From assembly GCA_047495785.1 (NCBI GenBank), contig JBLDXI010000048.1, forward strand, positions 310,001 to 374,000: a DNA stretch of 64,000 nucleotides, in the 5' to 3' direction. The position numbers were made by a program, and so were the translations under genes. Below are positions 1 to 64,000 of this stretch, in pieces (positions within the stretch are counted from its first letter, which is position 1; each line of letters begins with the position of its first letter). A model generated the notes under the pieces. The model saw nothing but the letters and a program-made list of their open reading frames with translations, did no database searches and was not told the origin of the DNA. This DNA comes from Lepidodermella squamata (Eukaryota > Animalia > Gastrotricha).

Positions 1-1352
1 TTCCAAGCCATTAGGTGTTGAGATGTAGTGACCAAGTCATGATCCCTCCTTCTTTTTTAGTTCAAGCTTGAAGTCAATAATATCCAACTTCTTGAACATG
101 ATTTTCCCTTGTTTGTATGACTGTTTATTTTCAAATAAAAGAAGTGAGACGCAAGAAAAAATATGGTGTTTTCTCTTGCAATGTTTCGAAATTTGTTTTG
201 TAATTAAATTTACTGTATTGCTGAATGGATTGCTGAAATGTTGCTGAATTAATCGAACCCAAAATCATCAATACTCCATTTTTCTAGTGTATGAATCACC
301 TTATCAGTATTTTCTCATTTGTAAGCACAGGAAATATCATAAATTTGTATGATTTCATTAATACCTGAGTTCGCAGCACGAGCTTGGGTTATCGGAGCGA
401 ATCGCGGCTGAGATAACCAAATCGATGCGGAGAATCCATATATGAATGAATTACTAGTTTGATATTTTACAACCTTTTAATGGAATTGAGTTCAATTTCT
501 TTTCAAATTACACCCACCATCGAATATCCACGATTTTGCCAAACAAATAAACAAATGTACCGGAGACGTTTGAAGGTAGCGACAGAAAGCATATCAAAAT
601 GTGATAAATGATATGACCAATCACAAAGACTCACATAATAATACATTTTTATTAATAAATGTAAAATGATTCATGCTAATCCGTGATTCACTGCCGGCAC
701 GCGCCTGTTCCACCGCTTCAATATGATTGCGGTTGATTTATAATCATTATTGTTATAGCTGCCCGACGTATGATTTTTTTTGTATTTCCCATTCAAAGTT
801 TAACATTCATTCCTTAACAACACATTTTTTCATTAGCAATCAATATTTTATCGAAACCACTAATTCATCGCAATATTACAGCACCACATCAGAGCCCATG
901 ATGGAAAATTATGATATCATATAGAAACTAGGATATGCTTGTCCCAAAAGTTGCGCAGCCATTTTGTTTAATTTTTGAGGAAATTCAACTAGTAATTTTT
1001 CTCTAATTGAACATGCCGAGATCTTCCATCCTTTATCCGCGATTTTATCGAAGACATTGAAGAATTTAACGGAGGAACCTTAATTGAAAAAACCCCTGAT
1101 TTGATAGTTTCGGTATTGTTTCCTGTAGGATCAGACTTCTCCGGATCTTTTTTAATCCGGATCATTGGCAAGTGCTTGATTACTATTCTCCTATTTTCCT
1201 GACCATGAATAGTGCTGAACCCCTTTTTATTTTACTTATTTAAATGGCTCGAAATATTCTGCTATGCCGAGCATTAATCTGCTGATTAATTAATTTTTTG
1301 ATATATATCAGCAGTTTTTTAGTTTGAACAAACATACCATTTCTTTATCACA

Positions 1353-2348
1353 ATGGGTTCAAGCAGAAGCCGTCCTGTCATTGAGTATCGAGTTCCGCCT
1401 GAAATTACGGTAAGGTTTCTACGACTTCTCTAGATATTTCCCTGACTATTTTACTACTAGGCCATGATGGAGCGGCTTAACGCCCAAATAGCGGAACTGG
1501 AGAACTTAATGGCCAGTAAAGTTGAAGAAACTGTGAAGCAAAAGTTGATGGAGGAGAAGCAACGCATCGAGGCTGTGAAAGAGAAGAAGCGCAAGCGAAT
1601 GGAGGCCGAAATCATAAGCAAGGCGAAAGAATTCGGCTTCAATGTCGACAACTTCAACTTCGCCATAATCGGGCTAGCCGGGGTCGGCAAGTCAAGCCTT
1701 ATCAACGCCTTGGTTCCAGGCGCCAACGCCCTAACCAGTGTTGTGGAGGGCACAATGAAACCGGAGCCTTACCGCAGCAGTGCTAAGAACGCGGAAAACA
1801 CCGTGTTCTGGGACGTGCCTGGTTCGGCAACAGAGAAGCATCCTGTCGCGAATTACTACGCTGACAACTTCCTGTACCTGATGGATTCGTTGATCATTGT
1901 GACTGGCACTCGCCTGTCTGAATTTGACGTTGGGTTTGCGAAAGAAGCGATTCGACATGGCCAAAGAGTTGTTTTCGTGAGGTCGAAGGCTGATTCGGAT
2001 CTGGTCAACGATTGCCACGACACGGAGAAGAAAGATTGGGAGGACTGTCCTGTCAACGAGCGAAGACGCGTGGCCGACAACGTCAGAAACAAAATCAAGA
2101 CCAACTACAGAGACCAATTTCTGGAACACAACGTTGCGAGAATGAAGGATGGCTCAGAGGTTCCGTTTTACTTCATCAGTTCGCGGACCGTCAAGCAAAT
2201 CATTGAAGGCGTTGAAGCCAGCCGATGCAAGTGGCCATTGTTGGATGAGAAGAAGCTGTTGAAGGAGTTGCACAACGGGCTCAAGAAAGACGGTGCTTTG
2301 CGAAGTTTAGGTGATTTCGTCCTTTCTAAGATGGCCTGGGAAGATTGA
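1353..2348 (+). CDS. Immunity-related GTPase (IRG/IIGP-like) 1; 2 exons (1353-1409, 1461-2348)
   Basis: G1 GLAGVGKS, G3 WDVPG, G4 RSKAD, G5-like ISS, with a coiled coil before the G domain. A 51-nt GT-AG intron joins an upstream exon starting MGSSRS (N-myristoylation consensus MGxxxS) in frame. Confidence 0.85.
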
Positions 2349-2744
2349 TTTTTGCTTTACTACCGTGTTGTGACTCTTCAACATTCGAGGAAATTCTGTC
2401 AGCTCCGTTTATTCACTAGCCGTTATGAATAAATACTTGTAAATAAATGCTTATGCGTTCTCCCGATTTTGTTCTTGAAAATAAATGCTGAGTGGCAAAA
2501 CATTTCTGCGTTTCGAAAATGAGGTTTATAAAATGAGTTCTCCTTTCACCGGAACCGAATAATTAATCGAAAATTAATCGTTGAACGGAACCTAATTTTC
2601 TAAATTCTGATATTTCTCTCTGGTTAAGATTGGCCGTGAAAATTCTGAAACAATCACCAGTGTGCGTATCCTTTTCGAGTCCCAGGATGTCAAGTCCTAA
2701 TTATCCCTCGTAGTTATGACTCAAAAATGAAAAACCAGTCGCCT

Positions 2745-2787
2745 AATCCGACATGTTTCAGCTTTTATTCAGCCATCTTCAGGGTCT
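2745..2787 (-). ncRNA. Minimal hammerhead motif, mirror copy in the left arm
   Basis: Reverse complement of 5521-5563. Confidence 0.75.
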
Positions 2788-2945
2788 GACAACAAGTAAG
2801 GAAATCAACAATCAAGTTTCGAGACTAATATTAAAACAAGTTTACCAATTTTGTCACCAATCGTTTTTTTCGTGTAATTATCAAAAATTAATCAAAAGAA
2901 TCAAAAACAGAAATCATGATCTATTAAAATAAATTGTATGAGTAA

Positions 2946-4145
2946 TTATTTGTTACAGTAGTTATTAAGGCTAGGGTTAAGAGCTTGGATAAATAGTTTT
3001 TCAGTACGAAGTAAACGATAAGGTAATTTACAATGATGTAGGATCTGAGTAGAGAACGGCGGATCAGATTTAGTACAGGTTTTGAAGTGTTCCCCAATGG
3101 TGCCATCTTTAGTTTTATTAGTAGCGTAACAGTGTTGTGTAGTACGGTATGCGACAGGTTGGCTCGTGCAGCCAATGTAGATTTCTTGGCAGGTATTGCA
3201 TGTTTGTTGATAGATGGTGTGTTGTATAGGACACAATGAGGTAGATTTCTTGGATAGGCCACATAAGCAACCCCAGCATTTGTAGTTAGTATGTAAGTAA
3301 TCACCAAAGCGTGTAGTAAAAACTAGTTTGAGAGGTGTGGATTTCCAGCATAGCTGGATATCTCTTTGAAAGAACGACGTTAGTTTTTTAACTGGTTCTC
3401 TAAGTGCATTCACAATGTCTTCGCCAAGGTACGGTAATGATAGTCGAGCAATGTTAGTTTTTTTGGTTTTTACCTGTTTTGGAGATATCACGAGGCGAAT
3501 CATTTGTTCAATGAGATCAGCTTCATAGCCACTATTTTTGGCAATGGTTCTAAATTCATTAGTAGCCTTTAGCCATAGAGACTGGTGAGAGTATGAAATC
3601 ATACGTTTAGCGGTATTATACAGAGCATTCTTTTTTACAGTATTAGTGTGGAAAGAGCTAGCCAATAAAATATGATTAGGTGCCATAGATTTACGGTAGA
3701 ATTTGTACAGTAGGAAGCCATTCTCAATATATACAGTAGTGTCTAAGAAGTTGATCATTTTTGGACCAATTTCCAACGTGTATTTCACATCATTGTCCAC
3801 CTTATTAACCGTGTTATTATAAAAGGATTCAAGAGAGCGCTGGTTACCTTTCCATAAGCAAAATACGTCATCCACAAATCTTTTCCATCCTAAAATGTTT
3901 TTAGCTAGTGGAGCTTTGAACATTTTTTCTTCTAAAAAGAATATGTACAGTTCAGCTAGACACGGTGACGCATGTCCTCCCATCGGTACACCCTTGATTT
4001 GACGAAACCAAAAACCGTTAAAACGTACGTAGACATTATCAATCCATAGTCCAATCATGTCAAGAATTTGTGAGGTACTGAGTCCCAACGTGTTGATGTT
4101 CTTACCATCTACACTAGGAACTTGGTCAAGAAGGTGTTTACACAT
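2946..4145 (-). CDS. Penelope RT (C-terminal half, thumb) plus GIY-YIG endonuclease, 5'-truncated, left arm
   Basis: QIKGVPMGGHASP, RFVDD, INFLD, Cys-rich linker, IYQQTCNTCQEIYIGCT...R...H and the terminal NPSLN. The N-terminal RT motifs are missing. Confidence 0.9.
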   Translation of the reverse strand: MCKHLLDQVPSVDGKNINTLGLSTSQILDMIGLWIDNVYVRFNGFWFRQIKGVPMGGHASPCLAELYIFFLEEKMFKAPLAKNILGWKRFVDDVFCLWKGNQRSLESFYNNTVNKVDNDVKYTLEIGPKMINFLDTTVYIENGFLLYKFYRKSMAPNHILLASSFHTNTVKKNALYNTAKRMISYSHQSLWLKATNEFRTIAKNSGYEADLIEQMIRLVISPKQVKTKKTNIARLSLPYLGEDIVNALREPVKKLTSFFQRDIQLCWKSTPLKLVFTTRFGDYLHTNYKCWGCLCGLSKKSTSLCPIQHTIYQQTCNTCQEIYIGCTSQPVAYRTTQHCYATNKTKDGTIGEHFKTCTKSDPPFSTQILHHCKLPYRLLRTEKLFIQALNPSLNNYCNK

Positions 4146-4162
4146 GTCAAGAAGACCTTGAC

Positions 4163-5362
4163 ATGTGTAAACACCTTCTTGACCAAGTTCCTAGTGTAGA
4201 TGGTAAGAACATCAACACGTTGGGACTCAGTACCTCACAAATTCTTGACATGATTGGACTATGGATTGATAATGTCTACGTACGTTTTAACGGTTTTTGG
4301 TTTCGTCAAATCAAGGGTGTACCGATGGGAGGACATGCGTCACCGTGTCTAGCTGAACTGTACATATTCTTTTTAGAAGAAAAAATGTTCAAAGCTCCAC
4401 TAGCTAAAAACATTTTAGGATGGAAAAGATTTGTGGATGACGTATTTTGCTTATGGAAAGGTAACCAGCGCTCTCTTGAATCCTTTTATAATAACACGGT
4501 TAATAAGGTGGACAATGATGTGAAATACACGTTGGAAATTGGTCCAAAAATGATCAACTTCTTAGACACTACTGTATATATTGAGAATGGCTTCCTACTG
4601 TACAAATTCTACCGTAAATCTATGGCACCTAATCATATTTTATTGGCTAGCTCTTTCCACACTAATACTGTAAAAAAGAATGCTCTGTATAATACCGCTA
4701 AACGTATGATTTCATACTCTCACCAGTCTCTATGGCTAAAGGCTACTAATGAATTTAGAACCATTGCCAAAAATAGTGGCTATGAAGCTGATCTCATTGA
4801 ACAAATGATTCGCCTCGTGATATCTCCAAAACAGGTAAAAACCAAAAAAACTAACATTGCTCGACTATCATTACCGTACCTTGGCGAAGACATTGTGAAT
4901 GCACTTAGAGAACCAGTTAAAAAACTAACGTCGTTCTTTCAAAGAGATATCCAGCTATGCTGGAAATCCACACCTCTCAAACTAGTTTTTACTACACGCT
5001 TTGGTGATTACTTACATACTAACTACAAATGCTGGGGTTGCTTATGTGGCCTATCCAAGAAATCTACCTCATTGTGTCCTATACAACACACCATCTATCA
5101 ACAAACATGCAATACCTGCCAAGAAATCTACATTGGCTGCACGAGCCAACCTGTCGCATACCGTACTACACAACACTGTTACGCTACTAATAAAACTAAA
5201 GATGGCACCATTGGGGAACACTTCAAAACCTGTACTAAATCTGATCCGCCGTTCTCTACTCAGATCCTACATCATTGTAAATTACCTTATCGTTTACTTC
5301 GTACTGAAAAACTATTTATCCAAGCTCTTAACCCTAGCCTTAATAACTACTGTAACAAATAA
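4163..5362 (+). CDS. Penelope RT plus GIY-YIG endonuclease, 5'-truncated, right arm
   Basis: Translation is identical to the left-arm ORF (399 aa). Confidence 0.9.
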   Translation: MCKHLLDQVPSVDGKNINTLGLSTSQILDMIGLWIDNVYVRFNGFWFRQIKGVPMGGHASPCLAELYIFFLEEKMFKAPLAKNILGWKRFVDDVFCLWKGNQRSLESFYNNTVNKVDNDVKYTLEIGPKMINFLDTTVYIENGFLLYKFYRKSMAPNHILLASSFHTNTVKKNALYNTAKRMISYSHQSLWLKATNEFRTIAKNSGYEADLIEQMIRLVISPKQVKTKKTNIARLSLPYLGEDIVNALREPVKKLTSFFQRDIQLCWKSTPLKLVFTTRFGDYLHTNYKCWGCLCGLSKKSTSLCPIQHTIYQQTCNTCQEIYIGCTSQPVAYRTTQHCYATNKTKDGTIGEHFKTCTKSDPPFSTQILHHCKLPYRLLRTEKLFIQALNPSLNNYCNK

Positions 5363-5520
5363 TTACTCATACAATTTATTTTAATAGATCATGATTTCTG
5401 TTTTTGATTCTTTTGATTAATTTTTGATAATTACACGAAAAAAACGATTGGTGACAAAATTGGTAAACTTGTTTTAATATTAGTCTCGAAACTTGATTGT
5501 TGATTTCCTTACTTGTTGTC

Positions 5521-5563
5521 AGACCCTGAAGATGGCTGAATAAAAGCTGAAACATGTCGGATT
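5521..5563 (+). ncRNA. Minimal type I hammerhead ribozyme motif in the Penelope 3' region
   Basis: CUGAAGA (5526-5532), stem II GGCU/AGCU, GAAAC (5549-5553), palindromic ACAUGU stem III, GUC cleavage triplet, short CC/GG stem I. Minimal hammerheads are established in PLE pLTRs. Confidence 0.75.
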
Positions 5564-6295
5564 AGGCGACTGGTTTTTCATTTTTGAGTCATAATTATGA
5601 TATCGCTTTTCCATCAAATCCTACGACTAAAAATTGAATATCCCTCGTAGGTTTGTCAGTAAATATCTGATTTAGGAATCGACTAGAGCAGCGAATCAAA
5701 TCAAGCTATCAATAATTCAAGCCACCGACCGAATTTGTATCATAAAGCCTAGGCACAATGAAATTTTGATCAATTTTGATTGATTTTTACATGCATAAAA
5801 AATAATTCACTAGCGGATCGCAGGACAGAAATGTTTCATTACGGAGTCATAGCAACGATCAATTGACCAATCAGCGTGCAAAGTTGAAGTCAAAGTTCAA
5901 CTTTTTTGTGGTTCCACAACCGTGACGGTCATAATCAAACAAACGTTGGAGCTGTGGAACGTGCCAGCTGTGAATCACGATAAAAATGAATCATTTGAAT
6001 CGCATGGTTCTGGATGGAAGAAATTGCACGCGCCGTTTACTAGTTGCTTGATTTTTTGCAGAAATAGTTGAATGATTTGAGGCGTAAGCGTAGCAAAAGA
6101 ATTCAATACTTTTAAAGCAAGAGAAGCGCTTTTTATTTGAACATCAACGAAAGCAAGAAACCTCATTACTCGTTCAATCGATATTTCGTAATCGAAATTT
6201 TAATTCATGTCACAGTGCTCAGAGATTGTTTTAGGTTATAAATACCTGTATATAAATGAATATGCCTTTTCGATGTTTAGACCATTGATTTTAAG

Positions 6296-7311
6296 ATGGA
6301 TTTTGTCAAGGGCTTGATTGTCCCTGCCGTGGCGGAAGTAATCAGATTGTTGGTGCCCCGCTCAGAAGCTAAAGCACCTGTTCAGGTTGTGGTGAGTTTT
6401 ATTCATCATTTCTCAGCTTAGAAGTCAGCATATCTTCTTCTTCTGGACAGGACATGACGCCGCAGCTTCGGGCAATGCAGCAGCAGTTGGAGCATCTGCA
6501 GTTGATGATGCAAATTTCCAGAGATAAGGAAGTTACCAGCCGGCTGCAAAAAGAGAAAGAGGAGAAGCTGGCGGCACGGGAGGCTGAGCGACGACGCGCA
6601 CAGGAAGAACTTCGGCGCAAGGCGAAATCGCACAACCTTGATACGAGCAAGTTCAACTTCGCGATCATCGGCGCGGCTGGCAACGGCAAATCAACTCTGC
6701 TCAACGCATTTCTTCGCCAAAACGTAGCAGTTGGAGTGGTCGAGACGACGGAGAAGCCATCGCAGTTCGTGAGCTCCTTCAACCCGTCGTTCATTTTCTG
6801 GGACCATCCTGGAGCCGCGACTCTGAAGCATCCCGTTGCCGAGTATTACCTCGACAATTTCCTGTATTTCATGGACGCGTTGATCATCGTGACTGGCACC
6901 CGGCTGTCACAGTTCGACATTGAATTCGGCCTTCAGGCTATCAATAACGGCCAAGAGTGCATTTTCGTTCGCTCGAAGTCTGATGTGGACCTGGACAACG
7001 AGGCGCACGACAAGTATGGTGGGAAGAAATTTTGCGAACTTGACGAATCGACCCGCGAGCGTTTGAAGAATGATGTCGCCCAACGAGTCAGATCGGACCA
7101 CGAGCGCCAGCTCAGTGAGAACAGACTCGGTTCGGCCAAGTTCTACTACGTCAGCGGCCGCGTGCTGAGGCGGATGTTGGACTTCGAAGCCACTTCAGAA
7201 CTGCAGTACCCGATCATCGACGAGCAGTTGTTCCTGCAGTCTCTGGTCGAGGACGCTCGCCGGAACAGAGGCGTCGCCATCGATACGTTCCAGCTGCCCG
7301 AGTCAGCTTGA
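6296..7311 (+). CDS. IRG/IIGP-like GTPase 2; 2 exons (6296-6391, 6451-7311)
   Basis: GAAGNGKS, WDHPG, RSKSD. Clear paralog of GTPase 1 (shared KHPVAxYYxDNFLYxMD, IIVTGTRLS). A 59-nt phase-0 intron lies at the equivalent position. Exon 1 encodes MDFVKGLIVPAVAEVIRLLV, which looks amphipathic. Confidence 0.85.
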
Positions 7312-8189
7312 ACACGAGGAAGAGTCATCTATAAGCAATTCGTCTTATGGAATTGTCATGCGTAGAGATTCGATGAACTTGAACTTGAACGTTGTTGTCT
7401 CTGTATTGAAGCCTTTGATTCTCGAATGAAAGAAGTGGAATAAAGCTGTTTGTTAAACATTTTTTTTTGTTAATTCAATTCAAAAGAAGTGAACAACAGT
7501 TTAGATTTTCATATACCGAGAACTTTATTGAACAATTTCGAAGAAAAACATATTCTGCACCAGGGTGTTTCAATGTTTCCCGGAAAACTATCCAAGGTTC
7601 CAGGCAGAGGAGGTTTCCAGAAAACAAAAAAATTTCAAGTAGCCAAATTTTTGAACATCTTGCTAGATTCCTCACCTCAGACTACCCGAAAAAATCTCAA
7701 CTTCGCATAAGAAAATAACAGCAGAATTTATTGCGGGACGAAATATTTAAATAATGCAATAAAATATTATTTTTTTAAAACGCACATTTTCAGGAAATTA
7801 AAAATGTTCACCCGCACACTTTGAAGGCGATTTTCTTAGCAACCCTGATGGCTATCGACGTCTGTTTGATATCGTTCGACTCCTCGTTCATTAATCTTGA
7901 ACGCGGCATCATAATCTCACGATGTCAAAAATATCGCCAAACCCCACTTATCAATTGTTTCCAGTCATTTCATACTAGCTTTACTCGAGAATTGGTGATA
8001 AGATATATCATGAATCCTGAAAGAAACCAGATTTTAACATTTTAAAATTGGCAGGATTCATTGATGAATATTCAAATTACAAAGCTGCTCTTAATTATAG
8101 GTATTCATATTGGTACCAGCTAAAACATTCGAAGACATTTTGGAAATATTTTTCTGAATTTCACTATTTTGTTCTGACCAACCAGCGAA

Positions 8190-9540
8190 CACCCCGGCAC
8201 GGCTGGCCCTCGACTCGGGCTACTCACAAGCCCGGCTGGCCCTCTACCTGGGTGATGTACCAAGTAATCAATCAAATCTTACTTTAGCACAGATCCGCAC
8301 AAAAGCCCGAACCCTAAGCGCTCCGTTTCGTGACGTTAGGGCGGGGGCCTTGAGCAAGCCCACTCGGCGCGAATCTATAAACTTTAATGAATCGAACCCA
8401 CCCACACCCGGACCCTAGTACTCTGTTTCGGATATTAGGGAGGGGCCTGAAACAAGCCCTTTCGGCGTGGCTCTGGGTTTGGATTTCGAGATCGAGGACC
8501 AGTCTAGGCTACAATCCTTGGAGGCCCAGCCCTGGACGATTTGCTATCAGAGCGTTCAGCGACGACCCTAAAAAGTCCGCATGGCTCTAGGTCGAGTGTA
8601 CTGATGACGACTCGGAAGATTCGGTCTAAAAGTTGAATTTAAAATTTTTTACATCGCTCCTTTTCTTTAGCTTATCGACGTTTATACAACTGGCGCTGGA
8701 TCTGGAACATGTGAGCATGGCTAAGATTTTTCTTTACTTTTGTATCGAACAAGTATTTAATCTAAGCCTTTTATTTTTCGGTAGGAAATGTATGAGGGTG
8801 CCCACTTAGACGTTCAGGGTCTCAATTTTTCCAACACACTCAAACACGCAACGGGCGTCGGTAAAACGAACACATGGGTTAAGCACAGTAAATTTGGCGA
8901 CATGATGTCAAGCGCGTCTGATCCAATTTATTGGCTCAGGTCAGTCTGTGATCCCCCGATTACAGTGACGCTGGAGGGGCGACTTTGATTTGCCCGATCG
9001 GCGCGGCTCTCTGAGCCAAATGCCCCAGTAGGTTAGGGGGGGCTATTTTGTTCTTAAACTCTTTATATTTTGGACAAATTTGTATATGAAAACGGTCTAT
9101 TTGAATAGCGCCACTTATCGGTACCACTTTGGAACCTTCTCGAATAAATTTCAAATATTCTTCCAAGGGCCCAAAAATCGAACTTTGTAAAAACCCGAAA
9201 CTCGAACCAACCCTAAACCTAACCCTAACCCTAATTCCTAATCATCGTTTGGCTTAAAAAATACGATTTTATGAAAAAAATATGTACGAAAGGCAATTTC
9301 GCAGTATTTTCGTATGAAAGAACACTTTGTTTTATTCAATTCAATTATTTAATTTTCTGGCTCGAGAAATTTTCGAATTTTAACATTTTTCAAGGTCTGC
9401 ATATATTATGTTCTCGCCATCTGGGTCAAAATTGAAACTAGGTGACGCCTTTTTAAAGAATTCCATCAACGGACGCATGTAACAATTTATTTGAGACAAA
9501 CGGCTAATGGGCACCACTTATCGGTACCACTCTGGAACCG
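8190..9540. repeat. Degenerate repeat region: approx. 100-bp tandem duplication, 26-bp direct repeat and CCCTAA-like tract
   Basis: 8305-8370 resembles 8408-8468. ccacttatcggtaccactYtggaacc occurs at 9111 and 9514. ccctaaacctaaccctaaccctaattcctaa lies at about 9211-9241. Confidence 0.45.
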
Positions 9541-12500
9541 CTTTGATAATTAACACTACCTACAACAGCAATCCAGCGCTCATCATCGATGAAGAGAAGC
9601 CCTGTGTAAAAATGAGATTCGAGTGCAGCCGCTTTCACCGAAAATGGGTTCGCGTTTTATTACATGCCTAGGCATCATCATCATCAATTAACAAGAAGCG
9701 CTTCAGGTGCGCGCGCTCAAGTGCGCCATTATATACGCGCGCGCGGCTAATTGCGCGCGGGACTACAACGGCGGGTCGCGCGCACAAAGACGCAGCGCCA
9801 TCGTCATCGAAAGGCGCCCAGCAAGTAGTCCTTGATGTGTTTGTTGAACACGATAGCATATCCATGTACATAAACACAGTAGGTATGCGGTCGGTGATGA
9901 TTTTCCTGGCTGCTGCTATATGATATGTTTGCGATGCTGTGCGTCCCGCGCTTTGACGGCGCGTTTGCGCAGCTCTTAAGCCGCCGCTTTTCCCGCGATC
10001 CACCTCCTCGTCGGCAAATACTTGACGCGATAATCGGCCCGGAAATTTGTGTTTATCCTAGAATTATTGCGCTATGGTATCTGGCCGCTTGGCGCGTGCC
10101 CTTGATAATCATAATAATGATAATAATAATAAGTCGCGTAATTAATTAGCTCTTTCGCTATAACACGCGTGCCTCGAAAGTCATCATCGGCTAAACAATT
10201 GACGGCGATTATTATGCTGATAACGACCCAAGTGACCCATCCTTAGGTGCTCTCTTGTTCCATCTCCTATTTCGAGTATGGAATTCTTATCATACAACAG
10301 GTGTCCTCAATACTGAACAAAATGAATAGAAATATTGCGAATATGAAAAAAATACTCAACAATTTTCAGAATAAACGGCAATATGAAAAATATTGAAAGA
10401 AATAATTTCGAAATGGCAATAAATTAAACGATTGGGTGGAAATTAAGTATCAAAGTGCCGAATTCCCGATCCATTAAGGAACCATTTTTTTAAGCCAAAA
10501 TTGGGGATTTCGGTAATGTTGAGAATTTATTATTTTTCGTTGCCAATATCCTAACTTTTCCTATTAATTCGATGTTCGAGGCGTCTCTTACACCTTTGAA
10601 TCATCTATTGAACTCAAACTTGGGAATACTGGAATTTTAATCGTTAATTTTTGGAATAAAGTAACAAATTCGAAGAAAAGACACAAGGAAATTTCTCGAA
10701 AATCGTCGAGAAAGGAATCTACATTTTTGTTTGAGAAGAAGGAGATCCGAGCCATTATTATACCTCAAATCACATCTCGGCTGGCCGGAAAAATTGTTCG
10801 AAAATTTATTCAAAACAACAGGATAATTTATTCATAATTATCAAGTTATTCCCAATCTCCTTTCTCTTCAGTCATTCCTAATCGATTGGGATCCTAATCA
10901 GGAAAATTTGGAATATTTTGGGAGAATAACTGAAATCTTTATACGTACCAAAAAAGTAGTTGATGTTGATACAAATTCAGATTTTTTTTATTAAAGATTA
11001 ATTTTAGCTTGAAAGAATTTTTCGCGCTGATTTGTTGCGAAAATATTTCGTAGTGGAGATTCGACTTTTTTTACGATTTTTGCGCGCTATCGCATTATCG
11101 CGTGATTTTAAAATTTCCTACCTGATATTCTCATTTCTTACGTTTTGTGTCACCCTGTCACTATATAAGTATCTCAGATTTTGACACCTCCAGCCGAAAT
11201 TTACCGTTGCACTCGCGCGAGCCCTGTCGCTGTATAGCTATAATAAGTATATAGGATGGGTGTAATAGACTCGCGTGACTTGTCGCGCACTTGTCGCGCG
11301 TTCCCACCAGCGCACGTTATTACTGAAACCAATTAACCAGCGCCCTGTCGTCGCTCGCCGTATCAATCGCGTGCGCGCCCGTTTTCGCCCAGTCGCGCGC
11401 GCCCGGTTGCCGAACCCGAAACGGCCTTTTGGCCGAGGCGGGCGCACTCGAAACCTGGCGCGGCGTCATCGCTGCCCCGTTATACAGGTACTCCCGCTCT
11501 CTCTCTGTTTGTTGACAAACAGCTTTGTCAAGAGCGTGTTGTCACAACGCGGTAATGAGTCATCGATATATCATCAGTTGTATTTGCGTATTTAGCTATA
11601 TTATATCGATGGCGAGGCGAAGGCGTCACGTTCGTTCGATCGAGTGAGTGCGCGCTCTCGACGCTAATGGCGTCATTACGGCGCCGAGGCGAAACCGAGG
11701 CGGCGTGTCCCAGTCGCCTTGAGATGCTTCTAGCAGGTGGCGCTCGAGTGCGTGTTCCCATCGACGCGCCGTTTTCAAACACGCAGCAAGGCAAGGTGTT
11801 CACAACGAGACGAGAGCGGGGGCCTCAATTACTTGATTGTTGGCGAGAAGAGCGGCTCGAAAATGCACTACTCACTATAAATTCGTCTCGAGATTCATGC
11901 CGAAAGGTCAAAAACAGATGAAAAAATTAAGACAAATTAAAATGAGTAACAAATGAACTAAAAAGGTGCGTGTAATAAGAACGGAATAGAAAATGTTAAA
12001 AATAAATTATAAAAAAGATAAAAATATATTAATTTCCCATTTTCCCATTTTAATTAAATCAAAAATTGCAAATAAATTATGTAATTAATAAATTAAATTA
12101 TTAAATTGGTTAAAAAAATTGCGGTGCCAATTTTGAAATCCCATCATTTTTGAATTTTTTGATTAGGTACATTTTTCAGTTTCAAAATTGTTTTAGGTTT
12201 ATTAGATATTTTTTGCATTTTTTCCGGTTATTATTCAATATTTTTCAGCGAATTTTGTAAAATTTTATCGAATGACCTATTTCCGGTATTTTTAGCTCAA
12301 ATTAACCGTCAAGCAGTGAATAAATGAATAGCTGATGTAATTCGTGACACATTTTTTGTCGGTCAAGCACCATTACGAGCAATCGAGCGTCGAGATGCAC
12401 CTGACATTAAAGTCATCGCCGTTTAAAATTTCACATCAAAATCTTGGCATAATTTTCTTGTCAATGCACTTGATGATTAGCCGCGAATTATCCGCGTAAT

Positions 12501-14612
12501 AACAATCAGCCGAGCGTACAAAAAAATACTAATACCCATTCCAACAAAGCCGCGTCTTTGATGTTTTCTTCAGCAGCAGGGTGCATACAAAACACTCGAG
12601 GCTCACACACGTTACAACAACAGGTAGCAATAATTGGAATTATTTTTATTATTGTTCTTAGTCCAACTATCACTCTTGAGAGCGAAGTAACGACCGTAAT
12701 CGGATCGTTGTTGAGGCTGTGCTGCTATTTTTTATTACGATTATTTTTTATTTCACTTTCGCAAGCGAGCGAGCGAGACGATGGCCTTGTTCATTTTCAA
12801 ATTAAAACAACACGCGCGCACTTGAGAGGCGTTGTTGGCCTTTTTATGGCGCGCGCATTTTACGACCAGTATAGGTCGCGACATCATGATGATGAAGATG
12901 ATGATGATAAGAAAAAGTGTCAAATACGGTTGAAATGTTATAGGCAGGCAGGCAGGCAGGTTGGTATAATAATAATTTTCATTGCTGGTCTGAAAGCCGA
13001 GTGTAACGCGCGCGACACCTTTTCAACCTCGGTTTTGGTAAAAATATTATTATCGAACACGTCCGCGCGCATTATAGCCGGCCCTCGAGCCGTCGAGCGG
13101 CTTCAAGGGGCTCACGTTAATTGCGTCTGCGCGCGTCTTTTGTGCCGATCACGCACACCAGCGCACAAAAGTTGATAATTAAGACGGTGAACGCGCGAAA
13201 ACGGCGCCCGGGCCCCCTCGCACTACATACCTACGGTGTGTGACCCACAATAATAATAATACAAGTCGACGCGCATCTTATCTCAATGGCCCGTGAATCA
13301 AGAGTCTCCTCTCTACGTATCTGTTTATAGGAAATCATCGAATTTTACAGACATCGACTGCGGAAATTGGCCTTGATTCATTTCCCGCGCTCACCAGCCG
13401 CCCTGTTTATCGAAGCCATCGGCATCCGATTGTTGTTATTGTTCGGCTATTATTATCTTCAGCATCATGAGACGGCGCACTTAAAAGCGGTGGTTCCGAC
13501 GACGCCGGCGTCTTAGCTGCGGCTCATCATTCCGCGCACGGCCAGGGGCGGCGTGCCAACGTGGCTTAGCGCGGCCGGCCAATGAGCGCGCGAGGTCGCG
13601 CAGTCGCTGGCCAATCAGCGTGCGCGCACATTTGCCCGCCGTTGCTCGGCTGCTGCTGTTCATTGCGCGCGCGCTATTCAGTCTCGAGACGGCTACGAGA
13701 GGGCTCGAGATTTTCTTCAAAATCATCATTCCACTCCACTCCACTTTTATTAATAACGAGGTATCAGCTCCAATAAATTTTCGTGTCACCCTACACCTAG
13801 TATGTATCTAGAGCGCGCGCTCTCTTGCTAATCAAGCGGAATAAAACTCACTTACCTCCTTGGTGAAGAAGAGATAAGCCGCCGCTATACTCACCTAATT
13901 ATTCATTCCACATGAATAATTTTTTACGTAACTTCTATTATTGCTATCTTCAATAATTATTGATCCGAGTTTGATCGCGCTGTGATTTCTCCCATTCGGA
14001 GTTGTGCTTTCTTCCCAAAAGCAAGCGCCGTCGAGATCAAACTTGGATCAATTTTTTATACCAATATGATCTTTCAACATGGGAATGTGGAAATGAGAGA
14101 AATCATCAATTTAGAAGACCTCGTTTGATCGAAGTTTAATCTAGATATGATTCGAGATTGATCCCAGTTTGATCCTAGTCTAGAATGTTATTTTGGATTT
14201 TCCTGTTTTTCCGAATTTGCGTGATGGCAGAAAAGGAAGAAAAGGCAGAAAAGCAATGCGAATATGAGGAGTATTCTTTATTCAAATGGGAACCACAATT
14301 TTCACTCCTCTTCAATTTGAAGGGACGAAGTGGCTTTGTTATCCTCATATCAGACCTAATTTTGACCTGATTTTGATTGTCCCTGTTAGTGATCCGGAAT
14401 AAGTCTCGTTTTGATTAGCATTGATCAACTTGCGATCAAAGTGCCTCATCTAGCGGTCATATTTCCCAGATTTTCCACCTGCCGGGAGTAGATTTTATTT
14501 TCCCGATAATCCTGCTAATTTTAAAATTACGCGAATTTTCTCTGCTTTTCATGATTAATTTCTTCCATTTTTGAGTTAGACAGTTTAATCAACGGTTATC
14601 AAAACCAGCGAG

Positions 14613-17008
14613 ATGATGGACCAATTGCAAAGCAATTTCAACATATTCGGCGCTAACCAGGCGCCGTTCATCAGCGCCTCGTCCGCCCTGGCCGCGGTTT
14701 CGGCCGCCGCCTCGGCCAACGCGGCGTCGCCAGGCAGCGGCAGTTCGAGCGTGCAGGTGAAAGCGCCCAGCCAACAGCAATCAAACGTGACGAGCGGCAA
14801 TAACAACAACTTCTCGATGCGAAACATCCTGGCCGGTTTCGGCCATTCCGATTTCGTTCAGGATGTCATGTCGAAAGCGCTCTTCAACGGCTCACAAGGC
14901 AAGCAAGAAAAATTTTTGCTGGAAAATTTCGACCTCCGGTTTATCTCACCATCAAGTTTGATAAACGGCCGTTTCATTTTTAACCTTTATCGGATGAGGG
15001 AAAATTGGAAATTAATAATTCAAAATTTATGACCAAAAAAAATTTAAAATCCTTAAATGTTATGAATTAAAATTGAAATTTTCAAAATATTCAAAAGAAT
15101 TTCAAATCATTTTTTAATCCATATCAATTTTTTCTATAGATTTATCGTCATTTTACCAATCTCCGGCTGGTACCGCAAATTTCGGCTCATCCGCGGCCGC
15201 CGGGTACCAATTCGGAACCGCGACTGGTTTCGATGCGACCCCGCAGCAAACCACGCCCAGTTGCTACCTGTCCCCCGTCTCAGCATCGACAGCCACCGGA
15301 AACGGCAATAAATCATCATCGGCCTCGTCGAACGGCTCGTCACGCCTCGGTGGTTTCGGCGCCGCGTCAACGCCAACGTCAGGCTCGGACGCGTTTTCAG
15401 GACCGAACAACTTTCTAGGCCAGCATTTGGCACAGGGCCAACAGCAAGCGACCCCAGTCAGCGGTGCTTCGTCCTTAGATAACAGCACAGAGGGTGGCCA
15501 TAAAAATAAGGCGGCGAATAATAAGGACGCGGATGATGATATGCTGGACGATGATGACGAGCTGATGAGCGGCTCGGATGATGAGTCGAAGACGGGCGAG
15601 GAGGGTGACCAGAACAAACCTGGGTCTGGCGACGCGCCGAAAAAGGTGAGTCAACAATTGCTAATCCTTTAATTCCTATCCCTATGTTTGTTTTTCGATT
15701 CAATATTAAAGAGAAAGCGGCGAGTTTTGTTTACCAAGTCGCAGACGTATGAACTGGAGCGGCGGTTCCGACAACAGCGGTACCTGTCGGCGCCCGAGCG
15801 GGAGCACCTCGCGTCGATTATCAACCTGACGCCGACGCAGGTGAAGATCTGGTTTCAGAACCATCGCTACAAGTTGAAGAAGGCGCGCCAGGAGAAGGGC
15901 CTCGACTTGGCGCCGCTGCCGTCGCCGCGCAGGGTCGCCGTTCCGGTGCTGGTGCGTGACGGCAAATCGATGGGGTCAAGTATGGCGGCGGCTGCGGCGG
16001 CGGCTGGTCTTGCTCATTCGCTAGGACTACCCTCGTGCGGGCAAAAGGGACAAGATGTACGTTCGGCCTATTTTTCATTTTTTTACCAACATTGTTTTAA
16101 ATAATTTTAAAATTTTTCAAAAATTTCAAAATTCAAAAATGCGTTGAATTTCGATATGAAATTTTCAATAATTAAATACAGCGAATTTCATTTGAATTTC
16201 CCTAAATTTCCATTGATTTTAATTTTAATTTTAAATTTTTCAAATTTTGTTTAATTTCACGTTATACTATCAATTCGGAAAATTCTGAATTGTCGAGTAT
16301 TTTTTATTGCTTGCTTGATTTTTAACAACATAACCATTATAGCTTTCTACCCATTTGAGGTGCCAGTACCAGATTTGAGCCTTTTTAGCTTCAAATTTTC
16401 GTGACTTTGTGTTTTAAAAATTTTCAGTTCCCTAACTTTATGCGTCCTAGTAAAAATTAAAGAAGAACAAGAAAGTCGAAGCCCCATAAAATTTTTGAAA
16501 ATTCTAGTGCTGGAACCTGAAAATTAGGACGTGAACTTGGAACAGTCATAGTAAAGGTTCGACAAGGTTCAAATTTCCTAATCTACAACCGAAATTCGGA
16601 TTTTGAGAATTTTTGAATAATTAGGTCATTTGAATATTCAAATTTTATGTCGTCTTCCTTAATTATTTTTCAAAATTATTTTTAATTATTTTTTTTAATA
16701 TTTTCTAGGATTTCTCGGCTGCTCTTAACCCGTTTGCCGGCAATCCGTTCGCGTCGTCCGGCTTCGGCTCGCACTTCTCCGTCGGCGCATCGGCGTACCA
16801 AGCAGCGGCGGCCGGCTACGGCGCCGCGCTCTCGTCGACGCCCAACGCCTCGGCCGCGCAGCAGTACGCGAACGCGGCCGCCAACGCGTGCATGGCCGGC
16901 TCGCTCTACGGCAACGCGCCCTCGTCCGCCGCCATGGCTACGGCGGCGCACTTGCTGAAAACGCAACAAGCCCTCGCTGCTTCGGCGCAAACGCGGCCGT
17001 GGTGGTAG
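14613..17008 (+). CDS. nkx2.2: NK2.2/vnd homeobox transcription factor; 4 exons (14613-14898, 15140-15645, 15712-16056, 16709-17008)
   Basis: eh1/TN motif FSMRNIL. Homeodomain [36 protein letters not shown]...WFQNHRYK has the NK2 Tyr54. NK2-specific domain [15 protein letters not shown]; C-terminal RPWW. Confidence 0.93.
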
Positions 17009-18409
17009 TGTACCAATTATTACGTAATATAACAAAATAATCTCAATTAATCGTAGGCTATAAATATAATTATTGAATAATTTCACAAATTCGCTTAAAA
17101 AAATCGATTTTTCAAGGGAAATATTCCAATCATCTCTCAAATAATTTCCCTTGAAAAATTGAAATCATAGAGTGAGAATTCGAAAAAATTGAAAAATTTA
17201 AATTTCAAATTTTTTAAGGAATTTTTCCAAAATTTCAATTGTAGGCTCTTCTCACTCTGCGAACAAAGATATTGAATTCATCACCTTAAATTATTGAAAA
17301 GTCTTTTCTTTGTAAATAATTTTCCGACGGATGTGGGAAATTCGCTTTGAATTAGCGCATTTCTATGGCAATTTTACGTGAGAAAATTATTACTCCATAA
17401 TTCGATGAGGGTAATTTTTTCGCTTTTCTCTGATCTGGCCGATAATTTGTAATCAAAATGAAAATCTCGATTAATCGCCTTTTACAACCGCACTGCAATC
17501 AACGCCTTGAAATCTCCTTCTCTCGAATTTTTATTCTCGATAAATATTAGAAATAGTTGTATGTTTTTTTTTTCTAGAAAAATAGCTGGTATTATAACAG
17601 CACGCTGTGTTTTGTTTGATGCGGTATTATAGCAACTTCTATTTAAATCATACGGTATTATGAATGTGTTATAATATAATAACGATGAATCATCCTTTTA
17701 CAACGCGTGTGAATGTCTTTTTATTGGCCGAATAATGTTGTGACTTGAGATCGCATCTCCATCTTAATTTTCTGCGTGCTTATTACTAAACAAATTATTG
17801 TTTCGACCGTCAACTTTGTTATAACGTTATTATTATTATTATTAATTATTATTATATCTGCAACAATTTTTTGTCTTCAATTTTTTCGGAAAAAATCTCA
17901 CAGTGACATTGCGTATATAACAATGAAACGATACTGCAAAGTAATAAAATGTCAAAAAATCAGCGATTTTTTAATTGAAGTCTTTTTTTTGCGTTGTTAA
18001 TAATGACGGGTATTAATTATGCGAAAAATTCGCATATTTTTATCGGTTTTATTTGACGAGATAGCATGGTGTCAAGTTTTGTCACACAGACGTCATCAGA
18101 TCGCAATATTGACTTCAAAAAATTGGTTGAAATTGGCCATTTTGCTTTTCGATTGGTTAAATTTCTCACTCGTTGCTGACATTGGCATGGCGATGAGCAG
18201 CTGATTGAAAACACCGCGGTATCGGTGCCTTGAACCGCGAAGCTCACCGGCAGTGACGACGTTAGCATAGTCACGAGGCGCAGCTGATATGCGAACATTC
18301 TATCGATATCAACAATAACAGTCGGCTTCAGGTGCCAATATGCCGTTTTTCTGTCATTAGCGATAATTTTCTCACTCTACTGAAGTTTACATACTGTTGA
18401 GAAGTCACC

Positions 18410-18962
18410 ATGTTCGCAAAACTCGGTCTCGTCTTCATGGCTGCTGCAGCTGCTGTTGCAGTTGTCTTATCGGATGGTACCTATTAAGCTTTCGTCTTTA
18501 CCAATAATTAAAGCTGATTCGTTCCCTCTATCTCAAGGTGTAACGAAGTCCACTACGACGAAGTTTGGCCATAAAAAGGGCAACCTGACTGCATGGGGTA
18601 ATAAAAATGATTATTTATGATCATATGATCATATCCTACTATTTTAAATGTGATTTGTTCTCTCTTGCTCAGATATGTGGAAATCTACGGCCCAACCACT
18701 CCACAAACACAAATGTCCATGGGATAAACCCAAGGTTTTAGCTCTTCACCGTTTCCATAAAGTATTATCGTTTTTGGATTGTATCGGTAATTGCTATAAA
18801 TGGGCCTACACCAAGTGCGCAATCGTCCACGGCATAAAAAGTCCCATGGTCCCATATTGCGTGTTGTTGTTTTCATGCGACCGTACTTATTTTAGTAGTG
18901 GCAAAAAATGTGTATGCTTTCAGCATGCGACGTATGTCACATCTACGCCACATGACCCTTAA
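18410..18962 (+). CDS. Secreted 8-cysteine peptide, copy 1; 3 exons (18410-18476, 18538-18597, 18673-18962)
   Basis: Signal peptide MFAKLGLVFMAAAAAVAVVLS, two phase-1 introns, and a Cys pattern shared with copies 2 and 3. Confidence 0.8.
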
Positions 18963-19955
18963 ACAGCGCGTGGTTTCCTCGCCTCTGAATGCTCCGAAGA
19001 AGATACGTTGAGAGAAATGCCAACTCTCTACGTCAGCGCGAGTGATTAATAGTCATGAATAAAAAAACGGAATGGCAATTTTTACATAGTTTTTACGCGA
19101 AGGTTGCTATTCTAAGATGAACGACTTGCTCAATTTTCATTCAATCAGTCTAGTTTGTGTGTGCCGCCGATAGCTGACCATCAGGCCTTCAGGACTTCCC
19201 CCAAAAAATCACGATTGCATGCCCAATGGGAGAGTCGCAAAATACAAGCTTTATGTGAATTATTTCCCATGAAATAATACTGAAGAATTCTGATCACTAA
19301 ATAGGCCAAAATTTGCTGCATCTGTAAAATTTCATGTTATCATAATCGTCAAATTTCGAAATTCCACACCCTTTTGAATAACTCTAGAAACATCCCGAAA
19401 AACTGTTTACGAATAGCAATTTTCATACATGGTTTTATGTATGAATGTACGAATACCTTGACCCTGAAAAAAGTTGCCTTGTTCAATGTTCAATGTCTTG
19501 CCAACTTGATGTTTACTTTTAGGAGTAAACTCGGAAATTGAGGGAAGAGCGTCCAATTATCATCAATTTCACATCCCAAACCACTTCAACGATTGTATTC
19601 CTATTCAAAATGTATATCGAGTATAGGATGAGTAGTGAATGATGAAATTAATTGATAGCTGAGCGAAGCGACGAGCGAACGTTTAGTAAAACCAACAACA
19701 AATATGCTTATCCGACTGATTGGAAAGGATAGTTTTGCCAAGCTTATCGAACAATTAAAGAAACAAAAATATTCCCAAAATTGTTAATAAAATTGAAATT
19801 TTCACCATTAACTGGCGGCCTCTTGGCACGTGCTCACTATGCGCCTATACGTTAATACGGAGGTACGAGGTACCTACGAATGAAATCGGAAAAACAGAAT
19901 AGGTATTGGGAAAATTGGAGCGACAGGGGTAAATAATAAGGTTGGCATATCGAGA

Positions 19956-21950
19956 TTTTATTTGTACAACCATCCGCCTCTCGGCGCTCTAGGCGCGATA
20001 ACTTATGCCACGTAGATTAGGTTAAAGTAGTCGATAAAATATTCATGTGGAAGTTTTTAGAAAAATCTGAAGAATTTACAAAACGGAGTTTATAAAACAT
20101 ATTAAAAACGAGCGTGTGTAGTTAATTGGTGTCAAATGTTATCCAGTTCCTGGGGTCGATTTGGAGGTTGTAAGCGGGCTTCGGTTGATTTCGAATATGC
20201 CACGCTGGGCGCGCAGCGTTTTTCAATTTCATGTGCTGTATCGGTAGACGGTGTCAGGGTCGATATGTGGTCTAGATACTTGGCAGTTACGAGTGAGCTA
20301 GCGAGACAGCGTTCGCCGTATCTCTTTAGGGCTTCATCAAACTTGAGGTCGATGCCGGGGACTCCGGCAAATGCTATGACGTCGATAGGGTGAGTTTCGT
20401 GAGGAAGGCTCAAAAGGGCTCTCAGGCAGTAGGCTTGCAGGTCCACCAGGCGGCTCAAGGATGAAGGGCTCAGGCAGGACCAGGCAGGCGCACCGTAAAG
20501 TAGGATCGGCTCCAAAAGAGTCTGGTAAAACAAAACACAAACCCTTTTGGGTAACAACTTAGTTTTTAAAATCCCATACAGAGACCCGACGCGTTGTCGG
20601 ATCTTTGACGCGATTACGTCGATGTGATGCGACCAGGACAATTGTGGGGTCAGATGCAGGCCCAGATACCGCACCTGGTTGACTTGAGGGATAGCTTGGC
20701 CATACAGCTCGAGATGGATTGAGGGAGGTGTATTTCCGTAGTGGCCGAAGATGATAGCCTCGCATTTTTGCGGGTTCAGCATTAGCCGCCATCGTTTACA
20801 CCACCTTTCGGTGGCACTGAGCCTTTTTTGCAGGCGCTTGACACAGACATTGTAGTTGTCGCCATATGCCCAGTTGATGGCGTCGTCGGCGTAAGTGCCT
20901 TTGGCGACACGACGTGCTCCGTCATCGGGGTTACAGCTTTTGGGCTGCATGTCGTTGGCATAAAAAATGAAAAGAAGCGGTGACAAGGGCGAGCCTTGCG
21001 GCACGCCGCAATAGATGTTCCTCGTTGCAGATAGCTCGCTTCCCACTCGGACTTGAAATGATCGGCCCCGCAGGAAGTCAGAGACCCACCTTACTATTGG
21101 CACCGGTACCCCCGACTGCTCTAGCTTGAGACGCAGCCCGTCGTGCCAAATACAATCGAAAGCTGCTTTAAAATCCAGTAAAAGAGCAACAAGTTTCTTA
21201 CGTTTCGCTATCGAGAGGCCTACATCGCTGATAAATAAAAATAAGGGGTCGTTGGTAGAATGTAGTGGCTGAAAGCCGAATTGGTGTCGTGGTAGTAAAT
21301 TGTTCAGGATTAAAAATCGATATAAAAACTTGGCAACAACAATTTCGAGACCTTTTGCAATCGCTGGCAGAAGAGAAACCGGTCTGTAGGAGTCCGGCAA
21401 CCTCGAGTCCTTACCCTCTTTGAGAATTGGGATGATGATCGCGACTTTCCACTTTTTCGGTACATAGCCGCAGTTTAAGCTGAGCTGGTACAGATACCTC
21501 AGATGTTTTGCCAAATTCTTACCTCCATGTTTCAGTAGGACGTTAGACACGTTGTCGCGGCCCGGAGCCTTCCATTTGAGCGATTTCATCATCTGCCTTA
21601 CCGCCCATTTCGGGACCCTTACCTGGACCCGCTTGGGTATGACACCTAGGGGCTTCATTGCTTCGCTTTTTGACATGTCGTCGGTAGTTTGGTCCCAAAA
21701 TCGCTGGTCTTCTGTCAAATTTGAGGTTATCGGCGGACCTTTCAGAACATTACCAAATGTTTCGGCAAGTAGCTCGCATTTGGCAGCATCGTCGGTGACT
21801 CCTAAGCCTTTCGAGTTGGTTAGGATAGCAATTTTACGGTTTCGGCGTCGTCCTATGAGACGGCCGTTTACGGCTTGCCACGCTTGCCTTGTCTGATGCT
21901 GTTTGAATAGTCTAGCTAGCCTTTGAAGAAATTTTTCACAAGCACGAAGT
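19956..21950 (-). mobile_element. 5'-truncated non-LTR retrotransposon (LINE, Jockey/I-like RT); RT ORF 20132-21718, with the open frame continuing to about 21950
   Basis: KAPGRD, YRPVSLL, QFGFQ, LDFKAAFD, GVPQGSPLSPLLF, YADD, LNPQKC, YLGL. No endonuclease domain. AATAAA at the 3' end. Boundaries are approximate. Confidence 0.9.
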
Positions 21951-22746
21951 TTTTATAATAAGGTTTTAAATTTAAATAATAATAATGAAGTTTAAATAAT
22001 AAGGTTTTATGGTTTAGATTTTGTGGGAATTCGAATTTTTTATAGTAACATTGCAGGCAAAATCAAGCGTCTCTCCCGATTTTCTTAAAGTTCAAACTAA
22101 GGCCCGGGATCTTTAAGGTTTCCTGGGCTTTTAAACCTTTTCATGGGGGTTTTTTAATTCTGGAAATTTTTCAATCCTGAAAGGAATACCTAATGGGTAG
22201 CCTTGGAAGAATTCTTTTTTCCCCCGATTTTATGTCCCCTCGATTTTATGTCCCCTCCCGCCAATGCCGACTCTACCTAGTGGCTAACTTTAGTTTCCTC
22301 GGAATTTCAGGAAGCTCAGGCGTAGAAGTGGATGGCAGATTATTCGATGCAAACACCAGAGGTTTTCGGGCAATGTCTCCTACACAGCTACAAATGTTCA
22401 CTTCAAGATGAGCTTCAGAAGTAGTCAGAAGTGGGCGACCCGAAAATTCGGGGTGGATAAGAAAACACACGCCATTGGTTTCAAAGGTTCCGCCATTCTA
22501 ACGTAAATAAATAAATCTATGCTACCAAGTTTCTCGAGGACACTTTTTCTGAAGCCGCAAACGTGTACGGGACCATACCAAATTCGATGAAGGGTAGCAC
22601 GTAAGTTTTATGCGCATTTTCGAGTTGCTGTAGAGATGCGTAAGGCCGTAGTAGCGGAAGTGGGGTGCTCGCTTGCCCCACTTTCTTTCGTTGATTGTTC
22701 GTTTATTTGATTGCTTTTCTTCTTAATTTTTCTTCTTGATAGAAAT

Positions 22747-23120
22747 TAAATTTCTCACTGGTTCCTGACATTGGCATGGCGATGAGCAGCTGATTGAAAA
22801 CACCGCGGTATAGGTGCCTTGAACCGCGAAGCATACCGGCGCAGTGACGTCAGCTTCAGGTCACGAGGCGCAGCTGATATGAACATTCTATCGATATCAG
22901 CAATAACAGTCAGCTTCAGGTGCCAATATGCCGTTTTTCTGTCATTAGCGATAATTTTCTCACTCTACTGAAGTTTACATACTGTTAAAAAGTCACCATG
23001 TTCGCAAAACTCGGTCTCGTCTTCATGGCTGCAGCTATCGCTGTTGTATTGTCGGATGGTACTAGGCTTTCGTCTTTTCCATTATAATTAAAACTGATTT
23101 GTTCTCTCTTACTCAAGGTC
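22747..23120 (+). repeat. Segmental duplicate of about 18158-18540 (promoter plus first exon of the peptide genes); about 23650-23850 is also duplicated at about 24588-24790
   Basis: Long near-identical stretches are visible directly, for example gacattggcatggcgatgagcagctgattgaaaacaccgcggtat. Confidence 0.8.
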
Positions 23121-23493
23121 TGCCAAAGTCCGCCACGACGAAGTCTAGCCTTAATAGCAACCAGACTGCAATTGGTTAATAATTAATATATTTATAATCA
23201 TCGCATAATATAATAATTTACATTTTGTCTCTCTTCATTAAGGTCTGTCGACTTCCACCGCCCTCCCACATAACGCACGCGATTGCCCTTGGGACTCGGA
23301 CTTGGAAAAGAAGCGGATAAAAGGTTACAAAGAACCGAAAACGGTTGCGGATTGTTTGACCAACTGCAACACATCGATATACCAGAAATGCTCCTCGTTG
23401 GGGCAAGGCACTGCCTTGTTCAAGTTCTGTGTTAAAGTTTTACTTGGATGCGGCCGTATGTATTTTATATCTGGCAAATGTTTATGTGCTTGA
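22998..23493 (+). CDS. Secreted 8-cysteine peptide, copy 2; 3 exons (22998-23058, 23118-23174, 23243-23493)
   Basis: Near-identical signal exon and upstream region to copy 1. CPW...DCLTNC...YQKC...FC...C...GKCLC. Confidence 0.8.
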
Positions 23494-23870
23494 GTTAACC
23501 TAAAACCCTGTGGCTTCCTCACCTCTGAAGATGATACATGAGAGAGAAATGCGAACTCTACGTCAGCGCGAGTGATAAATGGGAGTCATGAATAAACAGA
23601 GAGTTGGCTTGTTCGAAGTCTTGTCAATATGAGTCGCGAATCGATGGCGATGAAATCAAGCTGATCTCAATCATATTTTATTGGGAATAAGAGTTCAGAA
23701 GATGACGGGGAATTTAGGTAGAGTAACGGGGAATCATGATAATTGTTAAATACCGTGAAATAAATAGTACCTATGAGTGTAGGGGGCATATAGACTAATA
23801 CGTTTCGCTCTATAACAATAGCTAACGAGCCCGGATACGTCATTGGCTAACATTTAAAAACCACCTCAAA

Positions 23871-24421
23871 ATGCTCGCGAAATTCGGTCTCGTCTTCATG
23901 GCTGCAGCTATCGCTGTTGTCTTGTCGGATGGTATTAAGTTTGGTTTTTTTTCTATAAATTAAAACTGATTTGTTCTCTCTTACTCAAGGTCTGTCAAAG
24001 TCCACCACGGAGAAGCCTTTTGACATTTTTGTGGTCAATTATGACATTTATAAGGAGACTACAAAACGTTAATAATTACTATTTATATGATTATCATCGT
24101 ATAATAATTTACATTGATTTGTTCTCTCTTCCTCAAGGTCTGTCATCGGGGTCCACCACCGTCTCGCCCTTGATGCCTCTCTATCCTTGTCCGTTTGGCG
24201 AAGGCAAGAACACAACTTCTCATCAAGGTGACAAAGTTGTAATACAAACGGATGCAGATTGTGCCTCCAAATGCTTTGACTGGAAATACAAGGAATGCGA
24301 ACATGGCTATTCCCTGCAATTACGTTCCCGACCGTTAATTGGCGGGTTCATGAAATTTTGTGTTTTGATTTATGCGCAGTGCAGCTCTTATTCTAAATTT
24401 GGCAAATGTGTATGTTGGTAG
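23871..24421 (+). CDS. Secreted 8-cysteine peptide, copy 3; 3 exons (23871-23931, 23990-24067, 24138-24421)
   Basis: Signal exon MLAKFGLVFMAAAIAVVLS. CPF...DCASKC...YKEC...FC...C...GKCVC. Confidence 0.8.
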
Positions 24422-26136
24422 TAAGCCTTCTAGCCTCTTGAGGCTTGAGGCTCTGAAGATGATGCATGAGTGAGAAGTGCGAACTCTACGTCAGCGCGAG
24501 TGATAAAGAGTCATGAGTAAACACTAAGTTGGCTTGTAGAATATGTGTCGCTGCGCGCGAATCGATGACGCATGGTCGGGACGATGGAATCAAGCTGATC
24601 TCAATCATATTTTATTGGGAATAAGAGTTCAGAAGATGATGGGGAATTTAGGTAGAGTAACGGGGAATCATGATAATTGTTAAATACCGTGAAATAAATA
24701 GTACCTATGAGTGTAGGAGGCATATAGACTAACACTACGTTTCGCTCTATAACAATAGCTAACGAGCCCGGATACGTTATTGGCTAACAGTTACGCTTCA
24801 CGAGGGTCATATGAAATCGCAAAAATCAGGATGGCTATTGGAGATCAACTGGGTAAAGGATAGGAAATAAATCGAATTAAGGTGTTATCAAGTAGGCGTG
24901 AATACACGGGGGAAATACTATTAAACAGGTTCGAAAATGAGAGGCGGACTTAAATGACCGAATCTTCAATGTCAAGCAAGTGCTAATCATACGGGCGATG
25001 AATGATTGCTGTAAGGGTCATCTTGGCCTTGGCAGGTGAACAATTTGAATAATTGAATTTGTTCGCATGAAAATATCCTTTTCTGTTTTCATAATAAACA
25101 TATGATACTTTAGTATGAAAACAAAGACAGTGGGAACCAAAATAAATTGATAAAACCCCTACAAATTCTTTTTTTTTAAACAGAAGGACAATAGGCTGAA
25201 TTCTGATTAGGTTTGAAAAATAGGGCATCTTCTAAAACATCAGGTGCAGAATTGGGTAATTTTGTAATATAATTAGGCCTAAAACTTTTGAAATTAAAGA
25301 ATAAAAGTGTCCTGATAAGCCTGTCCTTAATTCTCATCACATAATTATCGAGGGAAAATCAGGAAAAATTCATGAGGTCGCTGTATCAGAAAATCATAAT
25401 TGTCCAAAAATTAGGTCACAGTCCGAAAATTCCGGAATTTCTAGGAAATTCAGAAATCTTTGGATTTAGGGATTTTTGCGCGAATCTTAATTGTCGAAGG
25501 CGTAAGAGCAAAATTAACCTCCAGCCAAATTTGGTAAAAAGTACCGATAATCGATAATTACCAAAGCATTTACGATCAGGTTAATTCGGGAAATTTCCAT
25601 CTTTTTCGGTGAAATCGCGGATCGTTGTAAAATTTCGTATCATTTGCGCCACTTTTTGAAAATTCTCATATTTTTGTCGAAATCGGCGATAAAGTAGAGC
25701 AGGCTATATCTGGCACTTAATCAACAGACAAGATGACCTTTGTAATTGAATTCTTAGATCATTTTTTGTTGGCAATTTTCAGATTAAATTATCAAAAGTG
25801 AGCATTTGGAGCATAACGCCAAGTGACAGTCAACAACAAGATCGAAATATTGCTTAATTTAAATATGCCCTCAGGCGTAAAAGCGTCCCGATATCGTCTG
25901 CGACGCACCATGCGCCCGATAATAATTGACAGGCATCACTCTATAAAAGAGCGGGGTCAATCACACACGAACACGGGGCCTCTAATTGACGTGTTAACCG
26001 GCTGATTTTGCAATTTTGACATAACAGTAACACGCCTTTGCGAAACCTGTCACCGCAGCGAGACAAGACGGTGAGAAATTTGCGAATTTACTCATTATCA
26101 CAATTTGTGTTACTAAACACTCAATCGACATTATTT

Positions 26137-26990
26137 ATGAATCCGTTTGATGCCAACCCTTCTCCGGGGTTGATAGCCGCAATTTTGGCGAGAATGATCG
26201 GCCAAGGTAGTGCTACTACTACCGCTACGCCACTACCGATCCCCTTCGAAAGTTAGCTTGTGTACAACTAGAAACGACGTTTCGAGCATAACATGCCCTA
26301 AACATCGCTTTGAAAAGCATTGTAAATATTTTGCATAAACCCGGTTTTTATCCTAAAAAAAGCTCTGCAGTTCATTGCACCACAACCGGTGCCGCTACTA
26401 AGCAGCAGCGAACCTTCGACGTCCAGCTCGATACGGCGATCGCATTCGAACGATCACACGTCTTCGTCCGAGCGGAAGCAGGAGGAAAGCCCTAGCCGAC
26501 AGATAAGTGACGCGTCCTTCGAATCGAGCCAGGAGGCAGTCAGCGATCAGGGCCGAACGCCGTCTGGTAGGCGATTCCGAAGAGCGAGGATCCCGCTGTT
26601 GCCGTCACAGGCTGAATCACTGGAGCAAAGCTTCAAACGATCGCCGTATTTGAACTCGCGAGAGCTGTTCAACCTGGCGAAGACTCTCAACATATCCGAG
26701 AGAAAGGTAACACTTCCTATCTATAACTAGCAATCCCTTTTGAAGTGTCATTGCAATCATAAGCCCTTACAATTGAACTTCTATGGTACTTTGTAATGCG
26801 AACTTTCGAATGGCTTGAATGCCGACATATGTTGCCTTTGATCTAATCCCCAGAAGTGAGCATCGAAATGTATTGAATTTTGTACATTTTTCAGGTGAAG
26901 GTTTGGTACCAGAATCGGCGGGCAAGGCAGCGCAGAATGGAGCAACAACAATCGCAGCACGTCCAACATTCGAACAGTCAAGGCGGATGA
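26137..26990 (+). CDS. msxlx: Divergent ANTP/NKL-class homeobox gene, probably Msxlx; 3 exons, homeobox split by intron 26707-26894
   Basis: The spliced homeodomain reads RRARIPLLPSQAESLEQSFKRSPYLNSRELFNLAKTLNISERK|VKVWYQNRRARQRR. The N-arm RIP and NRRARxRR resemble Msxlx. First-intron boundaries are uncertain. Confidence 0.65.
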
Positions 26991-28905
26991 GTCATCGAAT
27001 GCTACTGCCGCAACACAAATTGGAAATACTGGCCCGACTTGCCAACACTTCCCTCCATTCATTTTTTATTCGATGATAATTATATGTCAACTGTTGTGTG
27101 TTATGATGCCACGTTTTTCCGCCAAAAGTATGTATTTTATTTTCAAACTGCTGGCTTCTCAAATTCGTGCAAATTCAACGTGTAATAATAATTCATGCCC
27201 AACTTTTTCCGCATCAGATTTTGTTATTCCGCTATTAGCTAATTAACCTTCAATAAATGATGACATATGGTGTTGACGTTATCTATGGGATTATGTGATA
27301 ATTGAGATATTTTCGATGACAGGTGCGCAATGACTTACCCATAAAGTTATTTTCCACTCAAACGCCTCTCACCTGTCAATATATAACGAGCTCAATTTTC
27401 TTGTTATTCGATCAAAAGATACTAAGACAGAACTCGGTGACGTTGTACAACGAAAAATCAGAATCTCCGGATGTTTTGTCCTCGGGATAAAATGAAATAT
27501 GCACCGTCCATAAATTTAATTTCGTCAATTTTGAGGTGCCGTGGCCCAGTATTAACACCGTTAGGTGCTGGATTTCCAGGGTTAGATACTGATCTAATCT
27601 TCTAGCGTACATGTCCTCTTGCTGAAACTGACGACATCATAATTTGACGTAAACAGACATGGTTACATTGAGATATCAGCTTAAGACAGATACCACTGGA
27701 CCTAATTGGCTGGCCTTAATCCATTGACATTCCGCTGTTATAAATGTGCGTCACTCTTGTGAAAAATCAATTGTCCGATCGTTCATCAATTGTTAATCCC
27801 GAAACATTTCTGGAGGTTGCCTCATAACCTACGTTTCATTCCTAGGGATCAATTAATATCAGATTCGAGCCAACAATATCAGTCAAGGTCAATTTTATGC
27901 AAAGCATCTAGTAATTGGTTTAACCTATGGCACTTCTCATTATTCCATTAGCGCGAATGCAATTTGTTTTGTGACGCATGGTTGATGACCCAGTATTGAC
28001 ATCAGCTCTCATCGTCGATGTTGTACCAACTGGATAGGTGCATCCTAATTCCTCATTTCCAGTGAAAATCGCAAGGACATGTTGGCGGATGACAACTCAA
28101 TCATGCTGAATAGACAAGCATAATTTGACAGACACCGAAAGAATTCGGAAATTTGCTTAAGACACAGGCTACAGTAATCTGGCGATCTCATTGCCGTGAC
28201 ACACCTTACTGCCACCTGATAAGGACAACACAACTGAGTGACTCGAATATTTCTCTAATTTGTGGATCCTAATAGCCCGCTAGACCGAAAATGGCCCGTG
28301 GGAAATATTAATATTAGGGTATTATCTCACAGAGTAGCGAGGGCTGATTGCAGATGTGGACAAAACATGTTGATCGAGTGTGAAAAATTAGCTATAGCTC
28401 AGAAAATTCTGAAATTTGAAACAGGTGGGCGATTCCTCAACCTTAGTAAATTTCGGTAATTTATACGCAAATATTATCAGAACTGAAAAATTCAAGAACT
28501 TATTACATCAAGTACCCTTACATTTTTTTAAACTTTAATGAAGAATTTAAAAACGCAAAGAAATCACCATAATAATAATATAGTGCGCGATTTTTATTAA
28601 GTTGTCATTTCATATTTCATTTTGGGATCACGACGTGATCATGATTTGACAAAATTATTTAAAGATCGGTTTAATTTCTTGCGTTTTATTCCTGCTACCT
28701 ATCAGCCAATTTTAGATCGGGAAAATCTGTATCTGTATTTTGAATAAAAAGTAAATTTCGTTTCAATGAGAGCGGTGAAATGTATTGCGTAAGAGCTCAA
28801 TTATTACGAATTTTCAGGCTCGCATTTGCGCAACTCGTGAACCCTAGATAAAGCACGTCGCGTCAGTGCCAAAATCACCATTTCAACAAGTTTGCTTTTT
28901 CCAAC

Positions 28906-29286
28906 ATGGTGTCTCACTATTTATTGCTGATTTGCGCCGTCTTCATATCGACCGGCGATGGTCAAGATGGATCCTACGACAACCGGCATAATTTGGGCAT
29001 TCAGCACCAAGGCGGTAAGCAGCCGCAAATGTTCCAGCAGCCAGGCGGCAATCAACAACAACAACAGCAATCTCAATTCAACCCGGACGACCCACGCCTC
29101 GCCCAGCTGCAGGCTAAATTCGATGAAAATACCGAAGACAGCGATCGGTCCTTCTTCCCACAGGGCCTTCTCGGCCTTGGCGGCGGTCGGCTACGCACCA
29201 GTTGCTCCTGGATCGTCAACCTACCTGGGCGAGCAGTTTGCTGCCGTTTTACATGCTTTAGGGTTCTGTACTGCTACTACTATTAA
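28906..29286 (+). CDS. Secreted prepropeptide with a cationic Cys-rich C-terminus (candidate antimicrobial or toxin-like peptide)
   Basis: Signal peptide, Gln-rich then acidic pro-region, C-terminal RLRTSCSWIVNLPGRAVCCRFTCFRVLYCYYY. AATAAA follows the stop directly. Confidence 0.65.
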   Translation: MVSHYLLLICAVFISTGDGQDGSYDNRHNLGIQHQGGKQPQMFQQPGGNQQQQQQSQFNPDDPRLAQLQAKFDENTEDSDRSFFPQGLLGLGGGRLRTSCSWIVNLPGRAVCCRFTCFRVLYCYYY

Positions 29287-29361
29287 CATTTGAATAAAAC
29301 AGCTTTTTGAAAAACAGTCTTGATTTTATTGGCTTTAGAAATTCAGGAATCAATCAATTGT

Positions 29362-30390
29362 CTAAGCTCGTTGAGCTACAAGTGCTTGTTGTTCAATTTC
29401 ATCGGCAAAGACGTAGCAAACCGAAGGAAGTTGCGGGTAGATGTTAACCTGGTTGCAAACACCAGCCGTAGCACTCACTCCGCCCCTAGGCACAGTGCCA
29501 AGTGTGACTGGCAAATTCACTTTCACATCACTCGCCATAGAAACAGACATACCAACCTCCAAATGATACGTCACGCTGATTGTTTCGGAATGTAGCGTAG
29601 GCAAAGTTTGAGGTAGGCGGAATCCTAACTCATTCCAGCTCATGGAGCCACCTTGGCTTTGATTTTCCAACTTAGCTAATGGAACTAGGTTGATGAATTG
29701 CTTCACAACTTTTTCGCCACCTCCGTCAGCCCGGAAAGTTATGGATTGAACCAATTTCGCGTAAGGTTTAACCTTTCTGCTTGACTGGTTGTTGAATTCT
29801 GCTGTGATGTAGATGCTTTCGCCAAAGCAGTAGTAAGCCCCGTGATTGCTGTAGGCGGTGATCGATAGCCGGCCGAATTTCGCAAACAGAAAGCCGAGTT
29901 TCTTCGCCACTGCTGATTTCACCGGTAGCAATTGCTCTGGAAAATCAACGGGGACGTGTTCAATCACCTGGAACTGTAACGGACCAGCTTTCTGCTTCAT
30001 TCCCTCAACTCCAGCGGTCAAAAAGTAGCGAATGTGGCCAAATTTGCCTTCGAAACTTGTTTTCAAGCCGTTTTGCATGAGTTGGAACGCGAAAGGTAAC
30101 TCATGGCGCCCGGGTTTGAGGTGAACGGCGTCTGATAGAGTGACTCGCTGCTCGGTTTCAATTAGGACACGCTTCGATGACTTCACCTTGTTGCCACCAG
30201 TTTCTTTCGTCGATTTTTTGCTCGAGTCTTTCCATTCAACATTAGCCACACCTTGTAGGCGAATTATAAGGACGAAAGGACTGTTTTGTTGCTTAGATTG
30301 TTTGATATCGTAGGTACAGATGCCGGAAACAACCACACCAGGTTGGTAGACCTGCTTTGCGATACTAAGGTTGATAGACTTGAGAGCCAT
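29362..30390 (-). CDS. Alpha-arrestin (ARRDC-like) 1, intronless
   Basis: VYQPG, GxANVEW, PFAFQL, TSFEGKFGHIRY, ISVTYHLEV, LPVTLGTVP. Start placed at MALKSIN by alignment to the paralogs. No PPxY motif. Confidence 0.88.
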   Translation of the reverse strand: MALKSINLSIAKQVYQPGVVVSGICTYDIKQSKQQNSPFVLIIRLQGVANVEWKDSSKKSTKETGGNKVKSSKRVLIETEQRVTLSDAVHLKPGRHELPFAFQLMQNGLKTSFEGKFGHIRYFLTAGVEGMKQKAGPLQFQVIEHVPVDFPEQLLPVKSAVAKKLGFLFAKFGRLSITAYSNHGAYYCFGESIYITAEFNNQSSRKVKPYAKLVQSITFRADGGGEKVVKQFINLVPLAKLENQSQGGSMSWNELGFRLPQTLPTLHSETISVTYHLEVGMSVSMASDVKVNLPVTLGTVPRGGVSATAGVCNQVNIYPQLPSVCYVFADEIEQQALVAQRA

Positions 30391-30890
30391 GTCTTTAATA
30401 TTGCAATATTCTAGAATGCTTAGTAGAGAATTCAATGGATTTATTATGCTCAAGTGGTTTCTTCGTGTTATATATCGTCTCGTTATCGTGACTTTATGGG
30501 CACGCCTGTTTTTGATAAGACTAGTACAACAGGGCGGGCCTTGAGCGGTAGCACTGCAGAAGCTCTATGGTTTCGTATGGTGATTAACACGAAACACAGG
30601 GTGGCAACCAAGTCGACTACGCCCCGAGGCAGAAAAAATTATCCCTTAACCGCCGATTCCGTTTGACAACTTTGCCCTGAAAAGCGACTGCTTGAAATAC
30701 CAGCAATTTCTAGGAATTCGTTATTTGGTGCACACATGCAGGAACATATTCATTCTAGAAGCCATTTTAAAGTTTTAACATTAAAACTTGCGGTTTCGAG
30801 CTCAAATTTGATGCGCTTATTTGGTAATTGATACAACTGGCAATATAAATAACAGTATTAAGGTGCTTAGCTTTAGTTAGATTAATCGGG

Positions 30891-32027
30891 TTACATCTTT
30901 TCAGGAATGCTTTCTTTAGAGCCCCCACCTGCGCCTTTCTTCTTCTCGTCCGGCACATCATCGTCTAAGGGCAAAATAGGGTTCTGCTGCATGAAAAACG
31001 AAGCGAAGTAACTAGGTGGAGCCGAGTCATAAGCTGGGGCTGGCGATGACAGATCTTCAGCCCTCGGAACGGTACCGAAAGTGACTGGCAGCTCAAGCTT
31101 CAAGTCTCTCGACCACGGAATATCAAGTCGCACCTCGAAATGGTACCCGACACGAATATTTGGCGCTTCAGTCGTCGGCATAACTTCAGGCAGCTTGAAT
31201 TCCAAACTCCATTCGCTCGACGTATTTTTCGCCAGCTTTTCATCTGGAACTTTGTAGCCAGGTAGCAATTCCAAGCTATAAGACTTGAGGGCAGTGTAAG
31301 CATGACCGTAATCTGCTGTGAAAGTTGAGGTTTGCACTAGTTTCACCGTAGGTTTTACCTCTCGGGATGACAAATTTGTAAAATTAGCCGTGATTCTTGC
31401 TTGATCTCCTAAGCAGTAGTAACCAGCTCTATCACACTTAGCGTCTATGGTTACCGGGCCTGATTTGAAGAATAGAACACCTGGCGTCTTCGATTTGTTC
31501 CCTGCAACTTGCTCGGCAAAATTATCGACAAAAATAGCCTCGACAACTTTGAAATACAAAGTCTTAGCTTTTGGCTTGAATAGTGTAGAAAACCATGATC
31601 CTTCCGGCTTGGCGTTGATGGAGTAGCGAATATAGCCAGCAGCTCCTTCAAACGACGTTTTCAAGCCTTCGTTTGGCAGTTGAAAATTCAACAGAATACG
31701 ATGCTTCCCCTCTCCCTGTTTCTCATCGAGCTGAACCTTCTGCTTAATCGATACTAAAATTTTGTGCGACGAACGAACGTGAGTTGTCGATGTGCTCCCT
31801 TTGCCGTCGCTTTGCGTTGTAGTTTCAGTCCATCGGACCTTTGAGTCACCCTGCAGAGTGACAATGAAAGCGATGGGTCCAGGTTTTTTCTTGACCAAAT
31901 GCTTTTCGTTGATGATTTCATAATCGCAGAAAACGGCGATGTTATCTCCTGATTGATAAAAGGACTTTGCTGTTGCCGGATCGAAGCTAAGTTGCAGCGA
32001 CTTAAATTCCAAACCTTCGTGAAACAT
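30891..32027 (-). CDS. Alpha-arrestin (ARRDC-like) 2, intronless
   Basis: Arrestin N and C domain motifs (TSFEGAAGYIRY, LPVTFGTVP) and a C-terminal PPSY. Confidence 0.9.
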   Translation of the reverse strand: MFHEGLEFKSLQLSFDPATAKSFYQSGDNIAVFCDYEIINEKHLVKKKPGPIAFIVTLQGDSKVRWTETTTQSDGKGSTSTTHVRSSHKILVSIKQKVQLDEKQGEGKHRILLNFQLPNEGLKTSFEGAAGYIRYSINAKPEGSWFSTLFKPKAKTLYFKVVEAIFVDNFAEQVAGNKSKTPGVLFFKSGPVTIDAKCDRAGYYCLGDQARITANFTNLSSREVKPTVKLVQTSTFTADYGHAYTALKSYSLELLPGYKVPDEKLAKNTSSEWSLEFKLPEVMPTTEAPNIRVGYHFEVRLDIPWSRDLKLELPVTFGTVPRAEDLSSPAPAYDSAPPSYFASFFMQQNPILPLDDDVPDEKKKGAGGGSKESIPEKM

Positions 32028-32494
32028 TCGTTGTAACGTGTCTGATTAATATCCTAACCATTGGAAATAGGTGAGACATAAACTGTAATTGAATTCAGTG
32101 ATTTCAAGATCCTAACAGCTAGCGAAGATACTATTCTGAGTTGAATTTGCAATGCTGTTTCAATGAACTTTGTACAAAGGATAAAAGATGCGCTGAGTAG
32201 TTTAAGGATTTATTTGTGACCTAGTTGGAAGCGCTGGCTCCAGATGGACTCGGCCGCAAAAAATTGGACCCTTTCAGTGAAAGTTGATAACGGCAATGAT
32301 AAGACGTCTGTCCTGCTTATTTTTGGCTTTGATAAAGCTTATCTTGCTTTCGGTTTAGTACTCGCATCATTGCCACATTTTATCGAGGTTTATTACATAT
32401 TATTTGAAAAAATTCAGCAAAATGGATATTACTAATCTTTTTATTAATCACAAGGACATGAGGGCAATTTTATAAATCAAATGAAATGATGGTA

Positions 32495-32818
32495 AGTAAA
32501 AAGATTAGCGCGTACAGTCGAACTCTTTTATTTTTCGAAGACGACGTTTCGGCAAAAGCGGGTGCCATCATCAGGTCATATATAAGGAAACAAAAATCTA
32601 AACAAAGATAGTATAGTTAAAGGCTACAACAATGAGATAGGGTTAATCGGTAGGGTTGTAGCCTTTAACTATACTATCTTTGTTTAGATTTTTGTTTCCT
32701 TATATATGACCTGATGATGGCACCCGCTTTTGCCGAAACGTCGTCTTCGAAAAATAAAAGAGTTCGACTGTACGCGCTAATCTTTTTACTTAAAATATCG
32801 AAAAACAAGTTAACTATC
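32495..32818. mobile_element. Miniature palindromic Penelope-like insertion (3'-end/pLTR only)
   Basis: 138-bp inverted arms (32493-32630 and 32655-32792), 24-nt spacer, 26-nt tail. 12-bp direct repeat gaaatgatggta at 32483-32494 and 32819-32830. Each arm carries a hammerhead core. Confidence 0.8.
32708..32745 (+). ncRNA. Minimal type I hammerhead motif (mirror copy on the minus strand at 32540-32577)
   Basis: gac-CUGAUGA-U-GGCA(loop)UGCC-GAAAC-GUC-guc: conserved core, 4-bp stem II, 3-bp stem I, palindromic ACGU stem III. Confidence 0.78.
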
Positions 32819-32831
32819 GAAATGATGGTAG

Positions 32832-33974
32832 TCAAAAGCAAGCAACGTCGATGAAATCAGTATTCGCTTTGTCCTGTAATTCTGGCCAAGTATTCTTTCC
32901 TTTATCCTGCTTTGTATCGTCGTCATTTTCGAACGGCAGCACAGGCTTTTGCTGTAAAATCAAAGATGCAAAGTAACTCGGAGGAGCCATTTCGTAGCCA
33001 GGAGCTGAAGGAAGTTGCTCGTAACGTTGAACCGTTCCCATTGTCACCGGTAACTTCAATCGAAGATTCCTAGACCAAGGAATTGATAGGGAAACCTCAA
33101 AATGGTACGTCACCGTAATATTCGGAGCTTCAATTGTTGGCAGAACAGCTGGCAATTTGAATTCCAAGCCCCATTTGCTCGAAGATCCTTTTGAGATGAT
33201 TTCGTCAGGAATCTTGAACCCAGGCATCAGTTGCAAATCGAAACGTTTAGTAGCAACATAAACCTCGCCACAATCAGCTGTGAACAGAGAGGTTTGAACC
33301 AGCTTCACGCCCGGTTTGACCTTTCGCGACGATAAGTTTTCGAAATTCGCATCGATACGTACTTGATCGCCCAGACTATAGTAGCCAGTTCTGTCGCATT
33401 TAGCTTCGATCTTGACCGGGCCGGATTTCAAGAAGAGGAAACCAGGCGTTTTTGACTTGGAGCCAGAGACTGGATCATTCAACTGGTCCAGCGTAATGTT
33501 CTCGACTACTTTGAAGTGTAGAGTCTTAGCTTTCGGCTTGAAAAGTGAAGCTAGCCAAGACGCTTCTGGCTTCGCATTGATCGAGTAGCGAATGTAGCCA
33601 ACTTCGCCTTCGAAAGAGGTTTTCAGCCCAGTCAGAGGCAGTTGGAAATTGACCAGCAATCGGTACCTGCCAGGTACTTGGTAGCTTGCCAGTTGAATCT
33701 TTTGCTGCATTGCCACCAACGTTCGTCGTGACGAATAAACATGAGTTGTTGAAGTGCTCGACTTCCCATCGCTCCTAGTTTCAGTTTCGGTCCAGAAAAC
33801 CTTGGAAATGCCTTCTAGGGTGACCACCAGAGTGATAGGGGCTGGGTTGCAGTGGAATAGCCGCTTTTCATTGACGATTTCATAATCGCAAAGAACTGAT
33901 ACGACATCACCGGGTTGATAGATTTGTTTAGCAGCGGAAGGTTCGAAAGTGAGTTGCAGAGACTTCAATCCCAT
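32832..33974 (-). CDS. Alpha-arrestin (ARRDC-like) 3, intronless
   Basis: Close paralog of arrestin 2. TSFEGEVGYIRY, LPVTMGTV, PPSY. Confidence 0.9.
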   Translation of the reverse strand: MGLKSLQLTFEPSAAKQIYQPGDVVSVLCDYEIVNEKRLFHCNPAPITLVVTLEGISKVFWTETETRSDGKSSTSTTHVYSSRRTLVAMQQKIQLASYQVPGRYRLLVNFQLPLTGLKTSFEGEVGYIRYSINAKPEASWLASLFKPKAKTLHFKVVENITLDQLNDPVSGSKSKTPGFLFLKSGPVKIEAKCDRTGYYSLGDQVRIDANFENLSSRKVKPGVKLVQTSLFTADCGEVYVATKRFDLQLMPGFKIPDEIISKGSSSKWGLEFKLPAVLPTIEAPNITVTYHFEVSLSIPWSRNLRLKLPVTMGTVQRYEQLPSAPGYEMAPPSYFASLILQQKPVLPFENDDDTKQDKGKNTWPELQDKANTDFIDVACF

Positions 33975-35301
33975 ACACGTAGAAGCCGGTTAGATTGAGA
34001 GAGCTTTAGCTTTGAGGCTGTGAGTTTGCTTGACGATGTTGATTGAGGTTGAATGGGTGGCCCTTATATACCCGCGGTCTGAGTCAGACCTGCCCACACA
34101 TTTCGACGTCACTACCATGAGCTCATACGTTACGAGATAAGGGTACGCGATTAGATAAGATAAGACGTTTGATATGACGTTTGGTGGTACGTGTCCTCAA
34201 CTATCTAACTGAAATGTGCAGGGTCGATTTCACCTTCCGTAATTTTTTAAAATTCTCGGCAAGGTTGATGGGAAGAACGATGAGCTTAGATCACATTTTC
34301 AAGAACCGTTCACCGACAAGAACACCTAATGGCGTGGTGCGTGCCTATACGTGCTAATTTCGAATACTGAATACTGTAAACTGTAAATTTATTCGAACAG
34401 TCTGTTCAACAACAATTTCAACTGTTTCCACAAGGGGTGCTTTTATCAAGGTCGCCGTACACTTATTACGAAAATGCAAAAAATTGGCACCATCAAGGAC
34501 GCTATTCCTTTTCGATCGTAAACAGCCTTACATTTAAAAGAAAGTGCCTCCAGCCATGGTGCTTTAATCGAGGGAGTACTGTAGTAGGTAGTGCTAGGCA
34601 GTGGTGCAGCTGACAGGTTCGAAAAAGGGTGAAATTGAAATGAAGAGTAGACCCTAAATACAAATCAGGACTGTGACCTCGTTTAAGGTTGTGTCTCACA
34701 ATTCGTAAATACTGTAATTGAAAAGTCTAATTAATGTCGGATCGCGCTTGTATTCCGTGTTTCGTTCATTTTCGCAAATTGTAGCAAATACTTCCCCTGC
34801 TAGAATTAATTTTATTTTTCCTTCTCTCAGCTCTTTCCTTCTTGAAAAATGGTGCGTGTCCCGGTTAAAATATGGCTAACGAATAATTGTCGATCTCCGG
34901 AAAATGTGATGTGGCGGTTCGTTGTCGAATTAGAATCGATAATCGATAGCTGACGATCACATATTTTTCGATCAATAAATCTAAATTTTTCGATTTTCTT
35001 TATTTTACCGCGCTTTTTTACCCGAAATTCGCGGTCTTAAAGTGTCTGTTACCAGGATTGCATATTTGAAATTTTTAGGCTTTCAGTTAACTGCACAGTT
35101 AACTTTGGGATAAGGAAATATATAACCGAAATCTCGGATAGTTTTGCGCATCGGGTTTTCCAGGTTTCTATAAATTGAACTAGATTGAAAATATCACCGA
35201 AATTATGCCAGACAGAGGAACGATTTACTGTGATTTTAACACCGAGAACAAATTTCACTCGACATTTAGAAAGTCTTTTCCTTCAAGGGTCGTCATAATA
35301 A

Positions 35302-36501
35302 TCATTCAACAATAATGATGTCCTTCTTTGTTGCAAGAAACTCGTCGAAGCTTTTGAGTTCCGGGTTGAGTTTCCGCGTCTCTCCAATGTCTCGATTTGC
35401 CCGGAATTCCTCATAAGTCTCCTGGTAGTATTGAAACATATTTCCAAGCTCCAAGCACCCTGGAAATCCAAGAGCCCTGAAGGCTGCAGGGGTCAAATTG
35501 GCGAAAATTATTTCCTTTCCAGACGCCTCCGCCAGCTTTTTGACAACTTCAGCCGGATCGAGAGGTTCAGCCGTGACTCCAATGCGTTTGTTGATGTATT
35601 CATTGCCATGCTTGAAAATGCCCAAGATGCACTTTCCAATGTCTTCAATCGACATGCCGACGAAGCTTTTGTTACCCAGAGCCATTGTTACGTAATACTT
35701 GCCATCGGGACCTTTCCTAGGGGCATGGCCGCCGTTGTTGACAAAGTTCTCCCAGTAGCCAGGGACGAGTAGGTAAGTTGTTGGCAGATCGGAGAAGTAT
35801 TCGTCGCATTCGGCTTTGATGTCGGTGTATGGTACGTAGTACTTGCCTAGGATGATTGGCATGGTGCTCGTTCCAAGGGGAACCAGCTTGCGAGAGTCTT
35901 CCGAAGTCGACCAAACAACATGTTGGATCCCAGCAAGTCTTGAAAGCACGAAAAACAGAAGGGTTAAGATTAGATTAATTGTTAGGATTTCCATTAAGGT
36001 TATAGGCCGATCCTAATAAGGTTTACATTGCAATTAGGGCTTGAGTTCAGGCTGAGATCGGGAAAATTTAGATAGTTAAGAGGGCCCAGTTATATGAGAG
36101 TGAGGAATTAAACACTCAGATGCCTCTTCTCACCTTGCCGCGTCAGCCATTGCTTTTATTTGAATTCGCTCCTTCTCATAATCCGAGAAATCCGGGACCG
36201 AAACACAAAATAATCCATACGAGCCTTTGATTGCCTCCGCCAAGCTTTTAGCATCACTTGTATCAGCTTGAACCACTTCAACACCCAATTTCTTCAACTC
36301 AGCAGCCTGGGAAAATCCCTAGAATTAAAAAATATGTTCTCCACAGATTTCAAATCATACCTTCTCAGAGTTTGCATTTCGGGTGATAGCACGAGCCGAA
36401 TATTCGCAACTAGGACCAGCTGCGATTATGGCTTTGACCACACCACCGCCTTGATTTCCAGTCGCCCCAACGACTGAGATGATTTTCTTCTCCGCAGACA
36501 T
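35302..36501 (-). CDS. NmrA-like (NMRAL1/HSCARG-type) NAD(P)-binding protein; 3 exons (36501-36361, 36306-36134, about 35938-35302)
   Basis: Spliced N-terminus MSAEKKIISVVGATGNQGGAVV...ARAITRN, GVEVVQAD, then AGIQHVVWST and GFPGCLELGNMFQYY. Confidence 0.85.
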
Positions 36502-37674
36502 ATTGATATATTTTCTCGATACGAGCCGGCAGTATATTGTGATGAAAAGAGCGTTTGATCGTCTGATCGCAACGGGCCTGGATCAGTATCAGCTTACAAT
36601 AAGCCGATGAACCATTCACGCATATATAGCTGTATGTCGAAAGGCCGGAAAGAGAGAATGAGATGATGACGATGATGAAATATGATAATGCTTTTGCAAA
36701 TTGATGGCATATAACACGCGCATGATTGCTTCCAGCTGCTGATAGCTATTGTAATAGATAATTCAGCAGCGCTTTTAGCTCGCGCATGCTTCCTGTTTTT
36801 CTTGTCTTTTTCACATAAAAGCCATGTGACCGGAACTTGACACCAATTCAAGGCGTTGAAGGAATCGAACGAGGCTAATCTAAAAATTGCACATATATTG
36901 CATGCCTCAAAAGACAATAGCAATTAGATCGCGGCTAATTTTTATACCGATAATAAAAATCGCTCTTAAGTTTAATTTCAAATGAGGCAGTGAAGATTAA
37001 AAAGAATGAACTTCACCGATCCCAATCCCCTAGTGGTTAAAAGCTGGTGCAAGATAGCTCGAATCGACACATTTCAATTTGTATTCCCTCGAGACTAGCC
37101 TTCTTGAGGTGAAAGAAGCCTAGTCCGGGTGTGATATTTTAGACGATAATGAAATGGATGTCTAGCATTTCAATTAGATTTAGCAGCTTATATTTATTGC
37201 TGGTTGTGTGATGAGGAAGGGAGGAAGCAATCGACGTGTAGCATTGCAGAATATAGCAATATTTGACTGCTGCAGTTCGGTATTGTTCCTGCAGCTGTCT
37301 TAGTTGTGGCGTTGTGAAATAGCCGTAAGGGATGAAACACAATGCCACTCGTGGTCTCCCAGTTAGAGCGGCTCCGATTCGATTCCAGCTCTTTCTTCGT
37401 ATTTACTTGATTCATTTCAAAATACATATTCAGGAGTGAGCTCTAAATGGTTGCATTGTCGGGTGTAAAGCTTTGCCGTATCGAATGCTGCAGGATACGA
37501 GAGAATCGAAGATGCCGTAACCACGGCATTGAACTATACTGAGAAGGCGATTTAAAAGCTGGCGGATTCCAGTGCAAATTACGTGCAGAACAAGCCTATA
37601 AATGCACGTCTAGAAATATCGTTGGTGATCTTTTCAAGCTAAATTCGAGTTGTTAATTCACATTTGATCTTTTA

Positions 37675-37774
37675 TACCGTAGTTACCGAATTACAAGCCT
37701 TGGCGGCACCTCTTTGTCGGCACTTTGATGTTCTTTGTAGTGCTGCCTAGGCTTGTATTTCGGTAACTACGGTA
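37675..37774. mobile_element. 100-bp MITE-like element with 35-bp terminal inverted repeats
   Basis: taccgtagttaccgaattacaagccttggcggcac pairs with gtgctgcctaggcttgtatttcggtaactacggta (3 mismatches). TA at both ends, as in Tc1/mariner-type elements. Confidence 0.7.
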
Positions 37775-38364
37775 TTTAGCAGGCACAAGTCATGTTCATG
37801 GAAGTGGCGCGCGCTTTCGCCCTGCTCGTCGCTATGCGCATAGAGTACCTAAAGTTCTTTTTCATTCCTCGCCAAGCTGTTATTCATACATTGCATTATA
37901 TTGTTTTCTTGTCTCCCAACAGGTTACAAACTCTCGGATAAAGACTGTCGAGGTTCTACGAATGTACTCGGCAACATGCGCATCCATTTGCAGAACGTTT
38001 TGCACCCCGGTAAGGCCGAATGCAAAGCTTACAAATATATCTACAAAAATAATAACGATAGAGTCCGTTTTTGATGACGTCTTCTCAAAATCTGAGCGAC
38101 TTCTGCCGATGAAAATGCGCATGCGTAGATATGGGATGAGATGAGATGATGTCATGAAGTGCGCGGGCGCGAACAAGTGTAAAATAAAAAGACATCTTGC
38201 GAATTATTTATTTTAATGCTTGATTTTACGGTGAAATCTTCTGTGAAATCTTCTCGGTGAAAAAATCTGGAAGCTCTACCTTCATCTCAGACTCATACCT
38301 TCATCATGAGGTCAGGCAGACTTTTGTCAGGCACCCACTTGCTAGCCCCGCCCGTAATACAGGA

Positions 38365-38430
38365 TACAGGGTGTTCAAAAAATAATAGGTTCGAGCTAAA
38401 AGCTGGATATTATTTAACGAACACCCCGTA
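38365..38430. mobile_element. Tiny mariner-type MITE remnant
   Basis: tacagggtgttc ... gaacaccccgta inverted termini, 11/12 match, TA-flanked. Confidence 0.45.
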
Positions 38431-38523
38431 TAGCAAAAAATCCAGCCCAGTCCCAGTCCGGGCTCCGGGCGTATTGCATTATTTATTATCCAATGGCTAA
38501 AACCCATTTATTTTATTTCAGAA

Positions 38524-39267
38524 TTATCCTTTCACAGGGTTATAAAGTCGAAAAACGTCATCCAGAAGTTTCGAGTCCAATTTTCGCCCACCGATAAATT
38601 TGTTAGCAACGTTCCGTATAGACAAGAGATCGATAATTTCAGAATCAGTCATCTGGGGCTGAGATTCATCCATGTTACAGTCGTATTTCGCCACCAAAGT
38701 GTAACCAGGAGACCATAACCGCTTCGTTGATTTATACATGATGATGCCGTTTTTCAACACACGAAAATCAAAAATCGACTTATCGTTACATTGTTTCACC
38801 GCAGCGTCTAAAACGTAGTAGCGCTGCTTCAGGCCAAATAAGACATCGGGGTAGAAAATGTGAACACCGTCTTTACGACTAGGCCCACTTGTATCGATTC
38901 GGTCCTTTTCGCAAACGTAAGCATTAACCAGTTCCCTTGGAATACCAAGTTGCCGAGTCATCACAAGATTAATGTTTACTATAGCTTCGATAGCGACAGC
39001 TCTCGACCTTTTCACATGCTTGCCTTTCAATTTAATGTCCAAATCTACGATAAGAGGACCGACGTCTCGAAAATGTTCATGCATGTGGAGATTCAACGAT
39101 GGGTCAGCGGCGAGTCTTTTGTAGATCTCCATGAATTGTTCTTCATCTTTGATATGATAGTCAATATCGCTATTTGCAAGCTCGTAGTCGTTGAAAACTG
39201 ATTGTATCGAAGTATGCGTCGGACTTTCGACACAATTGTGAGGTTTCAAAAATTTCACAAGTTCCAT
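38524..39267 (-). CDS. Archaeo-eukaryotic primase (AEP) domain resembling the N-terminus of NCLDV D5/C962R-type primase-helicases; 247 aa, no helicase part
   Basis: THTS, motif I LIVDLD, motif II KDGVHIFYP, motif III IFD followed by IMYKSTK. Intronless. Start reassigned to MELVKFL, 67 nt after the upstream stop. Confidence 0.72.
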   Translation of the reverse strand: MELVKFLKPHNCVESPTHTSIQSVFNDYELANSDIDYHIKDEEQFMEIYKRLAADPSLNLHMHEHFRDVGPLIVDLDIKLKGKHVKRSRAVAIEAIVNINLVMTRQLGIPRELVNAYVCEKDRIDTSGPSRKDGVHIFYPDVLFGLKQRYYVLDAAVKQCNDKSIFDFRVLKNGIIMYKSTKRLWSPGYTLVAKYDCNMDESQPQMTDSEIIDLLSIRNVANKFIGGRKLDSKLLDDVFRLYNPVKG

Positions 39268-39334
39268 GTAAAATTCTAATTTCAAAAACAAATATTTGAA
39301 ATTCGCTGTTTTTATTAATAATTTCAAAAAAGGT

Positions 39335-41572
39335 TCAATCATGAGCGAGCTGATTGGTTTCCAAAGGACCTCGTGACCAGTGTTCGTTGCCAGCGATGAA
39401 ATCAGGCCGCACAATTTTAGCTCTCGCTCCTTTTTCTGTCCGAACGTATATGCCCTCAACCATTCCGTCGTAGAATCTCGATTCAGAGAACACGAAAGCC
39501 TTCAGTTCTTCAGCATTAAATTTCCCCCGAGCAATTAAGGGGACTTGGTTGATCGTCGTACCTTCCAGGACAGCTTCTAGTTCAGACCTGGTCGCAAATC
39601 GATTCGTATCAGCGTCGTAGAGATCGAAAGCTAGGAAGTAGTCGGGCAGCTTCGAGTAAGGAATTGAATGTCTCGCATACAACCATTCGCCGAACAGTAT
39701 CAAACCAGGCCTTAAAATCTTCCTCAACGACTCTTCATTGCGATCTCGCCATAAGTAGAGCTTCTTGAATTGGGCGTGGTAATCTGGGTCGACGAAGTGA
39801 GACCGATTTTGGAAGCCAATAACACCATTCGGGTCGACAGTGATCCCCATATTTGCACCATCGACCTTCTCCTCAACTATCACCTCTTGTCCACCTAAGA
39901 GTTTTTCAGGTCGATCAAGGATTAAATCATCTCGAGTCGCGGCGCCAAGGTTCATGAGATGCCTAGTTCTTGGAAACTTGATAATGTCAGCCCAAGGCTC
40001 TCGCCGGACACCAAGTTGTTGTAACAGAGCCGCAAAGTCTTCGTCATTCTTCACAACCTTCAAAACCTCTATTTCGTGGGGAAATTCAAGGTTTTTCATG
40101 GATTCCTCGACGATTTTCGGTCCGGTTCGGTTTTTCGAAGTCAACGTTTCGTGTTCTTCACGGTTTTCGAGTCGCTCAAGCAATTTTTCAAGGGGAAGTT
40201 GGAACAAGATGGCTTTGATCTTTTTATTCCAACTCAACCAATCAGCCCGGTCGCTGGCTTTAAGATTGCAGTTGTCGAATAAAACGTGGCCTTTCGCTTC
40301 TCGAGCTCGTTTCAACGATTCCTTCTTGCCGAATTTGTCTTGGTTCACATAAGTCACATCATCGTACTTCTTCATAATCATTTCGCATAGCGTGGATTTT
40401 CCAGAACAGGGCGGGCCGATCATCATAAGGGAAGAATTAAGGCGAGGAGCTCGGCAAAATCGATGGATTGCCTCGGTTTGTTCACTGGTGAGTCGAACTT
40501 TTGGCCTGGTTTTCTCCAGTTCGTGAATTGCGCTTTCAGCTTTGATTCCTTTTATGCGGGCTAGGTAACAAGCGAGGACGCAATTCGTCCGCCCGACCCC
40601 GGCTCGGCAGTGGACCAAAGTTGGAGCATCAGATTGCATGAGAGCAGTAACAATAGCTTCCATATCAGGCGGAGGATGGAAATCATCTGTCGGGAAGTGG
40701 TGAGTTTGAAGCGGCAGAGGCTTCTCAGTCAAATTGAAGACTCTTTTAATGCCCAAGGCAGCCAAAACCCGAGCGCTCCTCGGCTTACCACCGCCGTAAA
40801 TATTCGGGGTAACTTTCGAAAAATTTATCGGTAAATCGAGAACTGCGAAACCTTCTTCGTCGCAAATCGCCATTTTTTCTTCCAAACGAGAATTGACATG
40901 ATTGAGAACTTTTTCTAGATCATCACTTCTCCGAAGATTTTCGACAGATTTTAATTCATTGAGGCAAGTTTCGATATCGAACTCTTGACCTAAGTACTTT
41001 TGAACTGCGAATAAGATGCGATATTTCCGAACCGGGTCGCTGATCGATTCAGCCAAAGCTTGAGCTCTTGTAAATTTTCCAACATTTGCGTAAGTTTTCG
41101 CCAGGGCGTATAAAATGTCTTCGTTATCCGTAAATTTCTGCATGAAAAATTCGAGATTTGCCAAGTATTTCGTCGTATCTTTGCTAGGGTGATTGCAGAG
41201 TTTCTCAGCAGCATCATCCGCAAATTTTCGAATCGTTGTCACGTCTTTTCTTACTTCATGATTGTCGTAGCGGTTGAAGCCAATAGTTACATGGAAGTCT
41301 TTTGGCGGCAAATTCAATTTTCGGCGTAGTTCATCGCCTGCTGGGTAATGGCAAACAAGAAAGTAGCAGTCAGCGTTAATTCCCAAGCCGAGAATGTAGA
41401 AGTTTTTATCTCCTGGAAGCTCGGCTGCGACTTCGATTTCACCGGGTGCGATGATTGTTATATGATAATCTTCGCCATCTCTCGCATCACGGAATACTTT
41501 AAAGCCAAAGGGAACTTCGGCTAAATAAGGCTCGACTAGCGATTTGTCCACCAGTATAAATTGATGCTTCAT
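39335..41572 (-). CDS. Multidomain RNA end-healing/sealing enzyme: 2H phosphoesterase + PTP/DSP phosphatase + P-loop polynucleotide kinase + ATP-dependent RNA ligase
   Basis: HITI and HVTI (2H); HCRAGVGRT (CX5R); GPPCSGKST, NQD, DNCN (kinase); EEKVDG, FGEW, FLAFD, EGIYVR, AKIV (ligase motifs I, III, IIIa, IV, V). 745 aa, intronless. Confidence 0.9.
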   Translation of the reverse strand: MKHQFILVDKSLVEPYLAEVPFGFKVFRDARDGEDYHITIIAPGEIEVAAELPGDKNFYILGLGINADCYFLVCHYPAGDELRRKLNLPPKDFHVTIGFNRYDNHEVRKDVTTIRKFADDAAEKLCNHPSKDTTKYLANLEFFMQKFTDNEDILYALAKTYANVGKFTRAQALAESISDPVRKYRILFAVQKYLGQEFDIETCLNELKSVENLRRSDDLEKVLNHVNSRLEEKMAICDEEGFAVLDLPINFSKVTPNIYGGGKPRSARVLAALGIKRVFNLTEKPLPLQTHHFPTDDFHPPPDMEAIVTALMQSDAPTLVHCRAGVGRTNCVLACYLARIKGIKAESAIHELEKTRPKVRLTSEQTEAIHRFCRAPRLNSSLMMIGPPCSGKSTLCEMIMKKYDDVTYVNQDKFGKKESLKRAREAKGHVLFDNCNLKASDRADWLSWNKKIKAILFQLPLEKLLERLENREEHETLTSKNRTGPKIVEESMKNLEFPHEIEVLKVVKNDEDFAALLQQLGVRREPWADIIKFPRTRHLMNLGAATRDDLILDRPEKLLGGQEVIVEEKVDGANMGITVDPNGVIGFQNRSHFVDPDYHAQFKKLYLWRDRNEESLRKILRPGLILFGEWLYARHSIPYSKLPDYFLAFDLYDADTNRFATRSELEAVLEGTTINQVPLIARGKFNAEELKAFVFSESRFYDGMVEGIYVRTEKGARAKIVRPDFIAGNEHWSRGPLETNQLAHD

Positions 41573-42176
41573 TGTTATTGGAGATAATTAGGAAAAAAAT
41601 GAGCAAATAAATTTACTAAATTCCTAATATTAGCCGGCGGTTATATGAATAGGATTTCTATATAGGAAAGAAGTGTGTGAAAAAACTATCCAGTTTTGTG
41701 CTTTATATCGCATAGTATGAGTCATCGAAAGGCTGTAGTACTTAGATGTGTGTGAGGGGCATGAATCATCAATATTCATGCGATATGCTGCGCAGTGTGC
41801 AAATAGAACTAGCCCCATAGTGGATATAGGAAAATGCCTCATGCAATGTTGCATCAGCTTATTGCAAACATGGTGCAACCAGGGGTGAGGCTGGCCAATT
41901 TTAGATTAGATAAAGGAGTCACCATGGAATCACATGGATGTCTTTATTTTAGAAATAATTGAATTGTGAAAAAATTGTCGAAGAAAAGATAAAAAATCTG
42001 ATTACAAAATTTCATGAATTACTTACTCGAAAATAGAACTACGAATATTTCGCAACTAAGATTGGTTCCCGAATATGGATTTTGACTTCTCCGATTCAGA
42101 TTGTACGCCTGATTTATAGTTATTCACGGTGTTTGACATATAAAAAATCCTATTTTATTTATTCTTCGAACTATAA

Positions 42177-44682
42177 CTACCAAACTATGCATTTGTTAGG
42201 ACGGTTCATCGGAGACTTGCCACAACTAAAAACCCTTGCGAAGTCTTGATTGTTCGAAACAGGACCATTAACTCTGTCAATAATTAATTCTTCACCAATG
42301 ATCAAGCATAGATTAAGATGAAATCAAACCTGAACTTCATGGGTGAATGAACATCTTGCAATATTTGCTGTTTCATCGCTTCTGGGGTCGCAATGTTACA
42401 GAAAACCTGAGAATAAGCAATAAAGAAAAGTTGGTCTCCAGTTAAATCAAGCCCAGGCAATGTTTTCCTGCTATTCGGAAGGCTCTTGTAAGCCAGATAA
42501 GCCGCTCGAAGTCCGCCATTATCTCCAATATTCTCCCCTAATGTTTGCTTTCCATTCAGGAATACTCCATTATCAGAGTACGAAGAATATTGATCCACCA
42601 AGCATTGAGCCCTGTTTTGAAACTCCCGTTTAGTCTCATTCATCCACCAATTGTTCAAATTGCCGAGTTTATCGTAATTACCACCCAGGCTGTCGAAACC
42701 ATGCCCGATTTCGTGGCCTACAATGTAGCCAATCACAGCATAGTTCAAAGCTGGATGCAGTTCTTTATCTGTGTAGAAAAATGGTGGACTCAGGATTCCG
42801 GCTGGGAGTACGAATTTGTTCTTTGTGGGCTCGTAGTAAGCATCGACAGTCTGTGGATTCATTACCCATTCGTTTGGATCAGGTATCTTCCGAAGTTGCT
42901 ACAAAGCCAATAAAAGTAGTTTGCAGAAATCAGAAGACACCAATCCTTATTACCCTTAAATTCTCTTCAATTTTGAATCGTTTTGCATTGACTGAATTTT
43001 CAACATAATCTTCCGTAACTTTGAGTTTCTCGTAGTAACTATTCAAATGGGTTTCATTCCTCAACCACTGAGGATAGGCCGATTCGTAAAGGAAAGCGTC
43101 AGATTTGTCCAAAGCCAGAATTTTCGTAGTTTGGTCCATCCAGTTAGCACCAGCGATAAGCTTCCTAAACGCAACTCTCACATCTTTGATCAGATTCGTT
43201 ATCTGAAAATTCAGAAAAGCTCCACAAATTGTCCGATAAGGAGTCTCGGCATACCATGATTTTGCCTTCCTCTTGGAAGAAGTTTTCAACATACATAGCC
43301 CCCAAGCCGAATCCGACGGCTGAATCAGTTTCAGCTAAGCAAGATTTCCAAGTGGGAGTCGCTCCGGTTTTTCCGCTGAGAACAGTCTCGAATTTGCTGT
43401 ATGCCTCTCCGAACTCTCCTCCGAAATCGTTGGCATAAAACGCCAACGCTCGGAAAGTAACATAATTTTGAATTGTTCGTTTTCCCTCCGGTGTAACTTG
43501 GAATTCATCTATAAGTGTCGATAATTTCGTAAAATACTCCGTGCCGTAAATCAAAACAGGTTCCATATATTGACTGATATAAATTTCAGGCTGGTTGGCA
43601 AAAACGCTTCTCGTGAACTGAACCCAATCGAGAAACCCAAAATTAGCATTCGCCCATTGGAGACTTCGCCTATTGTACTCGACTTCGACATTGAAAATGC
43701 GACTAAGCGGCAGTTCAATGTCTGCGAGTTTTTGCTCGAATTTAACGACTTCGGACACTAGGTTTTGGTCGACATATTCTGCCCCAAGTATAAGAACGGC
43801 GTAGGTATTTAAGAGTTCAATGTAAGCTGTTAAGACAGGATCGCTCAACTCCTTGCCCACGTAGTAATCTCGTGTCCCTCGGCCTATGCCCAAGCTGTTT
43901 GGGTAAATCAAAATGATATTCGAAGACACGTTTTTGTCATCAGTCGCAACTTGGAAATCGAAAAACCCAGCGGTATTATAGCGATTTCTGGCCTCTAGTA
44001 ATCTGCCCAAACTCCAAGATGGATGAATTTCTCGACTTCGCAGTAAAAACAATCCTCCTAAATCGTCGACAAGCTGCCTTAGAAAAACCTGAGCGCTAGT
44101 TGTGTTAGATTTTGCTTGGATGCAAGACTGGTAGAACTTTTGGGCTTTCAGTCTTGCTGTTTGCTTGCTAAGCGGCTCTTGACCTTCCAATAAGCCCCGG
44201 AGATTCTTCTGAACCAGTTCCGAGGCCTCCTGTACCGTTCCATACTGATTATAGTCGTTAGGTATGCTATGTTTTTCTGTGGTGACAGAATCTCTGAAAA
44301 AAATCCGGATCCTAACTAGAAACTTACTTTCATAGCCACCGCATGCATATTGGTAGAAATCGGTGCAGGGCATGACTGTTAGGTCCATATTTGCGATGAT
44401 GGATCCAGCAACCGTGACGCAACTTCGGCTTTTGCAAATTTTGTCATCAGCTGTTTTAAGCCTTTTCTCTCGATCGAGATGAACCGCGAGAATTATGACC
44501 ACGATCGAGAGGCATGTGATCGCAGAAATTAGGCACGTGATTAGTCGGTGTGTTGAAAACCAATTCCTAATCCGTTCACATCTTTCAGAGTCTGCAGGGT
44601 TGGAATGAAATTTCGATGAATGAATTGAATCGGATTATATTTTACCCCGAATTTCGAACCAGGCATTTCGCAACTTTTCCAT
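42177..44682 (-). CDS. Neprilysin/ECE-family (M13) zinc metallopeptidase, multi-exon type II membrane protein
   Basis: N-terminal TM, PCTDFYQYACGG, VDAYY, HEIGH, GENIGD, HSP, C-terminal CIVW. Short introns explain the ORF breaks. Confidence 0.92.
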
Positions 44683-45593
44683 TGTTGGATGAAAGCTATA
44701 TACCTACTCCAAATTTTTGAATGTTTGGGATGCTCGGTGCTCGGTAGTTACTATACTGGTACTCAATGCTAAAATGTACATTGCCGGAAGTGGAGTGAAT
44801 GTCATTTTGCCGTAGAAAATGAGTGCGTTGCTTGATCAAGTTGTAGTAAACAACTTATCAATATCAATTTCAAAGTCAAAACAGTAAAAACTTGAGTTCC
44901 GGTGACTGCTCTGTGATCTCAACGTTTCTTTAACATAAACAAATACCCGCAGCCGAAATGTTTCTCTCACCGCAATTTTATTGTATAAAGTTTCTTGATT
45001 TCACCCATGGATAAGAAACATTTCTGATGGAAAAATGCGGACATTTTGCTTGTCTTTATTCTTGATTGCTTCATATTATGAAACATGAAACATTTTCACG
45101 ACCTAAAACTATAAGACTTATCTTGAAATATGAGTTAAAATATCATTAAAATCTCTGCTCTTGATCGCAAAAAGATATTTGCTATCGGAAGAAAGCGTAC
45201 ACGTGTTTCTTGTTCCAGACGGAAATCCTTTGATCAAGAGCTCAATATAACTCGCATGCAAATGTAATCGAATAAATGTCGATTTAAACGCCTTCCTTGA
45301 TGACTTGATGCCAATTTATAATGGATCTACGGGCATCGTATTATAGTTGAATTCGAGCGATCTATTCCTGTCTTCGTAGATGCGACTCCCGCTCAAAGTA
45401 CCGCGTCTAGGGTACCGTCTTATCCATGTCACGGAAAACGGAGAAAATGCAGAGATAATGGATGACCCCATTTCAAGTTTAAAACCTGCTTAAAATCGAC
45501 ATTATATTGGCTGCATTTGCTTCCGGCTTTCAACTGCCTGCCACGCTCAGTAAAGCATATGCGCTACTTCAGCGATTTCATTCGGTGTCAGCA

Positions 45594-47940
45594 ATGAAAG
45601 TTTTTCTTCTGCAGCTTATTTTACTGATTGTTCATGTTTTGCCAACTTTGGCTCTGAAAACGTACAACCTATCGCTGCTATCGCTGATTTCATTCACGGG
45701 AAATCCACCATCAACAGGGCTTGCATGTAAAATCGCCTGTGGCATTGCTATTAATACTGTTAACAATCAGTCAGACATTCTACCCGACTATCACATTGCA
45801 ATTCAATACGAAGATGAGGCCAGTGGAAATCTCGCAGCCATGGCTGCGCTTAGCTACAGCCGAAGTTACGAAAATCAGCGAAAACCTAACGCTTTACAAT
45901 CTCCTGTCATTGCCGGCCCGAATTCGTCAAATGGTTGCAAGGTGCTTGGCCCAATTTTACATGAAATCAACTCCGTAGGCCTGACAGGTCGTTGCTCGGC
46001 CTCTTTTCTAACTGATCAAAATATCTACCGGAATATGTATTCGATGCGAGCAACAGGTGGCATAATAACTTTTGCTCAAATGAGGTTCATCAAAGACGTT
46101 GGGCGTTGGCAGCGAATTGGCATTATCACAAATGTCGGAAGTGCAGCGGATTACACTTCAGCCACGATTCTACACCGCCTTGCCCACGACGAAGCCAATG
46201 TTTCTGTGCCATATTTCGACATTGTAGCTGAAATGGATGACGAGTACTTTGTGGCGATGAAGAAGAGTGACGTTAGAGTGTTTGTTGTTACTACGGCGAT
46301 CGGACGGCTAGTTTGGAGATTTTTCTGTCAAAGTCACAAATTCGGCATGACTGGGCCGAGATACGCCTTCATTCTTCTTGGGGTAGCTTTCACTGACCCC
46401 TCTATTCTTCCGGACCCTGTTGTGCCGCAATGCCGTCGAGCTGTGGTAATTGAGCAATTGAAGGTTACTTTTCTGTTTAAAAGCTTGAAAGTTAAAGTTT
46501 GTAAGATTTTCACAGCATGCCTTCTGGACAGCTCCGATTCAGTCCACGATGGAGCCGACAGCTAAAATCTCATTAGGATACAACTTGTTGGAATTTGACG
46601 CCATGTTCGATCGATATTCGAATAACACACGACCCGTCGACTACGAGCAACGAGTTTCCTGTCACGACAACATCCTTCAGGCTGCATTGACACTCCACGA
46701 GTCTGAGAAGGCTCTGAAACGGCAAAACCTTTCTCTGCGCAACATGCGAGACCAACCTGAACGCGTGATGCGAATCGTAAACAAAACAGCCATCTCAATC
46801 GATTACTTAGGGCTGAGAATGGGTAAGCTAAAGTATAACGATAGGGGAGAGATCGATGGGGACATTCTGATGGTCAGCCAGTGGACACCTTTATCAGGTT
46901 ATCAAATCTTGTACACAGTTCATCAGTATCCTAATACTTCAGCGTACTCTCTTTCGAGCTATTGGATGAAAAAATATCGCGATCCTTTATGGCAAACCCA
47001 GAATGATGAACCACCTAAAGATAGGGCTAATATGAGACAAGGAAGTCAGGAAATCCCAGAAGAGATTATCTACATCACTGGATCTATAAGCGTTATTGTT
47101 AGTCTTGCCCAGATTACGGGACTCTTCAAGATTCTTCAAAAGCCGAAGTTAGATAACGGGCCTCATAAGTTGAAGCTGATTGGATTGATGGGAGCTTTAC
47201 TTATGAATTCTGCTTCGATCATGTTCTCGCTACAAACGTCCATAGCGCCCCTAGTTCTATGGAAACTACGCCTAGTCTTATCAGTCATAAGTTTTGGTGT
47301 CTTGAATGGGATACTAAGCCTGCGACCAATCATCCTATCTTCAGCTTGTAGTCGCGAATCTGAACGAGGGATGTCACTTCGGATTATGAATCTTGAGGCT
47401 AATTTCGCTGAGAGTGGAAGATTCCGCTTAAGTACTAAGAAAAAAGACTCTATTGTTAAGACAGAGATGAAAGAAAACGATGATTTGAGCTTTGCCTGGG
47501 TGTTGATTTTCACGCTAGCAAACGCAGCTCTCGTTGGATTCTGGTTACTCGGCGATCCTTTGGTGTGTTTCAGTGCGGCAAATGATCCACAATACGTTAA
47601 TGAAGATGATTCAGTAATTGAAACTTTCTACTGGGTATGCGAATCAGGTGCAAATCATTCTAAATGGCTTGTAACGCTTCTAGGACTCAATGCTGCTATT
47701 TTATTTGTTGGATGCATCTCGACTTTGAAATTGAAATTCAATGGTAGGGTCTCTATCCCCGAGATAAAGCCTATGTCTCTTGGCCTGGCTAATTTTGCAT
47801 TGATTTTTGTTGGTTCGATTCTTGTCGCTGCTGCGGTTGATGAGATAGTTGCACAGGAGATCACTATAGCTTTTGCTCTTTTGATAATTTCGGCTACAAC
47901 CTCTGCAACTTGGCTCTACCCGCACGTGATCAAAACCTGA
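45594..47940 (+). CDS. Divergent class C (GABA-B-like) GPCR; 2 exons (45594-46463, 46516-47940)
   Basis: Signal peptide, ANF/Venus-flytrap features (VNNQSDILPDY, IAGP, WQRIGII, FGMTGPRYAFIL), PPKD linker, several TM helices with WLLGDPL...C. Confidence 0.75.
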
Positions 47941-48057
47941 CAAATGTCACAAAGCATGCTCACTGGATTGATTCAATCGCTAATGAATGATTCTTTACTA
48001 GAATAATATGAGCAAAAATAAAGTACAAATTATCATTAATTGTTTAAGTCAGTTTTT

Positions 48058-49926
48058 TCAATCGATAAGCTCATACAAGAACAGCATAGCATTTTCATCA
48101 GTCTGGAAAACAAAAGGCATCAAGTTTGGGGCTTTTATAACGAAATCAATGAAACTAACCAAATAATCCTCTGCCAAATTGACCTGATCATCGTTGAACA
48201 TCAGCCATTTGTTCATGCCTTCATTCCATGCATAGGCGTAAAAATGGCCACAAGTTACCTGGCCTCGGTGGCAAATCACTCCAATCAATCGATAGCATGG
48301 CTTCTTCTTCGGCCGATTCTCCTCAGGGCAATCCTTGTGCATGTACCTGGAAACGTCGAGTTCTGCCGGGTAGGAATAGAAGTCCCAGCCAACTTTGGAT
48401 AAAACACCCCTTACATCCCGCTTGCAACGAAGGAGGTAGAGAGTTAGGTACTTGGGCAACGACCAAATGTATTTTTGCGATGACATATAATGTCTGGTCG
48501 GATATTTTGCTCCAACACTGTTTTGGACTATATTCGACCTGCCAAAGTACTGGCCTAGCTGTTTGACAATGCTCCGACCAGAGAACGAATAGTAGCTACT
48601 GTCCACATCTAAGATGATTGTGCTGAACGGTTCGACGCTGCTTTCACTGCCACTTTCGGTAACCATGTGGCCGTAGAATAGATCGATAATCATTGATTGG
48701 TTACGTTCACCATACAACTCAGTCTGTTCTGGAACATAAAACTGCACCATGTAAAGATTTCACTTTCAGGCGAGATAATAGATATTCAAAGGAAACCCGA
48801 AAATAGCTGTGAAATCTGTGCCTGAGCTTGAAACTGAGTGCTGATATCCCCCAATTACGAGAAGCACCAACTACTTGACCTACTTAATAAATATCGTAGC
48901 TGATTAGCTCACTTGTGCACATCCGCCGAAGATCAGTTTCGTCGATAACTCGGTAAGCTTCCGCATCTCCCACATTCAATTCGGCATGAAGCTGTCGAAG
49001 TATGATCGTCATGACATCGAGCAAATCGTGATGCTCATTCGTCGAAAATCTGTTGTCGATTCGTGCCAGTTGTCGCTTCACCAGCAACGAATCAGTCGCC
49101 TTTTCATGAGACCATAGAGTCGCAATGGTCATAGCGATCGAGTTGAAAAGCGGACCACGCTTCTGAGGCCATTCTTCCAGGCAGATGCGTTTGAAACCCT
49201 CCGCGTGGCTTAGACATTGCAACAAGCTATTAAGATAGCACTGGGAGCAAAACTTCGATAATCAAGAACTAGCTGATTCTTACGTTGTTGTCAACGTTCC
49301 TAAGGCCAGTTGCACCCAGAGGAGTGACTTCTTCCGGCGGCGTCACTTCTTCAGCAGGCTGCTGAGTTTTCTTTTGGCCTCGGCGCTTTGCAACCGCCTT
49401 TGTAGCTAAAGGTGCATTCTGATTGTTGGTAAGTACTTGGCTTGATGCGGCTGGCAAACTTTTACCAGTCGGTTTGGTAGAAGGGCGCTTCACGACAACT
49501 CTGGTCTCGTATTCGTCGCAATCCATTCCAACCGGCTCAGGTCGGGAAAGAACTTGGGGCTGAGGGACTGAGACCTGCTTATTCGAGCCCTCCAGCTCAA
49601 TCATAAAAGTTTCGACTGTAACAATTGAATAGCAATTATCAATCTGCAAACGATGGAAACAACTACCTGCTTGCTTTGAATGGCTGCCAAGGATTGAACC
49701 ACATTTCTTGCAGAAGAAACTGCCAGGCAAGTACTTTTGGCAATTGCAAGTCGTACATTTACCATACAAGCCTGTTTTTTGGACAAAAAATTGATTTTCA
49801 GGATTCAATCAGTAAATCCTCACCCCCAGTATGATAGTACTTCTGGCAAAAGCAGAAAAGACACGAATCGTAATCAGAGTAAGATCCAAGCTCGAATTTG
49901 TCACATCGGCTTATGTAAACCGTCAT
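48058..49926 (-). CDS. USP-family (C19) protease A with a Cys-rich N-terminus, multi-exon
   Basis: Spliced Cys box GLRNVDNN|CYLNSLLQ, His box VICHRGQVTCGHFYAY, WLMFND. First exon 49926-49824 is MTVYISRCDKF...CLFCFCQKYYH. Splicing between 48742 and 48912 is uncertain. Confidence 0.8.
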
Positions 49927-50009
49927 TCCTATGTAAACCCTATATGAGAATTCAAAGTTTTATTCAAAAACTCGTAACATGAATGTCCTTTATTTTGAGA
50001 ATCAGGTCT

Positions 50010-52852
50010 TTAGGGGCGTTGCGCAGGAACTTTGTTGTCAGAGCGAGATAGGAAGTACCACAGCATAACACCGCAGCCGATAGTCGTAACAAAACCAACA
50101 GCTATCAACGTACCAATTTTAGCCTTTTTTGAGAATCGTCGCTTCTTCTGAGCGTCTCCGTCAAGTAACGGAGCGTCAATCGCGCAATCTTCATTCGCAA
50201 CGGCAGTTTCGTTGGCTTCACCTTCGATAGAGCCGTAGCTCAGAGGGCGATAATCAGAAAAAGAAGGTGGCTCACTTGGCGAGGGTAGAACAGGCTGTTC
50301 AACAGTGATGGGTTCGTCAAACTTGGCGGGAGGCTCAATGCCAGGCTGGTCGAGATTAGCGGTGAGTTCTGGCAATTCAACTGTCTGCTGATCAACCTTT
50401 CGATAGACAAACAGGCATGCGTTAGAGTTGCTCGAGAAGTGGTTGCTACTCGGCAGCTTTTCGATGCTGGTATCGTTGAAGACGAACCAATCTTCGCCAC
50501 GCTTCGAGTAGGTGAAGTAATGGCCATGCTCGAGTGAGCCGGAGTGATTGATAACGGAAATGAGCTCGTAAGCAGCAAGATTCGCGGAGCAATCGGGAAT
50601 CTCAAGCCTGGAAGAATAAATTGGAAATTAATCAGATTCGAAATCAATTAACCTACCTTTTCGGATATGAGACGTGGCTATCGATTTTCGACCTGCGCCC
50701 AGTCATCGGATCCTCTTCAATCCTAGCCAGTTGGACGATAAGATACGGCGGGCACGTCTCAATGCAACGTTTCTCCAGGTTGAAAGCGTTTTCATAGCAG
50801 AATGGGCAAGGGTCATCCTTGAAATTTCGAACCTTCTCAGCAAAATGTTGGTCGAGCATGTCGTTCAACGTGAGTGACCGCTGGCGATCTTCGTCATTGA
50901 ACGCGAGAATCAAAATGTTGAAGCACTGAAACGCCGAATATGCTGGAATGACTTTGTGGCATTTAGGGCATTTAGCTATCGCGTTCTCTTGAAATCGAAA
51001 GAGGCGAGCGATCTCAGACATGTAGCAACTCGAATCGTACTGCCAATTTTCTGTTTTTCGAAGAATTCACACATTCAAGTTACATAATCAAATAAATCCA
51101 GGTTACTTTGGGCAACTTCGCGGCAAGATTCCTGGCCAACAGCTTGGATGATTTGAAAAGGAGGCTGCTCAGCAACTTCGCTGCACTCGGCGTGCAGTTT
51201 TTGAAGAACACACGTCACAAAATTCATCGCATCATCTTGCCGACCGATGTGAAACGGCCGGACTCGAGACGAAACTGCGGTTCGAATGTCTGTCGGATCG
51301 TGGTAAGATCCCGGCGTTTCATAGGCCAACTTCATGAACTTGGCAAACGTTCGAGTTGTCGGTTGGGAAGAAGGATGACTTGTGAAGTATCGATACAACT
51401 CTTCAATCGGCAGGATTGCCTGAAGAGCGCTGTTGACGTAGCACTGCAAAAAGAAAAAAGAAACTAAAGAAACAGAAAAAGAATAGATCTTACGGTATTG
51501 CCAACGTTTTGAAGCCGGATAGCTGGCTTGATCGCCATGCCTCGGAATTGAAACTCTGCAAACCTTTGCTTGAACCTTTCCTCAGCTTCCTGATTGGACG
51601 CAGCCGGCAGCTTCGCCTTGGCAGGCGGTTCGTCATCGCTCGATCGCTGGTTCGCCTTGCGACGCGTTGCCTTCTCGTTCCTCGACGAAGACTTGCTCCT
51701 GCTATCATCAGCCCACTCGACATCAGCAGGATCGTGCGGCGGCGCGGACGCTTGGTTCTTCCTGCCCTTGCGATGGTGCTTGTGGCTCTTCTGGTCAGGA
51801 CTCGCGAGGTTTTCGATATCCATCTGCGATTTGTCCAAGTGCGGCTTCTTGTTAACAGGGCTTGGCAACTCAGCTGGCGGTTGTTCGGAGTTATCTTTCG
51901 GTTGGAATGCGGACTTCGCGGATTTCTTGCTATGAAGAGAAGAGGGAGTACCAGTTTGCTTGCTAGCTTCATTCTTCGGCTCTGAATCTTGAACAGCTTT
52001 GGGCGGATGGTGGTAAATCGATTGTGACAACTGGCCAAATCGGGGCTGGTTTTTAATCTCAGCGGGCAAAGCAGAAGGTTCTGAAGGTTCATGGCCAGCC
52101 TCCTGCGGGGATTCCTTAACTGCAGAATCTTGCGAACTAACAGTTTCCGATTTCTCTTGTTTCATCGGAACAGTAGCGTCTGGAACCTTTTCGACTTCCA
52201 AATTCAGCTCACTGGTGATAATTGCCGATTCGTGAATAGGCGCTTCGACGTTCTCCCGATCAGCCGAGACTTGATCAGCAGTTTGGATCGGATCCTCTGA
52301 TTGTTGTTCCATCGGTTCGACTTGGCCGGCAGATGATTCTTTGATCTCAGCATCGACAACAAAACAAGGTTCCAGTGACGATTTCTCATCTTTCGGGGCG
52401 GAAATAACTGCTGAAATTTCGGCCGAGTCAATGGTTTCTTGAAGAGTAGGTATTGCTTCAAGATCCAGTTGTTCGGTTTGGCGAGGAGCCGAGTCATCGG
52501 ATTTGCTCTCGCCACCTGCTGCTGTAGGGAGATCGGCTTCAGTAACTGAAGATGGCTGCAAAGACGGTACCGCGTCAGATTCGTGATTGGCAGGTTTCTC
52601 TTCAACCATCATTCGTTCAACTTCGCAAGGAGCTGAGTCTTCGGGTTTCCTCTCAACAGATGGCTCAGAACCAGTAACCAAAGATAGTTGATTCGGCATT
52701 TCTCCATCTTTCGCCTTGGACAAGACATTCGAAGTTTCGGGCAAGTTCTGAGCCGGTTTTTCTTCAATCGGAGCCGATTGTAGCTTGGAATCAGGCGCTG
52801 TCTCAGCAACGGCCTTGTTCTTATTCTTGCCCTTGTTCTTGCCTTTTCCCAT
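50010..52852 (-). CDS. USP-family (C19) protease B with a long disordered N-terminus and a C-terminal transmembrane anchor, multi-exon
   Basis: Spliced Cys box LQNVGNT|CYVNSALQ, RQDD, CPKC/CPFC, His box VINHSGSLEHGHYFTY, WFVFND, then IGTLIAVGFVTTIGCGVMLWYFL close to the C-terminus. Confidence 0.87.
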
Positions 52853-52953
52853 TTTGGTGGGTAAAAATTATTTTAACAGTATCTAAAATAAGCGAACGAA
52901 TTCGAAGTAGCTTGGATAATAACGTTATTTATCAAGAGTTCAAAGTTCGAAGT

Positions 52954-53814
52954 TTAGCTCCGCGGGCGTTGGCTGGTTTGACGGGCGATTTCACGGCATC
53001 GAGATTCGTACTCAGCGGGATTTTTCAGGAGCAAGTCAGCAGCTTCGCCATTGAGGGCGCTGTCCGGGTTCGGGTTCAGCAAAAGTGAAGCTAGACATTC
53101 CAAAATAGCGGCGACATCCATTTTAGGATCCCAATGTTCTGGCTTCAGGTGACTAACGCAAATGCCACCGATTGAATTAACTGTCATGGTAAATTTATTT
53201 ATTTTAGAAATAATCATGCCATATTAAGTACAGAAAATCAATAAATTTAATAGGGAAAAAATTCGTAAAATTGAAGAATGTTACAAGAAGTTGAAAGAGT
53301 TAAAATCCCATAGAAACAGAAACTTAGAAATAATTTAGAAAGAATAGAATTTTTAAAATTCAAGATAATTCCAAAATATCTGAAAAATCAATAATTTCCG
53401 CAGCTTTTGAAATTAAAAATATAAATAAAATTCGAAATCTATGCAAAATTCATTTATCAAATTCTAGGAAATTTTTAAAAAATTCTAGAAAGTTGTTGAG
53501 GATATTTACTGTTAGGGTGGAACATGGTGTCGAGAAATTTGACGATTGGCGGCAAAGCAGGGTAGTTTTGCGGGAAATCCAGTTGAACTCGAAAAATGCC
53601 CATGGCATAGGGCGATTTAGCCGGGCCGAAGATAAAGCCGCGCCATCGGAATAGGTTATCATCGACCGGCGACGCGGTTCCGCATGAGTGCGGATGAGTA
53701 AGCACCCTGCAATTGAAACAATTTGATATAATATTTGAAATTTAAATTATAAATTAATAAATACTTGTTCAAATCGTTTTGTAGGCGAAGAGCGCCGGTT
53801 AAATTACAAGCCAT
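52954..53814 (-). CDS. Divergent E2 ubiquitin/UBL-conjugating enzyme; 3 exons
   Basis: RLQNDL, DNLFRW, GPAKSPY, FPQNYP..PP, FHPN|INSIGGICVSHL (catalytic Cys), WDP, PNPDSALN. Confidence 0.92.
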
Positions 53815-54184
53815 TGCGGATAATGTTCTAAGAAGAGGCGAAAATTGAATGAAAACCTGTTGTGAAAAAATCAAAAATGAAAGAAGGCGCGTGCTTGAAG
53901 AACTGTTTGCTTGCCAACTGGCGCCAGAATGAAGTCACGCGATTGTCAACATATGATTCATCTCATTCTTTTTGGCAACAGATTTGAAGTGAAAAATTCG
54001 AGAAAATCACATTTATATGGCACGACATGGGTCAAACAATATCGCGTAAGGAAAAACAATGAGTTAGAAATCGCATGAACACCTCCAATAACCAACAAAT
54101 GGGAAATCGAAGACGAAAATTATAGGAGTGTAAGCCATTTTCATCAAGGAATATAAATTAGCCGTAATTCAGAAATTAATGATA

Positions 54185-54553
54185 TACAGCGTGTCCCATA
54201 AATAAGGCAAGCAAAGAAAATACCCGGAAAAGGTTTCAGAAACTCTAAACTGAGCCTTTCAGAAACTTTTTATAAAAGTTTAAAAAAATCACGAGAAACG
54301 TAAATTTAAGTATATCACTTGCGTAATGCGATAAAAAATTTCCGGATAAATTTGGTCCAACAGGGTAAAATACCGAAAATTACCGAACAAGTTACCATTC
54401 GGGGTTTTCCGGGTTTTCTTCGGTGAGTTTTTTTATTTCTTCGATTAAATCGCAGATAAAATTTGGGATATTCTCTCGGTAGGTTTGATTTATAAAATTA
54501 GTTGAATTCCCTACACAACATTATTAGTTGCGCAACTTCTGGGGCACGCTATG
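54185..54553. mobile_element. Possible degenerate mariner-type MITE between the UBL and E2 genes
   Basis: Imperfect inverted termini tacagcgtgtccca ... tggggcacgctatg. Confidence 0.35.
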
Positions 54554-54931
54554 TGAAGATTTCCGATTTTTTGCAATTTCATGAGATTTTTAGAATTTTA
54601 CAGGATTTTCGGAAAATCTTGCTTAAAATTTAAGACGCGCAATGGCATTCTGAGTTTTCAGTTTTATCGACCCTTGGAGGTCCAACTTCGAAAAATAATT
54701 ATTAACAGATGCGGCGCATCATCAGTCTTAAAAAAAATAAGAAAATTTTTCTCGGATATTTGACTCACAGCAAATTCACAGCAAATGTTTGGTACAGATT
54801 TTATTATCGAAATAATTCGAATTCGAAAAATGGTACCACTGATTAAATCATGAATTTCAAGTTGATTAATTTTTTTACAAAAAATGCGGTCAATTTAAGT
54901 TAGTAGCGACGAAAACGCGCGCTGAATTCGT

Positions 54932-55192
54932 TCAAGCGTGACGGCTGCCGCCTTGAATGCGCGGAACAACGTGGATGGTGTGGCGCGGTTGGATGCCGAT
55001 CTGAGCCAGCGTCTGATTCTCATCGAGTTGATTACTGCCGTGCAAAATGTTGACGTTGTTCGTAACTTGAGCGCCAGCCACTGATTCGAGCATGCGAACA
55101 ACCTCACGCACCGTGTCCTTGGGCGATACGTTCACCTTGTACAGCTCACTGTGGCCGAATACATTGAAGGTGATGTCGAAGCGGTCGGACAT
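54932..55192 (-). CDS. Divergent ubiquitin-like modifier precursor (86 aa; di-Gly plus 4-aa extension)
   Basis: Beta-grasp signature VSPKDTVREV, QLDENQTLAQIGIQ..TIHVVPRIQGG followed by SRHA. The sequence does not match ubiquitin, NEDD8 or SUMO as I recall them. Confidence 0.9.
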   Translation of the reverse strand: MSDRFDITFNVFGHSELYKVNVSPKDTVREVVRMLESVAGAQVTNNVNILHGSNQLDENQTLAQIGIQPRHTIHVVPRIQGGSRHA

Positions 55193-56012
55193 GATATGTT
55201 TTTCAATTAAATAATTGATCTATCAACAGTTTTACGTGGAATATTTTTATTTTGAAGCTTCATCCGATTATTTATATGTAAAAATTTAGGTTAGACTTTC
55301 ATCTTACATATTCTTTGAAACTTGGCCAATGTGTCGCACGTGTTTGGCACGGCCCTGTGAAAAATGAGTCATAACTTAGCGCACGCGCTTCTCATTTCTT
55401 TCTATTATGATTCATACTCGAAAAAAATTGGCAATCAACAGCGAAAAAATTGAATTATTTCAATTTAATTTTTGATCGAGTTAATGGCACCGCTAAAAGC
55501 CGGGTTCCATAGGCGCCAAATGTTTCTGATTCTTTGAATTTTCGGCATAGTTTAGCGATGAAAATTTTCAATTCATGTCGTTTAGCCTCGATAGCGGGCT
55601 TGGAAAATCTTATGAAAATATCTAAAAATTAATTTCTCAATATTTTCTCTGATGACATGACATTTTTCTCAAAATTACATGGTGCGAAATCTGAGTTCTG
55701 AGGTAAATTCGGGACTTTCGGGAAAAAGCTCCTTGTAACAAATGTTCGTTAAATTTGCGAATACCTGAGATTCCATAATTTCTTTAAATTTACCGAATTC
55801 GGTAATTTTCCCATTTTATTTTCGGGATTTTATTCCTCTCATTGACAGGTGATCTTTTTTTATGACCTTTCTGAGCCCCGAGACCTCATTCAATCTCATT
55901 CTCTGTGATTTATTTCCTCCTTCTTTTTCTCCTTTATTCAATGAAATTTTTAGACATTTTTAGATTGATTTACGAAAAATCAAGATTTCTTGTCTAATTA
56001 ATCGCGACGGCT
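55193..56012. promoter_or_regulatory. Putative bidirectional promoter shared by the UBL and E1 genes
   Basis: 820 bp separate the divergent start codons. TATA-like element on the minus strand near 55270, CCAAT 55326, CACGTG 55337, TGAGTCA 55365, TGATTCA 55408. Confidence 0.45.
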
Positions 56013-59000
56013 ATGACTATGAATAACGACATCGACGAGTCTTTGTATTCACGACAGCTGTACACCCTCGGCGAGTCAACGATGCGTAAAATGGCAGGCG
56101 CCGATGTTCTCATCAGCGGACTCAATGGCTTGGGCGCCGAAATCGGCAAGAACGTCATTTTAGGCGGCGTTCGCTCCGTCACGCTTCACGACACAAAAAC
56201 TACGCAAATTTCGGACCTTGGAACCCAGGTAAATTTCTCATAAATTTTATTTCAAAATTTTATTTAAATTATTTATTTTATTCAAGTTCTATCTGACCGC
56301 TAATGACCTGAACAAAAATCGAGCTGAAGCGAGCAGGCATCGATTTGCTGAGCTGAATCCTCACGTTCGCGTCGAAGCAACCGACGAGAGCCTTGCCGTG
56401 GATTACGTCTCAAAATTCCACGTATGCAATATTTAAAGATTTATTAAATTTATCAAAATTTAGTGTTGTTCAGGTTGTCGTTCTCTGCGATCACGTAATT
56501 GACGATAAAACGAAGGAGATGGGCAAATGGTGCCACCTAAACGGGGTCAAGTTCATTCTAGCTTCAACTCGCGGTTTATTCGGCCAGCTCTTCTGCGATT
56601 TCGGTGAAAAATTTGAAGTGATTGATCCAACTGCTGGCGAGCCATTGTCGCGTCTTGTCGACTCAATCAACCGTAGCAGCGACCCGTCATCGCCTCATTT
56701 GGTCAAGCTGGTCGAGCAAACGGGTTCGAGAGGTTTTGTTCCGGGCAATCTGGTGACATTCGCCCTAGATCGATCGGTTCCTGGGGCGGAAGGGGATCGC
56801 CGAACTTGGGGACCTTTTCGCATCTCTGCTACGATAACCGCTGATATTTTCTCTATTGAAGCCGATTGCGAGATGCCACCAAGCAATAAATGCATCGTAA
56901 CCCAGGTAACTTGGTAAGTTAGATGGTCGGTCCTGTATGAAATCTCTATTTGCAGATCAAACCCAGCAAATCAATGTCATTCAAGCCTCTAGCTGAAGCC
57001 GTAGCCGAACCTAAATTCCTGATCACCGATTTCGGAAAAATGGGCCGGGAATCTACGATCCACCGCGCCTTCTGCCTGCTCGGCGAATCTGGTGACTCGC
57101 CAACCGCTGGAAACGAAGAATTTGCCCGGAGATTCTCCGAACGTTTCGAAGAAGAAGGCGACAAGCAAATCGCAAAGGCCTTCGCTCTTCAAGCTACCGG
57201 TAACTTGTGCCCGATGAACGCTGTTATCGGAGGATTCGCGGCTCAAGAAATCTTCAAAGCTGTATCAGGGAAATTCGTCCCGCTACATCAATTCATGTAC
57301 TTTGACGCCTTGGAATGCCTGGCCGAGGACCAAGAACCCTTCGAATTGCCATCGACTCCGAGTCGCTACGACAGCCAAATCGCAATTTTCGGCCAGAAAT
57401 TTCAGGAGAAGCTCGAAAAGTTGAAATTATTCGTAGTTGGCACCGGTGCGATCGGCTGCGAATTGCTCAAAAACTTCGCGATGATGGGCGTGGCCTGCTC
57501 GAAAGATGGCCACCTCCTTACAACCGACATGGACGTCATCGAAAGATCGAACCTGAACCGCCAATTCCTGTTCCGGCAAAACGATGTGAAAGAGCCTAAA
57601 TCGAAGGTTGCCGCTGCTGCGGTCAAGGCAATGAACCCTGATTTGAATATCGAGTATCATTTGAGCAAAGTTGGGCCTGAGACCGAAGATATCTACGACG
57701 AAGATTTCTACGACGATTTGGATGCAGTTGTCAACGCGTTGGATAACCGCCAGGCTAGGGAATACTTGGACAAGCGTTGCATCTACCATTTGAAGCCAAT
57801 GTTCGAATCAGCGACAAAGGGCGTAATCGGCTCCACAAAGGTTTCTTTTTCAATTCATCATAATTTGGAACTTCGGAACTTTGAAGGGTTCCAGCCCTGA
57901 ACTTTCACCTCAATTTGAACCTCGAATTAAGTTCTGGAACCTTTTTCTCTAGGTAATTCTGCCATCTTTGACTGAACCTTACTCGGCTGGCTTAACGGCT
58001 TCGGACGAACCTTCCTACGCCCTGTGTACGATCAAAAGCTTCCCAAACGCCATCGAGCATACGCTTCACTGGGCACGTGAACAATTCCACGATTTGTTCG
58101 TCTCGCCAGCCCAATACGCCAAACGATACGCGACAGAGGGCGAGCAATTTCTTGCCAATCTCCAGCCTATTGAACGATTGAAAGCCGTCGAGAGCTTGGC
58201 GCAGTTTCTGGTCTTGGAAAATCGACCTTCTAACTTCGAACAATGCGTCACATGGGCTTGCTCGAAATGGCAAGAGTTCTTTCATTCGGAAATTGCTGAG
58301 TTGACCGAAAAGTTCCCCCGGGATCAAGTTGGGTCCGATGGGCAGCCGTTTTGGAACAATGCCAAAAGATTCCCGCGAGCTTTGAACTTTGATCTGGGCA
58401 ATGTTAGTTTGTTTCTCTAGTTCTGAAGTTTATTGAACCTTTTCCTACAGGAGCTTCATGTCGATTTCGTTAGTTCAGCAGCCAATCTTTACGCAAGCTT
58501 GTTCGGTATCGCCCAGGTTCGGGACAAGTCAAAAGTTCGAGAAATCGCTTCAAAGGTTGAGCTGAACTTCAAACCTCGTGAAAAGCCGTTGATTGCCGAG
58601 AATGACCGTGAATTGCAAGTTCTGATACAAGAGCGAGCTGAGCAAATGGAGGCGAAGGTCACGGAGTTACTCGCGAAGCTTCGAGACCAGACTAAGATCG
58701 GTGGCAATTCGATTACGCCGATCGAGTTCGAAAAGGATGATGATTCGAATTTTCATCTCGACTTCATTGTCGCGGCTTCAAACTGCCGGGCTGAGAACTA
58801 CTTCATCGAACCTGCCAATCGGCAGAAGAGTAAACTTATCGCTGGAAAGGTTCCTTCGATCTTTTTTGTCGTTCATTGTTGATTGAAGTTGTTACAGATC
58901 ACGCCAGCTATTGCGACTACAACAGCGATTGTAGCTGGTCTAGTTTGCTTGGAACTTGTCAAATTCGTTCAGGGCCATTCGCAGTTATCCAAGTTCAAAA

Positions 59001-59407
59001 ACGCAGCTATCGACCTGTGCCAACCTGCTGTGATTATGAGCCAGCCTCGTGCTGCCAAGCTGGAACCACCCTATGCTCCCAACGCCCCAAGTTGGACAGT
59101 TTGGTCCCGGTTCAGCTTCGAAAACCCTCAAGTTACATTGGGCGAAATTCTGGAGACACTCCTCAATCAAGATGGGGTTGTAGTTGGCATGGTTGCGGTT
59201 GGTAACGACGTTATCTATAACCAGGTGTTGATGTCTGCTGAGAAGAGGCAGCAGCGGCTCAATTGCACAGTACGGCAGTTGATCGAGAAGTTTTATCCGA
59301 AGATTTCCGCTGCGGTGAGCAACAAGAAATCAATCCGCCTCGACATGGCTTGTGTCGGCGATGATGGCTCGATGCTGGCCATGCCATTCGTTCGCTGCGT
59401 TTTGTGA
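56013..59407 (+). CDS. Divergent monomeric UBA1/UBA6/UBA7-type E1 activating enzyme; 7 exons, about 1008 aa
   Basis: Exons 56013-56228, 56287-56421, 56474-56905, 56956-57840, 57953-58402, 58451-58849 and 58898-59407 all join in phase 0. Motifs [41 protein letters not shown], catalytic [24 protein letters not shown] and a C-terminal UFD. Confidence 0.95.
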
Positions 59408-60979
59408 TTAGAAATTAAAAGAGACGACGTGATCAGCTATAAATAAAGAATTTATTTGAATAATTTTAACAGTTTTGTGCTAGTTTTGTGTTTTGTGTGA
59501 TCGGCCAGCGGCCAGTTGACGAGTTATACTTCAGCTATTTCAGGGCCGTTATCGATTTCACAAATCACTGATTTTTCCCATATATCGGACGCCAACTTCG
59601 AAAATGCTTGAAAACATAAAAGCATTGGGTCCTGGGGACATTATCATTCTTGGGGCTTATTGTTATACCACTATTAGTCGCTGAGTTCCAGGTTAGTATA
59701 TCAGCCGAGAAACAGAAAAAGCCCAAATCGCAAAGAATCGAAAACTTTTATTGCCGATACCTTCGAATGTAGTGCTGAGAATGCTGAACTTCAATTCTTT
59801 TGTGTACATATTTTGTACTTTTGGTGCGTCTCATTTTCTGTGAAGCAAAAGATCAATATTGTATGAAATGAGGACTTGGCCAACTAACGAATTGCGACCA
59901 TATTTAGTGAGTTAAATAAATTGAGACCGAGAGTTTCAATAATCTCTGGCTTATTTGCATTCCGGCAGGTATCACTGGTCTCAACTTTGGTACCCGGCTG
60001 ATTAGAAAACTTGAGAAAGACCTTCGAAGCATTCCTAAATTCTTGAATATTTGTAAAAAAAAATTCTAAAATTCAAGCACTGTTTTTTCAGAAAGTTCAA
60101 TATCAATATTTAAATTAGTGTCAGAGTTCAGATAAAATCAATTTCAGCGTAAATTAGGGGAAAAATAATACGTATGTAACAAAAAAAACGAAAGTTTAGG
60201 AATTCAAACCCTTTATGATAGCTCAGGGATATCTTCGCTAAGGTATGGCGTTTCAATGAAGAGTCAGAATTACCCAGCCCCATAGACATAATTTAGGATA
60301 GACTGCTCACTCACGAGAAAAAGGGTGCTACGCCATGGGCGCCAGATGATGGTCAGCTGATTCATCAGCGCTTGGAGGAAAAGTAAACAACAATTTTCGA
60401 TTGTTTTTTACTGGTTCCGTGATGGTTTCGATTTTCCCAAGGGTTTCGTTGGTGGATCCAGACATAGGAAATCACGAGGAACACGCTGATTATTTTTTCG
60501 AAATTTTTAAAGGAATTTTAACAGGTTTTATAGTCATTTTCACCTGAACTTTGGGTGGATGCCCTGCAAAAACCAATCATCCGATTGGGCAGTTTTCCTT
60601 CGATTACATTGATTATTAATAGTCATGCCTAATTTCGTACCGTAACGTCGGTTTTTCTTGGCAAAATAGACGTGTCATTTTGGTATTAGATCGGGAAAAA
60701 AACTAGACGATGAAATCACTTCATCCTCGTTTCATCCGCAGTCGTTTCTGCGCTAAAAAGAGCTGAGATTGACGTTTCTTCGCGCGTGCATTTATTTCGC
60801 GATTTTCTCTCCTTGCAAAAAAGTGGTACACGCGTCCCCTTAGAAGCAGCTTCCTAGGGGCAGATCGCACCCTGTGCCACGCAACACTCATTGATTTATG
60901 TATCAACGCGTTGACCTTTCCGCACGTTCCAAATTCACACCAGGCTTTAATTCACATTTTTTCGTTTCAATATAAAATA

Positions 60980-63900
60980 ATGATTCGCTTGTTGTCTTTT
61001 CTTGCGTTGATCAACTTGGCGGCGTGTTCGCAGTGGATCCGCTGCTTCTCGCAGTTCGATAACACGTTTGTTCGATGCCGCAAGACCAGCAAAGGTTGCC
61101 ATCAATTACGCGAATTTCAGGTAAATTCCCAACATTACTCGTTCAATTTTTCTTAATTTTGGGCGAAACCTGCCGAAGGTTTAAAATCGTCTCAAAAATC
61201 TTTTTAAATATCAGAAAAGTGGGACATGATTTTCCGACAAATATTTTAAATTTTTTGAAATTTTTACCTGATTTTTGACAAATTTAATTGTTTACGCTGA
61301 TTTTTTACGCCGCATATTTGTTTTTTTTCCCACAATAAAACCTTCCCTCTGTAGAGTCGATTCGCAAATAAGTAATCGATAATTTTGTCGATTATTCCGA
61401 TCGATAATTTGGCCAACAACTAGGTATTGTGTTGTCCCAAAACGATATTCAGAAGGCTGGAATTTTTTTAAGGGAAAATTGATAATTGCCGATGAATGCT
61501 GATGAGACAGATGAAAAAAAACTAAATTTTCCAATATTTGTATTCCCGCCTAAAAGAGCTATTTTGTCCAAAATTATCTCGCGTTATGCGATAACTTGAA
61601 TGTTTTGTTTCTACCAACACGGCATAGGACGGTGCGCCGTTTCCGAACGTAACATCTTGCAGCCAAGGGGTTAAGTTTTTTTTCAACAATTCTTATTTAT
61701 TTCCAATATAACGTCATTTCCGCCGTTAATAGTACGCTCGGATGTGCTACAAATATGCCGCGTTGACGCCGGTGTGCAAGCCAGGCTGGCACAGCTGCAA
61801 AACCGGCGAGATCGTACGTTCTAAATTCGCATATCAATTCTTAGATCGCTTCATATCAATTTTTCACACAGGAAGTTGCGGAGGTTCGAGGATCTGACTT
61901 TCTTGGCGAAAACCTGCGCGCCTGCCGCGATGCGATTGAAACGTCTTTTCAGGTAAGTTGTTCACATTTTCTGAACATATATTCACTTCTAGCTGTTTGC
62001 AGAATCAATTTTTCACACCTTGCCGCAATGCTCAAGGCCAACTGGTGGCTTGCGTACCAGCCCTGGACCCCCTAAAGTTCGGCAAGCTGTGCCCGGCTAA
62101 TACGGTAAAAAAAGGACGAATTTTCAATATAAAATTGGAGCAAAGGATTTGAGGAATAGAGTCTACAAAAGTAGTGAAAAGGGATTAGAAAGAGATTTGC
62201 TTTTGCTTTTTCAGGTTATGCGACATTTCAGCAACGACATTTAAGCAGCGAAAAATTCGACTTTTTATCAATCGATTTTTTCGCAATTTTTTTCTGCCGC
62301 ACTGGCTTCTTCAAAAATATATTAAAAATCTGAAAATATTAAACGCCCTTAAGTTGCTTTATCCTTGGCTTTATCTATTAGCGATATAAAATGTGCAAGG
62401 TCCAGTTCAATAATTAATTTTTCGAAATAATTTTTATAGATCGCCGGCGCTTACTACGAGGATTTTGCGAAGTGTGTCGACGGCCAGAGTAAGATTTAAT
62501 TCATAAAATTGAATCTCATTTTGGGTTAAAAAAGCTGCATTATTCAAATAGTTAAAGTTCCGGTCGATGAGAAGCCGCACATTCGATGCTTTGATTCTTC
62601 GACTCGGAAATTCACCGATTGCCGGCCGGTCAGTTCGGGGTGTTTTGCCGCTAACGAAACGGGCCAATACTCGCCATACTCGTTCATCAACAAAAATACG
62701 TGCCTGAAATGGGTAAGTCACCGCTGGGAAAAAATCTGCATTATTTCTAGAATTCGAAGCTTGATCGTGTTCGAAATGCGGGCGAACTCCCGAATACAAG
62801 CAACATTATCCATGATTTATTTTAGATTAAAAAGGGCAAAATTAACAAAAAAGTGTCGATCTCAAAATGATGTAGAAAATCAACAAAATAATCGATTTTC
62901 AGAAACAGTTCAGCCACTGTTGTTTTGGGCTTCTCTATAAGTGTAATTTTCATTTGTCGAAGTCTAGGGTAAATAAGAAATAAGGAAAAAAACATTTGCA
63001 CGGCGTTAAATCATTGCTCTTTTTACTAACACTTGTTTTCACGCCTGTTTGTGCACACCCCTTATGGTTTTCGAATTTCTGGTCTTCACTAGAATCTAAA
63101 AAATTGTTTATCATGCCCAATCGATGGACCTTCATATTACGCTCATTTCGCACTATGAGCGGTCAGTTTACGAATTATACTTCATCCTATGGAGCCGATA
63201 TCGATTCCAAGTATCGATTTTACAAATCAGTGATTTTCCCGATATCAGCCGTCTTGGAACCCAACATTGATTATTTTTCTACGTAGCACCATGTAGCTAG
63301 AATAAAAAGCCTAGGATCAGGGAAGGCATCAGTATCGATCAAAAACCGAAAACGCCGAAATCTTAAGGAATCTTAAACATTTAGTGCTGGAACCTCATTT
63401 TTAGCGGTGGAAATATGTGGACCCGATAATCTCTGAGAATAGTCTATACACCTATTTGTTAACGTATTTCAGAGTGCTGTGAAATGTCTAAGAGCTGGTG
63501 AAAAGTTTTGCTACAGCCATTGCCCGCGCGACTCGCTTCGTGTAAGTTTCCTGCAATTATACCGAAATCGCAGTAACCTTTATCTATTTCTTTCAGCTGA
63601 AAGTGTTCTCGAACTCAAAGGCGTTTGCCATTAATTACAACAACTGCGTTACCGATGTGCCCGTTCCGGTAATTGCTTTGCTCTTTATATTCATCCTTAA
63701 TTATCACTAAGTATCTATCAAGAAAGGGCACCTAAATATAAAGATTGAACCTTTCTGTATCCTGTATCATAGCTGAGCTGCATGAATGGTGGTATTTACG
63801 TTTCGCTGACTGAGTCCTGTAAGTGCCCGAAAGGCACATCGGGCACGCTTTGCCAACTAGGTATTTTAGCCTTACTGATTGCGAATCAGACATTGCAGTT

Positions 63901-64000
63901 TGCTATCCCATAGGAACGCCTCTCATCGTTTGCGCAAACGGTGGTGTGCTGTACAACGAGACGTCTTGTAGCTGCCCGGTCGGGTGGATAGGCAACAACT
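60980..64000 (+). CDS. Secreted Cys-rich / EGF-repeat protein with many small exons, truncated by the window end (may be more than one gene)
   Basis: Signal peptide MIRLLSFLALINLAACS, Cys-rich micro-exons, EGF-like CMNGG...CKCPKGTSGTLC and CANGG...CSCPVGWIG near the end. Confidence 0.6.

Follow-up and report, generated by a model that had tools for sequence, protein, structure and literature searches.

Five adjacent genes at the locus

Positions 48058-59407 of the 64,000-nt window (the whole stretch of DNA analysed here) hold five consecutive genes, which encode two USP peptidases (USP-A and USP-B), a conjugating enzyme (E2), a ubiquitin-like protein (UBL) and an activating enzyme (E1), all within 11 kb. 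Genes were modelled with explicit GT-AG splice models, and domains were called with Pfam on exon-sized open reading frames, giving the following features:

48058..49926, minus strand: USP-A, 529 aa, 3 introns; exons 49926-49824, 49771-49284, 49240-48913 and 48728-48058 from splice enumeration, with exon 1 and intron 3 (184 nt) predicted
50010..52852, minus strand: USP-B, ~895 aa, 3 introns; exons 52852-51494, 51443-51107 (or 51084), 51050 (or 51039)-50657 and 50607-50010 from reading frames and junctions
52954..53814, minus strand: E2, 157 aa, 2 introns (58 and 329 nt); exons 53814-53765, 53706-53510 and 53180-52954 in a GT-AG model
54932..55192, minus strand: UBL precursor, 86 aa, 0 introns
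55193..56012, no strand: UBL/E1 intergenic region, 820 bp, between divergently oriented genes
56013..59407, plus strand: E1, 1008 aa, 6 introns (48-112 nt), 7 exons (56013-56228, 56287-56421, 56474-56905, 56956-57840, 57953-58402, 58451-58849 and 58898-59407) in a GT-AG model
57805..58027, plus strand: E1 crossover loop up to Cys581, residues 545-581

An earlier note on this DNA had described five consecutive genes with no unrelated gene among them. This description holds, and the genes are real and intact: the Pfam domains lie at these coordinates, the frames are open under the splice models, and the gaps contain only a high-copy repeat (54100-54500) and the 820-bp spacer. We likewise recover short GT-AG introns in four of the five genes and the intact catalytic residues that the note had listed, namely GTGAIGCE and Cys581 in E1, HPN80 and Cys90 in E2 and the Cys/His/Asp boxes of both USPs, together with Gly81-Gly82 of the UBL; as the note had also stated, no E3 gene is present within 48058-59407. 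The UBL and E1 genes stand head to head and are divergently transcribed, and the spacer between them, which carries no RNA depth at 55300-55899 in either transcriptome run (X2 and X3, see below), is a candidate shared bidirectional promoter. E2, USP-B and USP-A are spaced by only 60 and 84 nt.

A predicted ubiquitin-fold modifier with a Gly-Gly tail

The UBL precursor ends in PRIQGG followed by SRHA, with Gly81-Gly82 immediately before this extension. Pfam matched it to ubiquitin/Rad60-SLD (ubiquitin at 34 bits), and its best PDB match was ubiquitin (~26 bits) in an HMMER alignment that places the two glycines in register with G75-G76. The AF2 model (pLDDT 82) shows a beta-grasp with beta-beta-alpha-beta-beta order, and its top Foldseek matches are again ubiquitin (TM ~0.8, ~23% identity). 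Sequence and model together identify a ubiquitin-family (type I) fold with a Gly-Gly tail, for which conjugation is predicted.

Ubiquitin is nearly invariant across eukaryotes. The departure of the UBL from this housekeeping sequence, as claimed earlier, is borne out by an identity of only ~23-27% and by the loss of Arg42, Arg74, Lys48 and Lys63. At ubiquitin positions 42, 72 and 74 the UBL carries Val, Arg and Gln, so that two of the three arginines contacting the E1 crossover loop are lost. Because Ile44, His68, Val70 and Arg72 are retained, canonical ubiquitin machinery might still handle the UBL. The protein contains only two lysines (K19 and K25), and since neither is at position 48 or 63 it probably acts mainly as a mono-modifier. 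A search for relatives of the UBL, viral and metagenome contigs included, found none.

A UBA1-type E1 with a remodelled crossover loop

Across 56013-59407, Pfam matches in the order ThiF, E1_4HB, ThiF, UBA_E1_SCCH and E1_UFD define the six-domain UBA1 architecture, with the ATP-binding GTGAIGCE at residue 423 and the catalytic Cys581 in the SCCH domain. PDB scores rank UBA1 (322 bits) above UBA7 (253 bits) and UBA6 (236 bits), and phylogenetic trees place the protein inside the metazoan UBA1 clade and not with UBA6 (SH-like support 96; SH-aLRT 99), on a terminal branch that is not extreme. The protein is 41-46% identical to animal UBA1s, which share 44-52% among the representatives used, and is hence only ~5-7 percentage points more divergent from them than they are from each other. 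It also keeps 99 of 101 near-invariant columns and should therefore be active. The claim that this E1 departs from a near-invariant sequence consequently stands in part: broadly it fails, as only two of those columns differ, but it is correct locally, for the crossover loop.

The conserved crossover-loop motifs of canonical UBA1, ESGTxGxKG and DPP[ED][KR], form a pocket for the ubiquitin tail. The loop contacts Arg42, Arg72 and Arg74 of ubiquitin (PMC12355090). In the cluster E1, the loop segment (residues 545-581) is split by a 112-nt intron (57841-57952), lacks both motifs and bears a unique three-residue insertion, GLT, at residues 569-571. Deviations at conserved columns are concentrated here, with 8/21 in the loop versus 26/239 elsewhere (Fisher p=0.002), and the residues introduced by G547A, K552I and Q556K occur in none of 107 representatives. 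The alignment shows both motifs in the named canonical UBA1s, those from a red alga, from a myxozoan and from Trichuris among them; both are absent from UBA7s, the cluster E1 and a crayfish E1-like protein. Judged by these comparisons, E1 is a UBA1 derivative with a remodelled crossover loop.

A quick tree, from whose data set canonical vertebrate UBA1 was absent, put the cluster E1 and the crayfish protein beside the vertebrate UBA7 clade (SH-aLRT 89), a grouping that may reflect long-branch attraction. The crayfish E1-like gene adjoins a RING-UBL(GG) gene, which hints that 'UBA7-like' enzymes derived from UBA1 and paired with neighbouring novel UBL genes may form an older branch in invertebrates, to which the cluster E1 may belong.

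Divergent E2 and USP enzymes

The E2 is a UBC-core protein with HPN at residues 80-82 and its catalytic cysteine at Cys90; both large exons match Pfam UQ_con (68 and 53 bits). Against the PDB, both exons match Rad6/UBE2A and UBC4/UBE2D best (60 and 44 bits), together with UBE2S; no UBE2L chain was found among the best 60 PDB matches of the E2 exons. By our own count from the HMMER alignments, identity to Rad6/UBC4, the nearest families, is ~40-54% (~54% over exon 2), well below what would be expected of orthologs. On this evidence the E2 is not an ortholog of a conserved E2 family, in agreement with the earlier view that it departs from housekeeping sequences. It retains the Phe and Pro with which canonical E2s bind RING/HECT ligases.

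USP-A is a USP (C19) peptidase with Pfam UCH matches on its exons (5e-22 and 2e-06), a Cys box NVDNNCYLNS, a His box GHF and an Asp/Asn box FNDD; its Cys-rich N-terminus is possibly a zinc ribbon, and its PDB matches (Ubp8, USP28, USP15 and USP18) are weak. In USP-B, a low-complexity N-terminus of ~440 aa precedes a complete catalytic domain, with Pfam UCH matches on three exons that reach the profile end and boxes NVGNTCYVNS, GHY and FNDT. Hydropathy further predicts a C-terminal tail-anchor transmembrane helix in USP-B (KD19 maximum 2.05 at residues 861-879). The two proteases are 25% identical to each other, a specific USP family was sought for both with no match, and their sequences mark them as non-orthologous to the conserved USP families.

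Expression and a second copy

RNA evidence came from public RNA contigs of two unannotated transcriptome runs, X2 and X3, in which introns and intergenic DNA have no depth. Contigs from both runs skip the two predicted E2 introns exactly, X2 contigs and loose ends confirm introns 3, 4, 5 and 6 of E1, and poly(A) tails were found on the E2 mRNA at ~52912 and on the UBL mRNA at ~54775. Silence of the locus, which the earlier note had named as grounds for abandoning its proposal, is thus contradicted for E1, E2 and UBL, whose transcripts agree with the predicted splicing. That X2 contains 63% of the words of 49500-59400 suggests that USP-B is expressed; USP-A presumably is as well.

The same samples contain a second expressed copy of E1, E2 and UBL that is ~87-90% identical. 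Between the UBL copies, 15 codons differ non-synonymously and 9 synonymously (dN/dS ~0.5, a rough estimate), and the only indel is a whole codon. At least two other E1 transcripts are also present in these samples (RNA and DNA runs), with a nucleotide identity to the cluster E1 of only 60-70% within conserved motifs; in X3, one reaches a depth of 51, compared with at most 12 for the cluster E1. Seen as 30-nt loose ends of contigs and not as genes, these transcripts indicate that the cluster E1 is probably not the genome's only UBA1-type enzyme.

A probable dedicated cascade and its competitors

We consider it probable, with moderate confidence, that the locus represents a dedicated, lineage-restricted ubiquitin-like conjugation cascade in one gene cluster, analogous to ISG15/UBA7; we found no published description of such a clustered protein-tagging pathway. 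Each biochemical step of the following scheme is one that we infer, as are the E1-UBL pairing, co-regulation and biological role. One of the two neighbouring USPs would trim the 86-aa precursor after Gly82, releasing SRHA. The UBA1-derived E1 would adenylate the exposed Gly-Gly end and form a UBL thioester on Cys581, its remodelled loop being adapted to the PRIQGG tail and to a UBL body devoid of Arg42 and Arg74. From E1, the UBL would pass to Cys90 of the neighbouring E2, which, since it keeps the RING/HECT-binding Phe and Pro, could hand it to target lysines through unlinked E3s. Removal would fall to a soluble USP-A and a membrane tail-anchored USP-B. More tentatively, and with less than even confidence, we propose that an animal lineage evolved a previously unknown UBL served by an E1, an E2 and two deconjugases of its own, kept in two expressed copies and organised as a co-regulated cluster of a head-to-head UBL/E1 pair and an operon-like E2/USP-B/USP-A run.

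A less probable competitor is a specialised or dual-specificity ubiquitin pathway, in which E1 and E2 would be paralogs specific to a tissue or stage, with ordinary ubiquitin still activated, perhaps alongside the UBL, and clustering would reflect co-expression, e.g., in the germline, with no private modifier. The cluster E1 might still activate ubiquitin: it keeps nearly all invariant residues within the animal UBA1 clade, the E2 is nearest to the ubiquitin E2s Rad6 and UBC4, the UBL retains Arg72 and the Ile44/His68/Val70 patch, and UBA6, with dual specificity for ubiquitin and FAT10, provides a precedent (PMC9378703). However, the most altered part of E1 is the very loop that reads the ubiquitin tail, a GG-ended UBL with predicted processing lies head to head with E1, and the same cluster contains two USPs outside known subfamilies.

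That the genes are ordinary housekeeping neighbours, with E1 the sole UBA1 of a fast-evolving animal, E2 and USPs unexceptional and the UBL an unrelated ubiquitin-fold gene, seems to us clearly improbable. The identity of E1 to animal UBA1s is indeed not far under that among the representatives, and other genes of the window also have distant database relatives only, such as the M13 peptidase, which is 27-28% identical to its best matches, hence a poorly sampled or fast-evolving lineage. Nevertheless, the loop motifs missing from the cluster E1 persist in canonical UBA1s of highly divergent eukaryotes, the other E1 transcripts include a more abundant one, and the E2 stands well apart from all conserved E2 families. 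A run of five pathway genes would, moreover, be unlikely by chance, at ~1e-4 to 1e-2 per genome, a rough and not computed estimate that assumes 1-3% of genes to encode an E1, E2, USP or GG-UBL. Least credible is a duplicated segment that is decaying or has lost its function, transcribed although its pathway no longer works, for which the 15 non-synonymous against 9 synonymous codon differences between the UBL copies would speak, but which is opposed by five open reading frames with intact catalytic motifs, the codon-sized indel, the conserved E1 columns and the spliced, polyadenylated transcripts.

Comparison with known conjugation systems

The dedicated cascade that we favour can be set beside four known systems. 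The ISG15 system (ISG15, UBA7/UBE1L, UBE2L6, USP18 and HERC5) shares with the cluster an E1 that derives from UBA1, probably as a paralog in the case of the cluster, and whose crossover-loop motifs are altered. It also has an E2 and a USP-family deconjugase of its own, roles that are predicted in the cluster, and a GG-terminated modifier whose precursor is slightly extended at the C-terminus. ISG15, however, has two tandem ubiquitin-like domains and an LRLRGG tail, in contrast to the single domain and PRIQGG tail of the UBL; its E2 is UBE2L6, whereas the cluster E2 is Rad6/UBC4-like; and its genes are dispersed rather than adjacent. Orthology to the ISG15 system was rejected for UBL and E2 on these grounds. 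The ISG15-like defence system proposed earlier is thus an analogy, in which the E1 loop is altered as in UBA7 while the modifier and the E2 do not conform, and a defence role of the cluster is hypothetical.

With housekeeping ubiquitin, UBA1 and Rad6/UBC4, the cluster shares domain architectures, catalytic motifs, the E1 clade and, in the modifier, the hydrophobic-patch residues listed above, Arg72 and the terminal GG; it differs in the low identities of UBL and E2, the four lost ubiquitin residues, and the remodelled E1 loop with its insertion. FAT10/UBA6/UBE2Z (USE1) similarly provides a second UBA1-type E1 for a non-ubiquitin modifier in animals, a role that in the cluster would fall to E1, yet E1 scores higher with UBA1 than with UBA6, FAT10 has two domains instead of one, and a UBE2Z-type E2 is absent from the cluster. 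Prokaryotic operons (Bil/Bub and related) cluster an activating enzyme, a conjugating enzyme, a UBL and a deconjugating peptidase, and thus resemble the locus in keeping these parts physically together. Membership in this type was rejected: Bil/Bub operons are intron-less and encode a short E1 of bacterial type and a peptidase outside the USP family, whereas the cluster has a six-domain UBA1-type eukaryotic E1, peptidases of the USP family and spliceosomal introns that the RNA contigs confirm. No relative was found in viral or metagenome contigs.

Each known animal modifier (ISG15, FAT10, UFM1 and NEDD8) opened a field. To our knowledge, new conjugatable ubiquitin-like modifiers are rare in animals, and it is unusual for an entire conjugation cascade to be functionally clustered in a eukaryote. 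The 11-kb cluster offers a complete parts list for reconstitution, a natural test of how co-evolution between an E1 crossover loop and a UBL tail keeps a new pathway separate from ubiquitin, and a case study for the origin of such clusters or operon-like units in animal genomes. Should the link with UBA7 and with the crayfish E1-like/RING-UBL pair be real, systems of the ISG15 type may reach further back among invertebrates than has been assumed.

Gene models and layout of the cluster

We modelled the five adjoining genes by reading junctions in three frames and enumerating GT-AG introns compatible with an open frame. By Pfam and the ORF listing, the minus strand carries genes for two USP peptidases (USP-A and USP-B) and for an E2 with a UBC fold, as well as the UBL, an ORF of 86 aa belonging to the ubiquitin family; the plus strand carries a full UBA1-type E1 with the Pfam domains ThiF, 4HB, ThiF, SCCH and UFD. 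The most economical reading of these sequences is a private UBL cascade, in which duplicates of UBA1, an E2 and USPs would have been assembled around a new tag of ubiquitin fold.

Genes of the cluster (window coordinates, strand, product, introns)
56013-59407, plus strand, E1, 1008 aa, 6 introns of 48-112 nt
55192-54932, minus strand, UBL, 86 aa, 0 introns
53814-52954, minus strand, E2, 157 aa, 2 introns
52852-50010, minus strand, USP-B, about 895 aa, 3 introns
49926-48058, minus strand, USP-A, 529 aa, 3 introns

An earlier note, made from the sequence alone, had claimed these five genes at window 48058-59407, with introns in four of them and intact catalytic residues. The ORF listing and Pfam scans recover all five there, and the models give introns in E1, E2, USP-A and USP-B, one junction of USP-B having two equally plausible positions. 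The catalytic motifs are likewise in place: GTGAIGCE and Cys581 in the E1, HPN80 and Cys90 in the E2, Cys and His boxes in each USP, and Gly81-Gly82 followed by SRHA in the UBL.

An 820-bp spacer separates the UBL and E1 genes, which are transcribed away from each other. In the minus-strand row, the poly(A) site of the E2 precedes the start codon of USP-B by 60 nt (window 52852-52912), and the USP-B stop codon precedes the start codon of USP-A by 84 nt (window 49926-50010). This spacing is operon-like, making polycistronic or trans-spliced transcription of E2, USP-B and USP-A possible. AATAAA-like signals and TTTTAG/ATATAG motifs occur between these genes. No promoter words of 8-10 nt are shared among four upstream regions of the cluster, and a search for repeats around the UBL gave nothing meaningful. 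The earlier note had seen no E3 in the cluster; Pfam finds neither an E3 nor any other domain-bearing ORF in the 4.6 kb past the E1 (59400-64000); the other flank is occupied by a class C GPCR gene. Full-text literature searches turned up no account of a cluster of this kind, an absence that is not proof of novelty.

The E1 and its crossover loop

In a comparison with known structures, E1 exon 4 reaches 322 bits with UBA1, 253 with UBA7 and 236 with UBA6. No relative above about 61% local identity was found among 1.84 billion representatives or in a 5.8-billion word search (exon 4), and the best matches are taxonomically scattered UBA1-type proteins of a red alga, crayfish, mite, whipworm, fish and microsporidian. 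Exon 5 had no match in a metagenome scan, and no UBL, E2 or USP lies near either of two environmental E1 matches (P0153 and P0003). Over its full length the E1 shares 41-46% identity with animal UBA1-type proteins; these share 44-52% among themselves in the same set. In the trees the E1 falls within the animal UBA1 clade (support 96 and 99), paired with a crayfish protein annotated UBA1, the pair standing beside the vertebrate UBA7 clade (SH-aLRT 89 for each grouping). Because the data set contains no canonical vertebrate UBA1, we claim no orthology to UBA7. We rejected the idea that the cluster came from a giant virus or by horizontal transfer, on account of this nesting among animal UBA1s and of confirmed spliceosomal introns.

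The E1 differs at 2 of 101 near-invariant columns, the median of the set, and judged by its sequence it is not generally degenerate. The changes cluster in the stretch from the ESGT motif to the catalytic cysteine: 8 of 21 conserved columns differ within it, compared with 26 of 239 outside it (Fisher p=0.002). This stretch belongs to the crossover loop (residues 545-581), the segment that reads the ubiquitin tail. The residues introduced by G547A, K552I and Q556K occur in 0 of 107 representatives, and a unique three-residue insertion (GLT, 569-571) falls between the same two landmarks. Both loop motifs are kept by the canonical UBA1s of a mite, Trichuris, a myxozoan, a red alga and an amoeboflagellate; neither is present in UBA7s, the crayfish protein or the cluster E1. 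In ubiquitin, Arg42, Arg72 and Arg74 contact the crossover loop, with Arg72 acting as the specificity filter (review, PMC12355090).

A divergent ubiquitin-fold protein, the proposed tag

In a PDB search ubiquitin is the best match of the UBL, scoring only about 26 bits, and the GG pairs of the two proteins align. Its AlphaFold model is a beta-grasp fold (pLDDT 82), for which Foldseek returns ubiquitin with a TM of about 0.8 and about 23% identity. In the HMMER alignment the UBL retains Ile44, His68, Val70 and Arg72 of ubiquitin and carries the substitutions Arg42 to Val, Arg74 to Gln, Lys48 to Ser and Lys63 to Pro; the whole protein has only two lysines. A word-index protein search returned no relatives (nor the UBL itself), an exact-product look-up and scans of metagenome and viral contigs were blank, and the ESM Atlas gave only generic small ubiquitin-family clusters.

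In a private cascade, the crossover loop of the E1 and the tail of the UBL would provide the insulation from ubiquitin. That the cluster is instead a specialised or dual-specificity ubiquitin pathway strikes us as unlikely, though worth weighing. The departure from near-invariant housekeeping sequence that the earlier note had seen in E1, E2 and UBL alike holds for the UBL, the E2 and the crossover loop, and fails for the E1 as a whole, given the 2 of 101 columns.

The E2 and the two USPs

The E2 is nearest to Rad6/UBE2A and UBC4/UBE2D, with about 54% identity in exon 2 and about 40% in exon 3 (counted from alignments); its best PDB matches include neither UBE2L nor UBE2Z chains. Orthologs of the Rad6/UBE2A and UBC4/UBE2D families show much higher conservation across animals, and the cluster E2 is therefore a lineage-specific enzyme.

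USP-A yields only weak, unspecific USP matches in a PDB search, and USP-B exon 2 yields none at E below 1e-5. The two are only 25% identical and are thus not recent duplicates. USP-B begins with roughly 440 residues of low complexity. Its C-terminus has the arrangement of a predicted tail anchor, with a basic stretch followed by a hydrophobic helix of 23 residues and a final 12 residues. The N-terminus of USP-A (window 49824-49926 and 49650-49771) is Cys-rich, with a C-x2-C ... C-x2-C pattern of zinc-ribbon appearance; no Pfam family matches it significantly (best Zn_ribbon_RRN7, E 0.75).

Transcription, further E1s and a second copy

Read contigs from three public sequencing runs, the DNA run X1 and the runs X2 and X3, were compared with window 52900-58899 (6000 letters). 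X2 and X3 behave as transcriptomes, with zero depth across introns and intergenic DNA. Their contigs skip both predicted E2 introns exactly, as well as E1 introns 3, 4 and 5; E1 intron 6 is confirmed by a contig loose end at 58849 that runs on into the first bases of exon 7. Poly(A) tails occur at about 52912 (E2) and 54775 (UBL). The earlier note had counted silence of the genes against its proposal; E1, E2 and the intronless UBL are transcribed in X2/X3, with splicing as modelled. X2 contains 63% of the sampled words of 49500-59400, more than the exons of E1, E2 and UBL can supply, and USP-B and USP-A are therefore probably transcribed too.

Contig loose ends at window 57451-57503 and 58719-58790 reveal at least two further E1 transcripts (X1, X2, X3), only 60-70% identical to the cluster E1 in nucleotides even in the most conserved motifs (peptides LKLFLVGSGA, HMDFVVAASN and SNLHMDFIVS). 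One, a 2397-nt RNA contig, has a depth of 51 in X3 vs at most 12 for the cluster E1. The further E1s are probably the canonical UBA1 and a UBA6-like gene. Their presence is indirect but consistent evidence that the cluster E1 is not the animal's sole UBA1-type enzyme. Such transcripts in the same samples, one deeper than the cluster E1, speak against chance neighbours that include the housekeeping UBA1, a reading we consider quite improbable.

A variant of the UBL, E2 and E1 segments, with about 87-90% nucleotide identity, is present in X1 as DNA and in X2 and X3 as RNA. Its contigs span window 52950-58400, and the DNA copy has similar depth; it may be a homeolog, a divergent haplotype or a segmental duplicate. 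Applying the listed variant-contig differences to the window UBL gives an open frame with one whole codon added and 15 non-synonymous vs 9 synonymous codons, a pattern that indicates fast evolution without decay. With this second UBL copy keeping its frame and gaining a whole codon, a decaying duplicate is scarcely credible.

Relation to known systems

The predicted private cascade follows the same logic as ISG15/UBA7, but neither its UBL nor its E2 is an ortholog of its counterpart in that system, and its genes, unlike those of ISG15/UBA7, are physically clustered. A defence role would be proposed by analogy only; rapid evolution of the tag is compatible with defence and equally with a reproductive role.

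The nearest tree neighbour of the E1, the Procambarus clarkii protein (CM082296.1, L001:10001-19345), also lacks the canonical crossover-loop motifs. On the same strand, 5 kb upstream of its gene, lies a gene for a 201-aa protein (L001:3093-5021) in which a RING finger is joined to a ubiquitin domain ending in ...KYVGG plus a tail. The cluster and crayfish UBLs share 22% identity, no closer than either is to ubiquitin. The crayfish pair may be a coincidence, or UBA1-derived E1s with neighbouring novel UBLs may recur in invertebrates.

Other features of the window

Scans for Rfam families and tRNA genes found nothing in the window. The remaining features are as follows.

Other features (window coordinates)
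1464-2348, IIGP-like GTPase ORF
2946-5362, two identical 399-aa ORFs, inverted, with weak RVT_1 and GIY-YIG matches
20132-21718, another RT ORF
29362-33974, three tandem arrestin-domain genes
38524-41572, AEP_C962R-type primase ORF adjoining a 745-aa RNA-ligase/kinase/phosphatase ORF
43165-44502, M13 peptidase, best database matches 27-28% identical, vertebrate
45507-47940, class C GPCR, directly flanking USP-A

The inverted ORFs at 2946-5362 suggest a Penelope-like retroelement pair. The retroelements, arrestin-domain genes, IIGP-like GTPase and primase/RNA-ligase pair have no obvious connection to the cluster. Between E2 and UBL, at window 54100-54500, lies a high-copy repeat with a summed contig depth of about 10,000-35,000 in X1 vs about 60 on flanking single-copy DNA; it is represented by many variant contigs with internal joints in X1 and is weakly present in X2.

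What the first reader, a model, noticed from the sequence alone, without database searches (positions are those of the whole stretch)
54932..55192. Divergent UBL lacking K48/K63 equivalents and needing proteolytic maturation
Manual alignment to ubiquitin: QQRLIFAGKQL becomes NVNILHGSNQL (R42>N, I44>L, K48>N), NIQKEST becomes GIQPRHT (K63>P), and VLRLRGG becomes VPRIQGG. Only two lysines are present (K19, K25). The SRHA tail after GG must be removed before activation, which would explain the linked USPs. Inference: a mono-modifier, or one forming atypical chains, that canonical ubiquitin readers would not recognise. Trypsin would leave an IQGG remnant rather than GG, so standard diGly proteomics would miss it.
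Basis: partly seen in the sequence, partly recalled or inferred. Interest (0 to 1): 0.8.

Follow-up and report, generated by a model that had tools for sequence, protein, structure and literature searches.

The report
Private ubiquitin-like tag gene, expressed
A small invertebrate transcribes a gene for a very divergent ubiquitin-like tag that sits beside its own activating, conjugating and removing enzymes, so it probably runs a private protein-tagging pathway that has not been described.

Summary
Window 54932-55192 (-) is an intronless 86-codon gene for a ubiquitin-fold protein ending PRIQGG-SRHA. None of ubiquitin's seven lysines is kept; K19 and K25 are the only lysines.

It is a real gene. 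A spliced, poly(A)-bearing assembly (run X1) covers it as a separate unspliced mRNA. That mRNA ends at 54775, 25 nt after an AATAAA.

No closer relative than ubiquitin itself (about 26-29% identity) was found. I searched 1.84 billion protein representatives, metagenome contigs, viral contigs, solved structures and papers.

The neighbours are an intact UBA1-type E1 (head-to-head), a divergent E2 and two divergent but catalytically intact USPs. All five residues of the E1 pocket that reads ubiquitin Arg72/Arg42 in UBA1 are changed. Its FCCH domain is unrecognisable to Pfam. So it is probably a dedicated paralogue.

Best reading (about 0.6): a lineage-restricted ubiquitin-family modifier. It is trimmed to Gly82 and conjugated by its own cascade, like ISG15/UBA7 or FAT10/UBA6.

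The claim that ubiquitin readers cannot bind it is not supported. Arg72, His68 and Val70 are kept, and Ile44 is replaced by Leu.

Processing and conjugation are untested. The scan noted this system before on another piece of the same genome (s1-430921, s1-430858).

The parts
54932..55192 (-). UBL precursor CDS, 86 aa plus stop, intronless. The mature part (residues 1-82, ending RIQGG) is 54947-55192.
   Evidence: ORF. Pfam ubiquitin E 2.5e-8. Alignment to ubiquitin. Beta-grasp model with pLDDT 81.9. Foldseek best matches are ubiquitin.
54935..54946 (-). Codons of the C-terminal propeptide S83-R84-H85-A86, beyond Gly81-Gly82.
   Evidence: Sequence. A variant in DNA run X2 lacks 54944-54946 (the Ser83 codon, giving GG-RHA) and carries V76I. 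The tail length therefore varies while the GG is kept.
54775..54931 (-). 3' UTR of the UBL mRNA. AATAAA lies at 54805-54800 and the poly(A) addition site at 54775.
   Evidence: In run X1 a contig ends at 54775 with 21 non-genomic T on the + strand. Depth is zero at 54500-54699 and 55300-55899. The hexamer was read.
55193..56012 (.). 820-bp AT-rich spacer between the divergently transcribed UBL and E1 genes. It is a candidate shared promoter region.
   Evidence: Coordinates. No RNA-type coverage at 55300-55899. Promoter function is inferred, not tested.
56013..59407 (+). UBA1-type E1 gene: 7 phase-0 exons, 1008 aa. Catalytic Cys581 is in [10 protein letters not shown], and the ATP motifs and UFD are present.
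   Evidence: Introns with GT..AG ends of 48-112 nt. The 58229-, 56422-, 56906- and 58403-type junctions are listed as joints in X1 and the 57841-57952 one follows from a spliced X1 contig; the last intron (58850-57897 region, 58850-58897) was placed by reading frame and GT..AG ends only. Pfam finds ThiF, E1_4HB, UBA_E1_SCCH and E1_UFD but no E1_FCCH. The best solved relatives are human and yeast UBA1, ahead of UBA6 and UBA7 in the adenylation and SCCH parts; in the FCCH exon UBA7 scores marginally higher.
57832..58027 (+). E1 codons for the pocket and crossover loop that read ubiquitin Arg72/Arg42 in UBA1 (spans intron 57841-57952). Here they are S554, K556, G569, L570 and T571 plus a one-residue insertion, then catalytic Cys581.
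   Evidence: HMMER alignments to human UBA1 in native numbering give N606>S, Q608>K, S621>G, Q622>L, D623>T, with C632 kept. The roles of these residues come from PMC9378703 and PMC12355090.
52912..53814 (-). Divergent class-I E2 gene: 3 exons, 156 aa, with the HPN motif and catalytic Cys kept. CDS is 52954-53814; introns are 53181-53509 and 53706-53763; poly(A) site at 52912.
   Evidence: Spliced X1 contigs and a poly(T) loose end at 52912. Model. Pfam UQ_con. Best solved relatives are Rad6/UBC4 at only 60 + 44 bits.
50010..52852 (-). USP-B. It has a long low-complexity N-terminus, a Cys box GLQNVGNT|CYVNSALQ (split by a small intron), a His box GHYFTY...FND, and a C-terminal hydrophobic helix.
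48058..49808 (-). USP-A. It has a Cys box GLRNVDNN|CYLNSLLQ and a His box CGHFYAY...FND. It is very divergent from all solved USPs.
   Evidence: The best PDB match is 38.7 bits.

Best explanation
The ORF encodes the precursor of a lineage-restricted, single-domain modifier of the ubiquitin family.

Shown:
- The gene is intact and has a ubiquitin fold.
- It ends in RIQGG followed by a four-residue tail.
- It is transcribed as its own unspliced, polyadenylated mRNA.
- It lies in one 11-kb block with an intact UBA1-type E1 (divergent, 820 bp away), a divergent E2 and two USPs whose catalytic motifs are intact.

Inferred mechanism:
1. A protease, most simply one of the two adjacent USPs, removes SRHA and exposes Gly82.
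2. The adjacent E1 adenylates Gly82 and forms a thioester on its Cys581.
3. The tag passes to the adjacent E2 and then to lysines of unknown targets. No E3 is linked.
4. The USPs reverse the mark.

The E1 is probably dedicated to this tag and is not the housekeeping ubiquitin E1. The tag has lost Arg42 and Arg74 and keeps Arg72. In parallel, the E1 has replaced all five UBA1 residues that read Arg72/Arg42 (N606S, Q608K, S621G, Q622L, D623T plus one insertion) and has an FCCH domain that Pfam no longer recognises. With only two lysines at non-ubiquitin positions, any chains would differ from ubiquitin's. The system is the same kind of thing as ISG15/UBA7/UBE2L6/USP18 and FAT10/UBA6/USE1, but arose independently from a UBA1 duplicate.
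For: - Gene and fold.
- Expression: run X1 shows GT..AG-spliced E1 and E2 contigs that are absent from DNA run X2. Depth is zero in introns and spacers. A non-templated poly(A) tail sits at 54775, 25 nt after AATAAA.
- No closer relative than ubiquitin: the word search was blank. A full HMMER scan of 1.84 billion representatives listed only poly-ubiquitin-like multi-domain proteins, and the best single domain scored 28.7 bits. The protein is not on record in public gene calls. Metagenome and viral contigs gave nothing.
- Linked machinery intact: E1 model of 1008 aa without stops; E2 with HPN and Cys; USP Cys and His boxes.
- E1 specificity elements changed: read against PMC9378703 and PMC12355090. 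There is no E1_FCCH hit, and the FCCH exon aligns weakly.
- E2 and USP-A are far from every canonical orthologue.
- A variant keeps GG but drops Ser83, as expected for a discarded tail.
- A second, roughly 10% divergent E2 copy is also expressed and shows 13 synonymous against 8 non-synonymous codon changes.
Against: - No protein-level data exist: no processing, thioester or conjugate has been seen.
- Run X1 is only guessed to be RNA by its record. I infer RNA from splicing and poly(A).
- The contigs do not define the 5' end of the mRNA, and coverage of the first ~12 nt of the CDS is not certain.
- The E1 core is about as similar to human UBA1 as a housekeeping orthologue of a fast-evolving lineage could be. 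I could not locate another UBA1 in this genome.
- UBA6 shows that a changed Arg72 pocket can still take ubiquitin.
- Arg72 is kept in the tag, so cross-activation by a ubiquitin E1 is possible.
- The lineage is poorly sampled, so 'no relatives' partly reflects missing genomes.
- Hits 151-798 of the HMMER scan were not shown, so a single-domain relative scoring 33-57 bits could be hidden there.
Confidence: 0.6

Rival explanations
1. The UBL is real, but the neighbouring E1 is simply the animal's housekeeping ubiquitin E1 and the E2 and USPs are ordinary ubiquitin enzymes. On this reading the linkage is coincidental or only regulatory. The UBL would be activated, if at all, by the general ubiquitin machinery through its retained Arg72.
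For: The E1 adenylation and SCCH cores are closest to UBA1 (185 and 122 bits to human UBA1). The tag keeps R72, H68 and V70. UBA6 tolerates pocket changes and still activates ubiquitin.
Against: All five Arg72/Arg42-reading residues, which are conserved from yeast to human UBA1, are replaced, including the Asp that UBA6 still needs for ubiquitin. The FCCH is unrecognisable. The E2 and USP-A are far more divergent than canonical orthologues. Five functionally matched genes in 11 kb is unlikely by chance.
Confidence: 0.15
2. The protein is a free, non-conjugated ubiquitin-like regulator or decoy. For example, it could bind or inhibit the adjacent USPs or E2, or serve as a shuttle domain. The GG would then be an inherited relic.
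For: Many ubiquitin-fold proteins are never conjugated. No conjugates have been shown.
Against: The GG is kept in both variants while the tail behind it changes length. An intact E1 with a catalytic Cys and a UFD, and an E2 with a catalytic Cys, are linked to it.
Confidence: 0.15
3. The cassette is a recently endogenised fragment of a giant virus or other mobile element, not a host pathway.
For: The window holds a virus-like AEP-primase plus RNA-repair gene pair at 38.5-41.6 kb, and Penelope-like elements. Giant viruses encode ubiquitin-system genes. One structural neighbour cluster in the ESM Atlas is mostly from Nucleocytoviricota.
Against: E1, E2 and both USPs carry host-type GT..AG introns of about 50 nt that are spliced in RNA. 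The IMG/VR scan found no relative of the UBL. The E1 core is closest to animal UBA1. PADLOC shows no bacterial Bil/CBASS-type match beyond the generic ThiF fold.
Confidence: 0.05
4. It is a transcribed but functionless, decaying duplicate of ubiquitin.
For: It is an orphan sequence.
Against: The ORF is intact and the fold is confidently predicted from a single sequence. GC3 is 68% against 33% GC in the flanks. The variant changes are conservative (V76I, tail deletion in frame). All four partner genes are intact in this copy.
Confidence: 0.05

Closest known systems
ISG15 with UBA7 (E1), UBE2L6 (E2) and USP18 (vertebrates)
   Same: Both are lineage-restricted ubiquitin-family modifiers made as a precursor with a tail after GG. 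Both have a private E1 derived from UBA1 with the full FCCH/SCCH/UFD layout, a private E2 and a private USP-family protease.
   Different: ISG15 has two tandem ubiquitin-like domains and ubiquitin's own LRLRGG tail. This protein has one domain and PRIQGG. In the adenylation and SCCH parts the E1 here scores closer to UBA1 than to UBA7. The vertebrate genes are not in one cluster. Induction by infection is unknown here.
FAT10 with UBA6 and UBE2Z/USE1
   Same: Both have a tail that departs from LRLRGG (CYCIGG in FAT10, PRIQGG here), read by a UBA1-type E1 whose Arg72 pocket residues are changed.
   Different: FAT10 is a two-domain protein with no propeptide. UBA6 keeps the sensor Asp and also activates ubiquitin. 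Here the specificity residue is still Arg, and the E1 has lost that Asp at the aligned position.
Ubiquitin
   Same: It is the closest sequence and fold found: 26-29% identity and TM about 0.8. Same length class. Gly-Gly, Arg72, His68 and Val70 are kept, with Leu in place of Ile44.
   Different: None of the seven lysines is kept. Arg42 and Arg74 are lost. There are four or five extra N-terminal residues. It is a single-copy gene with a four-residue tail, not a poly-ubiquitin or ribosomal fusion.
Bacterial Bil (ISG15-like) operons: UBL + E1 + E2 + DUB
   Same: It is the only well-known case where tag, E1, E2 and protease genes sit side by side as one unit (10.1101/2023.09.04.556158, seen).
   Different: There is no sequence match of the UBL, E2 or USPs to PADLOC models. 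The E1 here is the eukaryotic multi-domain UBA1 type and the proteases are USPs. The genes have spliceosomal introns and separate mRNAs.

Membership tests
Ubiquitin family (Pfam PF00240), type-I conjugatable UBL | Beta-grasp fold with the ubiquitin sequence profile | tested here: met
   PF00240 scores 34 bits, above the 25.4 cut-off. The AlphaFold model has the order strand-strand-helix-strand-short helix-strand, with pLDDT 81.9. Foldseek's best matches are ubiquitin chains at TM about 0.8.
Ubiquitin family (Pfam PF00240), type-I conjugatable UBL | Gly-Gly at the end of the flexible tail after the last strand, exposed directly or after removal of a short propeptide | tested here: met
   G81-G82 align with ubiquitin G75-G76 and are followed by SRHA.
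Ubiquitin family (Pfam PF00240), type-I conjugatable UBL | Covalent attachment to targets through E1 and E2 thioesters | not testable with these tools
   Only the linked, intact E1 and E2 genes are seen. No biochemical data exist.
Ubiquitin proper | Near-invariant 76-residue sequence with K6, K11, K27, K29, K33, K48, K63 and an LRLRGG tail | tested here: not met
   26-29% identity, none of the seven lysines, and a PRIQGG tail.
NEDD8 | Ala at position 72, which excludes the ubiquitin E1, and high identity to ubiquitin | tested here: not met
   Position 72 is Arg (R78). NEDD8 chains are only 18-20% identical in Foldseek. The role of residue 72 is from PMC12355090.
ISG15 / FAT10 | Two tandem ubiquitin-like domains in one polypeptide | tested here: not met
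   The protein is a single 86-aa domain. The mRNA ends 157 nt after the stop, and an in-frame stop precedes the ATG.
SUMO (Pfam Rad60-SLD) | SUMO-type profile as the best match, Gln/Glu at position 72, and activation by a heterodimeric SAE1/UBA2 E1 | tested here: not met
   Rad60-SLD scores below the ubiquitin profile (31.2 against 34 bits). Position 72 is Arg. The linked E1 is a single-chain UBA1 type.
FUBI (FAU) | Ubiquitin-like domain fused to ribosomal protein eS30 | tested here: not met
   FUBI-eS30 scores the same as ubiquitin (26.6 bits). Here only four residues follow the GG, and the mRNA is polyadenylated soon after.
UBA1-type (canonical single-chain) E1, for the neighbouring gene | IAD/AAD ThiF repeats, a 4HB, an SCCH with catalytic Cys, and a C-terminal UFD | tested here: met
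   Pfam hits. The Cys aligned to human C632 is kept.
Housekeeping ubiquitin E1 (UBA1 orthologue), for the neighbouring gene | Arg72/Arg42-reading residues N606, Q608, S621 and D623 (human numbering), conserved from yeast to human | tested here: not met
   They are S, K, G and T, with a one-residue insertion. Their roles are described in PMC9378703.

The most novel reading that the evidence does not exclude
An animal lineage has independently built a further complete UBA1-derived tagging cascade, alongside ubiquitin/UBA1, FAT10/UBA6 and ISG15/UBA7. It has a new single-domain tag (RIQGG end, no ubiquitin lysines), a re-tooled E1 pocket, and its own E2 and two USPs. All are kept together as one 11-kb co-inherited block, an arrangement otherwise known from bacterial defence operons. 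It may serve a stress or immune role.
Probability: 0.45. Interest if true: 0.75.

Novelty: new member of a known kind. Interest (0 to 1): 0.6.

Why it matters
New conjugatable ubiquitin-family modifiers in animals are rare. Each known one (ISG15, FAT10, UFM1) opened a field.

This case offers a natural experiment in how an E1 and its tag co-diverge. The tag lost Arg42 and Arg74, while the E1 lost every residue that reads Arg42/Arg72.

The tight gene linkage gives a ready-made minimal set to reconstitute: tag, E1, E2 and two proteases.

Practically, diGly-remnant proteomics would miss this mark. Searches need a K+355.186 Da (IQGG) remnant instead.

Tried and rejected
- **Word-index protein search with the UBL:** no candidate.
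- **Exact-product look-up:** not on record.
- **Back-translated scans:** JGI metagenome contigs were scanned with the UBL and with the E1 exon holding the unusual crossover loop, and IMG/VR with the UBL. All were blank.
- **Full HMMER scan:** the visible list (150 of 798 hits) is filled by poly-ubiquitins ranked by summed repeats. Re-scoring the domains showed none better than 28.7 bits. The unseen hits limit the absence claim.
- **ESM Atlas:** searches by features and by shape gave only generic ubiquitin/Rad60-SLD clusters.
- **PADLOC:** nothing except the generic ThiF fold, so a bacterial Bil/CBASS origin is rejected.
- **Other copies in the window:** tblastn of the UBL against the window found no second copy.
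- **Organism identification:** an M13-peptidase exon has only 27-29% identical vertebrate relatives at E<=1e-30. Other agents' notes guess a rotifer; I could not verify this.
- **A second UBA1:** not found through the scan's notes.
- **Papers:** searches for a clustered eukaryotic UBL cascade, for 'IQGG', and for rotifer UBLs found nothing relevant.
- **Errors of mine:** one PDB search used the wrong frame and was repeated correctly.
- **Not attempted:** the full-length E1, E2 and USP proteins could not be sent to the large searches or to structure prediction. Spliced products have no reference, and I did not paste long sequences.

Full report
**What is there**

Window 54932-55192 on the minus strand is an uninterrupted 86-codon ORF. 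It starts at the first ATG after an in-frame stop and has an A at -3. The product is MSDRF...VVPRIQGG-SRHA.

It passes Pfam's curated threshold for the ubiquitin family (PF00240, E 2.5e-8, 34 bits against a cut-off of 25.4). The SUMO-type Rad60-SLD profile comes second. No Ufm1, Urm1 or Atg8/12 profile appears.

HMMER against all solved structures aligns residues 19-83 with ubiquitin 14-77. My alignment to a canonical ubiquitin unit taken from a tool-returned polyubiquitin gives 19 identities in 73 columns.

| Ubiquitin residue | This protein |
|---|---|
| R42 | N48 |
| I44 | L50 |
| K48 | N54 |
| K63 | P69 |
| K11, K27, K29, K33 | E16, V32, M34, V38 |
| L71-R72-L73-R74-G75-G76 | P77-R78-I79-Q80-G81-G82 |

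The only lysines are K19 and K25, at ubiquitin positions T14 and S20. The N-terminal register is uncertain because sequence aligners disagree there. From the model's strands, beta-1 is 5-11 and beta-2 is 17-22. K6 then falls on N10 or V11, and Leu8 probably on F12; the sequence aligner instead placed K6 on H14. No register gives a lysine at K6.

So are His68 (H74) and Val70 (V76), and Ile44 is conservatively Leu.

**It is a real, expressed gene**

- A single-sequence AlphaFold2 model is a beta-grasp with mean pLDDT 81.9. Only the last residues (the tail) fall below 50.
- Foldseek's best solved matches are ubiquitin chains (TM 0.75-0.81, 21-25% identity), with NEDD8 just behind.
- The CDS has 55% GC (GC3 68%), while 500 bp on either side have 33%.
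- Two public runs hold the locus.
  - Run X2 behaves as genomic DNA, with continuous cover and no splice joints.
  - Run X1 is recorded only as 'RNA?', but it behaves as RNA. It has zero depth in every intron and spacer. It has GT..AG joints in the E1 and E2 genes that X2 lacks. It also has non-templated poly(T) ends on the + strand at 52912 and 54775, which are poly(A) tails of minus-strand mRNAs.
- The UBL mRNA therefore ends at 54775. That is 25 nt downstream of an AATAAA at 54805-54800.
- It is separated by silent DNA from both the E2 mRNA and the E1 mRNA.
- The contigs do not define its 5' end.

**Variation**

Run X2 also carries a variant with an in-frame 3-nt deletion at 54944-54946 and C>T at 54967. 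These remove Ser83 from the tail (giving GG-RHA) and change Val76 to Ile. The di-glycine is untouched and the tail length varies, as expected if the tail is discarded.

This matches an earlier scan note on another piece of this genome (s1-430921, 'GG-RHA tail'). So the scan has seen this system before on other DNA.

**Relatives**

- The word-index search found nothing.
- The exact product is not in the public gene-call index.
- An exhaustive HMMER scan of 1.84 billion representatives gave 798 hits at E<=1e-3.
  - The 150 shown are all proteins of 243 aa or more with 3-14 ubiquitin-like repeats and 21-36% identity.
  - When I re-scored single domains, the best was 28.7 bits and the rest were 25 bits or less, the same as ubiquitin itself.
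  - So nothing scoring 57.7 bits or more as a single domain exists in that library.
  - A relative at 33-57 bits could be hidden among the hits that were not shown.
- Metagenome and viral contig scans were blank.
- No paper contains 'IQGG' together with 'ubiquitin-like'.
- The lineage is poorly sampled. An M13-peptidase exon of this window has only 27-29% identical vertebrate relatives at E<=1e-30. Absence of relatives must be read with that in mind.
- Other agents' notes guess the animal is a rotifer. I could not confirm this.

**Surroundings**

On the minus strand, in order, lie four genes:

1. **USP-A (48058-49808).** Cys box GLRNVDNN|CYLNSLLQ and His box CGHFYAY...FND.
2. **USP-B (about 50010-52852).** A long low-complexity N-terminus, Cys box GLQNVGNT|CYVNSALQ, His box GHYFTY...FND, and a C-terminal hydrophobic helix.
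3. **A three-exon E2 (CDS 52954-53814).** HPN motif and catalytic Cys present.
4. **The UBL.**

Across an 820-bp spacer, on the plus strand, lies a seven-exon E1 (56013-59407). It has 1008 aa, no stops, and all introns in phase 0. The first five introns are supported by X1 contigs; the last (58850-58897) I placed from the reading frame and its GT..AG ends.

USP-A's best solved relative scores only 38.7 bits. The two E2 halves score 60 and 44 bits to Rad6/UBC4. These are far below what canonical orthologues give. No E3 is linked.

**The E1**

- Pfam finds ThiF (twice), E1_4HB, UBA_E1_SCCH and E1_UFD. It finds no E1_FCCH even at E<=1.
- The exon holding the FCCH aligns with solved E1s only over its inactive-adenylation part.
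- The adenylation core is very like UBA1: 185 bits over 137 residues to human UBA1, against 159 for UBA6 and 146 for UBA7.
- The catalytic cysteine aligns with human Cys632.
- Published structures assign recognition of ubiquitin Arg72 and Arg42 to UBA1 N606, Q608, S621 and D623. The residue before the Asp acts as a sensor. These positions are the same from yeast to human. UBA6 still depends on the Asp for ubiquitin (PMC9378703; PMC12355090).
- In this E1 the aligned residues are S554, K556, G569, L570 and T571, with a one-residue insertion.
- The splice junction that crosses this segment is supported by an RNA contig.

The parts of the E1 that touch the modifier have diverged, while the catalytic core has not. 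The modifier has changed two of the three arginines that the crossover loop reads. This is the pattern expected of a dedicated E1-tag pair. It argues against this being the housekeeping ubiquitin E1. It is not proof: loop alignments are uncertain, an acidic pair (D-E) follows three residues later, and I could not find the presumed canonical UBA1 elsewhere in the genome.

**Selection on the block**

Run X1 also contains a second E2 transcript that is about 10% divergent. Among the 21 codons whose changes were listed, 13 are synonymous and 8 are not. Four of the eight sit in residues 96-102, just after the catalytic Cys. The list is partial (23 of 32 differences). It fits a duplicated cassette whose copies are both expressed and mostly under constraint. 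I could not check that.

**Most likely mechanism (confidence about 0.6)**

The precursor is trimmed after Gly82. Gly82 is then adenylated and thioesterified by the neighbouring E1, passed to the neighbouring E2, and attached to target lysines. It is removed by the neighbouring USPs.

The gene, fold, transcript, linkage and intact catalytic motifs are shown. Processing, pairing and conjugation are inferred. Trypsin would leave K-IQGG (+355.186 Da).

**Rivals**

| Rival | Confidence |
|---|---|
| The E1 is the ordinary ubiquitin E1 and the linkage is incidental | 0.15 |
| The protein is a free, non-conjugated regulator | 0.15 |
| Viral or mobile origin | 0.05 |
| Decaying duplicate | 0.05 |

Viral origin is disfavoured by the spliced host-type introns, the blank viral scan, and the absence of a bacterial defence-system match. 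A decaying duplicate is disfavoured by the intact ORF, the composition and the conservative variants.

**Comparison with known systems**

It works like ISG15/UBA7/UBE2L6/USP18 and FAT10/UBA6/USE1: a lineage-restricted ubiquitin-family tag with a UBA1-derived private E1. It is not a member of any of these families.

- It has a single domain, not two.
- Its tail is PRIQGG.
- Position 72 is Arg, which excludes NEDD8 and SUMO types.
- It has no ribosomal fusion, which excludes FUBI.

The side-by-side arrangement of tag, E1, E2 and proteases recalls bacterial Bil operons, but there is no sequence link.

I file it as a new member of a known kind.

Noticed in passing
window 54190-54500: Between the E2 and UBL genes lies a fragment of an extremely high-copy dispersed repeat. 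Word depth in DNA run X2 is 6,800 to over 100,000, against about 55 in the flanks. There is no internal tandem or inverted repeat.
   Followed up: partly
window 2946-4145 (-) and 4163-5362 (+): An inverted pair of 399-aa ORFs, each with reverse-transcriptase and GIY-YIG endonuclease matches. This is a head-to-head pair of Penelope-like retroelements.
   Followed up: no
window 38524-41572 (-): A 745-aa 'Swiss-army-knife' RNA-repair ORF (2H phosphoesterase, PTP-type phosphatase, kinase-like P-loop, RNA ligase) lies next to an AEP primase of the C962R type. Earlier notes call this a giant-virus-like pair.
   Followed up: no
window 1464-2348 (+) and 6454-7311 (+): Two IIGP/IRG-like immune-type GTPase ORFs flank the Penelope-like pair.
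   Followed up: no
window 29362-33974 (-): Three tandem arrestin-fold genes (363, 378 and 380 aa).
   Followed up: no
window 53069-53705 (E2 exons): Run X1 holds a second expressed E2 transcript that is about 10% divergent, with a slightly shifted splice joint (53180>53512 with two extra letters). Among 21 listed codons, 13 changes are synonymous and 8 non-synonymous, with four of the eight in residues 96-102 after the catalytic Cys.
   Followed up: partly
window about 50040-50110 (-): USP-B ends in a hydrophobic helix (IGTLIAVGFVTTIGCGVMLWYFL), so it may be a tail-anchored membrane protease.
   Followed up: no
window 43165-44502 (-): An M13 (neprilysin-type) peptidase exon has best relatives, among 5.8 billion proteins, that are only 27-29% identical (vertebrate MMEL1). 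This indicates a poorly sampled or fast-evolving lineage.
   Followed up: partly
window 55945: The X1 contig for the E1 mRNA starts at 55945, preceded by nine letters (CGATTTTCG) that do not match the genome. No splice acceptor precedes this point, so it is unclear whether they are a leader or an artefact.
   Followed up: no
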